A DNA stretch of 64,000 nt from Nitrosarchaeum sp. (GCA_965223865.1 OZ245020.1:832001-896000), one strand, 5' to 3'; numbered from the stretch's first letter, positions 1 through 64,000 are shown. The notes: generated from the sequence alone by a model not told the origin. Translations and numbers: made by a program.

Positions 1-636
1 TAGGGGATGTGTATCTTTTAATTTTATTATTTTGATATATGAATATCCATGTTCTGATGGATTATCAACAAAAGTTGGGTCTAATCCATTATTTGTGGAA
101 AATTTCAAAAAGGGTTTTTGTGGATCTTTATCAAGTACAACATGACAGAAATATGATGTTCCTTCTTCATTGAAATTCATAAAAACTCCTATAAGCCATT
201 TTTCATTACGTGGGAACAAAAACAAAGGAAAAGGAATTTCTTCAAAACCCCAACTAAGTTTTGCAAGGCTAGCCATATCCTCTAATTCAATAGGTTGATA
301 TCTATCAAGAGTGCCATTGCCAGGCTTGAGAGTTTCTGGAAGAGATTTAATTCTAACAATAGGAGAATATAGCTTACTAGAATCAGAAGTTGTATCCGCT
401 ATTCCCGATTCTTCTTTTCCACCTTTTAATCCATAACAAATGTAATGTCCATTATTTTCTAGAGGAGTATAGTAAACAATTGGTTTTTCTTTAAGAATAT
501 CCATTTGAACTGATAAAACTTTCTTACCATCATGTTCATGAAGAAAGGATACACGTGGAGCACGTTCAAGGGCACATACCAATCTTGAAAATTCTAAAGA
601 AGAATAAACTTGAATATATCGAGGTAATTTATCCAC
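1..636 (-). CDS. Conserved hypothetical protein, 3' end runs off the window
   Basis: Open frame from GTG at 636 (MDKLPRYIQVYSSLEFSRLVCALERAPRVSF...) with no stop before position 1; downstream of and co-oriented with purA. Confidence 0.7.
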   Translation of the reverse strand, partial: MDKLPRYIQVYSSLEFSRLVCALERAPRVSFLHEHDGKKVLSVQMDILKEKPIVYYTPLENNGHYICYGLKGGKEESGIADTTSDSSKLYSPIVRIKSLPETLKPGNGTLDRYQPIELEDMASLAKLSWGFEEIPFPLFLFPRNEKWLIGVFMNFNEEGTSYFCHVVLDKDPQKPFLKFSTNNGLDPTFVDNPSEHGYSYIKIIKLKDTHPL

Positions 637-685
637 GTAAACTTTTTGCAGATATTCAAATTAAACTTATCCAAAAAAATTCAGG

Positions 686-1687
686 CTAATTTCTTCTATC
701 AATAACATCATTGATTGCTGGACCTGTTCCAATAATTGTTACAGGCGTGTTTAACTCCTGCTCAATATTTTTTATGAAAGATTTTGCATTTTCAGGAAGA
801 TCATTGTAAGAGGTCATGCCTGCACATGTAGGAAATATTACATCTAACTTTGTTATTGAGATTTGTGTCGCACTGTTTAGCATAATTGCACGCCTAGCTA
901 AATCAAAATCAAAATCTGCAGCCCGTCTCTGCCTCCCAGTAACAGTTCCAAATTCAGACCATCCTTTTTTTTCAGCTTCTTCAGAGGTGAGTTCTTTTTC
1001 TAAAGGACCAGTACCTACACGTGTTACATATGACTTAAAAACAACAATGACTTCATCTACTTTTTTTGGACCAAGGCCTATATCGGCACAAATACCTGAG
1101 GCCGTAACATCTTTTGAGGTAACAAATGGATATGTTCCATGCCACAAAGAAAGAAAAGTTCCTTGAGTACCTTCTACTAAAACATTCTCATTGTTTGATA
1201 TAGCAGAATTGATTTGTTCAGGAACATCTACAACTAGTGAAGATAAAGAATCAAAATCTTTAGCAAGTTTTAATATTCTCATGGCTCTATCAGCATTTGC
1301 AGGTCCAGTGCCAGAGCCAGTACTACCAATTTTTTCCTTCAAGTCACCCTTTGAATCACGAGATAAATGAGTCTCTTCAATAATTCCGCAGTGTTTGTCA
1401 ATAAATGAACGTCCTGATGCATCAAAATCTTGAATTTCTTTAAACAAAACATCGGGATTGATTACAACGCCTGGGCCAATCATCACCTTAGCACTCTTAT
1501 TTAGAAATCCACTTGGGAGCATTCTAACTTTGTATACTTTTTTGCCATCTCTAATGGTATGACCTGCATTTGGTCCGGCACCTCCACGAACAATAATTTT
1601 TGGATTATCTTTAATTGCCAGATATGAAATAATTTTACCTTTTCCTTCATCGCCAAAAAATCCGCCAACTATAACTGTAGAAGTCAT
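686..1687 (-). CDS. purA: Adenylosuccinate synthetase
   Basis: GDEGKGK, GPNAGHT, EGTQG and GTVTGRQRR motifs; short archaeal form. Confidence 0.97.
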   Translation of the reverse strand: MTSTVIVGGFFGDEGKGKIISYLAIKDNPKIIVRGGAGPNAGHTIRDGKKVYKVRMLPSGFLNKSAKVMIGPGVVINPDVLFKEIQDFDASGRSFIDKHCGIIEETHLSRDSKGDLKEKIGSTGSGTGPANADRAMRILKLAKDFDSLSSLVVDVPEQINSAISNNENVLVEGTQGTFLSLWHGTYPFVTSKDVTASGICADIGLGPKKVDEVIVVFKSYVTRVGTGPLEKELTSEEAEKKGWSEFGTVTGRQRRAADFDFDLARRAIMLNSATQISITKLDVIFPTCAGMTSYNDLPENAKSFIKNIEQELNTPVTIIGTGPAINDVIDRRN

Positions 1688-1767
1688 AGTGTTGAGCTCA
1701 AATTTGGTTTATTTAAGCTAAAGTGTTGTCATATGTTTTAATATCCAACAAATAATGAAAGTGATCG

Positions 1768-2229
1768 TTGGCAGGTCCAAATTATGCAGGTAACATCATA
1801 GTAAACTTGGCGAATCTTCCAGATTTTTTAAGAAAACCAATTTTAAAAAAAAGAATGATGGAATTTTTTATGCTATCAGAACCAGAAAAAAAAGAAATTA
1901 TCAACAATGCTCTTGAAGCAGGACCAAAAATTCCATTTCCAAATTTTTCAAAACTTTTCAAGACATGGTTAGAAATTTTAACAACTTTAACAGAAGAGCA
2001 AAGGGAAGGACTCTTCTTTGCATATATTAGTGAAATAACACAGTCACCACAAAAATTGATCACATTTAATTTGGATGGGATTTTAGAAATTTATCTCACA
2101 TTAGATGAAGAGAAAAAAGAAATTCTTGCTAAAACAATTAAAAAAATTATCGATAGTTTAGAGAATGAAAGAAAAAGGAGGGTTTTACTTGTTATTCCAG
2201 AAAATGCTAAAAAACTTTTGAGCCTCTAA
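1768..2229 (+). CDS. Conserved hypothetical helical protein
   Basis: 153-aa ORF with upstream TTTTAAT TATA-like box. Confidence 0.75.
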   Translation: MAGPNYAGNIIVNLANLPDFLRKPILKKRMMEFFMLSEPEKKEIINNALEAGPKIPFPNFSKLFKTWLEILTTLTEEQREGLFFAYISEITQSPQKLITFNLDGILEIYLTLDEEKKEILAKTIKKIIDSLENERKRRVLLVIPENAKKLLSL

Positions 2230-2504
2230 ACAATTGGTTCATCTGGTTTTCTATTGTCTTCATTTGAGTAATCTACAATATCTCCTTCAGGCGTAAGAAC
2301 TCCTGCAAATATTTTTTCATGTTTTTTTAAGAGCTTCCTATGATCTGGCATAGACATATCAAGTCTCATTTCATTCATAACCATTACTCGGTATTCCTTC
2401 CATTCAGCCCAGCATTTGTTACATACAGGGTACTTTTCTGCCATCATGTCTAGTTCTTCTGTATCAGAAATAGTATTCTTACATTTTGTGCAGGTACGAC
2501 TCAT
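2226..2504 (-). CDS. Fe(II)-trafficking/YggX-like protein with N-terminal CxxC
   Basis: CNKCWAEWKEYRVMVMNEMRLDM resembles the YggX W..W...Q..LINE.RL motif. Confidence 0.75.
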   Translation of the reverse strand: MSRTCTKCKNTISDTEELDMMAEKYPVCNKCWAEWKEYRVMVMNEMRLDMSMPDHRKLLKKHEKIFAGVLTPEGDIVDYSNEDNRKPDEPIV

Positions 2505-2580
2505 AAAGAAACCAAATGGAAACTCCTTTTATTTTTTATTGAATGTAAAGTAATAATAAATATCATTAAGAAAGTAACAT

Positions 2581-2790
2581 GTGAAGATCAAGTGTCCCAA
2601 ATGTAGTGAAAATGCAGAATTAGCCATGGATTTTTCTTTTGTTAAATGCGATAAATGTGATTTAGATATGAGTTATGGAGAATATGTAAAATTTGTTGCA
2701 CATAATGAAAAAACATACTCAGATATTCTAGGAGACTATGCAGGGAGTACAGAAGGTCAATCAGCAGGCTCTTTGGACGAATGGGATTAA
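2581..2790 (+). CDS. Small zinc-ribbon protein
   Basis: CPKC...CDKC pair. Confidence 0.75.
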   Translation: MKIKCPKCSENAELAMDFSFVKCDKCDLDMSYGEYVKFVAHNEKTYSDILGDYAGSTEGQSAGSLDEWD

Positions 2791-2850
2791 ACAAATTAGT
2801 AAAATCATCATCAGATTAAAATAATTAGTTAAACAAATTTCTAAACACCA

Positions 2851-3492
2851 TTGGAATTTTTATTAGAAAATATTCTTAACTTGGTAGGATTCTTAGTAGG
2901 ACTTACCATTGGAATAATGTCGTTAATTGGATTTAGAAATACAGGAAGTCCTACTTTATTTAGATTAACAATCGCTTTTTTTTCAATTAGTATTGGTTTC
3001 TTTGTAATTTGGGCAGGATATACCGTAGAGGATTTTATAATAAAATCAGGAAGTTTAGAAAGATGGATTCAAACGGTAGGAATCGGAATTCAAACGGTAG
3101 GATATTTTTTTATTGCATTTTCACACAGTATAAAATCATTTTTTCCAAAATCAAGATACTTTAGGTCGGTTGGCATATTCCCATTATTCCTAGTATCATC
3201 AGTACAAATAGAACATATTTTCCGATCAGTATCATTTATTCTATTAGCATATGGGGCAATTGAAACAATGCTTTCATATTTTGAAAATAAAAACAAAGGA
3301 GCCATATCTGTTGCCATAGGATTAGCTCTTTTAGCTCTTGGAGAATTTTTGGGATGGTATGCATTTGTATTTCCTGAATCCATTCTATATTCAGGATCCA
3401 TGATAATCAAAATAGGAGGTTTAATTGCGTTGTTTATTCCAGTCAGTAAAGTACCATTAACTAAAATAAAATTTGATGAAGATTTCAAATGA
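2851..3492 (+). CDS. Multi-pass membrane protein
   Basis: About six hydrophobic segments. Confidence 0.8.
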   Translation: MEFLLENILNLVGFLVGLTIGIMSLIGFRNTGSPTLFRLTIAFFSISIGFFVIWAGYTVEDFIIKSGSLERWIQTVGIGIQTVGYFFIAFSHSIKSFFPKSRYFRSVGIFPLFLVSSVQIEHIFRSVSFILLAYGAIETMLSYFENKNKGAISVAIGLALLALGEFLGWYAFVFPESILYSGSMIIKIGGLIALFIPVSKVPLTKIKFDEDFK

Positions 3493-3613
3493 TTGCAAGT
3501 ATAGGCTCAGATTTTGAAGGAAATTATAATTTGTCAAATTCTTTTATCTTTTTAGTATATTGCAAAATATCAACCCACTCTCATAGAAATTATAAAAAAT
3601 AACTTGCAGAAAA

Positions 3614-3901
3614 ATGGTAGAGTATAGAACGCATATGAAAATCATTGGAGACATTCTATCAACCACAAGAGATGATCTCCAGGATGAAGATGGGGCAACA
3701 GTAACATATCTGATTAGAAAAGCAAATATTTCACATTCAAGAATTTCTAGAATTCTAAAGACATTAGTATCACAAGGACTTTTGGAGCAGGTGGAATTAC
3801 AAGGTTCTAGCAAATATAAAATCAGTCAATCAGGCAGAGAATTTTTACAAGCATATTATACATTTAGTTCTTTTGCAAACACATTTGGATTAACTATATA
3901 A
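3614..3901 (+). CDS. Winged-helix DNA-binding protein
   Basis: YRT.M.II.DIL...L..KAN.SHSR...L...L...GLL pattern; paralog at 10773. Confidence 0.85.
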   Translation: MVEYRTHMKIIGDILSTTRDDLQDEDGATVTYLIRKANISHSRISRILKTLVSQGLLEQVELQGSSKYKISQSGREFLQAYYTFSSFANTFGLTI

Positions 3902-3984
3902 TCCACTATTTCCTCAAATTCATCTAGTTCATCATCAAAATCATCTTCAAAATCAGTATCTTCATAATCAGAGGGTTCAGACAT
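3856..3984 (-). CDS. Possible 42-aa acidic microprotein
   Basis: MSEPSDYEDTDFEDDFDDELDEFEEIVDYIVNPNVFAKELNV; TTTTAAA upstream on the minus strand; overlaps the wHTH 3' end antisense. Confidence 0.3.
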   Translation of the reverse strand: MSEPSDYEDTDFEDDFDDELDEFEEIVDYIVNPNVFAKELNV

Positions 3985-4060
3985 ATCTATTAAAGTGAAT
4001 TTTATCAAGTTTAAAACTTATTCAAAGGTAAATGAATAATTAAAGAAAAAAACAGAAGAG

Positions 4061-4660
4061 ATGTTGAAAGTTAATTGTGATAAAAAAGGGATTAGAAAAG
4101 CCACTAGCATAGTAAAAAAAGGAGGAATTATTGTTTTTCCAACAGACACAGTATATGGGATTGGTTGTGACCCTTATAACGAAAATGCAATTAAAAAAAT
4201 TTACAAAATAAAATTAAGAGAAAAGACAAAAGCCCTTCCTGTTTTGGTTTATTCAAAAGAAACAGCTTCAAAAATTGTAAATTTTGATAAACAATCAGAA
4301 AAATTAGCTGAAAAATTTTGGCCTGGTCCATTAACGTTGATATTAAATTTAACAGATGATAAATTAAAAAAATCTCTAAATCTTGATAAGAAAATTGCTC
4401 TTAGGAGTCCTAACAATAATTGTGCATTAAAACTGTTAAAGAAATGCAATCTCTTGATTGGAACAAGTGCAAATATTTCTGGACAAAAGTCAATTACAGA
4501 TCTATTGGATTGTCATCAAAACATTGAGGGTTTTGATCTTTTTTTGGATGGAGGAAAGATTTCAGGGATTCCATCAACCATTGTAGAAATTATTAATGGA
4601 CAGATAAAAATTCAAAGAGAAGGAACGTTAACAAAAGAGGAGATCATGAAAGTTCTTTGA
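4061..4660 (+). CDS. sua5: Threonylcarbamoyl-AMP synthase (YrdC/TsaC domain)
   Basis: FPTDTVYGIGC, FWPGPLT and TSANISG motifs. Confidence 0.93.
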   Translation: MLKVNCDKKGIRKATSIVKKGGIIVFPTDTVYGIGCDPYNENAIKKIYKIKLREKTKALPVLVYSKETASKIVNFDKQSEKLAEKFWPGPLTLILNLTDDKLKKSLNLDKKIALRSPNNNCALKLLKKCNLLIGTSANISGQKSITDLLDCHQNIEGFDLFLDGGKISGIPSTIVEIINGQIKIQREGTLTKEEIMKVL

Positions 4661-5178
4661 ATTTGATTATTACTTGTGCAAGACACCTGGAGCCTGAAAC
4701 AAAGCAGGAGATAAGGAGCATCTTAGAGGAATTAGGAGATTTAGAACCAGATATCACCATTACAAGAATGTCGGGAATATTAACTGTAAATACGATAATT
4801 GAACCTACAGAAGTGGTAAAACAAATCAAAAATATGATAATAGATGAACCATGGTCAATCAGATATTGTTTAAGAATAATACCTATTCAAAAAATTACAG
4901 AATCTAAAATTGAAAGCATAGAAAAACAAATAGTAGATATGTCAAATTTAATTTTAGAAAATGAATCGTATAGAATTTCAATAGAAAAAAGGAATTCACA
5001 AATCTCAAGTCAAAAACTTATCGCAAAAATTGCCAAAAATATCAGAAATAAGGTTTCATTAGAGTTTCCAGATAAAATAATTCTCATAGAAATTTTAGGT
5101 AATCAAACAGGATTAGCTATTCTTAAAAAATCAGACATCTTGAGTGTGGAAAAAACGAAACGAAGTATATCAGAGTAA
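4657..5178 (+). CDS. THUMP-domain RNA-binding protein
   Basis: SYRISIEKR...KVSLEFPDKIILIEILG THUMP pattern. Confidence 0.88.
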   Translation: MNLIITCARHLEPETKQEIRSILEELGDLEPDITITRMSGILTVNTIIEPTEVVKQIKNMIIDEPWSIRYCLRIIPIQKITESKIESIEKQIVDMSNLILENESYRISIEKRNSQISSQKLIAKIAKNIRNKVSLEFPDKIILIEILGNQTGLAILKKSDILSVEKTKRSISE

Positions 5179-5943
5179 AACAGTAGCTTTTTCAACAAGT
5201 AAATCTTCTAAAGAATTTTTTGATAATACGCTATCAAGTTGTTTTTTATTAATTTTAAATTGTTTTTTTAGAAATGAGTAGTTATTTTTTGAAAACGTAG
5301 CAATAGAGTAAGAAAGTAGTTTAGTTTTTAGAAGATCTAATTGTTTTTTTTCACCAATTGTAATGAGAAGGAAATTGTTATTTGGTTTAATGCCAGCAGT
5401 GAATATAGCCTCAGAAATTTGTAAAGTTAAAGCAAATCTCATTAGAATATCTGTTTCTAATTTGTTTGAAAGTAAAATGTTATTTTTTTGAGATGAAAAC
5501 GATAAAGAAAGAATCTTTTTTACATGAGATTTATTTAATATAAAATTGCTATCTATTGCTTGAATTTTTAATTTAGGAAAATCTTTTCTAAGATTGTCAA
5601 GAAAATTTACATCAAGATTTTTTTGGCCTTTAATTTCAAGAATTTGGATTGTTTTTTTAGAAATTTTAAACAGAATTCTTTTTGATGAGCCCCCATGAAT
5701 TACAGGGATAATGCTTACAATATCATTATTTTTCAGTAAAGTCATTTTTCCTTCCAAAGCCGATGAATCAACCCCATTGACTGCAATCAAAATGTTGTTA
5801 ATATCTAAATTCAAAGTATTTTCGGGTTTAAGAGAAAGAAGAATTTCAAGAAAATCATTAATAGAAATATCAGATTTATCTATTTCAAGATGATCAGTTG
5901 AAAAGGATTTTTTTGCTCCGCCTAAGAATTTAACAGTAATCAT
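5170..5943 (-). CDS. MoaD/ThiS ubiquitin-like domain fused to KEOPS subunit Cgi121
   Basis: N-terminal beta-grasp (ITVKFLGG...IAVNGVD...IIPVIHGG) followed by Cgi121-like LETDILMRFALTLQISEAI...GIK. Confidence 0.85.
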   Translation of the reverse strand: MITVKFLGGAKKSFSTDHLEIDKSDISINDFLEILLSLKPENTLNLDINNILIAVNGVDSSALEGKMTLLKNNDIVSIIPVIHGGSSKRILFKISKKTIQILEIKGQKNLDVNFLDNLRKDFPKLKIQAIDSNFILNKSHVKKILSLSFSSQKNNILLSNKLETDILMRFALTLQISEAIFTAGIKPNNNFLLITIGEKKQLDLLKTKLLSYSIATFSKNNYSFLKKQFKINKKQLDSVLSKNSLEDLLVEKATVLL

Positions 5944-5968
5944 TTAAGATGATTTGGAAGATCAGGAT

Positions 5969-6322
5969 TTATTTCTTAATTATTTTGCTTTCTTCAACAG
6001 ATTCTGTTTCGGGGGATGCTTCAGAAACCTCAACTTCTACATTTTGAGGCATATCAACAGCATCAATGTTTTCTTCTTGAATAGGCTCTGTTTCAGCGTT
6101 AGTCTCAGTTTGGATAGTTGATCTTTGTGCTTGTTTTATTTTTTCTTCATAAATTTGTTTTTTGATGAATTTTGTAATATATCCTGCAACTTCATTTTTC
6201 AATCCCTTCGAGCGAATAATTGTGATCTGATCTAGGACTTTTTTGTTATCAGCAAAATCTTCACCAAATTTCGATTGGTGCTCATCTAATACTTCATAAG
6301 AAAGACGCTTGATTCTATCCAC
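5969..6322 (-). CDS. rps17e: 30S ribosomal protein S17e with acidic tail
   Basis: IKRLS.E.L......F..DF..NK.......I.SK.LKN.VAGYIT. Confidence 0.9.
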   Translation of the reverse strand: MDRIKRLSYEVLDEHQSKFGEDFADNKKVLDQITIIRSKGLKNEVAGYITKFIKKQIYEEKIKQAQRSTIQTETNAETEPIQEENIDAVDMPQNVEVEVSEASPETESVEESKIIKK

Positions 6323-6353
6323 TCCTCGTTTAATGAACTAGGGTTTTTTATAC

Positions 6354-7118
6354 CTATATTCCAAGGTAGTTTTTGGAGTTTGTTTCAAGTAGCAAAGACA
6401 TATCATCAAAGGTTTTTCCAAGAATTTTTGCCGCGCAAAAAATAACACTAGGGATAAAGCCTACCTGAGCTGATTTCATTTCAAAGCATCTTGAGAATCT
6501 AACAGGACCATCTGTTTCCACAAGGATTTTGGATTCGTGAGTTTTTGATAACAAGGTTTGTTTATCATTTGCATAAACCATGACGGGCCCATAAGATACA
6601 AAAAAATTCATGTCCATGGCTTTTTGAAGTTGCTTTTTGCTTCCATCAAACCAATGAAGTAAGGCGTGTTTGGTGTTATATGAGGTCATTATTTGAAGAA
6701 TGTTATCAAGACTTTTTCTTGAATGAATTGAAATTGGTTTTTGGTATTTTTCAGCTAATGAGAGAAGAGTTTCAAAAACTTGAACTTGTCTCTTTGAGTC
6801 AAATTCAGATTGGGCATAAGTTGGGTCTAATCCAATTTCACCAACACCATTAATTGATTTATAATTTTTATTAATTAATTCTACCATTAATTCTAAATCA
6901 TCATTGGCATATTCAGGATGAATTCCAATAAAAGGTAAAACTAATTCAGTAGATTTTGCAATCGTCAATGTTCTTTTTGCATCATCATTATTCATTGCGA
7001 CACAACATGCTTTCAGTTTAATTTTTTCCATTCCTGATAAAATGTAATCCAAATCATCATAATAAGACGGATCGGATAAGTGGACATGAGAATCATAATA
7101 CCAAGTCATTTTTATCAT
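6354..7118 (-). CDS. tatD: TatD family hydrolase
   Basis: DSHVH, GIHP, GEIGLD, IHSR, HWF and ETDGP motifs. Confidence 0.93.
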   Translation of the reverse strand: MIKMTWYYDSHVHLSDPSYYDDLDYILSGMEKIKLKACCVAMNNDDAKRTLTIAKSTELVLPFIGIHPEYANDDLELMVELINKNYKSINGVGEIGLDPTYAQSEFDSKRQVQVFETLLSLAEKYQKPISIHSRKSLDNILQIMTSYNTKHALLHWFDGSKKQLQKAMDMNFFVSYGPVMVYANDKQTLLSKTHESKILVETDGPVRFSRCFEMKSAQVGFIPSVIFCAAKILGKTFDDMSLLLETNSKNYLGI

Positions 7119-7203
7119 ATGTGAGACTAGTCTGTATAAATCGATTTCTTGGTGATATTTTTTTACTCACAATCTTTTATCATTATCATTAAAAAGAAAA
7201 TTA

Positions 7204-7425
7204 ATGAAGTCATCTGAGTTAGGTCTTTCTGCAATGTATAGGATTTTGAAAAAAGCAGGAGCTTCAAGAGTAAGTGATGAATCAGCAGACGAACTCAGAA
7301 GAATTATAGAAGAATTAGCTGAGGGTATTGCGAAAAGTGCAGTGGAAATGGCTTCACATGCTGGAAGAAAAACAATCAAAGGAGACGACATCAAACTTGC
7401 CTCAAAACCATTTACAAAATTCTGA
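7204..7425 (+). CDS. Archaeal histone
   Basis: RILKKAGASRVS...A.HAGRKTIK..DI histone fold. Confidence 0.95.
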   Translation: MKSSELGLSAMYRILKKAGASRVSDESADELRRIIEELAEGIAKSAVEMASHAGRKTIKGDDIKLASKPFTKF

Positions 7426-7464
7426 TCTAAAGAGTTTAATTGTTCATTTTGTGTTTTTCAAAAC

Positions 7465-7536
7465 GGTACTCTGGCAGAACGGTTATGCGTGGGCCTGCAA
7501 AGCCTATACAAGGGGGTTCGACTCCCTCGGGTACCT
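7465..7536 (+). tRNA. tRNA-Cys(GCA)
   Basis: GGTACTC/GGGTACC acceptor stem, TGGGC-CTGCAAA-GCCTA anticodon arm, GTTCGACT T-loop, U73. Confidence 0.95.
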
Positions 7537-7950
7537 TTATTCAACTATAACTTGTCCGTCCATCCAAGGATGTAAAGTACAATAGTAATCATAAAGTCCA
7601 GTTTTTTCAAAAGTAAATGAAAATGACTGGTAGGGATCTAGGTAACCACTATCAAAAAGTTCTGTTGGAGAATCATATAATCCAGAAGTTACGCTGTGAA
7701 ATGCAGAGTCCTCATTTAGCCAAGTAACAGAATCTCCTTTATTGATCACAATTTTTGATGGAATATAACAAACATCGGTTTCCTCACATCCAGGACGAGA
7801 AACTTTTGTTGGCATGATAACATCAGCTGTGACTGACATATTTTCAGGTTCATTTTCCTCTTTGATTGAATTTTCAGTGGGAGTAGAAAATGCCATAATT
7901 AGAATTGCTGCAACAATTGCTGAACTAATGGATATTATTATTTTCTTCAA
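7537..7950 (-). CDS. Secreted plastocyanin/azurin-family blue copper protein
   Basis: Signal peptide; HSVTSG and YYCTLHPWM type-1 copper ligands. Confidence 0.93.
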   Translation of the reverse strand: MKKIIISISSAIVAAILIMAFSTPTENSIKEENEPENMSVTADVIMPTKVSRPGCEETDVCYIPSKIVINKGDSVTWLNEDSAFHSVTSGLYDSPTELFDSGYLDPYQSFSFTFEKTGLYDYYCTLHPWMDGQVIVE

Positions 7951-8025
7951 ATCACATCACATGTAAGATCTAGTTATTATGTAATTACCAAATTCTCTAA
8001 ATATATAGCATATTAGAAAACCTGA

Positions 8026-9777
8026 ATGACACAAAATGGTAATGGGTTATTAGAATATATTCCAGGTTCACAGACTTTGTTAGTTCAAAAAAATTCTAGT
8101 CCTCCTCTAGAAGGATTTTCAGAAAATATTAGAGGAAGTATTAAGGAATATGCAGAAAATTCAAAAAGTGAAGTAGAGAAGGGAAATAACTTTCTTCAAT
8201 GGGTTTTAACAAGAGTGTTTGAGGCTACTGAAGATGATGCTGCAGATGCAATTATTGATGGTGCAAATGATCTAGGAATTGATGCCTATCTTCCTGTAGA
8301 TTTTTCTGATAATACAATTCGCTTATTTCAATCAAAATATGGAACATCCCATTCTATTGAAGCAATAGCTAAATTCAAAGAAGACGCAAAACGTCTTCTA
8401 GGAAAAGATGTTACTAAAATGAGACCAGAGATTGCTCAACTTGTTACTAAAATTAAAGAAAAGAATTTGAAGATAAAATGTTGCTATGTAACTGATCAAA
8501 AAGTCGAGTATGAAGATGACTTGATTGAGGTAATTGATGTTGAAAAAATTATTCAAAAATTATGGGACAGGATTAAAAAACCTGCTGCAGGTAAAAAATC
8601 ATCAATAAAATTAGAGAGAATGCTCAGACATGAGAATACAATTTTAGGAATTTTAAAATTAAGAGAACTGACAGAATTCGTAAGTAAAAACAGAGATTAT
8701 GTTTTTGAATCAAATATCAGACAATGGATGCAATTTAAGACTACAGTAAATAAAGGACTAAGAGAAACCCTCCAAACAGATCCTGAGAAATTTTTCTATT
8801 ATAATAATGGGATTACAATAGTAGTAAGTGATTTTGAAGAATTGGGAGGCAACATGATAAAACTATATGCACCACAAATTGTTAATGGCGCACAAACATC
8901 AAATTCGATTCTTGATCATTCTAAGCGAACAAAAAACATGGATGGCTCAATGACAGTTACAATCATAAAAGCAGATGATGAACAGGAACAAAACAACATT
9001 ACAAAATACAGAAATTCTCAAAATTCTGTAAGAGGAAAAGATCTTGTTTCATTAATGGATTTTCATAAATCAATAAAATCTCAACTAAAAAACTGCGGAT
9101 ATTTTTACGAAATTCAAGCTGGTTCCTTTGACACAAAATCTAAATCTAAACAATGTGAATATGAGGGAGATTCTACATACAACAACTATTTACCCGATAA
9201 CCACAAAAAAGTAATTGTTGCAAAAGACGCAATTCAAGTACTTGTTGCAGGAATAGAACAGAGACCTACAGAAGCATATAGTTCTCCAGCTCAGTTTCTT
9301 CCAAGAGGTAGTAAATATGATGACATTTTTAATGACAATCTCAAAGACGATTACAGAATATTGTTTTATCCATATCTTGTCAAAGAATATGCAAAAAAGA
9401 TTCTAAAATATGGAAAACAAGGAGGGCATAAAACGAAAAGATATGCAACCTTATTTTATGTAGCTGTGTATTTTAGGATTCTTCATAAGAAAATCCTCGA
9501 AACAAGAGGAGATTTGAAGGTAGACATACGGAAATTAGAGCCCATATTTCGTAGTTTTAAGCTAAACTCTAGAATTTTAAAATTAACAGACATTATTGTG
9601 ACTAAATTTTTGGAAGATACTGTAGTAGATGATGAAATAGAATTAGCAAATACAAAACATAATTTCTTTTCACAGCACGTATGGAATGATACTATGCTAA
9701 GAGTAGTTGATAAAAAAATAAGACAAGAAGAAGATGAAATTTTAGCCCTAAAAAAACTAGTTAGTAATTTACTTTAA
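8026..9777 (+). CDS. AIPR family protein
   Basis: DLGIDA/FQSKY nuclease-like N-terminal region; FESNIR, FFYYNNGIT, PQIVNGAQT and NSQN motifs. Confidence 0.88.
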   Translation: MTQNGNGLLEYIPGSQTLLVQKNSSPPLEGFSENIRGSIKEYAENSKSEVEKGNNFLQWVLTRVFEATEDDAADAIIDGANDLGIDAYLPVDFSDNTIRLFQSKYGTSHSIEAIAKFKEDAKRLLGKDVTKMRPEIAQLVTKIKEKNLKIKCCYVTDQKVEYEDDLIEVIDVEKIIQKLWDRIKKPAAGKKSSIKLERMLRHENTILGILKLRELTEFVSKNRDYVFESNIRQWMQFKTTVNKGLRETLQTDPEKFFYYNNGITIVVSDFEELGGNMIKLYAPQIVNGAQTSNSILDHSKRTKNMDGSMTVTIIKADDEQEQNNITKYRNSQNSVRGKDLVSLMDFHKSIKSQLKNCGYFYEIQAGSFDTKSKSKQCEYEGDSTYNNYLPDNHKKVIVAKDAIQVLVAGIEQRPTEAYSSPAQFLPRGSKYDDIFNDNLKDDYRILFYPYLVKEYAKKILKYGKQGGHKTKRYATLFYVAVYFRILHKKILETRGDLKVDIRKLEPIFRSFKLNSRILKLTDIIVTKFLEDTVVDDEIELANTKHNFFSQHVWNDTMLRVVDKKIRQEEDEILALKKLVSNLL

Positions 9778-9786
9778 GTTTTAAAA

Positions 9787-9849
9787 TAGGCAGCAGCCTA
9801 ACCAAGTAAAAATTTGCAGGAGGTTTACATTGGCCAGACTAGCTACCTA
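9787..9849 (-). ncRNA. Candidate long-hairpin small RNA
   Basis: Minus-strand stem of about 24 bp with several G-U pairs and loop CCTCCTGCAAATT; TTAAATA box about 25 nt upstream; T-run downstream. Confidence 0.5.
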
Positions 9850-9937
9850 AATTTCCTATAAACCAGTATTATTTAACATGATTTTTTCTGATACGCCTAG
9901 AATGTTTTTTATATAGATTGAAAAGAACAAAAGCACT

Positions 9938-10102
9938 TTGGGTTTGAAAGAAAAATGTTCAATTTGTAGTGAAAAAATTGAATTGCAATTTAACCCAATG
10001 CAAGAATGGAAAATTAAAGGGCCTCTTTGTGGAAACTGTTATTCAAAAAAACTAGATGAGTATTATCCAGGAGATCATATCAGAGTTAACAAAGAAAATT
10101 GA
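9938..10102 (+). CDS. 54-aa zinc-finger microprotein
   Basis: MGLKEKCSICSEKIELQFNPMQEWKIKGPLCGNCYSKKLDEYYPGDHIRVNKEN; TTG start; TTTATATA box upstream. Confidence 0.75.
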   Translation: MGLKEKCSICSEKIELQFNPMQEWKIKGPLCGNCYSKKLDEYYPGDHIRVNKEN

Positions 10103-10103
10103 G

Positions 10104-10688
10104 TTAGTCAGCCTTTGAATATTTGTTTACATATAGACAATTCCATACTAGTGGGTCTTCTTTTACATTTTTTTCATCTAAAAAGGAAATATCAGTAACA
10201 GTTTTTTTTCTTTTTAGCAGATTTATTTGAAAACTAGAAAATTTTTCACATTTACATACATTATACAAACACACATCATTATCTCCTTCATCGTGATCTT
10301 CTGCGGTATGTCCACAATTACATATTGCGTCTCTTTTCGCTTTGTCTAAATTTTGTTCAGAATAAACACCCAATCTAAGATAGGCCTCACCATCATGACC
10401 TTTCTTAAAACGTTCATAGTTATCAGATCTTGGTAATTCCTTGAAAAATGAAAGATTTGAATCAGGTTTTTGAGATTCTGAACCCATGATAAACCAGTAT
10501 TGATCACCAATTTCGACAAATCTAATTTTTATTGATGGATTAACCCACCAATTTATTGTCTCATGCCAAAGATTTGTTGCCTCTTTTCTATCAGAAAATA
10601 AAGGAATGACATTCATTCTAAGATCATAGTATCTATAAGCTACGCCAAGAAAGTCATCAAACCAAGGTACAGGAGACTGGGAAGACAA
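10104..10688 (-). CDS. Hypothetical protein with CxCGH...H...C...CxC metal-binding insert
   Basis: 194-aa ORF with Cys/His cluster. Confidence 0.75.
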   Translation of the reverse strand: MSSQSPVPWFDDFLGVAYRYYDLRMNVIPLFSDRKEATNLWHETINWWVNPSIKIRFVEIGDQYWFIMGSESQKPDSNLSFFKELPRSDNYERFKKGHDGEAYLRLGVYSEQNLDKAKRDAICNCGHTAEDHDEGDNDVCLYNVCKCEKFSSFQINLLKRKKTVTDISFLDEKNVKEDPLVWNCLYVNKYSKAD

Positions 10689-10772
10689 CTCACAGAAATC
10701 AGGCTAGAGCATATTTATCTGATCTGAATTGATGGTAATACCCTTATATCTTGGTTTTATACTTAATTTCGT

Positions 10773-11054
10773 ATGGTTTCCTATAGGACAAGTATGCAAA
10801 TTGTTGCAGATCTTTTGACCGTCACTGAACAGTCTGGTCAACAAGGTATCAAAACAACATCATTACTTACAAAGGCAAATCTTTCACATTCCAGACTATC
10901 AAGATTCTTGGAAAATTTGACTGGATCTGGACTTATAAACAGAATTGAATTTGATGGGAAAAACACATTTGTTATAACCGAGAAAGGCAGACAATATTTA
11001 GAATCCTACTCAAAATTCTCAAGTATTGCAGAATCCTTTGGTCTCGAACTTTAA
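10773..11054 (+). CDS. Winged-helix DNA-binding protein
   Basis: Paralog of 3614..3901 (KANLSHSRL, ITEKGRQYL). Confidence 0.85.
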   Translation: MVSYRTSMQIVADLLTVTEQSGQQGIKTTSLLTKANLSHSRLSRFLENLTGSGLINRIEFDGKNTFVITEKGRQYLESYSKFSSIAESFGLEL

Positions 11055-11057
11055 AAT

Positions 11058-11276
11058 CTACCTTTTAGATTTTCTTCTTCTTTCTGCATTTGCTTTTCGT
11101 CGTTCTTGTCTTTCCTTATACGAACTATAAATTATAATTATGCATATTCCGGCAATAGAGGCATAAAACAATGGAATAACTGGCGGAACTATCAATTCTC
11201 CGTTTGCTGGATTTACAAATGACATAGGAATTCCAACCACACAAAAAATCAAGATCACTAAAAGGTACTTGTCCAT
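11058..11276 (-). CDS. Small two-TM membrane protein
   Basis: Two hydrophobic helices and a basic tail. Confidence 0.7.
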   Translation of the reverse strand: MDKYLLVILIFCVVGIPMSFVNPANGELIVPPVIPLFYASIAGICIIIIYSSYKERQERRKANAERRRKSKR

Positions 11277-11339
11277 AACTTTTATGATTTACAAAACCAT
11301 ATATCTTTTTGAGTTAGCTATTATCTTAACTGAAGAAGC

Positions 11340-11522
11340 ATGACAAAAATTTTAGAAGTAATAGGACTGGTTTTAGTAGGGATTATGTTCTTAGCATTTG
11401 TTGGAGTAATTCCCCAGGTTGAATCAGGATTATCTCCAGTATTTTGGGGATGTGCTGGTTGTGCATTAATGATAATCTTCTATAGAAAGATGAAAAGAAA
11501 ACAACAAGAAGAAAAAAATTGA
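11340..11522 (+). CDS. Small two-TM membrane protein
   Basis: Two hydrophobic helices and a basic tail. Confidence 0.65.
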   Translation: MTKILEVIGLVLVGIMFLAFVGVIPQVESGLSPVFWGCAGCALMIIFYRKMKRKQQEEKN

Positions 11523-11611
11523 TTTAATTCAAGACAATGCTAAGAACTGATCAAGTATTGATCAACCGACAGATCTATAAAGGAGAATTAAAGTAAAAGT
11601 TTGGGAGGAGC

Positions 11612-11698
11612 ATGAAAGAAGAAACTAAGCAATGGTGGGAAGGTTTAGGAAAGGAGTTAGAAGTTGACATTGAAGCCTTCGACGAATCAAGCTCTTAA
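11612..11698 (+). CDS. WWEG micropeptide 1 (28 aa)
   Basis: MKEETKQWWEGLGKELEVDIEAFDESSS; GGAGG upstream; AGATCTATAAA promoter. Confidence 0.6.
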   Translation: MKEETKQWWEGLGKELEVDIEAFDESSS

Positions 11699-11740
11699 AA
11701 ATTTCATATTAAAAAATAAAATAATTTTAAAGCCTCGAAC

Positions 11741-11768
11741 GGGATCTGAATGCAACCGTTCAGAGCCC
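11741..11768. repeat. GCAACC-loop hairpin, copy 1
   Basis: GGGA-TCTGAAT-GCAACC-GTTCAGA-GCCC; related copies at 21268 and 12052. Confidence 0.55.
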
Positions 11769-11932
11769 TAACAAATTAAGAGATTATTTCATTGAATTAT
11801 AAAATAAAAAATGAAAATTATTGCTCTATTTGATCACAGAAAAACAGGATTGAGTATGTTATATGAGGAGCAATTTGATTTTGAATTAATTTTATAGCAA
11901 GATCTATAAACAATGATCCTTCCCATGTTGTA

Positions 11933-12010
11933 ATGTCTGATTCTGTTATTCCTAAATGGTGGGAAGGAATGAAAGGGTTAGAGACAGATATTGAATGTGA
12001 GATGTCTTAA
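11933..12010 (+). CDS. WWEG micropeptide 2 (25 aa)
   Basis: MSDSVIPKWWEGMKGLETDIECEMS; AAGATCTATAAA promoter about 25-30 nt upstream. Confidence 0.65.
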   Translation: MSDSVIPKWWEGMKGLETDIECEMS

Positions 12011-12334
12011 TTTAGCATATATTCCTAAAGGGCCTTAAGCTAAATCTTGAAGGCCCTCGAGGGGTGTTGCAATATTAGTTCAGGGCCCCTGTAATGTTAG
12101 AGTCAAAATTTGAGTTATTTTCTAGGTTCAACAAAGTTTGACGTTGAGAGAAGGCTACAATGACAAATCTCCCTGACTCTCTTCTGGTTTTGGGTCTTAT
12201 TTTAGTCCCAAGAAAGCATATGGACCCACAGCTACTTTCAACAAATCACTAGATTGAAACTAGTGAAAAAACTCATCCATATAATCACAGTACTAAAGAG
12301 AAGATTTAACTCATCTAGTATTAAGTACAAAATT

Positions 12335-13063
12335 ATGAAACTGAAGTTTTCAGCTTTGATATTATCATTTGTTTTGCTTGCAGGTTCTATTCCCTTTTCT
12401 ATTGCCCAACAAGAATCTACACTGATTCCAGAATGGATAAAACAAACTGCAAAATGGTATTCTGAAGGAACCGTGTCTGAACGAGAATTTCTGGATGCAA
12501 TAAGATTTCTTGTTCAAAACAAGATAATCATCATAACTGAGGAAGAATTCACAGAAGATCCAACATTACAAACTGATCAAATCACCGTCACAAAGCCAAG
12601 GATCAAACAATGTGAGGTTTTGTTCCAATCCTACAAAAATATTGGTGAACATAGATTCAAAAGCAAATACTCTCATGTTGCCTACTTGAAAGATTGCATA
12701 TCTCTTTACAAAGATCCTGTGTGGAAATACCAGGGAGAAGATCGTCACGATAAATTGTATCAAAGGCTAATAGACATCCAACAAACAAAACCAGAACAAA
12801 AAAAACTGTCTTTTCAACCTGAAGTAAATATTCTATCAAAAATTAACATTGGAAAAGAAAAGTATGATGTAAAGTTCAATGTATGTGCAGGAGACAAGAA
12901 AATTGACAAGGCAAAAGTATTGATCAAATCTCAGATTGAAAGTATTGAGTATGGCACCAACAAGGACATTGCCGAAAATACTTGTAGAACTTATGTTTAT
13001 CAAATAAACGCCAAAAATCCCGATAATATTTTCATTACAATTCTAGAACAAGTACTGGAATAA
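12335..13063 (+). CDS. Secreted protein with thaumarchaeal IPxWIK..A.W domain
   Basis: Signal peptide from ATG 12335; IPEWIKQTAKWYSEG.VSE.EFL.AI.FL motif. Confidence 0.8.
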   Translation: MKLKFSALILSFVLLAGSIPFSIAQQESTLIPEWIKQTAKWYSEGTVSEREFLDAIRFLVQNKIIIITEEEFTEDPTLQTDQITVTKPRIKQCEVLFQSYKNIGEHRFKSKYSHVAYLKDCISLYKDPVWKYQGEDRHDKLYQRLIDIQQTKPEQKKLSFQPEVNILSKINIGKEKYDVKFNVCAGDKKIDKAKVLIKSQIESIEYGTNKDIAENTCRTYVYQINAKNPDNIFITILEQVLE

Positions 13064-13136
13064 TTTAACAATCTCTGTAAATAACAAAATTTGGACCTAA
13101 CTTACAGTTGACGTGTTATATTTTGTCTCCTAATCC

Positions 13137-13742
13137 TTATCTAATGGGGGTCGCCGCATTTAGAACACCAATGAATCTGCCATGACTGTCTTTGATTTTT
13201 AGAACAATATCAGCTGATAATATTTTTGCACTCTCATCCCACAATACTTCCCTTACATGAACATCTTGTTTTAATGCCCTGAGCCATCATCCCTCATCTC
13301 CTTGATTGTAGTCATCAGTTCTGCCAGTTATTGCCACATTTGCCCCAAACTCATTGGTTATTATGATTTCAGGAAATATTACATCGCCAAATTCCTCAGT
13401 TGAAATTGTTTGTTTTTGCTTAAGGATTTTTGAGATGTTATTTTCAATCAAGGATCCCATAAAAGGAGATGGCTTGTCTTTTGGAGTGCTCTTCCATTCT
13501 TTGTCTCTATCTACAATGTATGTTTCAGGGTCTTGCATTGCTTCCTGCATGAACTGCCTGTTTTGTCCCATATTCTCTCTCATCTGCTACCTGAATTCTG
13601 GATCTGACATCAATTCTGGCATCTGTTGCGGGGACATGGCCATAGGACCAGGAGAAGAGTTCTGCATAGCTGCAAATCCTATTCCAATTCCTGCAACAAA
13701 AACGCCAACTGTAATGCCTATCCAAACATATTGGCTAACCAT
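13137..13742 (-). pseudogene. Chimeric pseudogene: Met/Gln-rich membrane-anchored protein N-terminus fused to a Cache/PDC-like sensor fragment
   Basis: One frame MVSQYVWIGITVGVF...EFR*QMRENM...EIIITNEFGANVAITGRTDDYNQGDEG*W...GRFIGVLNA, with in-frame TAG (13587-13589) and TGA (13287-13289). Confidence 0.7.
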
Positions 13743-13886
13743 AACTTGATGACGCTTTTTGATTCTTATGTTTATGTCCAGTTTTCAATGAATGTTATCA
13801 TGTATTGTTGTTTAATTATGGAATCAAGATATAGAACAACTACATCATCTTGATATTGTGTTTTATCTAATAATTATTCAATCACG

Positions 13887-15584
13887 ATGACAACTGTTCA
13901 ATCTATCTCTAAATTATGCCAGGATAAACTATGGAAATTAAGAATTCTCACATTTACTGCCGGTGCAGTGGTCATGGGCTTGGAGATTGTAACAAGCAGG
14001 ATACTGACGCCTGTTTTTGGAAGTACAATATACACGTGGGGAAGCCTGATTGGAGTAATTCTGAGCGGTTTAAGCCTAGGTTACTATTTGGGTGGAAAAG
14101 TTGCTGATGACCATCCAAAATTTGAAAAGATTTGTGGGATTGTTTTTTCAGTTGGATTGTTTATTGTAGCAATTCCATTTTTTGCCTCTTCAGTAGTTGA
14201 TTTTACTATTGCAGTATTGCCTGGCACCCAGTTCACTTCCTTGGTTGCAACGTTTTTGTTATTGATGCTTCCTTCTGTTTTGCTTGGCTTTGTATCACCA
14301 TATGTGATCAAGCTTGGAACAAGCACATTGCAAAGAGTTGGAAACATTTCTGGAAACCTTTATTCAATTGCCACAATTGGCAGCATCTTTGGCACATTTG
14401 TAACGGTCTTTGTCTTGATTCCAAATGTTGCAGTAAACCAGATAATTTTTGGACTCGGAATTGCATTGATTGCAAGTTCCTTGATTGGTCTCAAAGCATC
14501 TCCTAAAATCATTGCAGTTGCGATTGTAGTAATTCTGATAGTTCCTTGGTCTTCATTGTCGGTAAATACAATATCACATAATGGAAAGCTAATCTATGAA
14601 AAAGAGACTCTTTTCAGTCATTTGGACATTGTAGAGTATGGAAGTAACATAAGCATGTATCTTGATGGTATGAGACACAGCTCAATGAATGTCAATGATC
14701 CTCTAGATTTGGTAATAGATTATACTGAATACTTTCACTTAGGTATGCTGTTTAATCCCACAGCCAATGATGTTTTATTTGTTGGTGGTGGAGGGTTTAC
14801 CGGTCCAAAAAACTTTCTTGCATTATATCCTGATACAAAGATAGATGTAATTGAGATTGATTCAGATGTGATTGATGCGGCAAAGACATACTTTAGTTTG
14901 GAGGATAACAATCCAAGGCTTCAGATATTCAATGATGATGCAAGAAAACACCTATCTACATTTGAGAAAAAATACGACGTGATAGTTTTAGATGCATATG
15001 CAGCAAACTATGTGCCCTATCATTTAATGACACAAGAATTCTTTCAAATTATTGAGAAAAGACTAGAACCAGATGGTGTTGTGGTATCTAATTTCATAGG
15101 CTCCATTGAAGGAAAAGATTCTCAGCTAGTTAAGGCTGCATACAAGACAATGAAACAGACATTTCCAGTAGCATATATTTTTCCTACAGAAGATAAACCA
15201 ACAAATGTACAAAATATCATGATAGTCTCATCAAACCAGCCTTACGAATTTGATAGATTGTTACTACTAGAGATGGCAAAAAACAGTCCTGCAGACTATC
15301 TAGTGGATGAACTAAGCAAACCTGAGCACTTTTACCAAGAAATAGTTGATACTTCGGAGGCTCCATTTCTTACTGACCAACACAATCCATCTGAAGTTCT
15401 GATCAACCCCCTTACTAGCAAGCCCTATGTTCAGGAATTTCAAGATGAGCAAATAGAAAAGAGAGAACATCGAGACGATCTGATAAATGTGGGATTGGGC
15501 ATAGGATTATCTGTGATTGCAGCAATATGGTTTCTCTATTTTAAAAAGAAGGTTTGGAATCCAGAATTAACTTTACCATCTTAG
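13887..15584 (+). CDS. Fused membrane domain/spermidine synthase-like protein
   Basis: N-terminal TMs (MGLEIVTSRILTPVFGS); VLFVGGGG, EID, DDAR and DVIVLDAY motifs. Confidence 0.88.
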   Translation: MTTVQSISKLCQDKLWKLRILTFTAGAVVMGLEIVTSRILTPVFGSTIYTWGSLIGVILSGLSLGYYLGGKVADDHPKFEKICGIVFSVGLFIVAIPFFASSVVDFTIAVLPGTQFTSLVATFLLLMLPSVLLGFVSPYVIKLGTSTLQRVGNISGNLYSIATIGSIFGTFVTVFVLIPNVAVNQIIFGLGIALIASSLIGLKASPKIIAVAIVVILIVPWSSLSVNTISHNGKLIYEKETLFSHLDIVEYGSNISMYLDGMRHSSMNVNDPLDLVIDYTEYFHLGMLFNPTANDVLFVGGGGFTGPKNFLALYPDTKIDVIEIDSDVIDAAKTYFSLEDNNPRLQIFNDDARKHLSTFEKKYDVIVLDAYAANYVPYHLMTQEFFQIIEKRLEPDGVVVSNFIGSIEGKDSQLVKAAYKTMKQTFPVAYIFPTEDKPTNVQNIMIVSSNQPYEFDRLLLLEMAKNSPADYLVDELSKPEHFYQEIVDTSEAPFLTDQHNPSEVLINPLTSKPYVQEFQDEQIEKREHRDDLINVGLGIGLSVIAAIWFLYFKKKVWNPELTLPS

Positions 15585-15591
15585 CAGAGAA

Positions 15592-16788
15592 CTAACAAGA
15601 TTTTGCATTTGCTAGTTTCTGTCTAGAAATAACAAACAACATAACAATTGCAGCGCCACACATCACCATACTGTATCCATAAGCCTGTTGTGTGCCAAAA
15701 TTCTCTAGCAATACCCCAAAGACCGTATTTGCAATCAAAAATGACACGCCAATAAACAGATAATATATTCCAAATGCAGTACCTCGGAGCTTCTCAGATG
15801 CTAATTTTGAGACTATCGTTTTCTGGCTGGTAATGGACATTCCCAGGTATATCCCAAATATTGAGGCCATTGCAATTGTTACATGCCATGTATCTGCATT
15901 AGAAAATCCTAAGAGAGCAACTGCAAAGAACAAACCGAATCCAATGAGCAGAATTTTTTGAGGACCAATTCTGTCAGACAAGATTCCTGCAGGATATCCG
16001 GAAATGGCATGTGCGATGTTTATCACCACATAGACAATTGGGATCAGAGCGGCTGTCAGCCCTGCATCCATTCCCTCTAAAAGTATGAAGGAGAAATTGA
16101 ACGCGCCAAGAGAAAATACCGTAAAGACTATCATGAATAACAAAAATCGACCACGCAGCACTTCCCTAAAGTTTGAAAGTATGGTTGCATCCCTTGGTAT
16201 GATTCTTTTTTCTTTGACAAAGAACAGAATTATCACCAGTGCAGCAGCTGCAGGTATCAATGAGATCCAAAATATCTCTCTAATGCCTAAAAGAGGAATC
16301 AGCAAAAATGCAATTAACGGACCAACTACTGCTCCAACAGAATCCAGACTTCGATGCAGACCAAAGGCACGTCCCACTTGAGTTATGCTGACAGAGTCAC
16401 TAAGCAGGGCATCACGTGGTGAGTTTCTTATCCCCTTTCCCAACCTGTCTGAGACTCTTATTGCCAAGACATGCTGCCAAGCTGTAGATATTGCAAACAG
16501 TGGTTTTGCTACAGTAGACAGAAAATATCCCAAAAACACCAACGGCTTTCTTCTTCCTAGCTTGTCAGATAGTGCACCAGAAAATGTTCTGGAACCATAT
16601 CCTACTGATTCTCCAAGACCCTCAATGAATCCAAAGATTCCTTTTCCTAACCCAAGCTCATCGATCATGAATACCGGCAATATGCCAAAGATCATCTCTG
16701 AGGAAATGTCAGTAAACATGCTGACAAACCCCAGATTCTTTACGTTGCTTTCATAATTGGTCTTCTTTTTGGCCAAACAGTAAACCAA
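15592..16788 (-). CDS. MFS transporter
   Basis: G.LSDKLGRRK motif A, DRLGKGIR..PRDALL; about 12 TMs. Confidence 0.9.
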   Translation of the reverse strand: MVYCLAKKKTNYESNVKNLGFVSMFTDISSEMIFGILPVFMIDELGLGKGIFGFIEGLGESVGYGSRTFSGALSDKLGRRKPLVFLGYFLSTVAKPLFAISTAWQHVLAIRVSDRLGKGIRNSPRDALLSDSVSITQVGRAFGLHRSLDSVGAVVGPLIAFLLIPLLGIREIFWISLIPAAAALVIILFFVKEKRIIPRDATILSNFREVLRGRFLLFMIVFTVFSLGAFNFSFILLEGMDAGLTAALIPIVYVVINIAHAISGYPAGILSDRIGPQKILLIGFGLFFAVALLGFSNADTWHVTIAMASIFGIYLGMSITSQKTIVSKLASEKLRGTAFGIYYLFIGVSFLIANTVFGVLLENFGTQQAYGYSMVMCGAAIVMLFVISRQKLANAKSC

Positions 16789-16938
16789 GTCAATTATGAT
16801 TTTTTAATGTCATTAAACTGAGATTATATTTTGTAATTTTGTAATAAAATTGTGGAATAACTCATAGTACAATACAATTCTCAAATTAGAAAATCAGATA
16901 TTCCAATTAAGTATTTGAAAATTCTTTTTTTTTTGTTT

Positions 16939-17416
16939 ATGGCAACAAAAAAACCAGTAAAAGAGAATCAGGACTAGCTCCATTTTGGACATCAAGTTGG
17001 ACAGACATTGACAAGTCTATTGAAAATCTGAGAAAAGACATGGAAAAGGCATTCTCATCATTTCCTTCAATATCGATGCCAAAAATGCCGGAGACCTCTT
17101 GTGATGTTATAGATGAAGGTAACCAATTTCGTGTAAAGATGGACGTTCCTGGAGTAAAGAAAAATGAGATTAGTCTTAATGTGACTGATAATTCATTGGA
17201 AGTGTCAGCAGAACACAAGGAAGAATCTGAGGAAAAGAAGAAAAACTATCTCAGAAAGGAACGAAGCCATGTGTCATATTATAGAACACTGCCAAGTCTG
17301 AAGACGTGGTTTCAGGTAAAGTAAAGGCAAAACTCACCGATGGAGTGCTAGACATCACACTGCCAAAGGCAAAACCAACTAAAACACAAAAGAAAAAGTC
17401 AATATCAGTACAATAA
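16939..17416 (+). pseudogene. Hsp20/alpha-crystallin small heat-shock protein with two frameshifts
   Basis: DVPGVKK, YLRKER and AKLTDGVLDITLPK motifs split over frames; A7 instead of A8 near 16950 and a second shift near 17295. Confidence 0.8.
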
Positions 17417-17511
17417 TTCTTTTTTATTTTTTTATTTCAAAAATGAGCATTGATTTCTAATCTTGATTTTATGTTACAACATTAAAAAATTACAAATTCA
17501 ATATCAATAAC

Positions 17512-18738
17512 GTGGTAACTGAATTTGATGTAGTTCCTACCATTATTGGAATTTTGGTCATTGTTATTCCTTCCATGTTGCTCGGAAGACTCTGTGCCCG
17601 ATTTAAAATATCTGAAATATTTGGATTTATTTTGGGCGGGGTTATTTTTGGCCATTTTGCAATTGGTGGATTGATTCCATTTCATGATGAACCAATAGTT
17701 GTAATGGATGATCTAATGTTGTCAATTTGGCAAGTTTCAGGAATAATCATTCTGTTTTCTGCAGGACTGCACTTTACCTTTCATGATCTGCGCCGAGCCG
17801 GAATGAAGGCAGCTTCTGTAGGAATTGGTGGCGTGATAGTGCCGCTGATTCTGGGATATCTTGTGACGAGTATCTTCGGATACGAGTGGCAAGCTGCAAT
17901 TGTAATAGGAGCCACTCTAAGTGCCACCAGTATTGCAATTTCTGTCACAGCATTAGAAGAGCTCAGAAAAGAAAAGACCACTGAAGGAAACGTACTTGTC
18001 AATGCAGCAGTGTTAGATGATGTTTTGGGAATTGCAATCTTGTCTGCAATTCTCTCAATTATAGTGACAAACTCTATTCCTACAATCGAGACAATTACAC
18101 TGCAGACAGTAGAATCCATCGGATTCTGGTTTGTGTTATTGTTAGGAGCAGTATTTTTGCTGCCCCGAATAGTCCACATGACGACAATTGCTCATCCAAC
18201 TTCACTTGAATCACGCGGAATAAATCAAGCCGTGGCTTTAGGTTCTGCCTTTGGATTGGCTGCAATTGCTGGAGGCCTTGGCCTGAATCCGATAATTGGA
18301 GCATTTGCAGCAGGCATGGGGTTAGCTGATTCCAAGCTAGCAATGCAAGCACGTGAATTTGCTGGAAGACTCAAGGTGATTTTCACTCCTCTGTTTTTTG
18401 CAGTAATTGGTGCACATGTAAATCTGGGGGCTATTTTTGATATCAATATTGTTGTGTTTCTTGGTATTTTGGGAGTTGCCATATTTAGCAAAATTCTAGG
18501 ATGTGGTATTCCTGCGTCATTTTTGCTAAAAAATCGTAAAAAAGGATTGCGAGTAGGATATGGGATGATTGCAAGGGGCGAGATAGCATTTGTTACGATT
18601 GGATTGGGTTTATCATATGCTGTTATAGATCAAACAATGTATTCTACGATTATTTTTGTTATCTTGGCAACAATTTTCATTGCACCAGAACTTTTGAGAT
18701 TATCATATAGAAATGAAAATTCAAAAAAATCAGCCTAG
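17512..18738 (+). CDS. Cation:proton antiporter (CPA2/Kef type)
   Basis: LSATSIAIS, AAVLDD and GMIARGE motifs. Confidence 0.9.
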   Translation: MVTEFDVVPTIIGILVIVIPSMLLGRLCARFKISEIFGFILGGVIFGHFAIGGLIPFHDEPIVVMDDLMLSIWQVSGIIILFSAGLHFTFHDLRRAGMKAASVGIGGVIVPLILGYLVTSIFGYEWQAAIVIGATLSATSIAISVTALEELRKEKTTEGNVLVNAAVLDDVLGIAILSAILSIIVTNSIPTIETITLQTVESIGFWFVLLLGAVFLLPRIVHMTTIAHPTSLESRGINQAVALGSAFGLAAIAGGLGLNPIIGAFAAGMGLADSKLAMQAREFAGRLKVIFTPLFFAVIGAHVNLGAIFDINIVVFLGILGVAIFSKILGCGIPASFLLKNRKKGLRVGYGMIARGEIAFVTIGLGLSYAVIDQTMYSTIIFVILATIFIAPELLRLSYRNENSKKSA

Positions 18739-18976
18739 GACCAAAAAATAATTCTTCTTTATTCTTAATCGTTCAAAATAGAAGTATTTAGGAAATTCTG
18801 GTTTTGAATCATTTTCTGAAATTTTTATTATAGTTTTCATTATGCCGAAAATTATGGTTACACGAAGCCGGCCCTATCTATACCCCAGCACAACTTGTAT
18901 GTGATAATAGGAGTAAGCCTTTTTTCTTCACAAACGTTACAGTTTGAATGTATTGAATTTTGATAATGGATTTCTA

Positions 18977-19954
18977 TTAATTCAGATTGTCCTCAAAAAA
19001 TTTCAATGTCTTTTGCCATGCATCCTTTGATTCTTCCGGTGCATATCTATCACCGGATGGATTTGCAAATGCATGGTTTACTCCGGGATATATGGTGATG
19101 TCATTGTCAATTCCAACTGTATCCAGAGAAGTCTCAAACTCGTTTACAGTCTCTGGGGGAATTCCGTTGTCGAGCTCAGCAAATATTCCCAATACTGGCC
19201 AGTTGATCTTAGATAATTCTTCAGTGTCTGTTACAAGCTGACCGTAATAGATTACTGTAGCATCCATGTCTTCATTGTTTAATGCCAGGTTCAGTGATTG
19301 TCCACCTCCAAAACACCACCCAATTGAACCCAAGCTAGATGAAGAATAATTTTCTTGTAGGTAAGATACTGCAGTATTCATGTTTTCTGTCCAATAGGAT
19401 TGCTCAAAGGAGGTACGTAGCTGTCTTGCCTCATCAGCAGTTGTGCCAACCTGTCCATCATACAAATCAACTGCAAACACGACATATCCATGTGATGCAA
19501 GCTTTTCTGCCATCTGCTTTATGTTGTCATTTAGTCCCCACCACTCATGAATCATTATCACTCCAGGATAACTTCCATCTGTTTGTGGTTTTGCCAAGTA
19601 TCCGTTAGAATTTCCAAAGTATGAAACATTTGTTGTCTCTACCTCCAAGTCTCCTGTTTCAAATATTACAGAATTGTTATTGTCATTTTTTTCATAATCT
19701 GGTAAAACATGTATTGCCCATTCTCTTTCGATCAGTTTTTCAACTGATGATGGTTTGACACATGCAGGTTGTCCGTTTGAGACTTTCATTATTAACTCAA
19801 GGCCTTCAGTACATGTCACGTTAGAAGGATCCGTACCATCCTGAATCTGCTTTAATGGTGGAGGAAAATACGCTATACCATATACATCATCGTAAACTTG
19901 AACGGTCAAAATTAAAGATGAAAATATTGCCATGATGAAAAATGAATTCTTCAC
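18977..19954 (-). CDS. Secreted dienelactone hydrolase family protein
   Basis: HEWWGLN, GWCFGG and HAFANPSG motifs; N-terminal PPLKQ...C.EGL...P.CVK domain. Confidence 0.92.
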   Translation of the reverse strand: MKNSFFIMAIFSSLILTVQVYDDVYGIAYFPPPLKQIQDGTDPSNVTCTEGLELIMKVSNGQPACVKPSSVEKLIEREWAIHVLPDYEKNDNNNSVIFETGDLEVETTNVSYFGNSNGYLAKPQTDGSYPGVIMIHEWWGLNDNIKQMAEKLASHGYVVFAVDLYDGQVGTTADEARQLRTSFEQSYWTENMNTAVSYLQENYSSSSLGSIGWCFGGGQSLNLALNNEDMDATVIYYGQLVTDTEELSKINWPVLGIFAELDNGIPPETVNEFETSLDTVGIDNDITIYPGVNHAFANPSGDRYAPEESKDAWQKTLKFFEDNLN

Positions 19955-20306
19955 AACAGTGATTATAATTTGTAATATTTTACTTTTGAGTAGAAAAATA
20001 ATCTGAGATTTTTTATTTGTTAATTAAACAAAAGATTACATTTGTGATAAAAACAGGTCAATGAAATTTCAGTTTTGCAGTTATCTAGATTTTGTACAAG
20101 TAAAAATAATGATTAGAGAGTTTTTCGGATTCATTTGGGATTTGATTTCTGGAAATTAGCTTCGTATTCATAATTTTGAACCAACATTTGAATTTTCATT
20201 TCCAGATTACAAATAAGACATTTTTGTATCAGAAATTTCGTAAATCTATGTTACAACCATAGAGAACACTCAGCAACCTTAAATCTTGGGTTGACCATAT
20301 TTTCCT

Positions 20307-20735
20307 ATGACCAAAGTGTTAGTCCCTACACTGTTGCTTTCTTTTCTGGCAGTGGTGATGGTGTTTGGTTCTGTCGCTCCTGCAATGGCTGATTCAGAAG
20401 GAGACAAATCCTACAAAAGAAATTGGGTTGTGCCAATTGGTGAAGCAGTTGGAACAATAGAGATTTCTGAAGATACTAACATTGATGATGTAAGAGATCT
20501 TGCAATTTCTGAAGAGCAAGCAAGACAAGGATACGATGGTATTGACAAGGCCAAACTCAAAAAAGCCGTAAATGACGCTGGTCAGTATTTTCTGGTATGG
20601 AAACTAATTGACTATACAGAATCTGATACAAAGATAAAGTATATCCTTGATGCAGGAACCGGAGAACAACTAACTGAACCAATTGTCAAAGAAAAGGGTT
20701 CATGCGGTAAACACAAAACTGGTGAGAACGCATAA
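20307..20735 (+). CDS. Secreted hypothetical protein (PepSY-like C-terminus)
   Basis: Signal peptide; ILDAGTGE motif. Confidence 0.7.
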   Translation: MTKVLVPTLLLSFLAVVMVFGSVAPAMADSEGDKSYKRNWVVPIGEAVGTIEISEDTNIDDVRDLAISEEQARQGYDGIDKAKLKKAVNDAGQYFLVWKLIDYTESDTKIKYILDAGTGEQLTEPIVKEKGSCGKHKTGENA

Positions 20736-20756
20736 CCAACTTTTTTCTGATTTAAG

Positions 20757-21126
20757 ATGAATAAAATAGATATTTTGTTTTATGCTGCTGCAACTACTGT
20801 AATTGCAGGAATCATCCATGTAGTTTTAGGATATGATTCAGGCAGGATAAACACAGATCCTATTTCTTGTTGGAGGGGTCGCACAGATATTTTGGGCAAT
20901 TCCGATGGCAAGAAAATGGGGACCCGTATGGTATTCGGTAGGATTAGGAGGAACAATTATCTTTATTCTAATTTGGGTAATTACTAGAATTCCTGATAAC
21001 TTCATTACCGGCAGAGGAGGAAGAATAAGTGATAATGGCATACTGACAGAAGTATTTCAGATAGCATTTGTTGGTATTGTTATTGCAATTTTAGTTCTAG
21101 AGAAGAAAAGATTATCTCAAAATTAA
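20757..21126 (+). pseudogene. Frameshifted four-TM membrane protein
   Basis: MNKIDILFYAAATTVIAGIIH continues as QILFLVGGVAQIFWAIPMARKWG in another frame (shift near 20850). Confidence 0.7.
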
Positions 21127-29770: not shown

Positions 29771-29902
29771 TTAGATGAGAATGATTTTTCTTCTTTGAGT
29801 GTCAATTGTATACAGACACTCCGAACAAACCTGTAATGAATCATCATACTCTGAGACATGTCTCTTGTTAAGACAAATGTCACAAAAGATATCTCCTGTC
29901 AC
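29771..29902 (-). CDS. 43-aa CxxC...CxxC microprotein
   Basis: MTGDIFCDICLNKRHVSEYDDSLQVCSECLYTIDTQRRKIILI (GTG start). Confidence 0.5.
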   Translation of the reverse strand: MTGDIFCDICLNKRHVSEYDDSLQVCSECLYTIDTQRRKIILI

Positions 29903-29997
29903 TGGTACCTATCAGAAGTTTTAGTATATTTGAAATTCTATGTTTCTATTTTTCACATAACATGTGGTATTAATACACAAAATGACATCTAGATACC

Positions 29998-30153
29998 ATG
30001 TCACAACGAATTACAATAATGTTAAGTTCAGAGATTTCATCTAAGCTACGCAACATACAGTCAAGGATGATAAAACCCTCTGACAAGTCGATTAGTTTCT
30101 CCAAAGTGATTAATGATGTTCTAGAAGAAGGACTAAAACACTACAAGCTATGA
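29998..30153 (+). CDS. Ribbon-helix-helix-like small regulator
   Basis: MSQRITIMLSSEISSKLRNIQSRMIKPSDKSISFSKVINDVLEEGLKHYKL. Confidence 0.75.
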   Translation: MSQRITIMLSSEISSKLRNIQSRMIKPSDKSISFSKVINDVLEEGLKHYKL

Positions 30154-30243
30154 TATCTCCAGTGAACATTCATCAGAACATATTCTTCTGTTAAACACAT
30201 CCTCATACTCTCGATTACAATGTACACATCTTCTAAAGCTCAT
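30148..30243 (-). CDS. 31-aa zinc-finger microprotein
   Basis: MSFRRCVHCNREYEDVFNRRICSDECSLEIS (CxxC...CSxxC). Confidence 0.5.
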   Translation of the reverse strand: MSFRRCVHCNREYEDVFNRRICSDECSLEIS

Positions 30244-30276
30244 AATACTATTACACAGTTCAAGAATATAATCTAG

Positions 30277-30483
30277 TCAGATTCTGATCTTTGTCTTTTT
30301 CTTTCTGTACTGGTTGCCCTTGGGTTTACTTCTTAGCATGTATCCGCAACACGGACACCACAGTCCTTCCCACTTTATGTAAATTGAACACGTGGTACAT
30401 CTCTTGGCACCCCTTGTATACCATGACTCATACCTTTTTCCTTTAGTCATTTTGTACCTGTGGCATATTTCCTGGCATACCAT
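30277..30483 (-). CDS. Cys-rich zinc-finger protein, family A copy 2
   Basis: CQEICHRYK...GAKRCTTC...WEGLWCPCCG.MLRSKP. Confidence 0.8.
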   Translation of the reverse strand: MVCQEICHRYKMTKGKRYESWYTRGAKRCTTCSIYIKWEGLWCPCCGYMLRSKPKGNQYRKKKTKIRI

Positions 30484-30598
30484 AATAACCTCATACCAAA
30501 ATTATCCTAATTATTTCTGTTTTCACTATACATTTGTGGGCATGATTTTTCAAATTAAGCTAAGTGATCTTTAAAGATCATAAAAACCTGAAGCAATC

Positions 30599-30826
30599 AT
30601 GGCCGAATATGTCCAGTCATGGAGAAAGAGACTGAGACTCAAGCATCTTGTAGATCTTGCACAAAAAGAACTGGGAGAAGAATATGACTATAAGGACATT
30701 GAAAAAATCCAAGAAAAACTAGATTCTGAGATGAAGAAAAAGTGGAAGCTGATAAAAAGTACCAGAAAAGAGTATCTTGAGATTGTACAAAAAATTCTGA
30801 GAAAAGAGTATGTGCTTCAAGTCTAA
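30599..30826 (+). CDS. Small basic helical hypothetical protein
   Basis: 75-aa ORF with TTTAAA box upstream. Confidence 0.65.
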   Translation: MAEYVQSWRKRLRLKHLVDLAQKELGEEYDYKDIEKIQEKLDSEMKKKWKLIKSTRKEYLEIVQKILRKEYVLQV

Positions 30827-31000
30827 AATTATTAATAATTGTCATTTCATGATTGGGATATTTTTTTTGAATCAATGGTATCTCAGGTAAGATAATCAAG
30901 TAAAGCTAAATCAAAAACTAATGACATTAGACAACAACAATTAACTTGCAGTAAGATGTTGTATCTTTATTCGTTATTACAATAATGAATAAAATCAATT

Positions 31001-31106
31001 GGAAGCTGACTATCGGTCGTGCACACCCTTTACGTAGCGTCACTGTATGCTTCGCCAGCAAACCGATGTAAAGTATGAGACTGTCGGGAAAACAGTGTCA
31101 GCTTCC
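31001..31106 (-). ncRNA. Candidate structured ncRNA with probable pseudoknot
   Basis: 10-bp terminal stem GGAAGCTGAC/GTCAGCTTCC enclosing four more helices; TTTTTAT box about 27 nt upstream on the minus strand. Confidence 0.7.
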
Positions 31107-31263
31107 TTATATTATATAACTGAATTTGAGATAAAAAAGATCCGATCATCGTTATTTTATTTAAAAAATATACAAAAAACAAATTTTATTCTGATTTGTT
31201 GCCAAATCAATCAGTTTGCATCTGTAAATTCTGCAAGTCGCCAACCATCCAACCAAAATTTAA

Positions 31264-31530
31264 TTGTCTCAAAAAACGTCTTATCGTGTGGGCAAAGGCA
31301 TCATCATAGGAATTATCATTGCCATTGTTGCAGTTGGCTTTATTCTGACATATACTAACACTGCTGATGTGCTAAAGCCTGAGATCGAATCATCAGTGGA
31401 TACTGCAAAAGATGCAATATCCCAAGTGGATAAAGATGAGGTGGTAGAAAAAGCCGAGCAAGTAACAGAGAAGATCAAAGACGTGACTGGCAAGATCAAA
31501 GTGACAAATCCTCTAGAATCTGAAAAATAA
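31264..31530 (+). CDS. Small membrane-anchored protein
   Basis: One N-terminal TM followed by an amphipathic helical tail. Confidence 0.7.
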   Translation: MSQKTSYRVGKGIIIGIIIAIVAVGFILTYTNTADVLKPEIESSVDTAKDAISQVDKDEVVEKAEQVTEKIKDVTGKIKVTNPLESEK

Positions 31531-31557
31531 CTAGCTAACTCTAAAACTGGCTTTATT

Positions 31558-31758
31558 CTATATTCTGTTGATTTTAGCCTCGTTTCTGTACTTGATTGAC
31601 TTGGTTTTGAGCTGATATTTGCAGCATGGACATCTATTCTCATCAATCTTCATAAACACTGCGCAATGCGAACAGTATTTCTGTCCTGATTCATATCTTG
31701 AGATGCCAGTATCGGGTTTTTTGACTCTATACTGATGGCAGATGTTGGTGCAGGACAA
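31558..31758 (-). CDS. Cys-rich zinc-finger protein, family A copy 3
   Basis: CTNICHQY...RYESGQKYCSHC...CPCC.YQL.TK. Confidence 0.8.
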   Translation of the reverse strand: MSCTNICHQYRVKKPDTGISRYESGQKYCSHCAVFMKIDENRCPCCKYQLKTKSIKYRNEAKINRI

Positions 31759-31873
31759 GTGTAAAGATGATTGAAATGCTTGATAATTAATTTCAATGAT
31801 GTAAATTCTGTTGACCTGGATCGAGGCAAAATTAAATTTTATAATTCAAATTATATCCTGACAGGTTTTTCTC

Positions 31874-31978
31874 ATGATAGGGTTGTGCTGCAAATGTTAT
31901 TCTTCAGGAGTATCTCTTGTGTTAGATGTAGATGTCATTGAGGCAGTTTGCAATAAGTGCAGAGAAAAGAAGAGTTAA
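31874..31978 (+). CDS. 34-aa zinc-finger microprotein, family B copy 2
   Basis: MIGLCCKCYSSGVSLVLDVDVIEAVCNKCREKKS. Confidence 0.7.
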   Translation: MIGLCCKCYSSGVSLVLDVDVIEAVCNKCREKKS

Positions 31979-32052
31979 AACTTGACAATCCTTGGATGCG
32001 AAGTTTAATTTCTGATTGATTTGATCATAATTTACGGTATGATGTATTGTAG

Positions 32053-32346
32053 TTATTGTGATGGCACATCATAAACAAACAATGTGAGTGCAGAACGTAC
32101 TCCATTTGTGTATCTTATCTTGGTTCTTACCGTTTCTTTTATTATTTCATTTGGAGCCCTTATCTGTACCAAGATGTCATAGATTCCCTGGATACGATTA
32201 ACATCAGTTACGCCAGGGATTGTTCTTATCTTTTCTATGGTAGAATCCATCTGTTTCTCATCACAAGTAAGCAGCACAAAAGAATGTTCAACATTCTCAG
32301 ACAATGTATGTATATGGATTTTAAAATAATTAAGAATTACAGACAC
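32053..32346 (-). CDS. Stand-alone Lrp/AsnC ligand-binding domain protein
   Basis: IPGV..V....G.YDILV...KIR...GVRS.LTL; true start probably downstream of 32346. Confidence 0.82.
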   Translation of the reverse strand: MSVILNYFKIHIHTLSENVEHSFVLLTCDEKQMDSTIEKIRTIPGVTDVNRIQGIYDILVQIRAPNEIIKETVRTKIRYTNGVRSALTLFVYDVPSQ

Positions 32347-32364
32347 TCTTGTACTACTCTAAGG

Positions 32365-32619
32365 TTATCCTCCTTTGCTTAGTTCTGATTCTCTTATCAT
32401 CTCGTCTTGTTCTTGCAGTGCCCTTGTGAGGTCCTTTCTTTCTTGCTTTGTTCCAGTACATGCGAACTTTCCTTGGTTGTATGAATAGTGAGCAGAACCA
32501 TCAGAATTTTGCCACTGCAGTTTGTTGGTGTATGGGTGCTTGTAGTTTGACATTCTGCAAGTCAGAGTAGCACCACATGCAGAACAGACCATTGTCGCGC
32601 CTTCCTTCTTTTCAACCAT
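32365..32619 (-). CDS. Small Cys/His-containing hypothetical protein
   Basis: CSACG...KLQWQNSDGSAHY...FAC; likely start at ATG 32619. Confidence 0.65.
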   Translation of the reverse strand: MVEKKEGATMVCSACGATLTCRMSNYKHPYTNKLQWQNSDGSAHYSYNQGKFACTGTKQERKDLTRALQEQDEMIRESELSKGG

Positions 32620-32654
32620 CTTCTTTGTTTCCTGGAGATGATGCAGATAACATT

Positions 32655-32852
32655 TCACGAAGTTTCTTTTTGAATTTGGCACTTCGTGGTTTGAGTTCTG
32701 AGCTTGAATCCGCAGCATGGGCAATACAGGCCTTCCCAATCAAGAAATATCTCGCACATCTGGCATCTTTTTTGGCCTATAGAGTATCTGAGAGGGCCCA
32801 TGCCTCTTGGCGTAGCCTTGTACTTGTAGCATATAGCCTTGCATCCAACCAT
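32655..32852 (-). CDS. Cys-rich zinc-finger protein, family A copy 4
   Basis: CKAIC.KYKA...RY..GQKRCQMC...WEGLYCPCCG.KLRT. Confidence 0.8.
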   Translation of the reverse strand: MVGCKAICYKYKATPRGMGPLRYSIGQKRCQMCEIFLDWEGLYCPCCGFKLRTQTTKCQIQKETS

Positions 32853-33124
32853 GATGACTCATTACATCTCTTTTGTTTTTATTACTTCTTTTAGCCTTGA
32901 AATTTCATATTCCCAAAGTATCTTTGAGGTATGCAAGAAGACTGAGCAGTGCGGCAAATTAGACTATCCCAAAACCTATTGGACTAAGCAATGCGTCTTT
33001 TTTGGTAATCATGACTTAACTGTAATTTTGCAATGTAGTTGACTTTTCAGATCAAAAATTTTTCATACCATAGTATGATTCATGCACAAGATCTATAAAC
33101 CATAACTTTTGAAAAAACCACAAA

Positions 33125-33214
33125 TTGAATGAATCATCTGCATCATGCCCTAGCTGTATGATTGAGCATGCATCAGGAGTTGGATGTTCTTGTGACTGTC
33201 ATAAAGATAGATGA
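33125..33214 (+). CDS. 29-aa Cys/His-rich micropeptide
   Basis: MNESSASCPSCMIEHASGVGCSCDCHKDR (TTG start); AAGATCTATAAA promoter as in the WWEG genes. Confidence 0.5.
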   Translation: MNESSASCPSCMIEHASGVGCSCDCHKDR

Positions 33215-33283
33215 TAATATCCTTTGCGAATAATTTCTCAACACCGGTTTTAATGTAGAATCCTAAAGCATCTCTGTTAAACA

Positions 33284-33508
33284 ATGCAAATGGCACATAT
33301 ACTAGTAAAATGTGATGATGGAAAAGAAGAGGTACTTGATGATATCAGATCAATTAATGAAGTCAGTGAAATGGAAAAGACATTTGGGGCATACAATGCA
33401 GTAATAAAGATAGAAGCAGAGTCAATTCAAAAAATCAAAAACATAATGGCAAACAAGATACGAAACAGACCTGGAATCCTAAGTACTCTAACTTTGGTTA
33501 CGTCATAA
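33284..33508 (+). CDS. Stand-alone Lrp/AsnC ligand-binding domain protein
   Basis: TFGAYNAVIKIEA...KIR...GILSTLTL. Confidence 0.82.
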   Translation: MQMAHILVKCDDGKEEVLDDIRSINEVSEMEKTFGAYNAVIKIEAESIQKIKNIMANKIRNRPGILSTLTLVTS

Positions 33509-33572
33509 TTGATTGAAATAAAATAATTCTGATTTCTCAGTAAGAGCTATAAGCAAAGATCCTCGCTACCTT

Positions 33573-33656
33573 ATGATGGCATCTGAATCTATTCCCATGT
33601 GGTGGGAAGGACTGGAGAAATTAGAGTCTGACATTGAATGTGAAGCAGACCGTTGA
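33573..33656 (+). CDS. WWEG micropeptide 3 (27 aa)
   Basis: MMASESIPMWWEGLEKLESDIECEADR; upstream region closely matches that of copy 2. Confidence 0.65.
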   Translation: MMASESIPMWWEGLEKLESDIECEADR

Positions 33657-33668
33657 ATACTGGTTAAA

Positions 33669-34704
33669 TTATTTTGGATAGTATAACTTTGTGAAGATAA
33701 AGTGCCCAAGCTCCAGTATCGCATCTTCTGCATCCTTGCCTGAAAGATGCACATATTTTTTTACCATGTCCGAACCAGGACTCCAGTTTCCATAGACGCG
33801 AAGTGTCTGGTCTGAGAGTTTCTTTGATAGTATGGTAAGCTGCGAGTGTCTGAACAAATAGTTCCAGACGCGTCTCTTAATTTCAGCTTTTGCAGTGCAG
33901 CGCTTGAGCTGCTCTCTTAGATATCCATATGAGACCTGTCTAGTTTTTGATTTGGGGGAGTATGAATACCACAAGGGTGCATGCGGATCATCTCGCAGCG
34001 GATGGTCATGCATCCATTCAAGCAACGGCTTGAAGGATACCACCAGCAACACGCTTGTTTCCTGTCTTTCCATGGGTGCTTAGCAGAACATAGTTTTCCT
34101 TAAACTCCACTCCTCCCACTTTCAGGTTTAGCAGCTCACCTGGTCTGAATGCACCTTCAAACATTGACCAAAACATTGCACGGTCACGTCTGTTTGTTGT
34201 TTTGCTGATAATCTGCTGTATCTCCTGTATGTCTAACAGATCCTCTGATCTGATCTTTTCTTCCTTGCTGTTGTACTTGCTTGGCTTTATCCAGGAAACT
34301 TCTTTGCAGTATCCGTCATCTCTGTTTCCTATCTCGTCTTTTTTTGCATAGTGCACCAGTCTTAGCAGAGTCAGTGCAAAGGCCTGTCTGCTTTCACCAC
34401 CATAGTCTCTTGAGAGGATATCTGACAGTACTGTCTCACAGTCTTTTTTTGTCGCATCTGCAAGTCTGACATTTATCTTCTCAAATGCCTCAAGCAACGG
34501 CCTTATTCTGTCGCCATACACCGATATCCTGCCGTCTGACAATCCAAACAACTTTAGCTTTTCTAGGAACTGAATTCCAATGTCACCATCCTTGCATTGC
34601 AGCAAACGATTCTTGGCATATTGGATTCTACGCCAATACCTGTGAATATCAATTGGTCCAGTGTTGTATGGCTTTTCCTGTGTTTGGTTTTTCTGATTGC
34701 TCAT
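33669..34704 (-). pseudogene. Tyrosine integrase with one frameshift
   Basis: RDRAM...EGAFRPGELLNL and HGKTG in one frame; YLFRHS, GNWSPGS and KKYVH in another; shift near 34047. Confidence 0.88.
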
Positions 34705-34791
34705 CCTCTCTTCAAAAAAACATTGAGCATTTTGACTTAAGGTCAATTTTTTTCCCGATTTTAGGGGTGGGTGTGCAATCTTACTTGTGTA

Positions 34792-34906
34792 TGCCGGGGG
34801 CGAGTTTCGAACTCGCGACCTCCAGATTATGAGTATTGCCTTAGTTGGAGAACCGCTAGAGTTTACCAAATGAACTGGCACTCTAACCCGGCTGAGCTAC
34901 CCCGGC
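34792..34906 (-). tRNA. Elongator tRNA-Met(CAT) with a 40-nt intron at position 30/31 (34835..34874)
   Basis: GCCGGGG/CCCCGGC; spliced arm CCAGA-CTCATAA-TCTGG; bulge-helix-bulge TGCC/GGCA with AGT and ATA bulges. Confidence 0.92.
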
Positions 34907-34967
34907 ATGTTATATGGCTAAAAATTTGGGAAATTAAATGCTACGTATGCAATTTTAATTGAATTTT

Positions 34968-36635
34968 TTATTGTTTTATAATTTCTAACCAATTCAATTT
35001 TTCATTTTGAACCCAAAGGAATTTTTTCTGAAGAGCTGATGTGTACAATTTCTCCCATTCAGCACCAACCTCATCTGTCCAAGACTTGAATACGCGTGGG
35101 TCAATATAGTTTCTAAGTGAAGTTCCCAGATTATAGTCTCTCGTCTTTTCAGATAGTTCAATTTGCAGCTTTAATTTCTCGATTCTTTCTTTGTGTTTTG
35201 TTTTTTGCTTTTTGATTTGTCCATTGAGTGTCTTGATCCTTTTTTCTTTGTTCTTCTTCTGTGTTTCAGTTTTTGGCTGAGAAACTTCTACTTTTTTTAA
35301 GGTCTCTTGGGTTTTTACCCAAGGCTTGTCTTTGTCTATTTTTTTGAGAGTGTCTTTTTTCTTTTGTAGTGATTGCTCAAAAGTCTTGGGAATTGTTCTT
35401 TTGTGATTACACATTACAGCTGCTTCCAAATTTGCAAGTTTTGCATGGTAAAGTTTCTCATTTGCAGTTTTCATTTTAATATTGCTATGATCTTTAAGAT
35501 AGTTTTTAACTACAGTAGTTGCTAAATATGTTCTGAAAACTTTGGCAGTTAATCCCTTTACTATACTAGAGTAGTATGCATTAACATGTCTTGATGTAAT
35601 GTCATGAAAAATTTCGTCTTTAGGTTTTTTGTTTTGAATTAATTTTTTTAGATTTTCTTGAAATTGTTTGTCGTGTCCTTCTGCTTTTACTGTCTCTTGC
35701 CATCTTACGCTATCTTTTCCCAAAAAGTCAAACTCTATTGTGTTTTCAGTAATTTTGATATGTTCATTTCTTAATGTTGTAGCACCAACAGTATCTGCCT
35801 CATCTGGATCCTTTTCATCTCCTACTCTCATTGCAGTCCTGTAGATGAGATAGCATGCAGTAGCAATCCTGCTAATTTTTGGATCTTTACTTTTCATGTC
35901 TTTTACAATTCTGTCTTTTATTTTTTCAATCTCTTTTGACAAATTAACTGCCTTTTCGTATTTTGCCTTGTCTCTATCTTGTTTTAGTCCTGCAGTATCT
36001 GCCAACCATACATACTTTCTTTTCTGAGTCAAAAAATCTGTCCAACCTGCAAGCCACATTGAATCTCTGTCATGAATAATCTTTCCCCAGTCTCCTTCAG
36101 GAACTTTGGCTTCTTTTCCTAGATTCAAAGTTACATCTTTTGGAGTGACTCTGGGTTTCCATCTACCACGTAATGGATGCTCCCCCCTCCCAATGAAAAT
36201 TCCTGGGGGTTCAGCCATGTAGTTTGCAACTTCAACTTCTTTGCCATCCATTATTGCAATTCCGAATTTTTCTTTGAGTTTTTCACGTAGTTCTTTTCGT
36301 TTTGCTGCAAGTGCCTTTTTTTCTTCTTTTGACATCATCTCCTTGAGATCTTTTTCCTTGTCTACTATCTTGTAGGCTGAAGAAAAATCAATGTCTTCAT
36401 ATGAAATATTTTTCAATTTTGATGGAAGGGTTTTTGCAAAATCTGTAGCAAAGTTCTTCTGAAAAACCTTGTCTTGAGAATATGGTGTATCTTTCTTTTT
36501 TGCCCATTGGTAGACCATTTCTTCTTGGTTTACATCTAGTTCTATGCTTTCTCCTTTGATCTTTACCTTAATTCCCTGTTTCTCATAGGCAGGTGGGAAC
36601 AATATCCCATTATGTTGTAGTGTTTTCCATTTCAT
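34968..36635 (-). CDS. top1: DNA topoisomerase IB
   Basis: KWKTLQHNG, EPPGIF.GRG.HP, RVGDEK, DTVG, FDFLGKDS, AKVFRT, CNH and GTSLRNYIDPR motifs. Confidence 0.97.
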   Translation of the reverse strand: MKWKTLQHNGILFPPAYEKQGIKVKIKGESIELDVNQEEMVYQWAKKKDTPYSQDKVFQKNFATDFAKTLPSKLKNISYEDIDFSSAYKIVDKEKDLKEMMSKEEKKALAAKRKELREKLKEKFGIAIMDGKEVEVANYMAEPPGIFIGRGEHPLRGRWKPRVTPKDVTLNLGKEAKVPEGDWGKIIHDRDSMWLAGWTDFLTQKRKYVWLADTAGLKQDRDKAKYEKAVNLSKEIEKIKDRIVKDMKSKDPKISRIATACYLIYRTAMRVGDEKDPDEADTVGATTLRNEHIKITENTIEFDFLGKDSVRWQETVKAEGHDKQFQENLKKLIQNKKPKDEIFHDITSRHVNAYYSSIVKGLTAKVFRTYLATTVVKNYLKDHSNIKMKTANEKLYHAKLANLEAAVMCNHKRTIPKTFEQSLQKKKDTLKKIDKDKPWVKTQETLKKVEVSQPKTETQKKNKEKRIKTLNGQIKKQKTKHKERIEKLKLQIELSEKTRDYNLGTSLRNYIDPRVFKSWTDEVGAEWEKLYTSALQKKFLWVQNEKLNWLEIIKQ

Positions 36636-36710
36636 TTATCATCACTTGAAAATTGCGGACTTTGACAAAAACTGGATTCTATGTGTATATCAAGTTACCG
36701 TAGGTATCAA

Positions 36711-37541
36711 TCAACTAGGAAATAGCTCTTTGCTCATGTATTTTTCAAATTCAAGGTCTGTCTTCATCTTTTTTGCCTCCATAAACATTGCCGCATCAGT
36801 TCCTACTATGTATCTGGGGAGGATCTCCTTGTCATGTATTGCCTTGAGGACCATTTCGGCAACTTGGACAGGTTCAGTTCCCATCTCTGCCATCATCTTA
36901 AGACCTGCAAGAATGTGTTCTGTAAGTTCTTTATATTTAGGATCTACTTTTGATTCTGGAATCCTCATTGAATCAAAAAAGTTAGTTTTGATTACCCCTG
37001 GCTCTATCATTGTTGTTTTGATTCCAAACATTCCAAGCTCATATCTCAAACATTCGCTTAGGCCTTCTAACGCAAATTTTGTACTGATATAAGCCGGTGA
37101 TCCAGGTAATCCCATTCTTCCTGCAACTGAGCTAATATTTACTATAATTCCGGAATTTTGTTTTCTCATTATTGGTGCCACTTCTTGAATAATTCTTATG
37201 ATGCTAAAGAAGTTGGTCTCAAACTGTTTTCTAAAGTCTTCAATAGAAACATCTTCAGTACAACCAAATTGACCATATCCTGCATTGTTTACCAAAACAT
37301 CAATTCTTCCTGAATCTGTAACTATCTTCTTAATAGCAGATAAGATGGATTCTTCTTTATCTACATCAAGATCTATTACTTCCATTGAAAGATTTTCATT
37401 TTTTGCAATCTCTTTTAGCTTTTGACCTTTATTGATGTCTCTCATACTTGCAAAAGTCTGATATCCATCTCGTGCAAGCGCTAATGATGTTTCATATCCT
37501 ATACCAGATGAACTGCCTGTTACAAGGGCTACCTTATGCAT
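36711..37541 (-). CDS. Short-chain dehydrogenase/reductase
   Basis: TGSSSGIG, NNAG and YxxxK motifs. Confidence 0.93.
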   Translation of the reverse strand: MHKVALVTGSSSGIGYETSLALARDGYQTFASMRDINKGQKLKEIAKNENLSMEVIDLDVDKEESILSAIKKIVTDSGRIDVLVNNAGYGQFGCTEDVSIEDFRKQFETNFFSIIRIIQEVAPIMRKQNSGIIVNISSVAGRMGLPGSPAYISTKFALEGLSECLRYELGMFGIKTTMIEPGVIKTNFFDSMRIPESKVDPKYKELTEHILAGLKMMAEMGTEPVQVAEMVLKAIHDKEILPRYIVGTDAAMFMEAKKMKTDLEFEKYMSKELFPS

Positions 37542-37583
37542 GTTGTTACTGGATTTTTGTTATATTTATCCCATTTTGATTTG

Positions 37584-40097
37584 TTATACTAGAGGTCTGT
37601 CTCCCTTTGTTGCATCAATTAATTCTGTTTTTTCACCTTGATTGATCCTACGAAGAACTTCAAGCGAAGAATATTTGTGCAAAAATTCATTATTGTTTCC
37701 GCATCTATATGAAAATGTACAGCGTGGGCATCCTGCTTCATTTTTGCATGGACATTCTTTTACAATGAACATACTTCTCTCAAGGGCCTTTTCAAATCTG
37801 TCATAAAGTGCCTTACTTGCTCCATTTCCACCAATAGCACCATCATAGATGAAGATCAAACCAGATGTACCAAGTGAAATTCCTCCCAAATCTTGAGATA
37901 CTCCTCCAGTAATCATGTTGCTTCCTTCAATCACTACATGTTCTGTTGCATGATAGCCGCTAGCCTCAGTATATTCTTCGTCATTTGCCTTTTGGATTTC
38001 TTCGAGAGGTCTTGGGGCATGAAAGACTATTCCCTTTGTTACAAAATCATATTCTAATGGATAATCAAGTAGTACTTTTTGACCTTGGGTAATTTCTTGT
38101 CCCAATTCAATATTGACATAACCATAAACTTTTTTCTGAATGTGAAGCTTACAAAATGCAACTTCCAAACCAAACACTCTTCTTCTTTCAAATATAGTTT
38201 CGATTGTAGGCCATTCCTCTGTTAATGATTTTGTATAATATGGATAGTCTTTTGGGATCCTCTCAAGCTTTGCATAGTTTTTCTCTGGATATCTAAATTC
38301 TTTCACTCGATAACGTGTTCCAGCTAGAAAATAAATTGCATCCTTGTGAAGTTCTTCTAATGCAATTGGAAGAATTCTATCACCTACTTTTTTATCATTT
38401 AAGAAAATATCAACTGATTTTCCAATTCCTCTGATGCTGTAATCATTTAACATTGAACCAATTTTATCAAAATCTGGAATTATTCTGTTATTGAATAAAA
38501 CCAAGTTTTTTTTCAAAAGATGATAGTCAATTACATCTTGATGTTCCTTTAACTCGTGTTTTGATATTGGCTTGTCACATGCCATTGATAAAACTTGAAA
38601 TTCTTCAACGAAAGGATTTTTTGGATCAATGTATGTTCTTTCAACATCTTCAAAATAATCATCTGGATGGTTCTTGTAGTATTGAGATATGGGATCGTTT
38701 CCAAGCGTCAAAAATGCATATCCCCTCTGGGCTTTTCTTGCAGCTCTTCCAATTCTCTGAATTAATCTGTTTACTGGTATTGTTGATGAAATTACACAGT
38801 CAACGTTTCCAACATCTATCCCAAGCTCAAGAGTTGGAGTACATGAAATGGCAGGTAATACATCTTCTTTGAAATCTCTTTCTACTGCTTTTCTGTAATT
38901 AGCCATTAGTCCTGCCCTGTGAACCTTGATGTTGATTTTTTGTTTTCTAGCCTGGATTGCCAAAAGCTCAGAGTTTAGGTGGGAATTGTTAAAGACCATC
39001 GTTTTGTGATTTTTATCAGTCATTTTTTTTGTCAAATCTACCATCAATGCTCTCTGAGTTCGAAGTGATGGAAAAAGCATAACAAAATCGGTTTGTCCTT
39101 TTTTGCCCGACCCATGAATTAGATTCATTTTTTCTCCAAACAACTGTTGACAAAAGTCTTGTGCGTCTTCAAGGGTAGCTGATGCTGCCACAAATTGAAT
39201 TTTGTTTCTGCAAATTCTCTTGAGTCTTTTAATTATATAATGAACATTTGAACCAAAAATTCCAGAGTAAACATGTGCTTCATCTACAATCAATATTTTG
39301 AGTGTTGAAAGTAACGAGGCAAACTTTGTTTGATGCCATAAATGGTAATGTATCACATCAAAATTTGTAACAAGAATCTGTGGCGGATTTTCAAGAATTT
39401 CTCTTCTTTCATTTTGTTTTGTATCTCCATCAAATACTCTCACATGCACTCCGATTTTTTCTGCAAATTTTTGGATTTTTGGATACTGATCACGTGAAAG
39501 AGCCTTTGTAGGATATACAAAAACAGCATAAACCTTCGAAGAATCTTGTATTTCTTTTTTGATCTTTTGAATCACAGGAATCAAAAATGCCTCAGTTTTA
39601 CCTGATGCCGTTGGTGCTTCTATTACTATATTTTCTCCAAATGAAATTTCTTGTATTGACTCTTCTTGGAATTTATAAAACTGCTTTATTCTTATCTCTT
39701 TAAGATGATTTGTTATGGATTCGTCTAGCCCAATATCTTCTACTTTACATCCCATTTCAGGATCAGGGGTTTTCAGAATTTTATATTGTGATATATAGTC
39801 CTTTTTTGAATAAAGAATTGATTTTGTAACGATATCAGGCTTTTTTTTGCCAATCAACTCTTTGATTTCAACTTCGTCTCTAACTATTCCTTCGTCTTTG
39901 AGATTATTCGCAATTCCTTTTTCAGTTACAAGCCCTTCGTCAAATCTTGATAAAAATTCTAAAAATACTTCGTCAATGTTTTTTGAAAATTCTAACAGAT
40001 CTTCAATACCGCAATTATCACATGAAATATGTATTTTTTTGTTGAAAGTTTTTTGAATTTCAAGTTTTGATTTACATTTGGGACAAGAGAATTTCAC
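37584..40097 (-). CDS. DEAH-box helicase with DUF1998 (Hrq1/MrfA-like)
   Basis: PTASGKT, DEAH, SAT, QRIGRAAR and C-terminal CPC...GCPRC. Confidence 0.92.
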   Translation of the reverse strand: MKFSCPKCKSKLEIQKTFNKKIHISCDNCGIEDLLEFSKNIDEVFLEFLSRFDEGLVTEKGIANNLKDEGIVRDEVEIKELIGKKKPDIVTKSILYSKKDYISQYKILKTPDPEMGCKVEDIGLDESITNHLKEIRIKQFYKFQEESIQEISFGENIVIEAPTASGKTEAFLIPVIQKIKKEIQDSSKVYAVFVYPTKALSRDQYPKIQKFAEKIGVHVRVFDGDTKQNERREILENPPQILVTNFDVIHYHLWHQTKFASLLSTLKILIVDEAHVYSGIFGSNVHYIIKRLKRICRNKIQFVAASATLEDAQDFCQQLFGEKMNLIHGSGKKGQTDFVMLFPSLRTQRALMVDLTKKMTDKNHKTMVFNNSHLNSELLAIQARKQKINIKVHRAGLMANYRKAVERDFKEDVLPAISCTPTLELGIDVGNVDCVISSTIPVNRLIQRIGRAARKAQRGYAFLTLGNDPISQYYKNHPDDYFEDVERTYIDPKNPFVEEFQVLSMACDKPISKHELKEHQDVIDYHLLKKNLVLFNNRIIPDFDKIGSMLNDYSIRGIGKSVDIFLNDKKVGDRILPIALEELHKDAIYFLAGTRYRVKEFRYPEKNYAKLERIPKDYPYYTKSLTEEWPTIETIFERRRVFGLEVAFCKLHIQKKVYGYVNIELGQEITQGQKVLLDYPLEYDFVTKGIVFHAPRPLEEIQKANDEEYTEASGYHATEHVVIEGSNMITGGVSQDLGGISLGTSGLIFIYDGAIGGNGASKALYDRFEKALERSMFIVKECPCKNEAGCPRCTFSYRCGNNNEFLHKYSSLEVLRRINQGEKTELIDATKGDRPLV

Positions 40098-40181
40098 AAT
40101 ATATCAAAATGATTTGTAATAATTCGTGATTTATTGTTTGAGTAGTATGTTGTTGATTTTGAGTTTCACGACATTATTAAA

Positions 40182-40979
40182 GTGGGTTTCTGTCCTTTTT
40201 TTAAATTGAAAAAAATTGAGATTAATAAAATTTATAATTCAAATTGCATAGAAGGAATGAAGTCTATTCAAAAAAGTAAGATTGATTTGATTATTACAGA
40301 TCCTCCTTTTGCAATTAATTTTAAGGCTAAAAAAGCAAATTATAACCGACTTTCCTCACGAGTCATGTCAGGATATAGTGAGATCAAGGCTAAAGACTAC
40401 TATGATTTTACATTCGATTGGATGAGTCAGGCATTTCGAATCCTTAAAAAATCTGGAAGCATGTATGTTTTTTCTGGCTGGAACAACCTCAAAGATATTC
40501 TAAGGGCATTAGATGATGTAGGCTTTACAACTATTAATCACATTATATGGAAATATCAGTTTGGAGTTGTTACAAAAAAAAAGTTTGTCACATCTCATTA
40601 TCATTGTCTTTATGTTTGCAAAGATGACACTAAACGAAAGTTTTATCCATTTACAAGATTTAAAAAAAATTCTAAAACAAAAGAAGGTCGTAGCTTACAC
40701 TATAAAGATAAAGAAGATGTTTGGGAAATCAAAAGAGAATATTGGACTGGAGATGAAAAAACTCCGACCAAACTTCCTGCTGAATTAATTGAAAAATTAT
40801 TACAATATTCTAGTAAAAAAAAAGATATTGTTTTAGATCCTTTTCTTGGTTCTGGTCAGGTTGCAGTTGTTAGTAAATTAATGGGTAGACAATTCTTGGG
40901 ATTTGAAATTGTCCCAGAATATTTCAAATTTGCAAAAAAACGACTAGACAAAAACTTGTATCGTATAAAATCTGATTAG
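40182..40979 (+). CDS. Orphan N4/N6 DNA methyltransferase (beta class)
   Basis: DPPF motif IV precedes LDPFLGSG motif I. Confidence 0.92.
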   Translation: MGFCPFFKLKKIEINKIYNSNCIEGMKSIQKSKIDLIITDPPFAINFKAKKANYNRLSSRVMSGYSEIKAKDYYDFTFDWMSQAFRILKKSGSMYVFSGWNNLKDILRALDDVGFTTINHIIWKYQFGVVTKKKFVTSHYHCLYVCKDDTKRKFYPFTRFKKNSKTKEGRSLHYKDKEDVWEIKREYWTGDEKTPTKLPAELIEKLLQYSSKKKDIVLDPFLGSGQVAVVSKLMGRQFLGFEIVPEYFKFAKKRLDKNLYRIKSD

Positions 40980-41329
40980 CTTTTTTGATTGTTTTCAGGA
41001 TCATCGATCTTTTTTTGGCCAATTTTATTTGAAATGATCTTTCTCAACTCATCATCTGATTTTTCATCTATTTTTACTCCTAGTGATTTTGCAATCATTT
41101 CAAGTTTCTGTCTTTCGTTTTCTACCGGCCGTGAAACATCAAGGTTATGATTAGTAACATCTTTCATGTGGTTTTGAACTTCATCTTTTGCCTTTTTGTA
41201 TTCGTTAACTGCTTTTCCTAATTTTCTTGCAGCCCCTGGTAGCTGATTAGTTCCCAAAATCAATACTAGTGCTACAAAAATTATGATTATCCATTCACTA
41301 CCTACAATGTTTAATGAATAATCAAACAT
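40976..41329 (-). CDS. tatA: Twin-arginine translocase TatA-family subunit
   Basis: G.EWIII...LG...LP..AR.LGKAV.EYKK. Confidence 0.88.
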   Translation of the reverse strand: MFDYSLNIVGSEWIIIIFVALVLILGTNQLPGAARKLGKAVNEYKKAKDEVQNHMKDVTNHNLDVSRPVENERQKLEMIAKSLGVKIDEKSDDELRKIISNKIGQKKIDDPENNQKS

Positions 41330-41465
41330 ATCCTAGAATGTTCTTATTTGAAATTAAATCTAATGTCGGAGATTTGTGCCTAAATCTGCACTTTTTTTGT
41401 ATTTCTAAAAATCAATAGGGAGAATATCAATATTAATTTAAAGAACATCTGATTACAGTCTAAAC

Positions 41466-41780
41466 ATGAAAAAAGTTGAAGTGATCATTCGACCTGAACT
41501 AAAAGATAAGGCAGTTGCTGCAATCAAAAAAGTTGGGGTTGGAGGAGTTACTGTTTTTCCTGTGCAGGGTCAAGGAGCTCAAGATCCACCACTTGTAGGC
41601 CAGTATTTCTCTAAGGACATGATAATCTGTGTAGTTGATGATCCAAAATTAGATGATATTCTTAATGCAGTTGCAGATGTAGCATGTACTGGCGAAAAAG
41701 GAGATGGCAAAGTCTTTGTAATGCCCGTAGAGGATGCACTTGACATTTGTACAAAGAAACGTGGAACAACTTCCATCTAA
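41466..41780 (+). CDS. P-II family nitrogen regulator (short T-loop)
   Basis: MKKVEVIIRP, G.TV..V.G.G and TG..GDGKVFV.PV motifs. Confidence 0.9.
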   Translation: MKKVEVIIRPELKDKAVAAIKKVGVGGVTVFPVQGQGAQDPPLVGQYFSKDMIICVVDDPKLDDILNAVADVACTGEKGDGKVFVMPVEDALDICTKKRGTTSI

Positions 41781-41793
41781 TTTTCTTTTTACT

Positions 41794-42951
41794 TTATAAT
41801 CTTTGAATTCTTTTAGGTTCTAGTTTTCGTCTAGAAAGTATTGCAATAACTGTTACTCCAATTCCTATGACACAAAATATCAGATATGGTGCTTTATCTC
41901 CAAATGACTCTGTGAGTGGTCCTCCTAATGTCGGTCCTATTGCCCAACCTATGCCAAAAACAGTTTCATACGCTCCGATTATTTTTCCAGAAATATTCTT
42001 TCTAGTTTTACTAAGAATAATTTCAAGTGTAAGTGGAAAAAATATACTAAATCCAAATCCCATCAAAATTAGAGCAGCTCCAAATATTATGATCGAATTT
42101 GATACAACTGAAAGTGCTAGCCCTACTGAAACAGCAACAGTAGCTGCAATTAGTGTTTGACTGGTTTTTCTTGAAAATTTCCCTGCAAGTGCAAGCGATG
42201 CAACTCTTGAAATTCCAAAAACAAAATACAGATACAAAATATCTGTATCTGACATTCCATTATCGTTTAGAAAAGCAGGATATATTGATAAAATTATTCC
42301 AAAACAAGAGGTACAAAATATCAACAAGATTATGACTTCTGGAAATTTTTTCATCTCTTTGATTGATGATAAGGAGAATCTTTCATGATGGTTTACAATA
42401 TTTTTCTTTGATACTAGTAGAGCAGATATTATTGCAGTGGCCAAAATAAATGCCGTAATTTGGAATAATACTCTATAGGTGATGTCAAAGCCTTCAAGAA
42501 ACGCATTTCCAAATAATGGGCCTATCATAAAGCCTATTACAAAAAACATTGTAAACCAAGAAATATTTTTGACTCGATTTTGCTCTGTACTATGATTTGA
42601 AATTATTGATTCACATGGAGGCCAGAAAAATGCATGTGCCACTCCTGTCATTATTCGAAATCCCATAATTTCTGGAACTGATTGTGCAACAGAAAGTAAG
42701 TAAATTGATGCCGAGTTTATTACAGCCCCTAGTGCAAGAAGATATCCATTATTGAATCTGTCTAAAAGAATTCCTACAAACACAGGAATGAACATGTAAG
42801 GAATAAAGTTTGTAAGTCCAATCAGACCTAGCTCAGAATATGATGCTCCAATAATGTTTTTTGCAAATAATGGAAGAATTGGACCATGCAAACCATAAGA
42901 AATCCCTATAATTAATCCTGTAATATTTACTAGAATCAGAGCTCTTTTCAT
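41794..42951 (-). CDS. MFS transporter
   Basis: About 12 TMs; G.LLDRF motif. Confidence 0.88.
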   Translation of the reverse strand: MKRALILVNITGLIIGISYGLHGPILPLFAKNIIGASYSELGLIGLTNFIPYMFIPVFVGILLDRFNNGYLLALGAVINSASIYLLSVAQSVPEIMGFRIMTGVAHAFFWPPCESIISNHSTEQNRVKNISWFTMFFVIGFMIGPLFGNAFLEGFDITYRVLFQITAFILATAIISALLVSKKNIVNHHERFSLSSIKEMKKFPEVIILLIFCTSCFGIILSIYPAFLNDNGMSDTDILYLYFVFGISRVASLALAGKFSRKTSQTLIAATVAVSVGLALSVVSNSIIIFGAALILMGFGFSIFFPLTLEIILSKTRKNISGKIIGAYETVFGIGWAIGPTLGGPLTESFGDKAPYLIFCVIGIGVTVIAILSRRKLEPKRIQRL

Positions 42952-43637
42952 TTGTATGCGGCAATCATTATTGCCCCGCCCATAAGATCTTTCTCAAATT
43001 CTACTCTGGAAAATTTTTCTAGCAACATATCTTCTAATTTCTTGTTTTTTGGCCATCTCTTGTATGTACTATAAAGTGTTCCAAATTTTAAGCCCAGTTT
43101 TCCTCCTGCAATCAATGCCAGTATTGGAAGAATGAATCTAAGATAAAATGAAACTCCAAATCTGATAAATGCCTCATCGGGTTTTCCCAAGTCTACAATT
43201 ACAAATCTTCCATCTTTTTTTAGGACTCTATGGATTTCTGAAATTGCAATTCGTAAATTTATTGCATCTCTAAGAGAATATCCACATAAAACAGCATCAA
43301 ATTCCCCATCTCTAAAAGGAATGTGTTCAAAAACACCATTTGCCATGTCTGGGGTTTTTTTAAAAAATGTGCTGGTGTTCTTTAGCATTGGAACAAGTGG
43401 ATCATAAAGCGTGATTGATATTTTACCATTACAGATTTTTGATGCTGTCTTTGACATGTTGCCAAATCCGGAGCCTGCATCAAGGATTTTGTTTCCTGGA
43501 ATAACTCTACCTGAAATGCCTCTGTTTCTGTGTTTGACGTCTTTTCCAAGTGAAATATATGAATTTACTTTGTCATAAATTGGTATAATTTCTTGAAGAA
43601 CTTCTATTACTTCTCCCCAGTAACTTCCTAATCCCAT
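42948..43637 (-). CDS. UbiE/MenG-family SAM methyltransferase
   Basis: YDKVN..IS.G, ILDAGSG.G and EIHRVLK.DG motifs. Confidence 0.85.
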   Translation of the reverse strand: MGLGSYWGEVIEVLQEIIPIYDKVNSYISLGKDVKHRNRGISGRVIPGNKILDAGSGFGNMSKTASKICNGKISITLYDPLVPMLKNTSTFFKKTPDMANGVFEHIPFRDGEFDAVLCGYSLRDAINLRIAISEIHRVLKKDGRFVIVDLGKPDEAFIRFGVSFYLRFILPILALIAGGKLGLKFGTLYSTYKRWPKNKKLEDMLLEKFSRVEFEKDLMGGAIMIAAYK

Positions 43638-43683
43638 AATTTATCGTCTCTACAAACTAATTTGAATAGTTTTAAAATTTCAA

Positions 43684-44409
43684 TTATTCCTTAGAAAACT
43701 TTGCTGCATTTTGAGCATAAGTTTGTAAATCTGATTCAGATACTTTTTCAAACATTTTTCTCTCTGAAGTGACTTTTGCCATCTTGATATGGTTTAGTCC
43801 TTCTTTTTGTTCTGCCTTTAGATTGATTGCTGCAATAGCCAATGATGCCGCATCATCTAAACTTATTTCTACATTGTAATTTTTTTCTAAGAATGCGTTT
43901 ACCTCATCAGAACCTGCACCAATTGCAATTGCCGCATACTGAACATAAGTTCCACTTGGATCAGTTACATAGATTGATTCTCCTTTCTGATCAACTCCTG
44001 TAATGATTAGTGCAACACCATTTGGACGAACTCCTGAATACTGGGTAAATTGATGTGATTGATCTGCTAAATGTTTTGCAACTGTTGCAACTTCAACTGA
44101 TTCATCATATGTCATCTTATTACCCTGAGAAAATAACCTTGCATTGTCTACCTGCACACGTGCATCTGGAATGTATCCTGCAGCAGCTACACCAATGTGA
44201 AAATCTACTTGAAAAATTTTCTGTGTAATATTTGAAGTCTGTAAAGCTCTCGGCTTTTCTTCAACAGCCATAATGACTCCTTGATTGGTTTTGATTCCAA
44301 TTGCCAAAGTTCCTCTTTTTACTGTCTCTAAGGCGTATTCCACTTGGTAGATTCTGCCATCTGGTGAATACATTGTTGGGGTCATATCATAACCACGTGA
44401 TGCCATCAT
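43684..44409 (-). CDS. psmA: Proteasome alpha subunit
   Basis: GYD...T.YSPDGRIYQVEYA signature. Confidence 0.96.
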   Translation of the reverse strand: MMASRGYDMTPTMYSPDGRIYQVEYALETVKRGTLAIGIKTNQGVIMAVEEKPRALQTSNITQKIFQVDFHIGVAAAGYIPDARVQVDNARLFSQGNKMTYDESVEVATVAKHLADQSHQFTQYSGVRPNGVALIITGVDQKGESIYVTDPSGTYVQYAAIAIGAGSDEVNAFLEKNYNVEISLDDAASLAIAAINLKAEQKEGLNHIKMAKVTSERKMFEKVSESDLQTYAQNAAKFSKE

Positions 44410-44531
44410 GTCATCACGAGTTCATCCTCAGTCAATTTAAGGGTAATTATCTTTGCAAAATTTGTAATAGATTAGGAAAAGATCTGGGAATATTGTTTTA
44501 AGCAATCATGACAAATTATGAGTAGATATAC

Positions 44532-44918
44532 ATGACTAGTGCTCAACTATTGGAATTCAAACAACTCCTCAATTCTAGATCTGAATATGAGCCTAGAAAA
44601 ATCGATAAACAGACTCGAAAATTGCTTCTTTACTTGTTTACAAGTACAAGAGGAGGTTTTACAAGACTCCGAATCATCATTCTCTTATTACAAAAACCTC
44701 TCAATACTCATCAACTAGCCCAAGAACTACAATTAGATTACAAAGCCATTCAGCATCACATGCAGGTATTAGAGAAAAACAATTTGGTAACAAAAATTGG
44801 AGAAAAATATGGTGCGATTTTTCATCTGTCTAATTTTTTGGAAATTAATATTAGTGCATTAGATGAGGCAATTGATAAACTAGATAGAAAACTAAATCAC
44901 AAAAAAGTATACTTGTAA
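44532..44918 (+). CDS. ArsR-like winged-helix regulator
   Basis: TRGG.TR..I...L...P.N..QLA..L..DYKAIQHH...L. Confidence 0.85.
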   Translation: MTSAQLLEFKQLLNSRSEYEPRKIDKQTRKLLLYLFTSTRGGFTRLRIIILLLQKPLNTHQLAQELQLDYKAIQHHMQVLEKNNLVTKIGEKYGAIFHLSNFLEINISALDEAIDKLDRKLNHKKVYL

Positions 44919-44989
44919 TTTAATATTTCAAAAGCGATCTAGTTTTTTGAATCAAACTTAATATAATATTAATAGAATGAAAAATTGTC

Positions 44990-46264
44990 TTGGTTAAAAA
45001 CGATCCTTTTGAAAATGCAACAAAGCAAGTCAATGACGCATGCGATATCTTAGGAATTAAAGACAAAGGATTACGTGAATACCTTGCTACGCCAAATAGA
45101 GTTTTGAGAGTTAAAATTCCAGTAAAAATGGATAATGGAAAAATTAGAATATTTACAGGTTTTAGAAGTCAGCACAACAATGATCGAGGTCCATACAAAG
45201 GGGGTATTCGTTACTTTAATCCAGAAGGTGGTGTTGAGTACATGGAACGGGAAGTCATGGCACTTTCATCTTGGATGACTTGGAAATGTGCAATTGTTGA
45301 TATTCCATTAGGTGGAGGAAAAGGTGGAATCTATGTTAATCCAAAAACTGAAAAACTTAGCGATGATGAACTTGAGAGACTAACTAGAGGGTTTGCCTAT
45401 AAGATTGCTGAAGTTATAGGACCTGAAAAAGATGTTCCGGCACCAGACGTTTACACAACTGGAAGAGAGATGACACAGATAATGGATACTTTTAGCAAAC
45501 TAAATGAAAACAAATTTTCTCCAGGCGTAATTACTGGAAAGCCAATATCTATGGGTGGTTCTCTTGCAAGAAATGTTGCAACAGGTTTAGGTGCAGCATA
45601 TTGTGTAAGGGAAGCTGCAAAAACCCTAAAGATAAATCTTAAAGGCGCCAAAGTTGTTTTGCAGGGATTTGGTAATGCATCAACATTTGCAGGAGAATAT
45701 CTCGAAAAAATGGGAGCCAAAGTAATAGCAGCTAGTGATTCAAAAGGTTCTATTTTAGTAGAAAAAGGTGTTAAAGTCAGTAAATTAATTGAACATAAAG
45801 AAAAGACAGGCTCTGTAGTTGGATTCCCAGGAAGTAAGAAAATTTCAACTGAAGAACTTCTTACTACAAAATGTGATGTTCTTGTCCCAGGCGCATTAGA
45901 GAATCAAATTAATGCAAAGATAGCAAAGAATCTCAAATGTAAAATTATTGCAGAAGCTGCCAATGGTCCAACATTACCTGAAGCAGATCCAATCATTTAT
46001 GATAAGAAAATTTTGGTAATCCCAGATATTTTAGCAAACTCTGGTGGTGTATGTATCTCATACCTGGAATGGGTACAAAATAACATGGGTTACTATTGGA
46101 GCTTTGATGAAGTTGCAAACAAGATGGAGGCAAACATTACAAAGGGATTCAAAGATGCTTATGCTTTGTCAAAGAAACACAAGATTGACATGAGAAAGGC
46201 AACAATGGCTTTGGCAGTTCAACGTGTTGTTGAGGCATTCACCCAAAAAGGAATCTGGCCATAA
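44990..46264 (+). CDS. gdhA: Glutamate dehydrogenase
   Basis: GPYKGGIR, GGGKGG, VPAPD, QGFGN and EAANGP motifs. Confidence 0.95.
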   Translation: MVKNDPFENATKQVNDACDILGIKDKGLREYLATPNRVLRVKIPVKMDNGKIRIFTGFRSQHNNDRGPYKGGIRYFNPEGGVEYMEREVMALSSWMTWKCAIVDIPLGGGKGGIYVNPKTEKLSDDELERLTRGFAYKIAEVIGPEKDVPAPDVYTTGREMTQIMDTFSKLNENKFSPGVITGKPISMGGSLARNVATGLGAAYCVREAAKTLKINLKGAKVVLQGFGNASTFAGEYLEKMGAKVIAASDSKGSILVEKGVKVSKLIEHKEKTGSVVGFPGSKKISTEELLTTKCDVLVPGALENQINAKIAKNLKCKIIAEAANGPTLPEADPIIYDKKILVIPDILANSGGVCISYLEWVQNNMGYYWSFDEVANKMEANITKGFKDAYALSKKHKIDMRKATMALAVQRVVEAFTQKGIWP

Positions 46265-46265
46265 A

Positions 46266-46643
46266 CTAAACTAAATAAGATTCATAACAAATCAATTGTT
46301 CAATAAACATTATTTTTCCCTTAGTGATGACTCTGAGCCTTTTTTTAAAGGAAAGATCAATTCTAGTTCTTCTTTGTAATAATCTAATTGTTTTTCCAGT
46401 TAGTGTTCTTCCTTTTCTATCTCTATCAAAAAGAATTATCAATCTATCATACTTTGCAACAGAATCTGCAAAATTTACCATTCCTCCAAACCTGTGAAAT
46501 TCTAAAACTTTTCCAGAAAATCCTACCTTTCTGAGAGCTGCTGTGTCTCTTTTTCCTTCAACAATAACTACACTTTTTTTCATAGAGTTTAGATGAGAAA
46601 TAAAATTCTTTATCTCGTCAACCTCTTGCTCTGTTACAAGCAC
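46266..46643 (-). CDS. Small TOPRIM-domain protein
   Basis: IVEGKRD and DRDRKG motifs. Confidence 0.85.
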   Translation of the reverse strand: MLVTEQEVDEIKNFISHLNSMKKSVVIVEGKRDTAALRKVGFSGKVLEFHRFGGMVNFADSVAKYDRLIILFDRDRKGRTLTGKTIRLLQRRTRIDLSFKKRLRVITKGKIMFIEQLICYESYLV

Positions 46644-46693
46644 ACTTTAGAATTGGCTTTAACATATTAAGCACTTTTGGTAAAAAATCAAAT

Positions 46694-47377
46694 GTGAGTG
46701 ATGTCTTACTAATACAGAATACTCGAATTGAAGGTTCTGGATATTTGGGCGAATTATTAAAACAAGATGGTTTTGAACTTTATTCTGTTCATGCAAAAAC
46801 AGAAAAACTCCCTGAAAAAGATTTCTCACTAGTAGTTATTTTAGGTGCACCAGAAAGTGCAAATGATGATTTAACATATCTATGGGAAGAACAAAAACTT
46901 ATCAAAAAAAATGTAGAAAAAAATACTCCCGTGCTTGGGATTTGTTTGGGTTCTCAATTAATTGCAAAAACATTTGGAGCCAAAGTATATTCTGGTCCTA
47001 AAAAAGAAATTGGCTTTTATGATGATTTAATTCCAGATGGAAACTCAAAATTGTTTTCAGGGTTTGAGAATCCTTTTACTGTTTTTCATTGGCATGGTGA
47101 TACTTTTGATTTACCGACAAAAGCAGTTCGCCTTGTTTCTTCACAGAATTATTCAAACCAAGCATTTCAAATAGGTTCAGCAGTTGGACTTCAGTTTCAT
47201 TTAGAAGTAAATACGGAAATGGTGAATCTTTGGTTAGATAAAACTAAAGAAAAGTTAGAAAAACTTCAGTACATTAAACCTGATAAAATTCGAGCAGATA
47301 TTGATAAAAATATTCCAATTGTCAAAAACAATATGAAGAATTTTTACAATAATTTTAAAACATCTTTCGATCTTTGA
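46694..47377 (+). CDS. Class I glutamine amidotransferase-like protein
   Basis: LGICLGSQ, WHGD and QFHLE motifs. Confidence 0.9.
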   Translation: MSDVLLIQNTRIEGSGYLGELLKQDGFELYSVHAKTEKLPEKDFSLVVILGAPESANDDLTYLWEEQKLIKKNVEKNTPVLGICLGSQLIAKTFGAKVYSGPKKEIGFYDDLIPDGNSKLFSGFENPFTVFHWHGDTFDLPTKAVRLVSSQNYSNQAFQIGSAVGLQFHLEVNTEMVNLWLDKTKEKLEKLQYIKPDKIRADIDKNIPIVKNNMKNFYNNFKTSFDL

Positions 47378-47415
47378 CCAAAGTTTAATATACTGAGTTT
47401 TGATTTTATCGATAG

Positions 47416-50334
<2,919 letters not shown>

Positions 50335-50653
50335 GCTATCCCAAATTTCCTTTATTTTCTATTTTTGTTGGTTTATTTTAAATTCCCCTGATGGATTAAT
50401 TTTCATTTGAATTTTTTCATATTGTTTCTGAGATCTCAATATTTTCCTCATCAATAATCTGAATCTTGTGTCTTGAAACCAGAATGCAATACTAATGTGA
50501 ATTAACTATGAATCAATCAGAACAAGGAACTTTTGCAATTCTCTGAAAAAATAATTTTTTCTATACTAATGTTTGAAAAATGTATTAAATTTTAAATAAT
50601 TTTTAATCAAATTAATGGTTTCTCTTAAATAATTTTTTTCATTATTTTAGGTA

Positions 50654-50893
50654 TTGACTACTGCTTTTGTTTTAATAAATAGTGAACTAGGAAAGGAAGA
50701 TGATATTATTGAAAATCTAAAACATATAGATTCAGTCAAAGAGGTGCATGGCACGTTTGGGGCATATGATGTTGTTGCAAAGGTTGAGCACAATGAAAAA
50801 GACAAGATACGAGAAGTCATAACTTGGGGAATAAGGAAAATAGATTATGTCCGATCCACCCTAACACTTATGGGAATCGATGGACAAAACTAG
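50654..50893 (+). CDS. Stand-alone Lrp/AsnC ligand-binding domain protein
   Basis: AFVLIN...GTFGAYDVVAKV...IRKI..VRSTLTL. Confidence 0.88.
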   Translation: MTTAFVLINSELGKEDDIIENLKHIDSVKEVHGTFGAYDVVAKVEHNEKDKIREVITWGIRKIDYVRSTLTLMGIDGQN

Positions 50894-50898
50894 AAAGT

Positions 50899-51435
50899 AT
50901 GCCAGAATATTATGTATTATTGGTAAATGATACTGGAACTGATGACTCTGTAATATCTAGTTTAAAAAATATTGAAACAGTCAATGCCGCATATGGTGCT
51001 TTTGGACCATATGACGTCATTGTTAAACTTGAGTGCCCTGATGAAATTAAGATAGAGCAAGATATTTCACGTAAAATTAGGAAACTTCCTCAAATTCGCT
51101 CGACATTAACTCTGGAAATTCATGAAAATGGCGGTTTTAGGAAAATAAGTAAGGTTGAAAATGAAGTTTTAGAAAAACATATGGTACAAGCTTATGTTAT
51201 GATTCATTGTAATCATTCTCATGAGTCTCAAGTCATAGAAAATTTAAAGAAAATTCCAGAAGTTATTGAGACTAATATTTTAGTAGGTTCCTATGAGTTA
51301 GTCTGCAAAATTATTGCACCTACTTATAACGAGATCTCCGAAGTTATTGGAAAAAAAATTAGAAAAATGGAAAATATCAAATCTACTATTACATTAAACC
51401 TAGTTGGAAACCAAGGATTTCAAAAATATTCATAA
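50899..51435 (+). CDS. Tandem Lrp/AsnC ligand-binding domain protein
   Basis: Two RAM-like repeats; ATG at 50899. Confidence 0.85.
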   Translation: MPEYYVLLVNDTGTDDSVISSLKNIETVNAAYGAFGPYDVIVKLECPDEIKIEQDISRKIRKLPQIRSTLTLEIHENGGFRKISKVENEVLEKHMVQAYVMIHCNHSHESQVIENLKKIPEVIETNILVGSYELVCKIIAPTYNEISEVIGKKIRKMENIKSTITLNLVGNQGFQKYS

Positions 51436-51461
51436 CGGCATCAGAGTAGAACAATATACAA

Positions 51462-51617
51462 CTATGACATTAAATAATTCATTTTGTCTTTTGTATGAAT
51501 GGTGGGTTCTGCACACTGACCACATTTTGGTCTAATTATCTCGGCATCATAATCAACTTCACCAATAATATTTTTACAACCTGAACAACGGATTGTTTTG
51601 GTATCGTAAATATTCAT
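51462..51617 (-). CDS. 51-aa zinc-ribbon microprotein
   Basis: MNIYDTKTIRCSGCKNIIGEVDYDAEIIRPKCGQCAEPTIHTKDKMNYLMS. Confidence 0.7.
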   Translation of the reverse strand: MNIYDTKTIRCSGCKNIIGEVDYDAEIIRPKCGQCAEPTIHTKDKMNYLMS

Positions 51618-51622
51618 ATGAT

Positions 51623-51790
51623 TTATCCTCCTGTTGCCGCATCAAACAATGCACATTCACATTCATCTCTCTCTCCACAGTATGGACAAGTACAATGGCA
51701 ATGTGGAAGTGAATTATGACATATGCTACAATTAATGTAGTTTCCTTCATTATTTTCTAATAATGGGATAGAATAGTCAATTTCTTTCAT
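51623..51790 (-). CDS. 55-aa Cys-rich microprotein ending in GG
   Basis: ...CSICHNSLPHCHCTCPYCGERDECECALFDAATGG. Confidence 0.7.
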   Translation of the reverse strand: MKEIDYSIPLLENNEGNYINCSICHNSLPHCHCTCPYCGERDECECALFDAATGG

Positions 51791-51940
51791 GTTTCATATG
51801 CTTGCAGGTGGTATTATAATTTGAATTACAATAATCTAAAAAAATGTTCAATTTCTTTATTATTACTAAATGATTTTTCAGTTAATGCATAAATCACAAA
51901 AAAAACAATTATTGAAAATATTGACAGAAAAATTATTTTT

Positions 51941-52384
51941 CTAAATTAATCTAAAATCCTCTTTTATTGTATTGAGCACCATATGAGTTACGGTATTTTC
52001 AACATTTGGAACTGCGGATAATTTCTTAACAAATTCACTTAATTCTTGTCGGCTTTTAAATTTTCCAATCAATAAAACATCTGCAGGTCCAGTAATATCA
52101 TAGACTGCACAAATATCATTATTTTCAGCAATTTTTTGTTCGACTTCTAACATTTTTCCTTTTCCTGTTGTGACTTCAATTATTGCAGTTAAATCATATC
52201 CTAGTAACTGATCATTCAAACGGGCAGAATAACCTGTAATAATTTTTTTTTGTTCTAATTTTTTAATTCTCGTGATAACTGTTACAGTTGATAATCCTAG
52301 TTTGTGTGCTAATTGTCTAGATGATAATCTTGCATCAACTAACAAATTTTTTAAAATTTTAATGTCAGTTTCATCTAAATTCAT
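51941..52384 (-). CDS. Lrp/AsnC transcriptional regulator
   Basis: LDETD.KIL..L..DAR.S...LA..LGLS HTH plus RAM domain. Confidence 0.93.
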   Translation of the reverse strand: MNLDETDIKILKNLLVDARLSSRQLAHKLGLSTVTVITRIKKLEQKKIITGYSARLNDQLLGYDLTAIIEVTTGKGKMLEVEQKIAENNDICAVYDITGPADVLLIGKFKSRQELSEFVKKLSAVPNVENTVTHMVLNTIKEDFRLI

Positions 52385-52570
52385 ACTATCAATTATCTAA
52401 ACAAATATTTAAGAATTATAATATTATCTTATTATATTTTCATCAACTGAAAATTCCTCTTAATATTTATCAAATATAACTAATCTTTAATTTTAAAACA
52501 CCATATTTTTTGAAAATTAATTCTGATTTTTTTGGATAATCTTAAGTAATATTCTCGTATACGGTTTTGT

Positions 52571-52972
52571 ATGGTAAGTGAAATTTATGAAAAAGTTCTA
52601 CAAAGAATTATGGATTCAGACGTAAACATTAGGCATGGTATTATAACTGATTTGGATGGAAACATTGAAATCGTTAAACATCGAGAAGGAATAACAAATT
52701 ATTTATCTCCTGAAGAAACTGAACTTTCTCTTAAAAGAGCAGCAAGTGCATGGAAAGCAAGAAAACAATTGAGCCCAAAGATTGGTAGAGGACTTTATGC
52801 CTCAGCAGCATTTGAAAAAATTACAAGAATAACTTTTCCAATGGGAGAAAACCATCTAATCTTCGTAAGCCTTGGTTCAGATACCATGAGAACTGATCTA
52901 CATCAAGGTGGTTCAAAACAAATTATCGAACATGTTCTGAATATTCTAAGTGGTGACTATACAAAAGAGTAA
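52571..52972 (+). CDS. Roadblock-like thaumarchaeal protein
   Basis: HREGI..YLS.EET..SL...W..R..L..KIG.G.Y....FEKI.R.TFP pattern. Confidence 0.65.
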   Translation: MVSEIYEKVLQRIMDSDVNIRHGIITDLDGNIEIVKHREGITNYLSPEETELSLKRAASAWKARKQLSPKIGRGLYASAAFEKITRITFPMGENHLIFVSLGSDTMRTDLHQGGSKQIIEHVLNILSGDYTKE

Positions 52973-53315
52973 TCCTCCTTTTACCGTTTACTGCCATCTA
53001 CATTTTTCTGAAAAAAAATTACAAATAACCTTAGTTGTTATTATTGATTTTTTGTGTTTACTCCGATGAATTGAATATGTTTAGAGATTCAATTCTAATT
53101 TTCTTGACATTAAATTTTGTCAATTAAACGGAGGTCAAAATTATTATAAATAGAATGCATCCCTAAATTTTAATGATGTATTTTTTAAATGGGATTTGTT
53201 TTGATTAAAATCATAAGATACTTCTAAAAATGTATTTATTTCTTTTAAAGATTTTTAAAAATTTATTTAGTTATTATCCCTATATTCTTAGATATTAGAA
53301 AATTAACAAACTCTT

Positions 53316-53486
53316 ATGACTTTACTGAAAACAACACGATTGACAAAACAAGATGACAAATATGAGATTGAAATCCCACCAGAATGTATAGAAAAACTAG
53401 GCTGGCAAAATGGTCTTGTTTTAGAAATAGATGTCCAAGATTCTAAAGCAATAATAAAAAAACTACAAGGCTTCGTTGGTGTATAA
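53316..53486 (+). CDS. AbrB/MazE-like small protein
   Basis: MTLLKTTRLTKQDDKYEIEIPPECIEKLGWQNGLVLEIDVQDSKAIIKKLQGFVGV. Confidence 0.65.
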   Translation: MTLLKTTRLTKQDDKYEIEIPPECIEKLGWQNGLVLEIDVQDSKAIIKKLQGFVGV

Positions 53487-53608
53487 AGTACATTTTTAGA
53501 CTTGGAATTTAGCTTAAGCTACTATTTTTTAAAACTCCTTAAACCACTAATTCTTGATTTCCTATTAGGTTCAGTGTGAAAAGCTTATTATAATTTGAAG
53601 CAGCATTT

Positions 53609-53968
53609 TTGACTATTATGGCATCTGAACAAACACAGAAGATGATTACTGTTACTCCAAAAGCAGCAGAAAAGATCAAAGAATTCATGAAAGAAGAAAC
53701 CGAGAAACCTGAATATTTACGAGTATATGTTCAAGGTGGAGGTTGTTCTGGTCTGTCATACGGCATGGGCTTTGAAAAAGCACCAGAAGAAGATGACTTG
53801 GTTATGGAGGAGAATGGAGTAAAACTTCTAGTAGACAGCTACAGTGTAGATCATCTAAAAGGTGCAAACGTGGACTATATTGAAAGCCTAATGGGATCTG
53901 GATTTAAAATCAATAATCCAAATGTTGTAAAATCCTGTTCATGTGGTCATTCATTTAGCACTGAATAA
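53609..53968 (+). CDS. A-type Fe-S carrier (HesB/IscA/ErpA)
   Basis: GGCSG and NPN...SCSCGHSF motifs. Confidence 0.95.
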   Translation: MTIMASEQTQKMITVTPKAAEKIKEFMKEETEKPEYLRVYVQGGGCSGLSYGMGFEKAPEEDDLVMEENGVKLLVDSYSVDHLKGANVDYIESLMGSGFKINNPNVVKSCSCGHSFSTE

Positions 53969-54118
53969 ACTACATCGCTATTTTTCATTTTTAGACTGGT
54001 TTAGTGAAAACTAGTTGATTTTTTGTAAATTTCATTATTTTTTGCTTGTTTCATTGCGATACCCTCATATATCGAAACTAGAAATTGAAATTATGATAAT
54101 TAAGGAGATGAATAATTT

Positions 54119-55261
54119 ATGCCTCAATCAGGAATTGTCAAATATCATGTTAAACTTTCCTTTGAAGTTGATGGGCTCGTTGAAAGAGCAGACATAATCG
54201 GAGCAATCTTTGGCCAAACAGAAGGACTGTTAGGCCCTGAGATGAATCTAAATGAACTGCAACGAGTTTCAAAAGTTGGACGTATAGAAGTAAATTCAAA
54301 ATCTACCGCTAATACAACAGCAGGAGATGCTCTAATTCCAATGAGTACTGATATTGACACTTGTGCGTTAATTGCAGCAGGAATTGAGAGTATTGATAAG
54401 GTCGGTCCTTTTGATTGCAGCTTTAAACTGGATTCCATTGATGATGTTAGAGCAGCAAAGAAAGACGATATTGTAAAACGTGCAAAGGAAATCAAACAGC
54501 GCTGGGCAACAAAAACTGTTAGTGAAGGCGAAAGCATGCTAAAAGATGTTCATGCCGGTGATTCTGGAAAACTTACAACATATGGACCATCTAAATTAAC
54601 ATGTAGTTCTGGAGTCTTTGACTCAAACTGGATAATTCTAGTGGAAGGAAGAGCTGATGTGATCAATCTTCTAAGAGCTGGTTATGATAATTCAATTGCT
54701 ATCGAAGGAGCAAAAATAGATGAATCTATCAAAGAACTATGTTCCTCAAAGGATAACATTGTTGCATTTACTGATGGTGATAGAGCAGGTGGATTTATCC
54801 TTAAAGAACTCAAATCAGTTGTTCCAATTGATTATGATCTACGAGCTGATACTGGAATTGAAGTTGAAGAGTTGACTCCTGAAAGAATTGATGAACTTCT
54901 TAGCCCCATAGCTGAAGAAATTAAATCTGGCGTTCCTGTACCTACCTTGAAGAGTGAAAATGACAAACCTATTGCCGAAATGGCAGCTAAAATTTACCCC
55001 GACCTTAATGAAACACTAGAAGCAATTGCATTAGATGAAAGCCAAAAGGAAATATTTAAAGTTCCAATTAGCGAAGTTGTTAGCAAACTATCAACACAAT
55101 CTGGAATAAAATATCTCTTGCTTGATGGTATTATCACACAGAGACTTTTAGAAGGTGCAAAAAATGCTGGCATTGAGTGCGTAATAGGCCATAGAGTTGC
55201 AAAACTAACAAACTCTGATGGATTAACCCTTAAAACATTCGGTGACTTGGGAATAGCATAG
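54119..55261 (+). CDS. dnaG: Archaeal DnaG
   Basis: GAIFGQTEGLLG, VEGRADV and DGDRAG motifs. Confidence 0.95.
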   Translation: MPQSGIVKYHVKLSFEVDGLVERADIIGAIFGQTEGLLGPEMNLNELQRVSKVGRIEVNSKSTANTTAGDALIPMSTDIDTCALIAAGIESIDKVGPFDCSFKLDSIDDVRAAKKDDIVKRAKEIKQRWATKTVSEGESMLKDVHAGDSGKLTTYGPSKLTCSSGVFDSNWIILVEGRADVINLLRAGYDNSIAIEGAKIDESIKELCSSKDNIVAFTDGDRAGGFILKELKSVVPIDYDLRADTGIEVEELTPERIDELLSPIAEEIKSGVPVPTLKSENDKPIAEMAAKIYPDLNETLEAIALDESQKEIFKVPISEVVSKLSTQSGIKYLLLDGIITQRLLEGAKNAGIECVIGHRVAKLTNSDGLTLKTFGDLGIA

Positions 55262-55270
55262 GTCTACTAG

Positions 55271-55954
55271 ATGACTGAACTAAAAACTCAGCACATCTTA
55301 ACTCTCGCCTATCTTCTTTCAAAAGGAGCAAAAAATAACTTTGTTACCTTCACGACATCTTCGTTAGGAAAAAACATAAAAAAATCTCAACAGGCTGCCT
55401 CTAAACATCTCATAGAACTTGAAAATAATCAATTCATTGAAAGAATAATTAGTGGACGAAACATTTCAGTTAAAATCACTCAAAAGGGATTTTCAGAAAT
55501 AATCCGGCTATCAACAATTCTTCAAAAAAGTCTAGACTCATCTCCCTCTGATGTGGAACTCCAAGGAACTTTAGTTTCAGGGATGGGAGAAGGAGCCTAC
55601 TATATGTCTCTTAAAGGTTACACAACACAATTCAAATCTAAAATTGGTTATATTCCCTTTCCTGGAACTCTGAACGTTAAATTAGACAAAAAAGTACATC
55701 AAGAGGTAATTAAACAATTTGAGACTTTGAATGGTATTATGATAAAGAGTTTTTCAGATGGAAAGCGGACCTACGGGTGGGTAAAATGCTTTCCTGCAAA
55801 AATTAATCAGACAATAGATTGTCAATTAATAATTTTAGAGCGAACTCATCATGATAGTTCGATTATTGAATTGATCTCAAAAATTTGCATCAGAAAATCT
55901 GGTAAATTAAAAGATGGCTCCAAAATAACAATTAAGATCCCAATCCAATCTTAA
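55271..55954 (+). CDS. ribK: CTP-dependent riboflavin kinase with N-terminal HTH
   Basis: SQQAASK.L HTH; VSGMGEG.YY, PFPGTLN and ERTHH motifs. Confidence 0.92.
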   Translation: MTELKTQHILTLAYLLSKGAKNNFVTFTTSSLGKNIKKSQQAASKHLIELENNQFIERIISGRNISVKITQKGFSEIIRLSTILQKSLDSSPSDVELQGTLVSGMGEGAYYMSLKGYTTQFKSKIGYIPFPGTLNVKLDKKVHQEVIKQFETLNGIMIKSFSDGKRTYGWVKCFPAKINQTIDCQLIILERTHHDSSIIELISKICIRKSGKLKDGSKITIKIPIQS

Positions 55955-55972
55955 ACCATACCTCAGACAAAA

Positions 55973-56446
55973 GTGATTAATACAACAATTGAGTCATCCT
56001 TGTTGAGTTTGTTTAATCAAATTACAGTTGCAATTATTACTCCAACTCATGATAAAAAATCGTTTGATCTTGGATTAAAAATGGCAAAGAAACTTGAATG
56101 CCCTCTTTCCATTATAGAATGCTTCTATCAACAGCCCCCAATGTTTCATTTCTTTGAAACAAAAGCAGATAAAAAATCTCTTCAAAATAGAAAAGACAAA
56201 ATTAAATCAGAATTAGTAAAATGGGAAAAAATTGCAGAAAAAGAAAACGTTCCAATAAAAACTAAATTTGCATTGACTGATTCTATTGCACATTGGGTAA
56301 TTGATTATGTAATAGAAAATGATGTTGATCTTTTAATTGTGGATTATCCCAAACTTTCAATGACAGAATCTACCCACTATGATGATATTATTAACACAAT
56401 TCATCATAAAGCAAAATGTCATATTCTTACTACAAAACAATATTGA
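55973..56446 (+). CDS. Universal stress protein-like
   Basis: I.DY..EN.VDLLIV...I.HKAKC.IL pattern. Confidence 0.75.
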   Translation: MINTTIESSLLSLFNQITVAIITPTHDKKSFDLGLKMAKKLECPLSIIECFYQQPPMFHFFETKADKKSLQNRKDKIKSELVKWEKIAEKENVPIKTKFALTDSIAHWVIDYVIENDVDLLIVDYPKLSMTESTHYDDIINTIHHKAKCHILTTKQY

Positions 56447-56452
56447 TTCAAA

Positions 56453-57070
56453 TTAAATTCCGTGAATTGATTCACCATACTCTTTTTCAATCTTTGAACT
56501 AGAGCTGTCCGGAATTGGCGATTGTAATCTTGCAACTTTTGCATCTAGTTTTATCCGTATACATCCATCTTTGATGAATTTTTCTTGATGAACCTGATCA
56601 TATCCTAAAGCAATAATTTGAGGCCTTACACGATTTACTGTCTTGAAAATATCATCTTCTTGGCCCACAAGACAAAGGTCTACCATTACCAAAGAGTTGA
56701 CTAATTCTTGGCGTTGGTCTTGACTGTGTAGAGGTTTTCGTTTTTTCATCTTTATTGTAGTGTTGTCTGTTGCAACCACTACAACTAGAACATCACCAAG
56801 CAGACGTGCCGCGTTTAAGGTGTAAATGTGACCTGGATGAATAATGTCAAAGACTCCTCCTGCTAAAACTACCCTGAGGGAATTTCTGCCAAGTTCCGTT
56901 AATGTTGTTCTATCTTCATTTACGAGTTGACTTTTTATCAATTCGTCAATTTTTGAATTGATAATATTTTCTGAAATTTTATTTTTTTTTTGGATAATAT
57001 TCATTGGAGATTTTCCCTTTAGTTGGCCTACGTATATTGCCGTCAAGATTGATTTTTCTAATAATTCCAA
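56453..57070 (-). CDS. ribL: FAD synthase (cytidylyltransferase family)
   Basis: GGVFDIIHPGH, VVVATD and P.IIALGYDQ motifs. Confidence 0.88.
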   Translation of the reverse strand: MELLEKSILTAIYVGQLKGKSPMNIIQKKNKISENIINSKIDELIKSQLVNEDRTTLTELGRNSLRVVLAGGVFDIIHPGHIYTLNAARLLGDVLVVVVATDNTTIKMKKRKPLHSQDQRQELVNSLVMVDLCLVGQEDDIFKTVNRVRPQIIALGYDQVHQEKFIKDGCIRIKLDAKVARLQSPIPDSSSSKIEKEYGESIHGI

Positions 57071-57112
57071 TGCGGTTTATCCTATCTTCTCTCTCTTTAA
57101 TTCATCGTTTAA

Positions 57113-58150
57113 CTACATCTTTGGATCTAGACCTTTAGCTAATCTTAGAGCATCTATGAGCCCATCAGCATATCCAATACTCAATATTGCTACTTCATCT
57201 TGGCCATCTTCCAGAAACTTTTCTGCATCTTGAATATACAATTCAGCATTTTCCAAAATTATTTGAAATTCTTTTTTGTCTTTGTAATATGGTTCTATCT
57301 CTCCTAATGCCTCTCTTATCATTGGCACATATTTCCTCATCATTTGTTTTGATATCTTTATTGTATACTCAGAATTGTCTATTGGCTCGTCAAGACATTT
57401 TGAAAATATTTTCAGAGCGTCTGATTCTGTAAAGTGTAATCTTCCTGTAATTATTATTGTATGTGGTGGTTTCCCAAAGTCTGTTTTCTTTAGATTTGAA
57501 ATTTTTCCAGAAACTATTGATTGATTTTTAAATCCAATTCTTGATGCAACGATTGCATACGTTGATTGATTAATAACATTTCTTCTCTGACCTTTTTCAG
57601 TTTCAATTAATCCCAAAAGAGCATCTTTTGGATCCAAGAAAAAGTCCTTGTCTTGATTATATTCTAGTAATAATACAGTGTGATTTCCTTCTATGATGTT
57701 TTTGTAAATGATATAGTAGGGTGTTGTAAGGGATTTCATTTCACTCATTATGGTTGCAATTCTTCCAACTTTGTAAAAATGAAGACCACATTCCCCTATA
57801 AGTGAGGTAAGTGAAGAGGCTGCATGAATTGAATATGTCTTTATTTTCTGCTCAATTGCTCTTGCCCTTAATTCAATATGAGTTGTTGCAATATATGGAT
57901 CCCCGTATGATAATAATACTGTTTTTTTCTTTTTTGCATTTTGTAAAATCTCATTTCCATCTTCTACTAGCCATCTTTTGGCAGGTTTGAATTTTCCTTT
58001 AACCAATTTTTTGATTTTTGTAAAATCTGATTTACCAATTGGACTGGTGAATTGTTCAAGGTATACGATATCTGCTTTTGCTAAGATATCTATTGCCTCA
58101 ACTGAAATCGATTTTGAACCTGAAACTCCAAGTCCTATAAACCAAAGCAT
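57113..58150 (-). CDS. dph5: Diphthine synthase with C-terminal DUF357-like domain
   Basis: IGLG, YLE.FTS, GDP.IATTH and FG.PPH motifs; C-terminal Y..DA..F...YADGL.DA. Confidence 0.92.
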   Translation of the reverse strand: MLWFIGLGVSGSKSISVEAIDILAKADIVYLEQFTSPIGKSDFTKIKKLVKGKFKPAKRWLVEDGNEILQNAKKKKTVLLSYGDPYIATTHIELRARAIEQKIKTYSIHAASSLTSLIGECGLHFYKVGRIATIMSEMKSLTTPYYIIYKNIIEGNHTVLLLEYNQDKDFFLDPKDALLGLIETEKGQRRNVINQSTYAIVASRIGFKNQSIVSGKISNLKKTDFGKPPHTIIITGRLHFTESDALKIFSKCLDEPIDNSEYTIKISKQMMRKYVPMIREALGEIEPYYKDKKEFQIILENAELYIQDAEKFLEDGQDEVAILSIGYADGLIDALRLAKGLDPKM

Positions 58151-59277
58151 TACTGCATCTTTCTATCATGGAGTCTTTTTAAGTGCTGTAGAGTTTTCTT
58201 GAGAATTTCAATTCCTCTGAGATATTCATCAATTGAAACCTTCTCATCAATAGTATGGGCCTCATGAGGGTCTCCAGGACCATATGTTACCACTGGTATA
58301 TTCCATTGGTTTCCAATTACATTCATGTCTCCTGTACCAGTTTTTCTGATTAATGTAGGTCTTGAATGCTCTGTTTCCATTATTCCCAAAGTAAACGCTC
58401 TTACAAGCGGCGAGTTATGTGGAGCCTCAAAGGGTTCTGTTTCATCGAGAATTGAATAAAATACTTCGACATCTCTTTTCTCTGCAATTTCTTTTACAAG
58501 ACTAGAAATTTTTTGTTCTACAGATTTGCAATTCATATCTACTGGAATTCTAATGTCGAAAGTTGAAACACATTCTTTTGGTGTAACATTGTGACTTGTA
58601 CCCCCGTTAATTTCAGTTAAAGTTACAGTTAGCAACATACCTTTTGTTCTGTTTTCTTGTCCTGATTCCAAACTTTCTTTGAACTCTTTTACAAATATCA
58701 TTGATTCTTGAATTGCATTTTTTGAAAGCCACGGAGCACTTGCATGTGCACTATCTTGAACACTTACCTTGAGATTTATTGCCAGTCTTCCTTTGTATGC
58801 GATTGTAACTTGTTTAATTCCACTTGGTTCTCCAAAAATCGCATAATCTACATTCATATCATTTTTAACCAAATTCTTGATTCCTGTTGCGTTTCCTTCT
58901 TCATCTACTGCACCGACAAATGTAACCGTTCCATTGTTGTTTTGAATTGATGCAGCTGCAAAAAGCATTGCCATTAATGGTGCCTTTGCATCTGATGCCC
59001 CTCGTCCATAAAGAGAATCTCCTTCTTTTCTCACCTTTACTTTTCCTGGAACTACATCCATGTGTCCACAAAGGAGAATTTTTGGGGAACCTGATCCTTT
59101 CTTTGCAATGATGTTACCAACTTCATCAATGTGAATATCTTCAAATCCTAAATCATCACATTTGTCAGCCAAAAATTCTGCCATCGGCTTTTCGCTTAGA
59201 GATGGGGTGTAAAGCTTTAGTGCTTTTTCAAGCATCTTCACGGCAAATCTTGGTGTTACAGTAAACGTTGTGTCCAA
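58150..59277 (-). CDS. lysK: LysW-lysine/LysW-ornithine carboxypeptidase
   Basis: M20 motifs GHMDVV, GRGASDAK, DEE, KTGTGDMN, YGPGD...HT..E. Confidence 0.92.
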   Translation of the reverse strand: MDTTFTVTPRFAVKMLEKALKLYTPSLSEKPMAEFLADKCDDLGFEDIHIDEVGNIIAKKGSGSPKILLCGHMDVVPGKVKVRKEGDSLYGRGASDAKAPLMAMLFAAASIQNNNGTVTFVGAVDEEGNATGIKNLVKNDMNVDYAIFGEPSGIKQVTIAYKGRLAINLKVSVQDSAHASAPWLSKNAIQESMIFVKEFKESLESGQENRTKGMLLTVTLTEINGGTSHNVTPKECVSTFDIRIPVDMNCKSVEQKISSLVKEIAEKRDVEVFYSILDETEPFEAPHNSPLVRAFTLGIMETEHSRPTLIRKTGTGDMNVIGNQWNIPVVTYGPGDPHEAHTIDEKVSIDEYLRGIEILKKTLQHLKRLHDRKMQ

Positions 59278-59283
59278 TTCTTA

Positions 59284-60129
59284 TTATTTTGATTTGAGGG
59301 CATAATCAAGCATTAATGAAGGGATATCAACACTACATACTCGAACTGTATTTTTGTACTCTGTTGTGTTATTGACCTCATGAACCACTAATCCTCTTTC
59401 ATCACTTTCCATCAAATCTACTCCTACTATGTCTCCTTGAACTGCATTTTTTGCCTTAATACACATTTCTTCCATCTCGGGTGTAACTTTACACTCTTCT
59501 GCTATTCCTCCCAAAGCCATGTTTGTTTTCCAGTTTCCACTTCCCGAAGTTCTATAGATAGCTGCAACAATTTTATCTCCTACCATAATTGCTCTAATGT
59601 CTCTTGGGGGTCGTTTGACAAATTCCTCTAAATAATGAATCTGATAAATTGGATACATGTTTTCCCTGCTTTCAATAATTCCTTCTGCAGAATCCTTGTC
59701 ATTCAATTTTGAAATTAATCTCCCCCAACTCCCAACAGTTGGTTTTATTACTTTTGGATATCCTTGTGTCTCGAGTGCCTCTAAAGCTGCATCTTTAGAA
59801 AATGCAACCGTTGCATATGGTGTTGGAACTCCTAACTTTTTCAGAAGCATATGTGTGAAAAGTTTGTTTCCTGCAAAAATTCCTGTATTTAGACAATTAA
59901 TTACCTTAACTCCTAACCCTTCTAATGCTGCAGTAGAGTGCAAGTTTCTGTAATAACTAACACATCTCTGAATAACTACTCCATAATCTTCTGGTTTTTT
60001 TTCTAATTCTACAGCTAATTTTTTACAATCAACCATCTGAATATTGATATTATTTTTTTTACCTGCCTCTAAGAGTGCCTTTTCTTCCCAACGGATGGTA
60101 TCGTAAAGAATTGTAACTTCAGGGCTCAC
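59284..60129 (-). CDS. lysX: Alpha-aminoadipate--LysW ligase
   Basis: IRWEEK, KP.VGSWGR, RDIR, WKTN.A.G and HEVN motifs; GTG start overlaps the lysW stop. Confidence 0.92.
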   Translation of the reverse strand: MSPEVTILYDTIRWEEKALLEAGKKNNINIQMVDCKKLAVELEKKPEDYGVVIQRCVSYYRNLHSTAALEGLGVKVINCLNTGIFAGNKLFTHMLLKKLGVPTPYATVAFSKDAALEALETQGYPKVIKPTVGSWGRLISKLNDKDSAEGIIESRENMYPIYQIHYLEEFVKRPPRDIRAIMVGDKIVAAIYRTSGSGNWKTNMALGGIAEECKVTPEMEEMCIKAKNAVQGDIVGVDLMESDERGLVVHEVNNTTEYKNTVRVCSVDIPSLMLDYALKSK

Positions 60130-60293
60130 TGTCCCCAATCCTCGCCAACCGTTTGGGCAGGCTTGAGATCGAAACCATCTGAACCTTTTGCTAATTCAAA
60201 ACTTGCGCCGCATTCCGGACATGTTACAATTTCTCCCTCCAATGCATCACTTGGAATTGAAATTTCTGCATCGCATTCTTCACATTTTGACAT
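60126..60293 (-). CDS. lysW: Amino-group carrier protein LysW (ends EDWGQ)
   Basis: MSKCEECDAEISIPSDALEGEIVTCPECGASFELAKGSDGFDLKPAQTVGEDWGQ; missed by the ORF track. Confidence 0.92.
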   Translation of the reverse strand: MSKCEECDAEISIPSDALEGEIVTCPECGASFELAKGSDGFDLKPAQTVGEDWGQ

Positions 60294-60315
60294 ATTTTTT
60301 CCTCATTCTTCCTCT

Positions 60316-61482
60316 TTATTTGTCATTAATTATCTTTTTTTCAAGTCGGTCCTCAAGTGGAATCTCAATGAGATCTCCCATTCTTAGTCCTTTGAGACCT
60401 GAAGCCACTGCTTTTGCATGCTCATCATCTTTTTCCAGTCCTAACAAAGACATCAGGTAAGCAGCACCTGTTTTACCTGCCAGTTCACCAAATACAATCC
60501 TCCTTCTATTCCCTACAGCTCGTGGCGGGATTGGTTCATAGGCTGCGGGATTTCTGAGAATTGCTGCAAGATGAGTTCCTGCTTTGTGTTTGTATGCTGA
60601 AGAACCAACAATTGGTTTAGAGTCATATGGTTTGATTGATGTGTATTCCTCAATAAGTCTTGACAAATCTAGAAGCATATCTAGTCTGAAGTCATTTGGT
60701 GATTTGTATAGGTATGTTAATGCAACTGCAACTTCGGCAAGGGGTGGAATTCCTGTTCTCTCACCAATTCCATCAATCGTGGTATGAATTTGGTCAACTC
60801 CTGCATCACATGCAGCAAATGCATTGGCAACAGCAAATCCAATATCATTATGAACATGTGCATCAAGTGGTACATCAATAACTTCTCGCACCTTTTTTAC
60901 AAAATTATACATCCCGATAGGACGAAGAATTCCAACAGTATCTGGCAAACTAATTCTGTCTACTCCAGCATCTTCAATGGCTTTACACATATCAAGTAAA
61001 AATTCTGGTTCTGCCCTACTCCCATCTTCTACTGTAAATCTTATTTTTAATCCATGAGATTTTGCATATTCTACGGTTTCAACTGCTCTTTCCATTGCTT
61101 TTTCTCTTGAAATTCTTAACTTGTCTTTAAGATGAATATCTGAAATGCCAAGATAAGCAGCACACCATTTTGCATCACAACTTAATGAAACGTCAATGTC
61201 TTCTTTAAGTGCTCTACCATGTGAGACAATGTCTGCTTTTAACCCTTGTTTGATGATAGTTTTAGTTGCTTCTCTGTGATCATCTGAAACAACTGGTGAG
61301 ATTTCTATTTGATCTACTCCAAAATAATCTAGCATCCATGCAATTTGGATTCTTTGCTTGTTGGTAAATGAAACTCCTGGATGTTGCTCTCCTTCTCTCA
61401 GAGTGCTGTCTAGTACTCTAATTTTCTTTGGATTTTTTTCATATGCATTGTACAGATTTGCATAGTGATTCGGATCTTTCAT
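60316..61482 (-). CDS. Homocitrate synthase (LeuA family)
   Basis: DSTLREGEQ, HVHND.G and GIGER.G motifs; located in the lys cluster. Confidence 0.88.
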   Translation of the reverse strand: MKDPNHYANLYNAYEKNPKKIRVLDSTLREGEQHPGVSFTNKQRIQIAWMLDYFGVDQIEISPVVSDDHREATKTIIKQGLKADIVSHGRALKEDIDVSLSCDAKWCAAYLGISDIHLKDKLRISREKAMERAVETVEYAKSHGLKIRFTVEDGSRAEPEFLLDMCKAIEDAGVDRISLPDTVGILRPIGMYNFVKKVREVIDVPLDAHVHNDIGFAVANAFAACDAGVDQIHTTIDGIGERTGIPPLAEVAVALTYLYKSPNDFRLDMLLDLSRLIEEYTSIKPYDSKPIVGSSAYKHKAGTHLAAILRNPAAYEPIPPRAVGNRRRIVFGELAGKTGAAYLMSLLGLEKDDEHAKAVASGLKGLRMGDLIEIPLEDRLEKKIINDK

Positions 61483-61598
61483 TACATAAATCGCTAACTT
61501 TAATCAAGAATATAAATATATTCGTACTAAGGTCGTTTTATTTTGTAATTATTGATCCTAATTTAGTTAGTAATTTTAAAAATGAAACGAAAGTCGTT

Positions 61599-62018
61599 CT
61601 AGGCTATTTTTCTTAGAATAATGACAGTATTGGTGTCAATTACTCCTGGAATTTTTCTTAGTGCGTCAATACTATTATTGATTTCTGTAATGTTTGATGC
61701 ACTGATAATTGTCGTAATGTCGTACTGTCCAGTAATTTCGTATACTACCTTTACACCATTTAGTTTTGCAAGTTTTGCTGATACCTTGGATGTGTCAGTT
61801 GCTGAATCCACTGATACTAAAACAATTGCGCTTGTTGTATTTTCTTCTCCAAGTTCTAAAGTGAACTTTTTGATTGTACCATTATCTACGAGTTGCTTTA
61901 CTCTTCTTCTTACAGCTGATTCAGAGAGCTTTAGCTTCTTTCCAATATCTACAAATGACTCTCTAGAATCCTCTTTAAGGTATTCGATAATTTTTTCATC
62001 AACTTTATCCTTGTACAT
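61599..62018 (-). CDS. lysM: Lrp-family regulator LysM
   Basis: HTH LSESAVRRRV plus YEITGQYD; located in the lys cluster. Confidence 0.85.
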   Translation of the reverse strand: MYKDKVDEKIIEYLKEDSRESFVDIGKKLKLSESAVRRRVKQLVDNGTIKKFTLELGEENTTSAIVLVSVDSATDTSKVSAKLAKLNGVKVVYEITGQYDITTIISASNITEINNSIDALRKIPGVIDTNTVIILRKIA

Positions 62019-63186
62019 TACGAATTTCTTCCTCCTTAGTAAGTACAATATCTAGTGTTTGTAAAACCTTTGCTATGTCTTCTTCAGATATTACTAAGGG
62101 CGGTAAAATTCTAAGAATATTTCTTCCTGAATATAGCATCAAAACTCCTTCTTTGATTAGGTTCATGAGGATGTTTCTTACTTCAAATTTTAACTCAACC
62201 CCTATCATTAGGCCTTTTCCTCTGATCTCTCTTATTATGGTGTGTTTTTCTTTTAGACTTTCTAATCCTTCTTTGAAAATCCTTCCCATTTTTTCTGAAT
62301 TTTCAATCAACCCATCTTCAGTTATTGCTTTTAGTGCTGCAATTCCTGCTGCGCAAGAAAGTGGATTTCCTCCAAACGTTGATGAATGTTCTCCCTTGCT
62401 AATTGAAGCAAGAATATTTGATCTGACAAGTGTTGCTCCCATTGGAACTCCTCCTGCAATTCCCTTTGCAAGACACATGATGTCTGGTGCTGTATTCCAA
62501 TGGTCACAAGCCCATAATCGACCTGTTCTTCCTAAACCTGCTTGAATTTCGTCAAAAATCAGAAGAATTCCTTTTTCATCACATAGTTTTCTAACTTCTT
62601 GCAAGAATCCCTCTGGAGCTACATTAATTCCACTCTCCCCTTGAATTGGTTCTAGAATTACAAATGCTGTATCATCATTTACTACAGAACGAAGTTCATC
62701 AACATCTCCAAAGGATACATATGAAACTTTTTCAACTAGTGGCGCAAATGCTTTTCTATATTTTGGATTAAAAGTCAAAGAAAGTGCTCCAAATGATTTT
62801 CCATGATATGATCCTTTCATTGCGACCATTCCTTTTTTTCCGGTGAACTTTCTTGCAAACTTCATTGCAGCTTCTACTGCTTCTGCACCACTGTTGTTAA
62901 GATGCACTTGAGTCAATCCTTTTGGTGCAAGACCAATTAGTTTTTGCAAAAATTCTTCTCTTGTTTTATTGTAAAGTGAGCTATGGACCGTAATTATTTT
63001 GTCTACTTGATCTTTAATAGCTTTGTTTACTTTTTCATTTTGGTGTCCAACAAGTGCTACTCCATATCCGCCCATACAATCAATGTACTCTTTTCCATCA
63101 ACATCCCATACATGAGCTCCTTTTCCTTTTTCAATAGTAACTGGAAATCTCTGATACAGATTTCCCATAAATTGATCTTCACTCAT
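62005..63186 (-). CDS. lysJ: LysW-aminoadipate semialdehyde/glutamate semialdehyde transaminase
   Basis: Class III aminotransferase (NSGAEA, DEIQ.G.GRTG, AKGIAGG). Confidence 0.92.
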   Translation of the reverse strand: MSEDQFMGNLYQRFPVTIEKGKGAHVWDVDGKEYIDCMGGYGVALVGHQNEKVNKAIKDQVDKIITVHSSLYNKTREEFLQKLIGLAPKGLTQVHLNNSGAEAVEAAMKFARKFTGKKGMVAMKGSYHGKSFGALSLTFNPKYRKAFAPLVEKVSYVSFGDVDELRSVVNDDTAFVILEPIQGESGINVAPEGFLQEVRKLCDEKGILLIFDEIQAGLGRTGRLWACDHWNTAPDIMCLAKGIAGGVPMGATLVRSNILASISKGEHSSTFGGNPLSCAAGIAALKAITEDGLIENSEKMGRIFKEGLESLKEKHTIIREIRGKGLMIGVELKFEVRNILMNLIKEGVLMLYSGRNILRILPPLVISEEDIAKVLQTLDIVLTKEEEIRNVQG

Positions 63187-63982
63187 GTTTTATCACAGTA
63201 CAGTTATCATGAGAAATCGCTGATGATATAGGGTTTTCTTTTTGTCCATTTGCAATAATTGCTTCTTTTACTCCCATGTCAAGTGCTTCAGTAGATGCTA
63301 AGATCTTTTTTTCCATTCCTGGTCCAATCTTTGGTCTGATTTCTTTTGCTTCAGCCAAAGTAAGATTTGTAACAAGTTTGTCATCCATTAATAGACCATC
63401 CACATTTGTAATGAACAGAACCTTGTCTGTCCCAACTTTTCCTGATACATATGCTGCTGCTCTATCTCCATCTACATTGAGAAATTCTGATTCTTCACTT
63501 ATTGCAATTGGTGATATTACTGGAACGAGGCCCTGATCAAGCAATGATCTGATAAATTCAGCATTAATATCGGTTATTTTTCCTGTATATCCACCATCTA
63601 TTGCCTGTTTTCGGCCCTTTTCATTGACAATCAGAAGTTTCTTTTTTCTATCTGCTTGAATGATTTTTGCATCAACTCCGGATAACCCTATGGCGTTTAT
63701 TCCATTTTTTTGAAGCATCTGAACAATTGTTTTGTTGATTCTACCTGACATTACCATTGTGAAAATTTCTGCAGTCTCTTTGTCAGTATATCTACTCTTT
63801 ATTCCACTTGGTGATGTAACAAACTTTGGTTCTTTTCCTAGCTGTTCACAAACTTTGGTAACTTCTTTTCCACCACCGTGAACTAAGATGAGTCCTTCAG
63901 TTTCTGCTACTTTTTTTATGTCTGCAATAGTTGACGGATGTAAATTATCTACTACACTTCCACCAATTTTGATAGTGATCAT
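63179..63982 (-). CDS. lysZ: LysW-aminoadipate/LysW-glutamate kinase
   Basis: KIGGS, VHGGG, SRYTD, LNVDGDRAA and GM.KK motifs. Confidence 0.93.
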   Translation of the reverse strand: MITIKIGGSVVDNLHPSTIADIKKVAETEGLILVHGGGKEVTKVCEQLGKEPKFVTSPSGIKSRYTDKETAEIFTMVMSGRINKTIVQMLQKNGINAIGLSGVDAKIIQADRKKKLLIVNEKGRKQAIDGGYTGKITDINAEFIRSLLDQGLVPVISPIAISEESEFLNVDGDRAAAYVSGKVGTDKVLFITNVDGLLMDDKLVTNLTLAEAKEIRPKIGPGMEKKILASTEALDMGVKEAIIANGQKENPISSAISHDNCTVIKHE

Positions 63983-64000
63983 TTCTATACTGGTGTAAGT

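Follow-up and report, generated by a model that had tools for sequence, protein, structure and literature searches.

Genes and features of the locus

The window, a stretch of 64,000 nucleotides from a Nitrosarchaeum genome, contains three small open reading frames (sORFs) that share a WWEG motif. All three, here called copies 1 to 3, are present at the coordinates given by a sequence-only reading of the same DNA. Copy 1 belongs to type I and copies 2 and 3 to the 'DIEC' type. The features around them are listed by window position and strand.

10773-11522 (no strand assigned): conserved neighbours of copy 1, namely a wHTH gene (HTH_45; 10773-11054, + strand) and two homologous small membrane proteins
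11058-11276 (-) and 11340-11522 (+): these small membrane proteins, with basic tails
11564-11584 (+): predicted promoter of copy 1, conserved block AACCGACAGATCTATAAAGGA, BRE/TATA-like, with an AGATCT palindrome at 11571-11576
11612-11698 (+): copy 1 sORF, type I, 28 aa, judged a core chromosomal gene; GGAGG-like sequence 5 nt upstream of the ATG
11731-11750 (-): att remnant, identical to the final 20 nt of tRNA-Thr(CGT) (tRNA positions 55-74)
11900-11920 (+): predicted promoter of copy 2, AGATCTATAAACAATGATCCT, a TATA box between GATC half-sites, kept at the orthologous element end in genome G401
11933-12010 (+): copy 2 sORF, DIEC type, 25 aa, first gene of the inserted element
12015-12069 (+): GC-rich hairpin that follows copy 2, a probable terminator conserved in part in G401
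32684-33707 (no strand assigned): 1,024-bp repeat whose inverted counterpart, 109 kb away (contig C1:755801-756824), is 99.9% identical; within it lie the Cys-rich sORF, RAM gene and copy 3, and it is the likely inversion substrate
33089-33214 (+): AAGATCTATAAAC predicted promoter and Cys-rich 29-aa sORF (33125-33214, TTG start)
33284-33508 (+): gene for a stand-alone Lrp/AsnC ligand-binding (RAM) domain, 74 aa (PF01037, E 2.6e-11)
33543-33563 (+): predicted promoter of copy 3, AGAGCTATAAGCAAAGATCCT, an AGATCT variant with one change
33573-33656 (+): copy 3 sORF, DIEC type, 27 aa, or 26 aa if the start is the second ATG at 33576
33669-34881 (-): tyrosine-recombinase gene broken into overlapping ORFs at 33669-34073 and 34018-34881; it is convergent to copy 3
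34791-34907 (-): tRNA-Met(CAT) with an intron, adjoining the integrase

Each micropeptide gene stands alone in about 150 bp: a predicted promoter of its own, close to the BRE/TATA consensus and with a nearly invariant AGATCT, precedes the sORF, and a structured or T-rich end follows it. The predicted fold of 12008-12100, after copy 2, reaches -33.3 kcal/mol (z -3.43), and 0 of 200 shuffled sequences folded as well.

The WW micropeptide family and its probable promoter

Six-frame translation of the 2.01-Mb genome gave six WWEG occurrences, compared to 0.89 expected, and all six fall within the micropeptide motif of what we call the WW family. According to our HMM, the genome has eight family members; the five outside the window were not part of the sequence-only reading. 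The family core is WW-x-G-x3-4-[LF]-[EQ]-x-D-I-E, in peptides mostly of 21-37 aa with a pI of about 4.1 (4.05-4.10 and net charge -4.5 to -6.5 where calculated). The WW pair does not vary in the 25 aligned members. Cysteine is absent from type I peptides, which also lack histidine, and occurs once in the DIEC type. For four peptides, neither Pfam-A nor NCBIfam returned any family at E<=10, HTH families of Pfam-A included; Rfam gave no match for the loci, and a PDB search found no relative. By exact look-up, one of six sequences was present in a collection of 15 billion proteins. AlphaFold gave a weak model (pLDDT 68.8) with two short helices and not one, and the helical hydrophobic moment of the core is modest, at 0.36-0.45, where shuffled sequences average 0.23 and have their 95th percentile at 0.43.

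We then analyzed variation among 21 type I-like orthologues. The pN/pS ratio is 0.21 in frame compared to 0.64 and 1.94 in the other two frames, in a set chosen with a protein HMM, a choice that favours the reading frame. Entropy at codon positions 1, 2 and 3 is 0.48, 0.27 and 1.02. Leucine codons swap among TTA, TTG, CTT, CTA and CTC, and some of these switches need two bases. Start and stop codons are conserved at nearly all family loci, and the amino-acid motif is retained between paralogues whose DNA identity is 72% or less. The in-frame-only purifying signal and the synonymous leucine switches uphold the earlier claim of protein-level selection. On this signal, we regard the micropeptides as protein-coding genes under purifying selection.

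Among 24 other genomes of the archaeal family, 17 have HMM matches at E<=1e-3 and 20 at E<=1. Representative clusters number 161 at E<=1e-3, and the 150 listed span 23-108 aa; the longer sequences among 24 fetched are gene calls that reach upstream through the promoter or carry unrelated C-terminal run-ons. A coding pattern matched at least 117 stretches in 596 Gb, and among the matches listed, 80 of 80 are labelled as Nitrosopumilus-group (AOA-group) archaea or bins so named. Two coding patterns gave no match in viral contigs of IMG/VR, a search by exact degenerate patterns that divergent viral copies could escape. As far as sampled, the family is thus wide yet taxon-restricted, its hosts being Nitrosopumilus-group ammonia oxidisers from sea and soil. 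It comprises several old chromosomal paralogue lines, which differ in gene context and share no conserved operon partner; most members are chromosomal and distant from any integrase.

The WW module also forms the N-terminal 17 residues of a conserved protein of about 57 aa with a CPxC...CxxH metal-binding-like domain. This long form is represented by 58 clusters of 54-88 aa, which cover 84-100% of the query, and W5, W6, L12, D15, I16 and E17 are invariant in 16 aligned sequences. Its profile matches in Pfam and NCBIfam are at chance level (E 0.03-0.11), its AlphaFold model is weak (pLDDT 60.5), and it is absent from the syntenic site of the Nitrosarchaeum genome. This domain fusion is a lead toward partner interaction and not proof of it. 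Passages on archaeal u-proteins describe stand-alone genes of fewer than 70 codons, often unannotated and often multi-copy, such as the one-domain zinc-finger type of Haloferax volcanii (PMC6562870, PMC10716476). As far as those passages go, the WW family is similar in being stand-alone archaeal small genes, and the CPxC...CxxH of the long form recalls C(P)XCG zinc knuckles. The micropeptides differ from u-proteins in that they have no metal ligands, lack the two Cys pairs of the zinc-finger type, belong to another phylum and are defined by the WW-G-L-E-DIE core with a common promoter.

Upstream of the sORFs, AGATCTATAA is found at 11571-11580 and 11900-11909 and AGAGCTATAA at 33543-33552, and the leader sequences previously quoted for copies 2 and 3 are correct. 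In 77 loci chosen by coding pattern only, AGATCTAT lies upstream of the sORF in 76, in agreement with the shared promoter proposed before. From the start of AGATCTAT to the ATG there are 20-42 nt in most loci; a single locus has 54 nt, and the distance is greater where translation does not start at an ATG. An information profile shows conservation between -7 and +13 relative to the anchor, a block that corresponds to AACCGACAGATCTATAAAGGA. By itself, AGATCTATAA is not enriched (14 seen vs 16 expected), and among 32 AGATCTAT[AT]A sites on contig C1, six precede a family sORF and three a Cys-rich sORF, at 33-41 nt. An archaeal core promoter consists of an A-rich BRE and a TATA-like box some 25-30 nt ahead of the transcription start; the motif resembles aAGrATTATAA boxes upstream of tRNAs in the same genome. 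The AGATCTAT block could simply be a strong core promoter and not an operator. A dedicated common promoter or regulation for the family is probable.

Core and mobile copies at the tRNA-Thr site

In relatives, the type I sORF lies head-to-tail against tRNA-Thr(CGT), which starts 30-60 nt past the sORF stop; a tRNA directly follows it in all nine loci among those listed. The wHTH gene, the two small membrane proteins and a PGM/PMM-like gene surround copy 1 in 15 of the 27 relatives' loci, across genera. In the closest relative, G004 (93-94% identity), sORF, tRNA-Thr and PGM gene are colinear and represent the empty site, where two alignments overlap by 25 nt at the tRNA end. Copy 1, which had been taken for an island gene, is by its synteny and its presence in this uninterrupted site an ordinary core chromosomal gene beside the integration-target tRNA.

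The intact tRNA-Thr(CGT) gene now lies at C1:727069-727142, and only its 20-nt 3' end persists beside copy 1. A direct 3'-end repeat at the far junction and an empty site in a close relative, as expected of an integrative element, are both found at this tRNA. The att repeat is inverted relative to the tRNA because of an inversion; the flanks lie on opposite strands in G005 and G004 and on the same strand in the Nitrosarchaeum genome. Inside the element, there is a weak integrase-like ORF at 28749-29510 and, in its other half, a TraG/VirD4-like gene; Pfam matches none of the first ORFs next to tRNA-Thr. We conclude that tRNA-Thr(CGT) serves as an integration site and that a plasmid- or ICE-like element of about 50 kb entered it. 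Later recombination between the two inverted 1,024-bp repeats probably flipped about 108 kb and brought half the element next to an unrelated, decayed tRNA-Met integrase. Two copies of a 1-kb mobile module are thus the probable agents of the inversion. The region from 11.7 to 33.7 kb, previously seen as a single island, is instead an inversion product that holds half of the element. That copy 3 sits inside the 1,024-bp repeat had not been noticed before.

Integrated elements of Thaumarchaeota, as presented in a passage of Krupovic et al. (2019, PMC6563490), target tRNA 3' ends and have a short att duplication, a tyrosine recombinase and small hypothetical cargo. That passage names neither these micropeptides nor tRNA-Thr or RAM genes, and the main text has no match for 'Lrp', 'tRNA-Thr', 'inversion' or 'small protein'. 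The tRNA-Thr element resembles those described there in its tRNA 3'-end integration, short att duplication and small hypothetical genes, and may share a tyrosine recombinase with them.

The DIEC subtype is rare (4 of 401 genomes) and always found in accessory DNA. The start of copy 2 lies 183 nt inward of the att junction, and an orthologue of this copy is found at the same junction in another genus (G401). Copy 3 ends 12 nt from the stop of the frameshifted integrase, whose paralogue at C1:1627421-1628527 aligns contiguously to both ORFs of the split gene; the genome yielded no further fragment of tRNA-Met. In G004, a DIEC-type copy (L027) adjoins tRNA-Ser and an integrase homologue, and the module of Cys-rich sORF, RAM gene and WW sORF also occurs. 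The Cys-rich sORF also occurs at copy B and, with 72% identity, in G004. Four of the nine DIEC-type copies have an intact RAM gene upstream; this gene is decayed beside the intact copies B and F and is therefore not an obligate partner. A DIEC gene is placed either first inside the att junction of an element or last in the small module. In all, four of nine DIEC-type loci adjoin att, tRNA or integrase within a few hundred nt. The suggestion that the peptides are carried at element ends applies to these loci, copies 2 and 3 among them, but not to copy 1 or to most family members, which are chromosomal. A simple imprecise-excision origin of the element's copy fits poorly, as it predicts the captured gene at the other element end and not beside the host copy.

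Candidate functions and alternative explanations

We are highly confident of a genuine coding family with a core/mobile split. The overall explanation, which joins this well-supported anatomy to an inferred mechanism, is one towards which we lean. Methanosarcina mazei sP26 binds glutamine synthetase, and bacterial small-protein modulators form a similar class. By analogy, the WW peptides may resemble such partner-binding proteins in their size class, lack of enzymatic potential and likely docking; they differ in having no conserved operon partner and a context that varies between paralogue lines. The peptide would dock its W-W/L/I face onto a partner protein, and the mobile copies would be variants co-opted to supplement or disturb the function of the host peptide. 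We put forward the partner-binding modulator as the leading but tentative candidate, and find it rather doubtful that the mobile copies act as mimics.

Could the DIEC-type copies assist site-specific recombination, as modulators of directionality or excision or as integrase regulators, and be placed near att and int because they act there? The four of nine loci so placed would fit, as would the distances of copy 2 (with its G401 counterpart) and copy 3, the position of L027, the small number of integrase-like loci in the whole 2-Mb genome and the core paralogue, which adjoins the attB tRNA in all relatives examined. Excisionases and RDFs are basic DNA-binding winged-helix proteins of roughly 50-100 aa. 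WW peptides share with them small genes beside att or int on integrative elements, but are acidic, about 25 aa long, without a DNA-binding fold and mostly chromosomal, and one of the eight copies in the genome adjoins int. Moreover, neither integrase nor tRNA nor att lies near the other five DIEC loci, other family lines are conserved across genera and unrelated to integrases, and copy 3 is intact beside a frameshifted integrase. We therefore think such a role improbable for the DIEC type. The general integrase or excision modulator suggested by the sequence-only reading is unlikely, because most members are chromosomal and far from integrases; its DNA-mimic and antitoxin ideas find no support in peptides of only 25 aa without a toxin partner.

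Three further explanations concern the nature of the unit itself. A conserved non-coding RNA or DNA regulatory element with an incidental frame would account for a promoter block more conserved than the peptide ends and for the structured sequence after copies 1 and 2, and protein expression is a prediction. Variation that piles up at third codon positions, the low pN/pS in one frame only, the kept starts and stops, the survival of the motif among diverged paralogues and the lack of an Rfam match make it very hard to sustain. The constant WW pair, the hairpin after copies 1 and 2 and amino-acid-binding RAM genes beside some copies would suit a tryptophan-sensing leader peptide, in which ribosomes stalled at the tandem Trp codons would control a gene further downstream. 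However, residues past WW are also conserved at the protein level and no trp genes lie nearby. A convergent tRNA follows type I and a convergent integrase follows copy 3, so an attenuation leader would have no co-directional gene to control, and we see almost no chance for it. Finally, the micropeptides might be decayed N-terminal stubs of the zinc-knuckle long form, whose first 17 residues equal the WW core; copies B and F do adjoin decayed RAM genes. But short forms are intact with their own stop across many genera (the 161 clusters and at least 117 stretches), under purifying selection, and the type I tRNA begins too soon after the stop to leave space for a lost domain, so that this origin is scarcely credible.

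Beyond the partner-binding modulator, remodelled copies at element ends in two genera hint at a host-element interplay through the micropeptide. In its boldest form, the WW micropeptides would be a regulon on one dedicated promoter/operator, possibly read by a special TFB or wHTH factor. Elements targeting the core-copy tRNA would have captured the peptide and remodelled it as the DIEC type at att or integrase, to mimic or antagonise the host peptide. We give this little credence; if true, control over the integration, excision or takeover of elements would be tied to a signalling peptide of the host.

Nitrosopumilus-group archaea rank with the most abundant microbes of the ocean and many soils, yet their small proteome is essentially unannotated, the WW family included. 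With up to eight copies per genome, conservation across genera and a near-invariant promoter, it is a ready target for peptidomics and for promoter and partner screens. To our knowledge, these archaea have no genetic tools, and the family promoter offers them a natural one that is strong or regulated. Because it flags the tRNA-Thr(CGT) integration hot spot, the core copy is a handy landmark for integrated elements.

Coding evidence and spread of the family

The sequence-only reading had placed three short open reading frames (sORFs) for 'WWEG' peptides in the window, each preceded by AGA(T/G)CTATAA. Their coordinates proved exact, and the upstream element is present at 11571, 11900 and 33543. 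In a six-frame scan of the whole source genome (Nitrosarchaeum sp., 2.01 Mb, 4 contigs), WWEG was seen 6 times against 0.89 expected from amino-acid frequencies, and all 6 occurrences fall within the family peptide motif. An HMM built from relatives' peptides found 8 family members in this genome.

Family members in the source genome
Window 11612-11698: copy 1, 28 aa
Window 11933-12010: copy 2, 25 aa
Window 33573-33656: copy 3, 27 aa, with a second ATG at 33576
OZ245020.1, 755855-755932, minus strand: copy A, peptide identical to that of copy 3
OZ245020.1, 767139: copy B, HMM match
OZ245020.1, 1542149: copy F, HMM match
About 1209790, minus strand: divergent member with WWIG, HMM match
197886: divergent member with WWKG, HMM match

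Selection at the protein level had also been claimed, and a dN/dS-type check bears this out. For 21 type I-like orthologues from other genomes (type I being the core chromosomal line of copy 1), pooled pN/pS was 0.21 in the sORF frame versus 0.64 and 1.94 in the shifted frames, with the caveat that this set was picked by a protein HMM. In the same set, entropy at codon positions 1, 2 and 3 was 0.48, 0.27 and 1.02, so that the third position is the most variable, and the Leu codons TTA, TTG, CTT, CTA and CTC interchange. As read from the alignment, the type I sORFs of the source genome and its closest relative, G004, differ by 2 non-synonymous and 4 synonymous changes. Judged by these sequence patterns, the family sORFs are protein-coding.

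Across the taxonomic family, 24 further genomes were searched with a 5-sequence profile: 20 gave a match at E<=1 and 17 at E<=1e-3, the relatives compared not being independent samples. With 16 other families of the order represented by one genome each, this profile found nothing in 14 of the 16; the two matches outside the family, at E 0.47 and 0.72, span no more than 7-8 residues, one falls within a frame of 1,439 residues, and both are regarded as noise. Searching 1.84 billion representative proteins with a 25-member profile returned 161 clusters at E<=1e-3, with lengths of 23-108 aa among the 150 matches listed. In the 24 cluster sequences fetched, longer members are gene calls extended upstream in frame or carrying unrelated C-terminal run-ons; the upstream extensions run through the promoter, translated as '...RQIYKG...', and no known fused domain was found. 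A degenerate core coding pattern matched at least 117 stretches in a 596-Gb collection of species-representative genomes. Among the 80 matches listed, labels at genus rank were Nitrosopumilus, Nitrosarchaeum, Nitrosotenuis, Nitrosopelagicus and Nitrosotalea, and others read Nitrosopumilaceae/-ales or Thaumarchaeota/Nitrososphaerota; the odd labels came from single bins, namely Nitrososphaeraceae (2 contigs of one bin), 'Crenarchaeota' and 'Nitromaritima'.

Several other identities for these sORFs were weighed. A stub of a decayed larger gene was rejected on the frame signal in pN/pS, the convergent tRNA after the sORF and the 161 clusters. An RNA family was likewise discarded, as Rfam matches at gathering score were tRNAs only and those around copies 1 and 2 were at chance level. 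Convergent downstream genes spoke against a leader peptide with a regulated downstream gene. A viral gene is so far rejected, both coding patterns having 0 matches in IMG/VR viral contigs.

The family is essentially unannotated, since Pfam, NCBIfam and the PDB hold no relative of the peptides and an exact look-up in a 15-billion-protein collection returned only 1 of 6 sequences, copy F. A 2025 survey of marine small proteins describes many Thaumarchaeota small-protein clusters from seawater (PMC12856327). We found no paper on the peptides or their promoter in ammonia-oxidising archaea, and the supplementary tables of that survey may list the family as an unnamed cluster. We rate the family as new and uncharacterised, belonging to the archaeal very small proteins, a known class; what goes beyond that class is a hyper-conserved private promoter and variants borne on mobile elements.

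The predicted shared promoter

Promoter conservation was assessed on the 80 listed coding-pattern matches, which had been chosen without promoter information. The octamer AGATCTAT stands upstream in 76 of the 77 loci having at least 70 nt of upstream sequence, 49-64 nt from the tandem Trp (WW) codons. The conserved block is AACCGACAGATCTATAAAGGA, and the spacer 3' of it is variable. Because the block resembles the 'aAGrATTATAA' boxes found about 30 nt upstream of tRNA genes in the source genome, we read it as a predicted near-consensus BRE/TATA core promoter in which the AGATCT palindrome is additionally constrained. The DIEC type, the accessory subtype of copies 2 and 3, and some other lines have another GATC about 8-10 nt past the TATA (AAGATC-TATAAGCAAA-GATCTT), and the resulting palindromic frame round the TATA box could be an operator. 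Type I sORFs have a GGAGG/GGGGA-like sequence directly before the ATG; to judge from their upstream sequences, the other lines are probably leaderless or nearly so.

A genome-wide regulon defined by AGATCTATAA was rejected, with 14 sites versus 16 expected and no comparable ORF at the remaining sites. Of 32 AGATCTAT[AT]A sites on the contig, 6 precede WW sORFs, 3 precede a Cys-rich sORF and the others precede nothing comparable. A TFB (TFIIB) paralogue lies at L001:17573-18472 (OZ245020.1, 767573-768472), convergent with the DIEC-type copy B and 0.4 kb from it. The unusual, predicted BRE could be read by a dedicated TFB.

Core copy, inserted DNA and the DIEC subtype

Copy 1 had been taken for a gene of an 11.7-33.7-kb island, and our comparison makes it a core gene instead. 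Gene order around the type I sORF is shared by 15 of the 27 loci compared in relatives. It comprises an approximately 194-aa gene, an HTH_45 winged-helix gene, two small membrane proteins (homologous to each other, with basic tails), then the sORF itself and a gene of 432 aa from the PGM/PMM family, and a convergent tRNA separates the sORF from the PGM gene in 9 of 9 loci printed.

Features of the tRNA-Thr site in the source genome
OZ245020.1, 727069-727142: intact tRNA-Thr(CGT), 116 kb from copy 1, inverted
OZ245020.1, 725719-727014: PGM gene, 116 kb from copy 1, inverted
Window 11731-11750: tRNA remnant after copy 1, exact match to the last 20 nt of tRNA-Thr

In G004, which is 93-94% identical in this region, the sORF-tRNA-PGM arrangement is uninterrupted: its sequence corresponds to positions 841526-843750 of the contig and then to 727147 down to 715356, with a 25-nt overlap at the tRNA end. 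All DNA to the right of 11750, copy 2 included, is therefore inserted.

The supposed island itself is not one unit but the product of an inversion. The 1,024-bp segment carrying copy 3 (window 32684-33707) has a 99.9% identical inverted copy at OZ245020.1, 755801-756824, and recombination between these inverted repeats best explains a chromosomal inversion of about 108 kb relative to G004 and G005. When the inversion is undone, OZ245020.1 727143-755800, one repeat and window 32683 to 11751 fall between tRNA-Thr and the att remnant, and arithmetic on the repeat and att coordinates gives an element of about 50.6 kb. The flanks support this independently: the sequences to the left of copy 1 and to the right of tRNA-Met share a strand in the source genome, with 23 kb between them, but have opposite orientations in the complete genomes of G005 and G004, at distances of about 50 kb and 172 kb.

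The integrase adjoining copy 3 is broken into a pair of overlapping ORFs (287 and 134 aa), to both of which a paralogue (OZ245020.1, 1627421-1628527) aligns contiguously. The repeat boundary lies 39 nt inside the 3' end of the integrase ORF, and no second tRNA-Met fragment was found in the genome. The tRNA-Thr-side half of the element contains a TraG/VirD4-like coupling-protein homologue of 1,054 aa (L150:9299-12460; OZ245020.1, 734299-737460), which suggests that this ammonia-oxidising archaeon harbours an integrated element resembling a conjugative plasmid. Integrated elements may be listed in the supplements of PMC6563490. Close to copy A are a Fic-domain gene and a fragment of a multicopper oxidase. 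Among other features of the window, the inserted DNA bears extra tRNA genes (tRNA-Phe, 21363-21449; tRNA-Ile, 23314-23406), the genome having 3 tRNA-Phe and 2 tRNA-Ile calls. About 60 nt upstream of this tRNA-Phe, a 33-nt stretch (21268-21300) is 76% identical to the att-junction sequence and hints at a possible second junction or tandem elements. At 24296-24393, a 49-nt unit is exactly duplicated in tandem and overlaps the start of the ORF 24381-25253.

The core of copies 2, 3, A, B and F reads WWEG-x3-L-[EK]-x-D-I-E-C and has one residue fewer than that of type I. This DIEC pattern occurs in 4 of 401 genomes of the family: the source genome (five copies), G004, G006 and G401; the HMM found an additional G004 copy, a DVEC variant. 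The nine DIEC loci all lie, as far as could be judged, in DNA that has no same-place counterpart in relatives. They recur in two settings, of which the first is the end of the element. In G401, from a different genus, the DIEC sORF follows the type I sORF by about 250 nt, and window 11700-12070 aligns there over the att junction (...GAA|TGCAACCGTTCAGAGCCC...), the promoter and the sORF, and over part of the hairpin that comes next. Simple imprecise-excision capture of the host gene was rejected as the source of copy 2 by inference from geometry: capture from the side of the sORF would leave the gene at the tRNA-proximal end and not at the remnant end.

The proposed link of the peptides to element ends and integrases holds in part. 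Four of nine DIEC loci have an att junction, a tRNA or an integrase no more than a few hundred nt away, but the family in general is not integrase-linked. The second recurring setting is a module that runs promoter, Cys-rich 29-30-aa sORF, 74-78-aa gene for a stand-alone RAM (the Lrp/AsnC ligand-binding domain), promoter, DIEC sORF. Copy 3/A and L027 of G004 have this module intact, and the G004 module adjoins tRNA-Ser(GCT) and an integrase homologue (35% identity). At L004 of G004 the RAM gene is intact and the Cys-sORF match partial (E 0.001); copy B keeps the Cys-rich sORF next to a decayed RAM gene, and the RAM gene of copy F is decayed as well. An intact RAM gene precedes 4 of 9 DIEC loci. 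Since the RAM gene has decayed at B and F, and copy 2 and G401 have none, the RAM protein is unlikely to be an obligate partner.

The Cys-rich sORF (window 33089-33214; OZ245020.1, 766668-766790; G004 L027:1073-1159) has the same promoter, AAGATCTATAAAC, and always lies directly upstream of a stand-alone RAM gene. It has six Cys, one or two His and a CPSC motif and may represent another micropeptide family that possibly binds metal. On the minus strand at window 32053-32346 there is a further stand-alone RAM/ACT-like gene (97 aa), 1 kb from the first.

Long form and proposed mode of action

The family peptides are strongly acidic (pI 4.05-4.10, net charge -4.5 to -6.5), and the residues W, W, G, L/F, D, I and E are invariant in this background. 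AlphaFold2 gave weak models, with pLDDT of 68.8 for the micropeptide alignment and 60.5 for the long form, an approximately 57-aa protein described below; in the former, short helices flank WW-x-G and the core reaches 71-77. A PDB sequence search returned chance-level matches only. Invariant residues, acidity and the weak model would fit a short docking peptide and not an enzyme, a membrane peptide or a DNA binder. We propose that the chromosomal copies, driven by the common, tightly conserved promoter, may encode small modulators of at least one host protein, and that integrative elements would carry remodelled copies adding to or competing with the chromosomal ones.

In G020 (L031), the WW core forms the N-terminus of a 57-aa protein behind a promoter of the same kind (M-x2-K-WW-x-G-x3-L-E-F-DIE-S-I-DYRKYL-x-CPxC-x4-LYC-x-EHR-x-EVE). 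This long form comprises 58 clusters of 54-88 aa at 84-100% query coverage, and W5, W6, L12, D15, I16, E17 and the Cys/His positions are invariant in 16 aligned sequences. In a protein atlas, its neighbours at 0.89-0.90 were small and zinc-ribbon-like, with low shared-feature counts, so that they serve as leads only; a 35-aa copy had no neighbours. Since the WW core occurs both alone and attached to a small metal-binding-like domain, the WW module is a portable unit. The fusion may thus give a Rosetta-stone hint as to where a partner could be sought. Adjacency or a single domain fusion is the basis for the candidate pairs, which are the peptide with the RAM protein and the peptide with a 73-aa Cys/His protein.

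The long form is absent from the syntenic site of the source genome. A 73-aa protein encoded outside the window (OZ245020.1, 1207889-1208107), 1.7 kb from a type III copy, has the Cys/His domain of the long form without the WW module (48% identity over 42 aa, E 3e-13). Its family comprises 11 clusters, and because relatives' gene calls read in frame through a promoter-like AAGTCTATAAC upstream, the true start is probably the internal MDYSKYL. The domain of this family reads DYSKYL-C-x2-C...LYC-x2-H.
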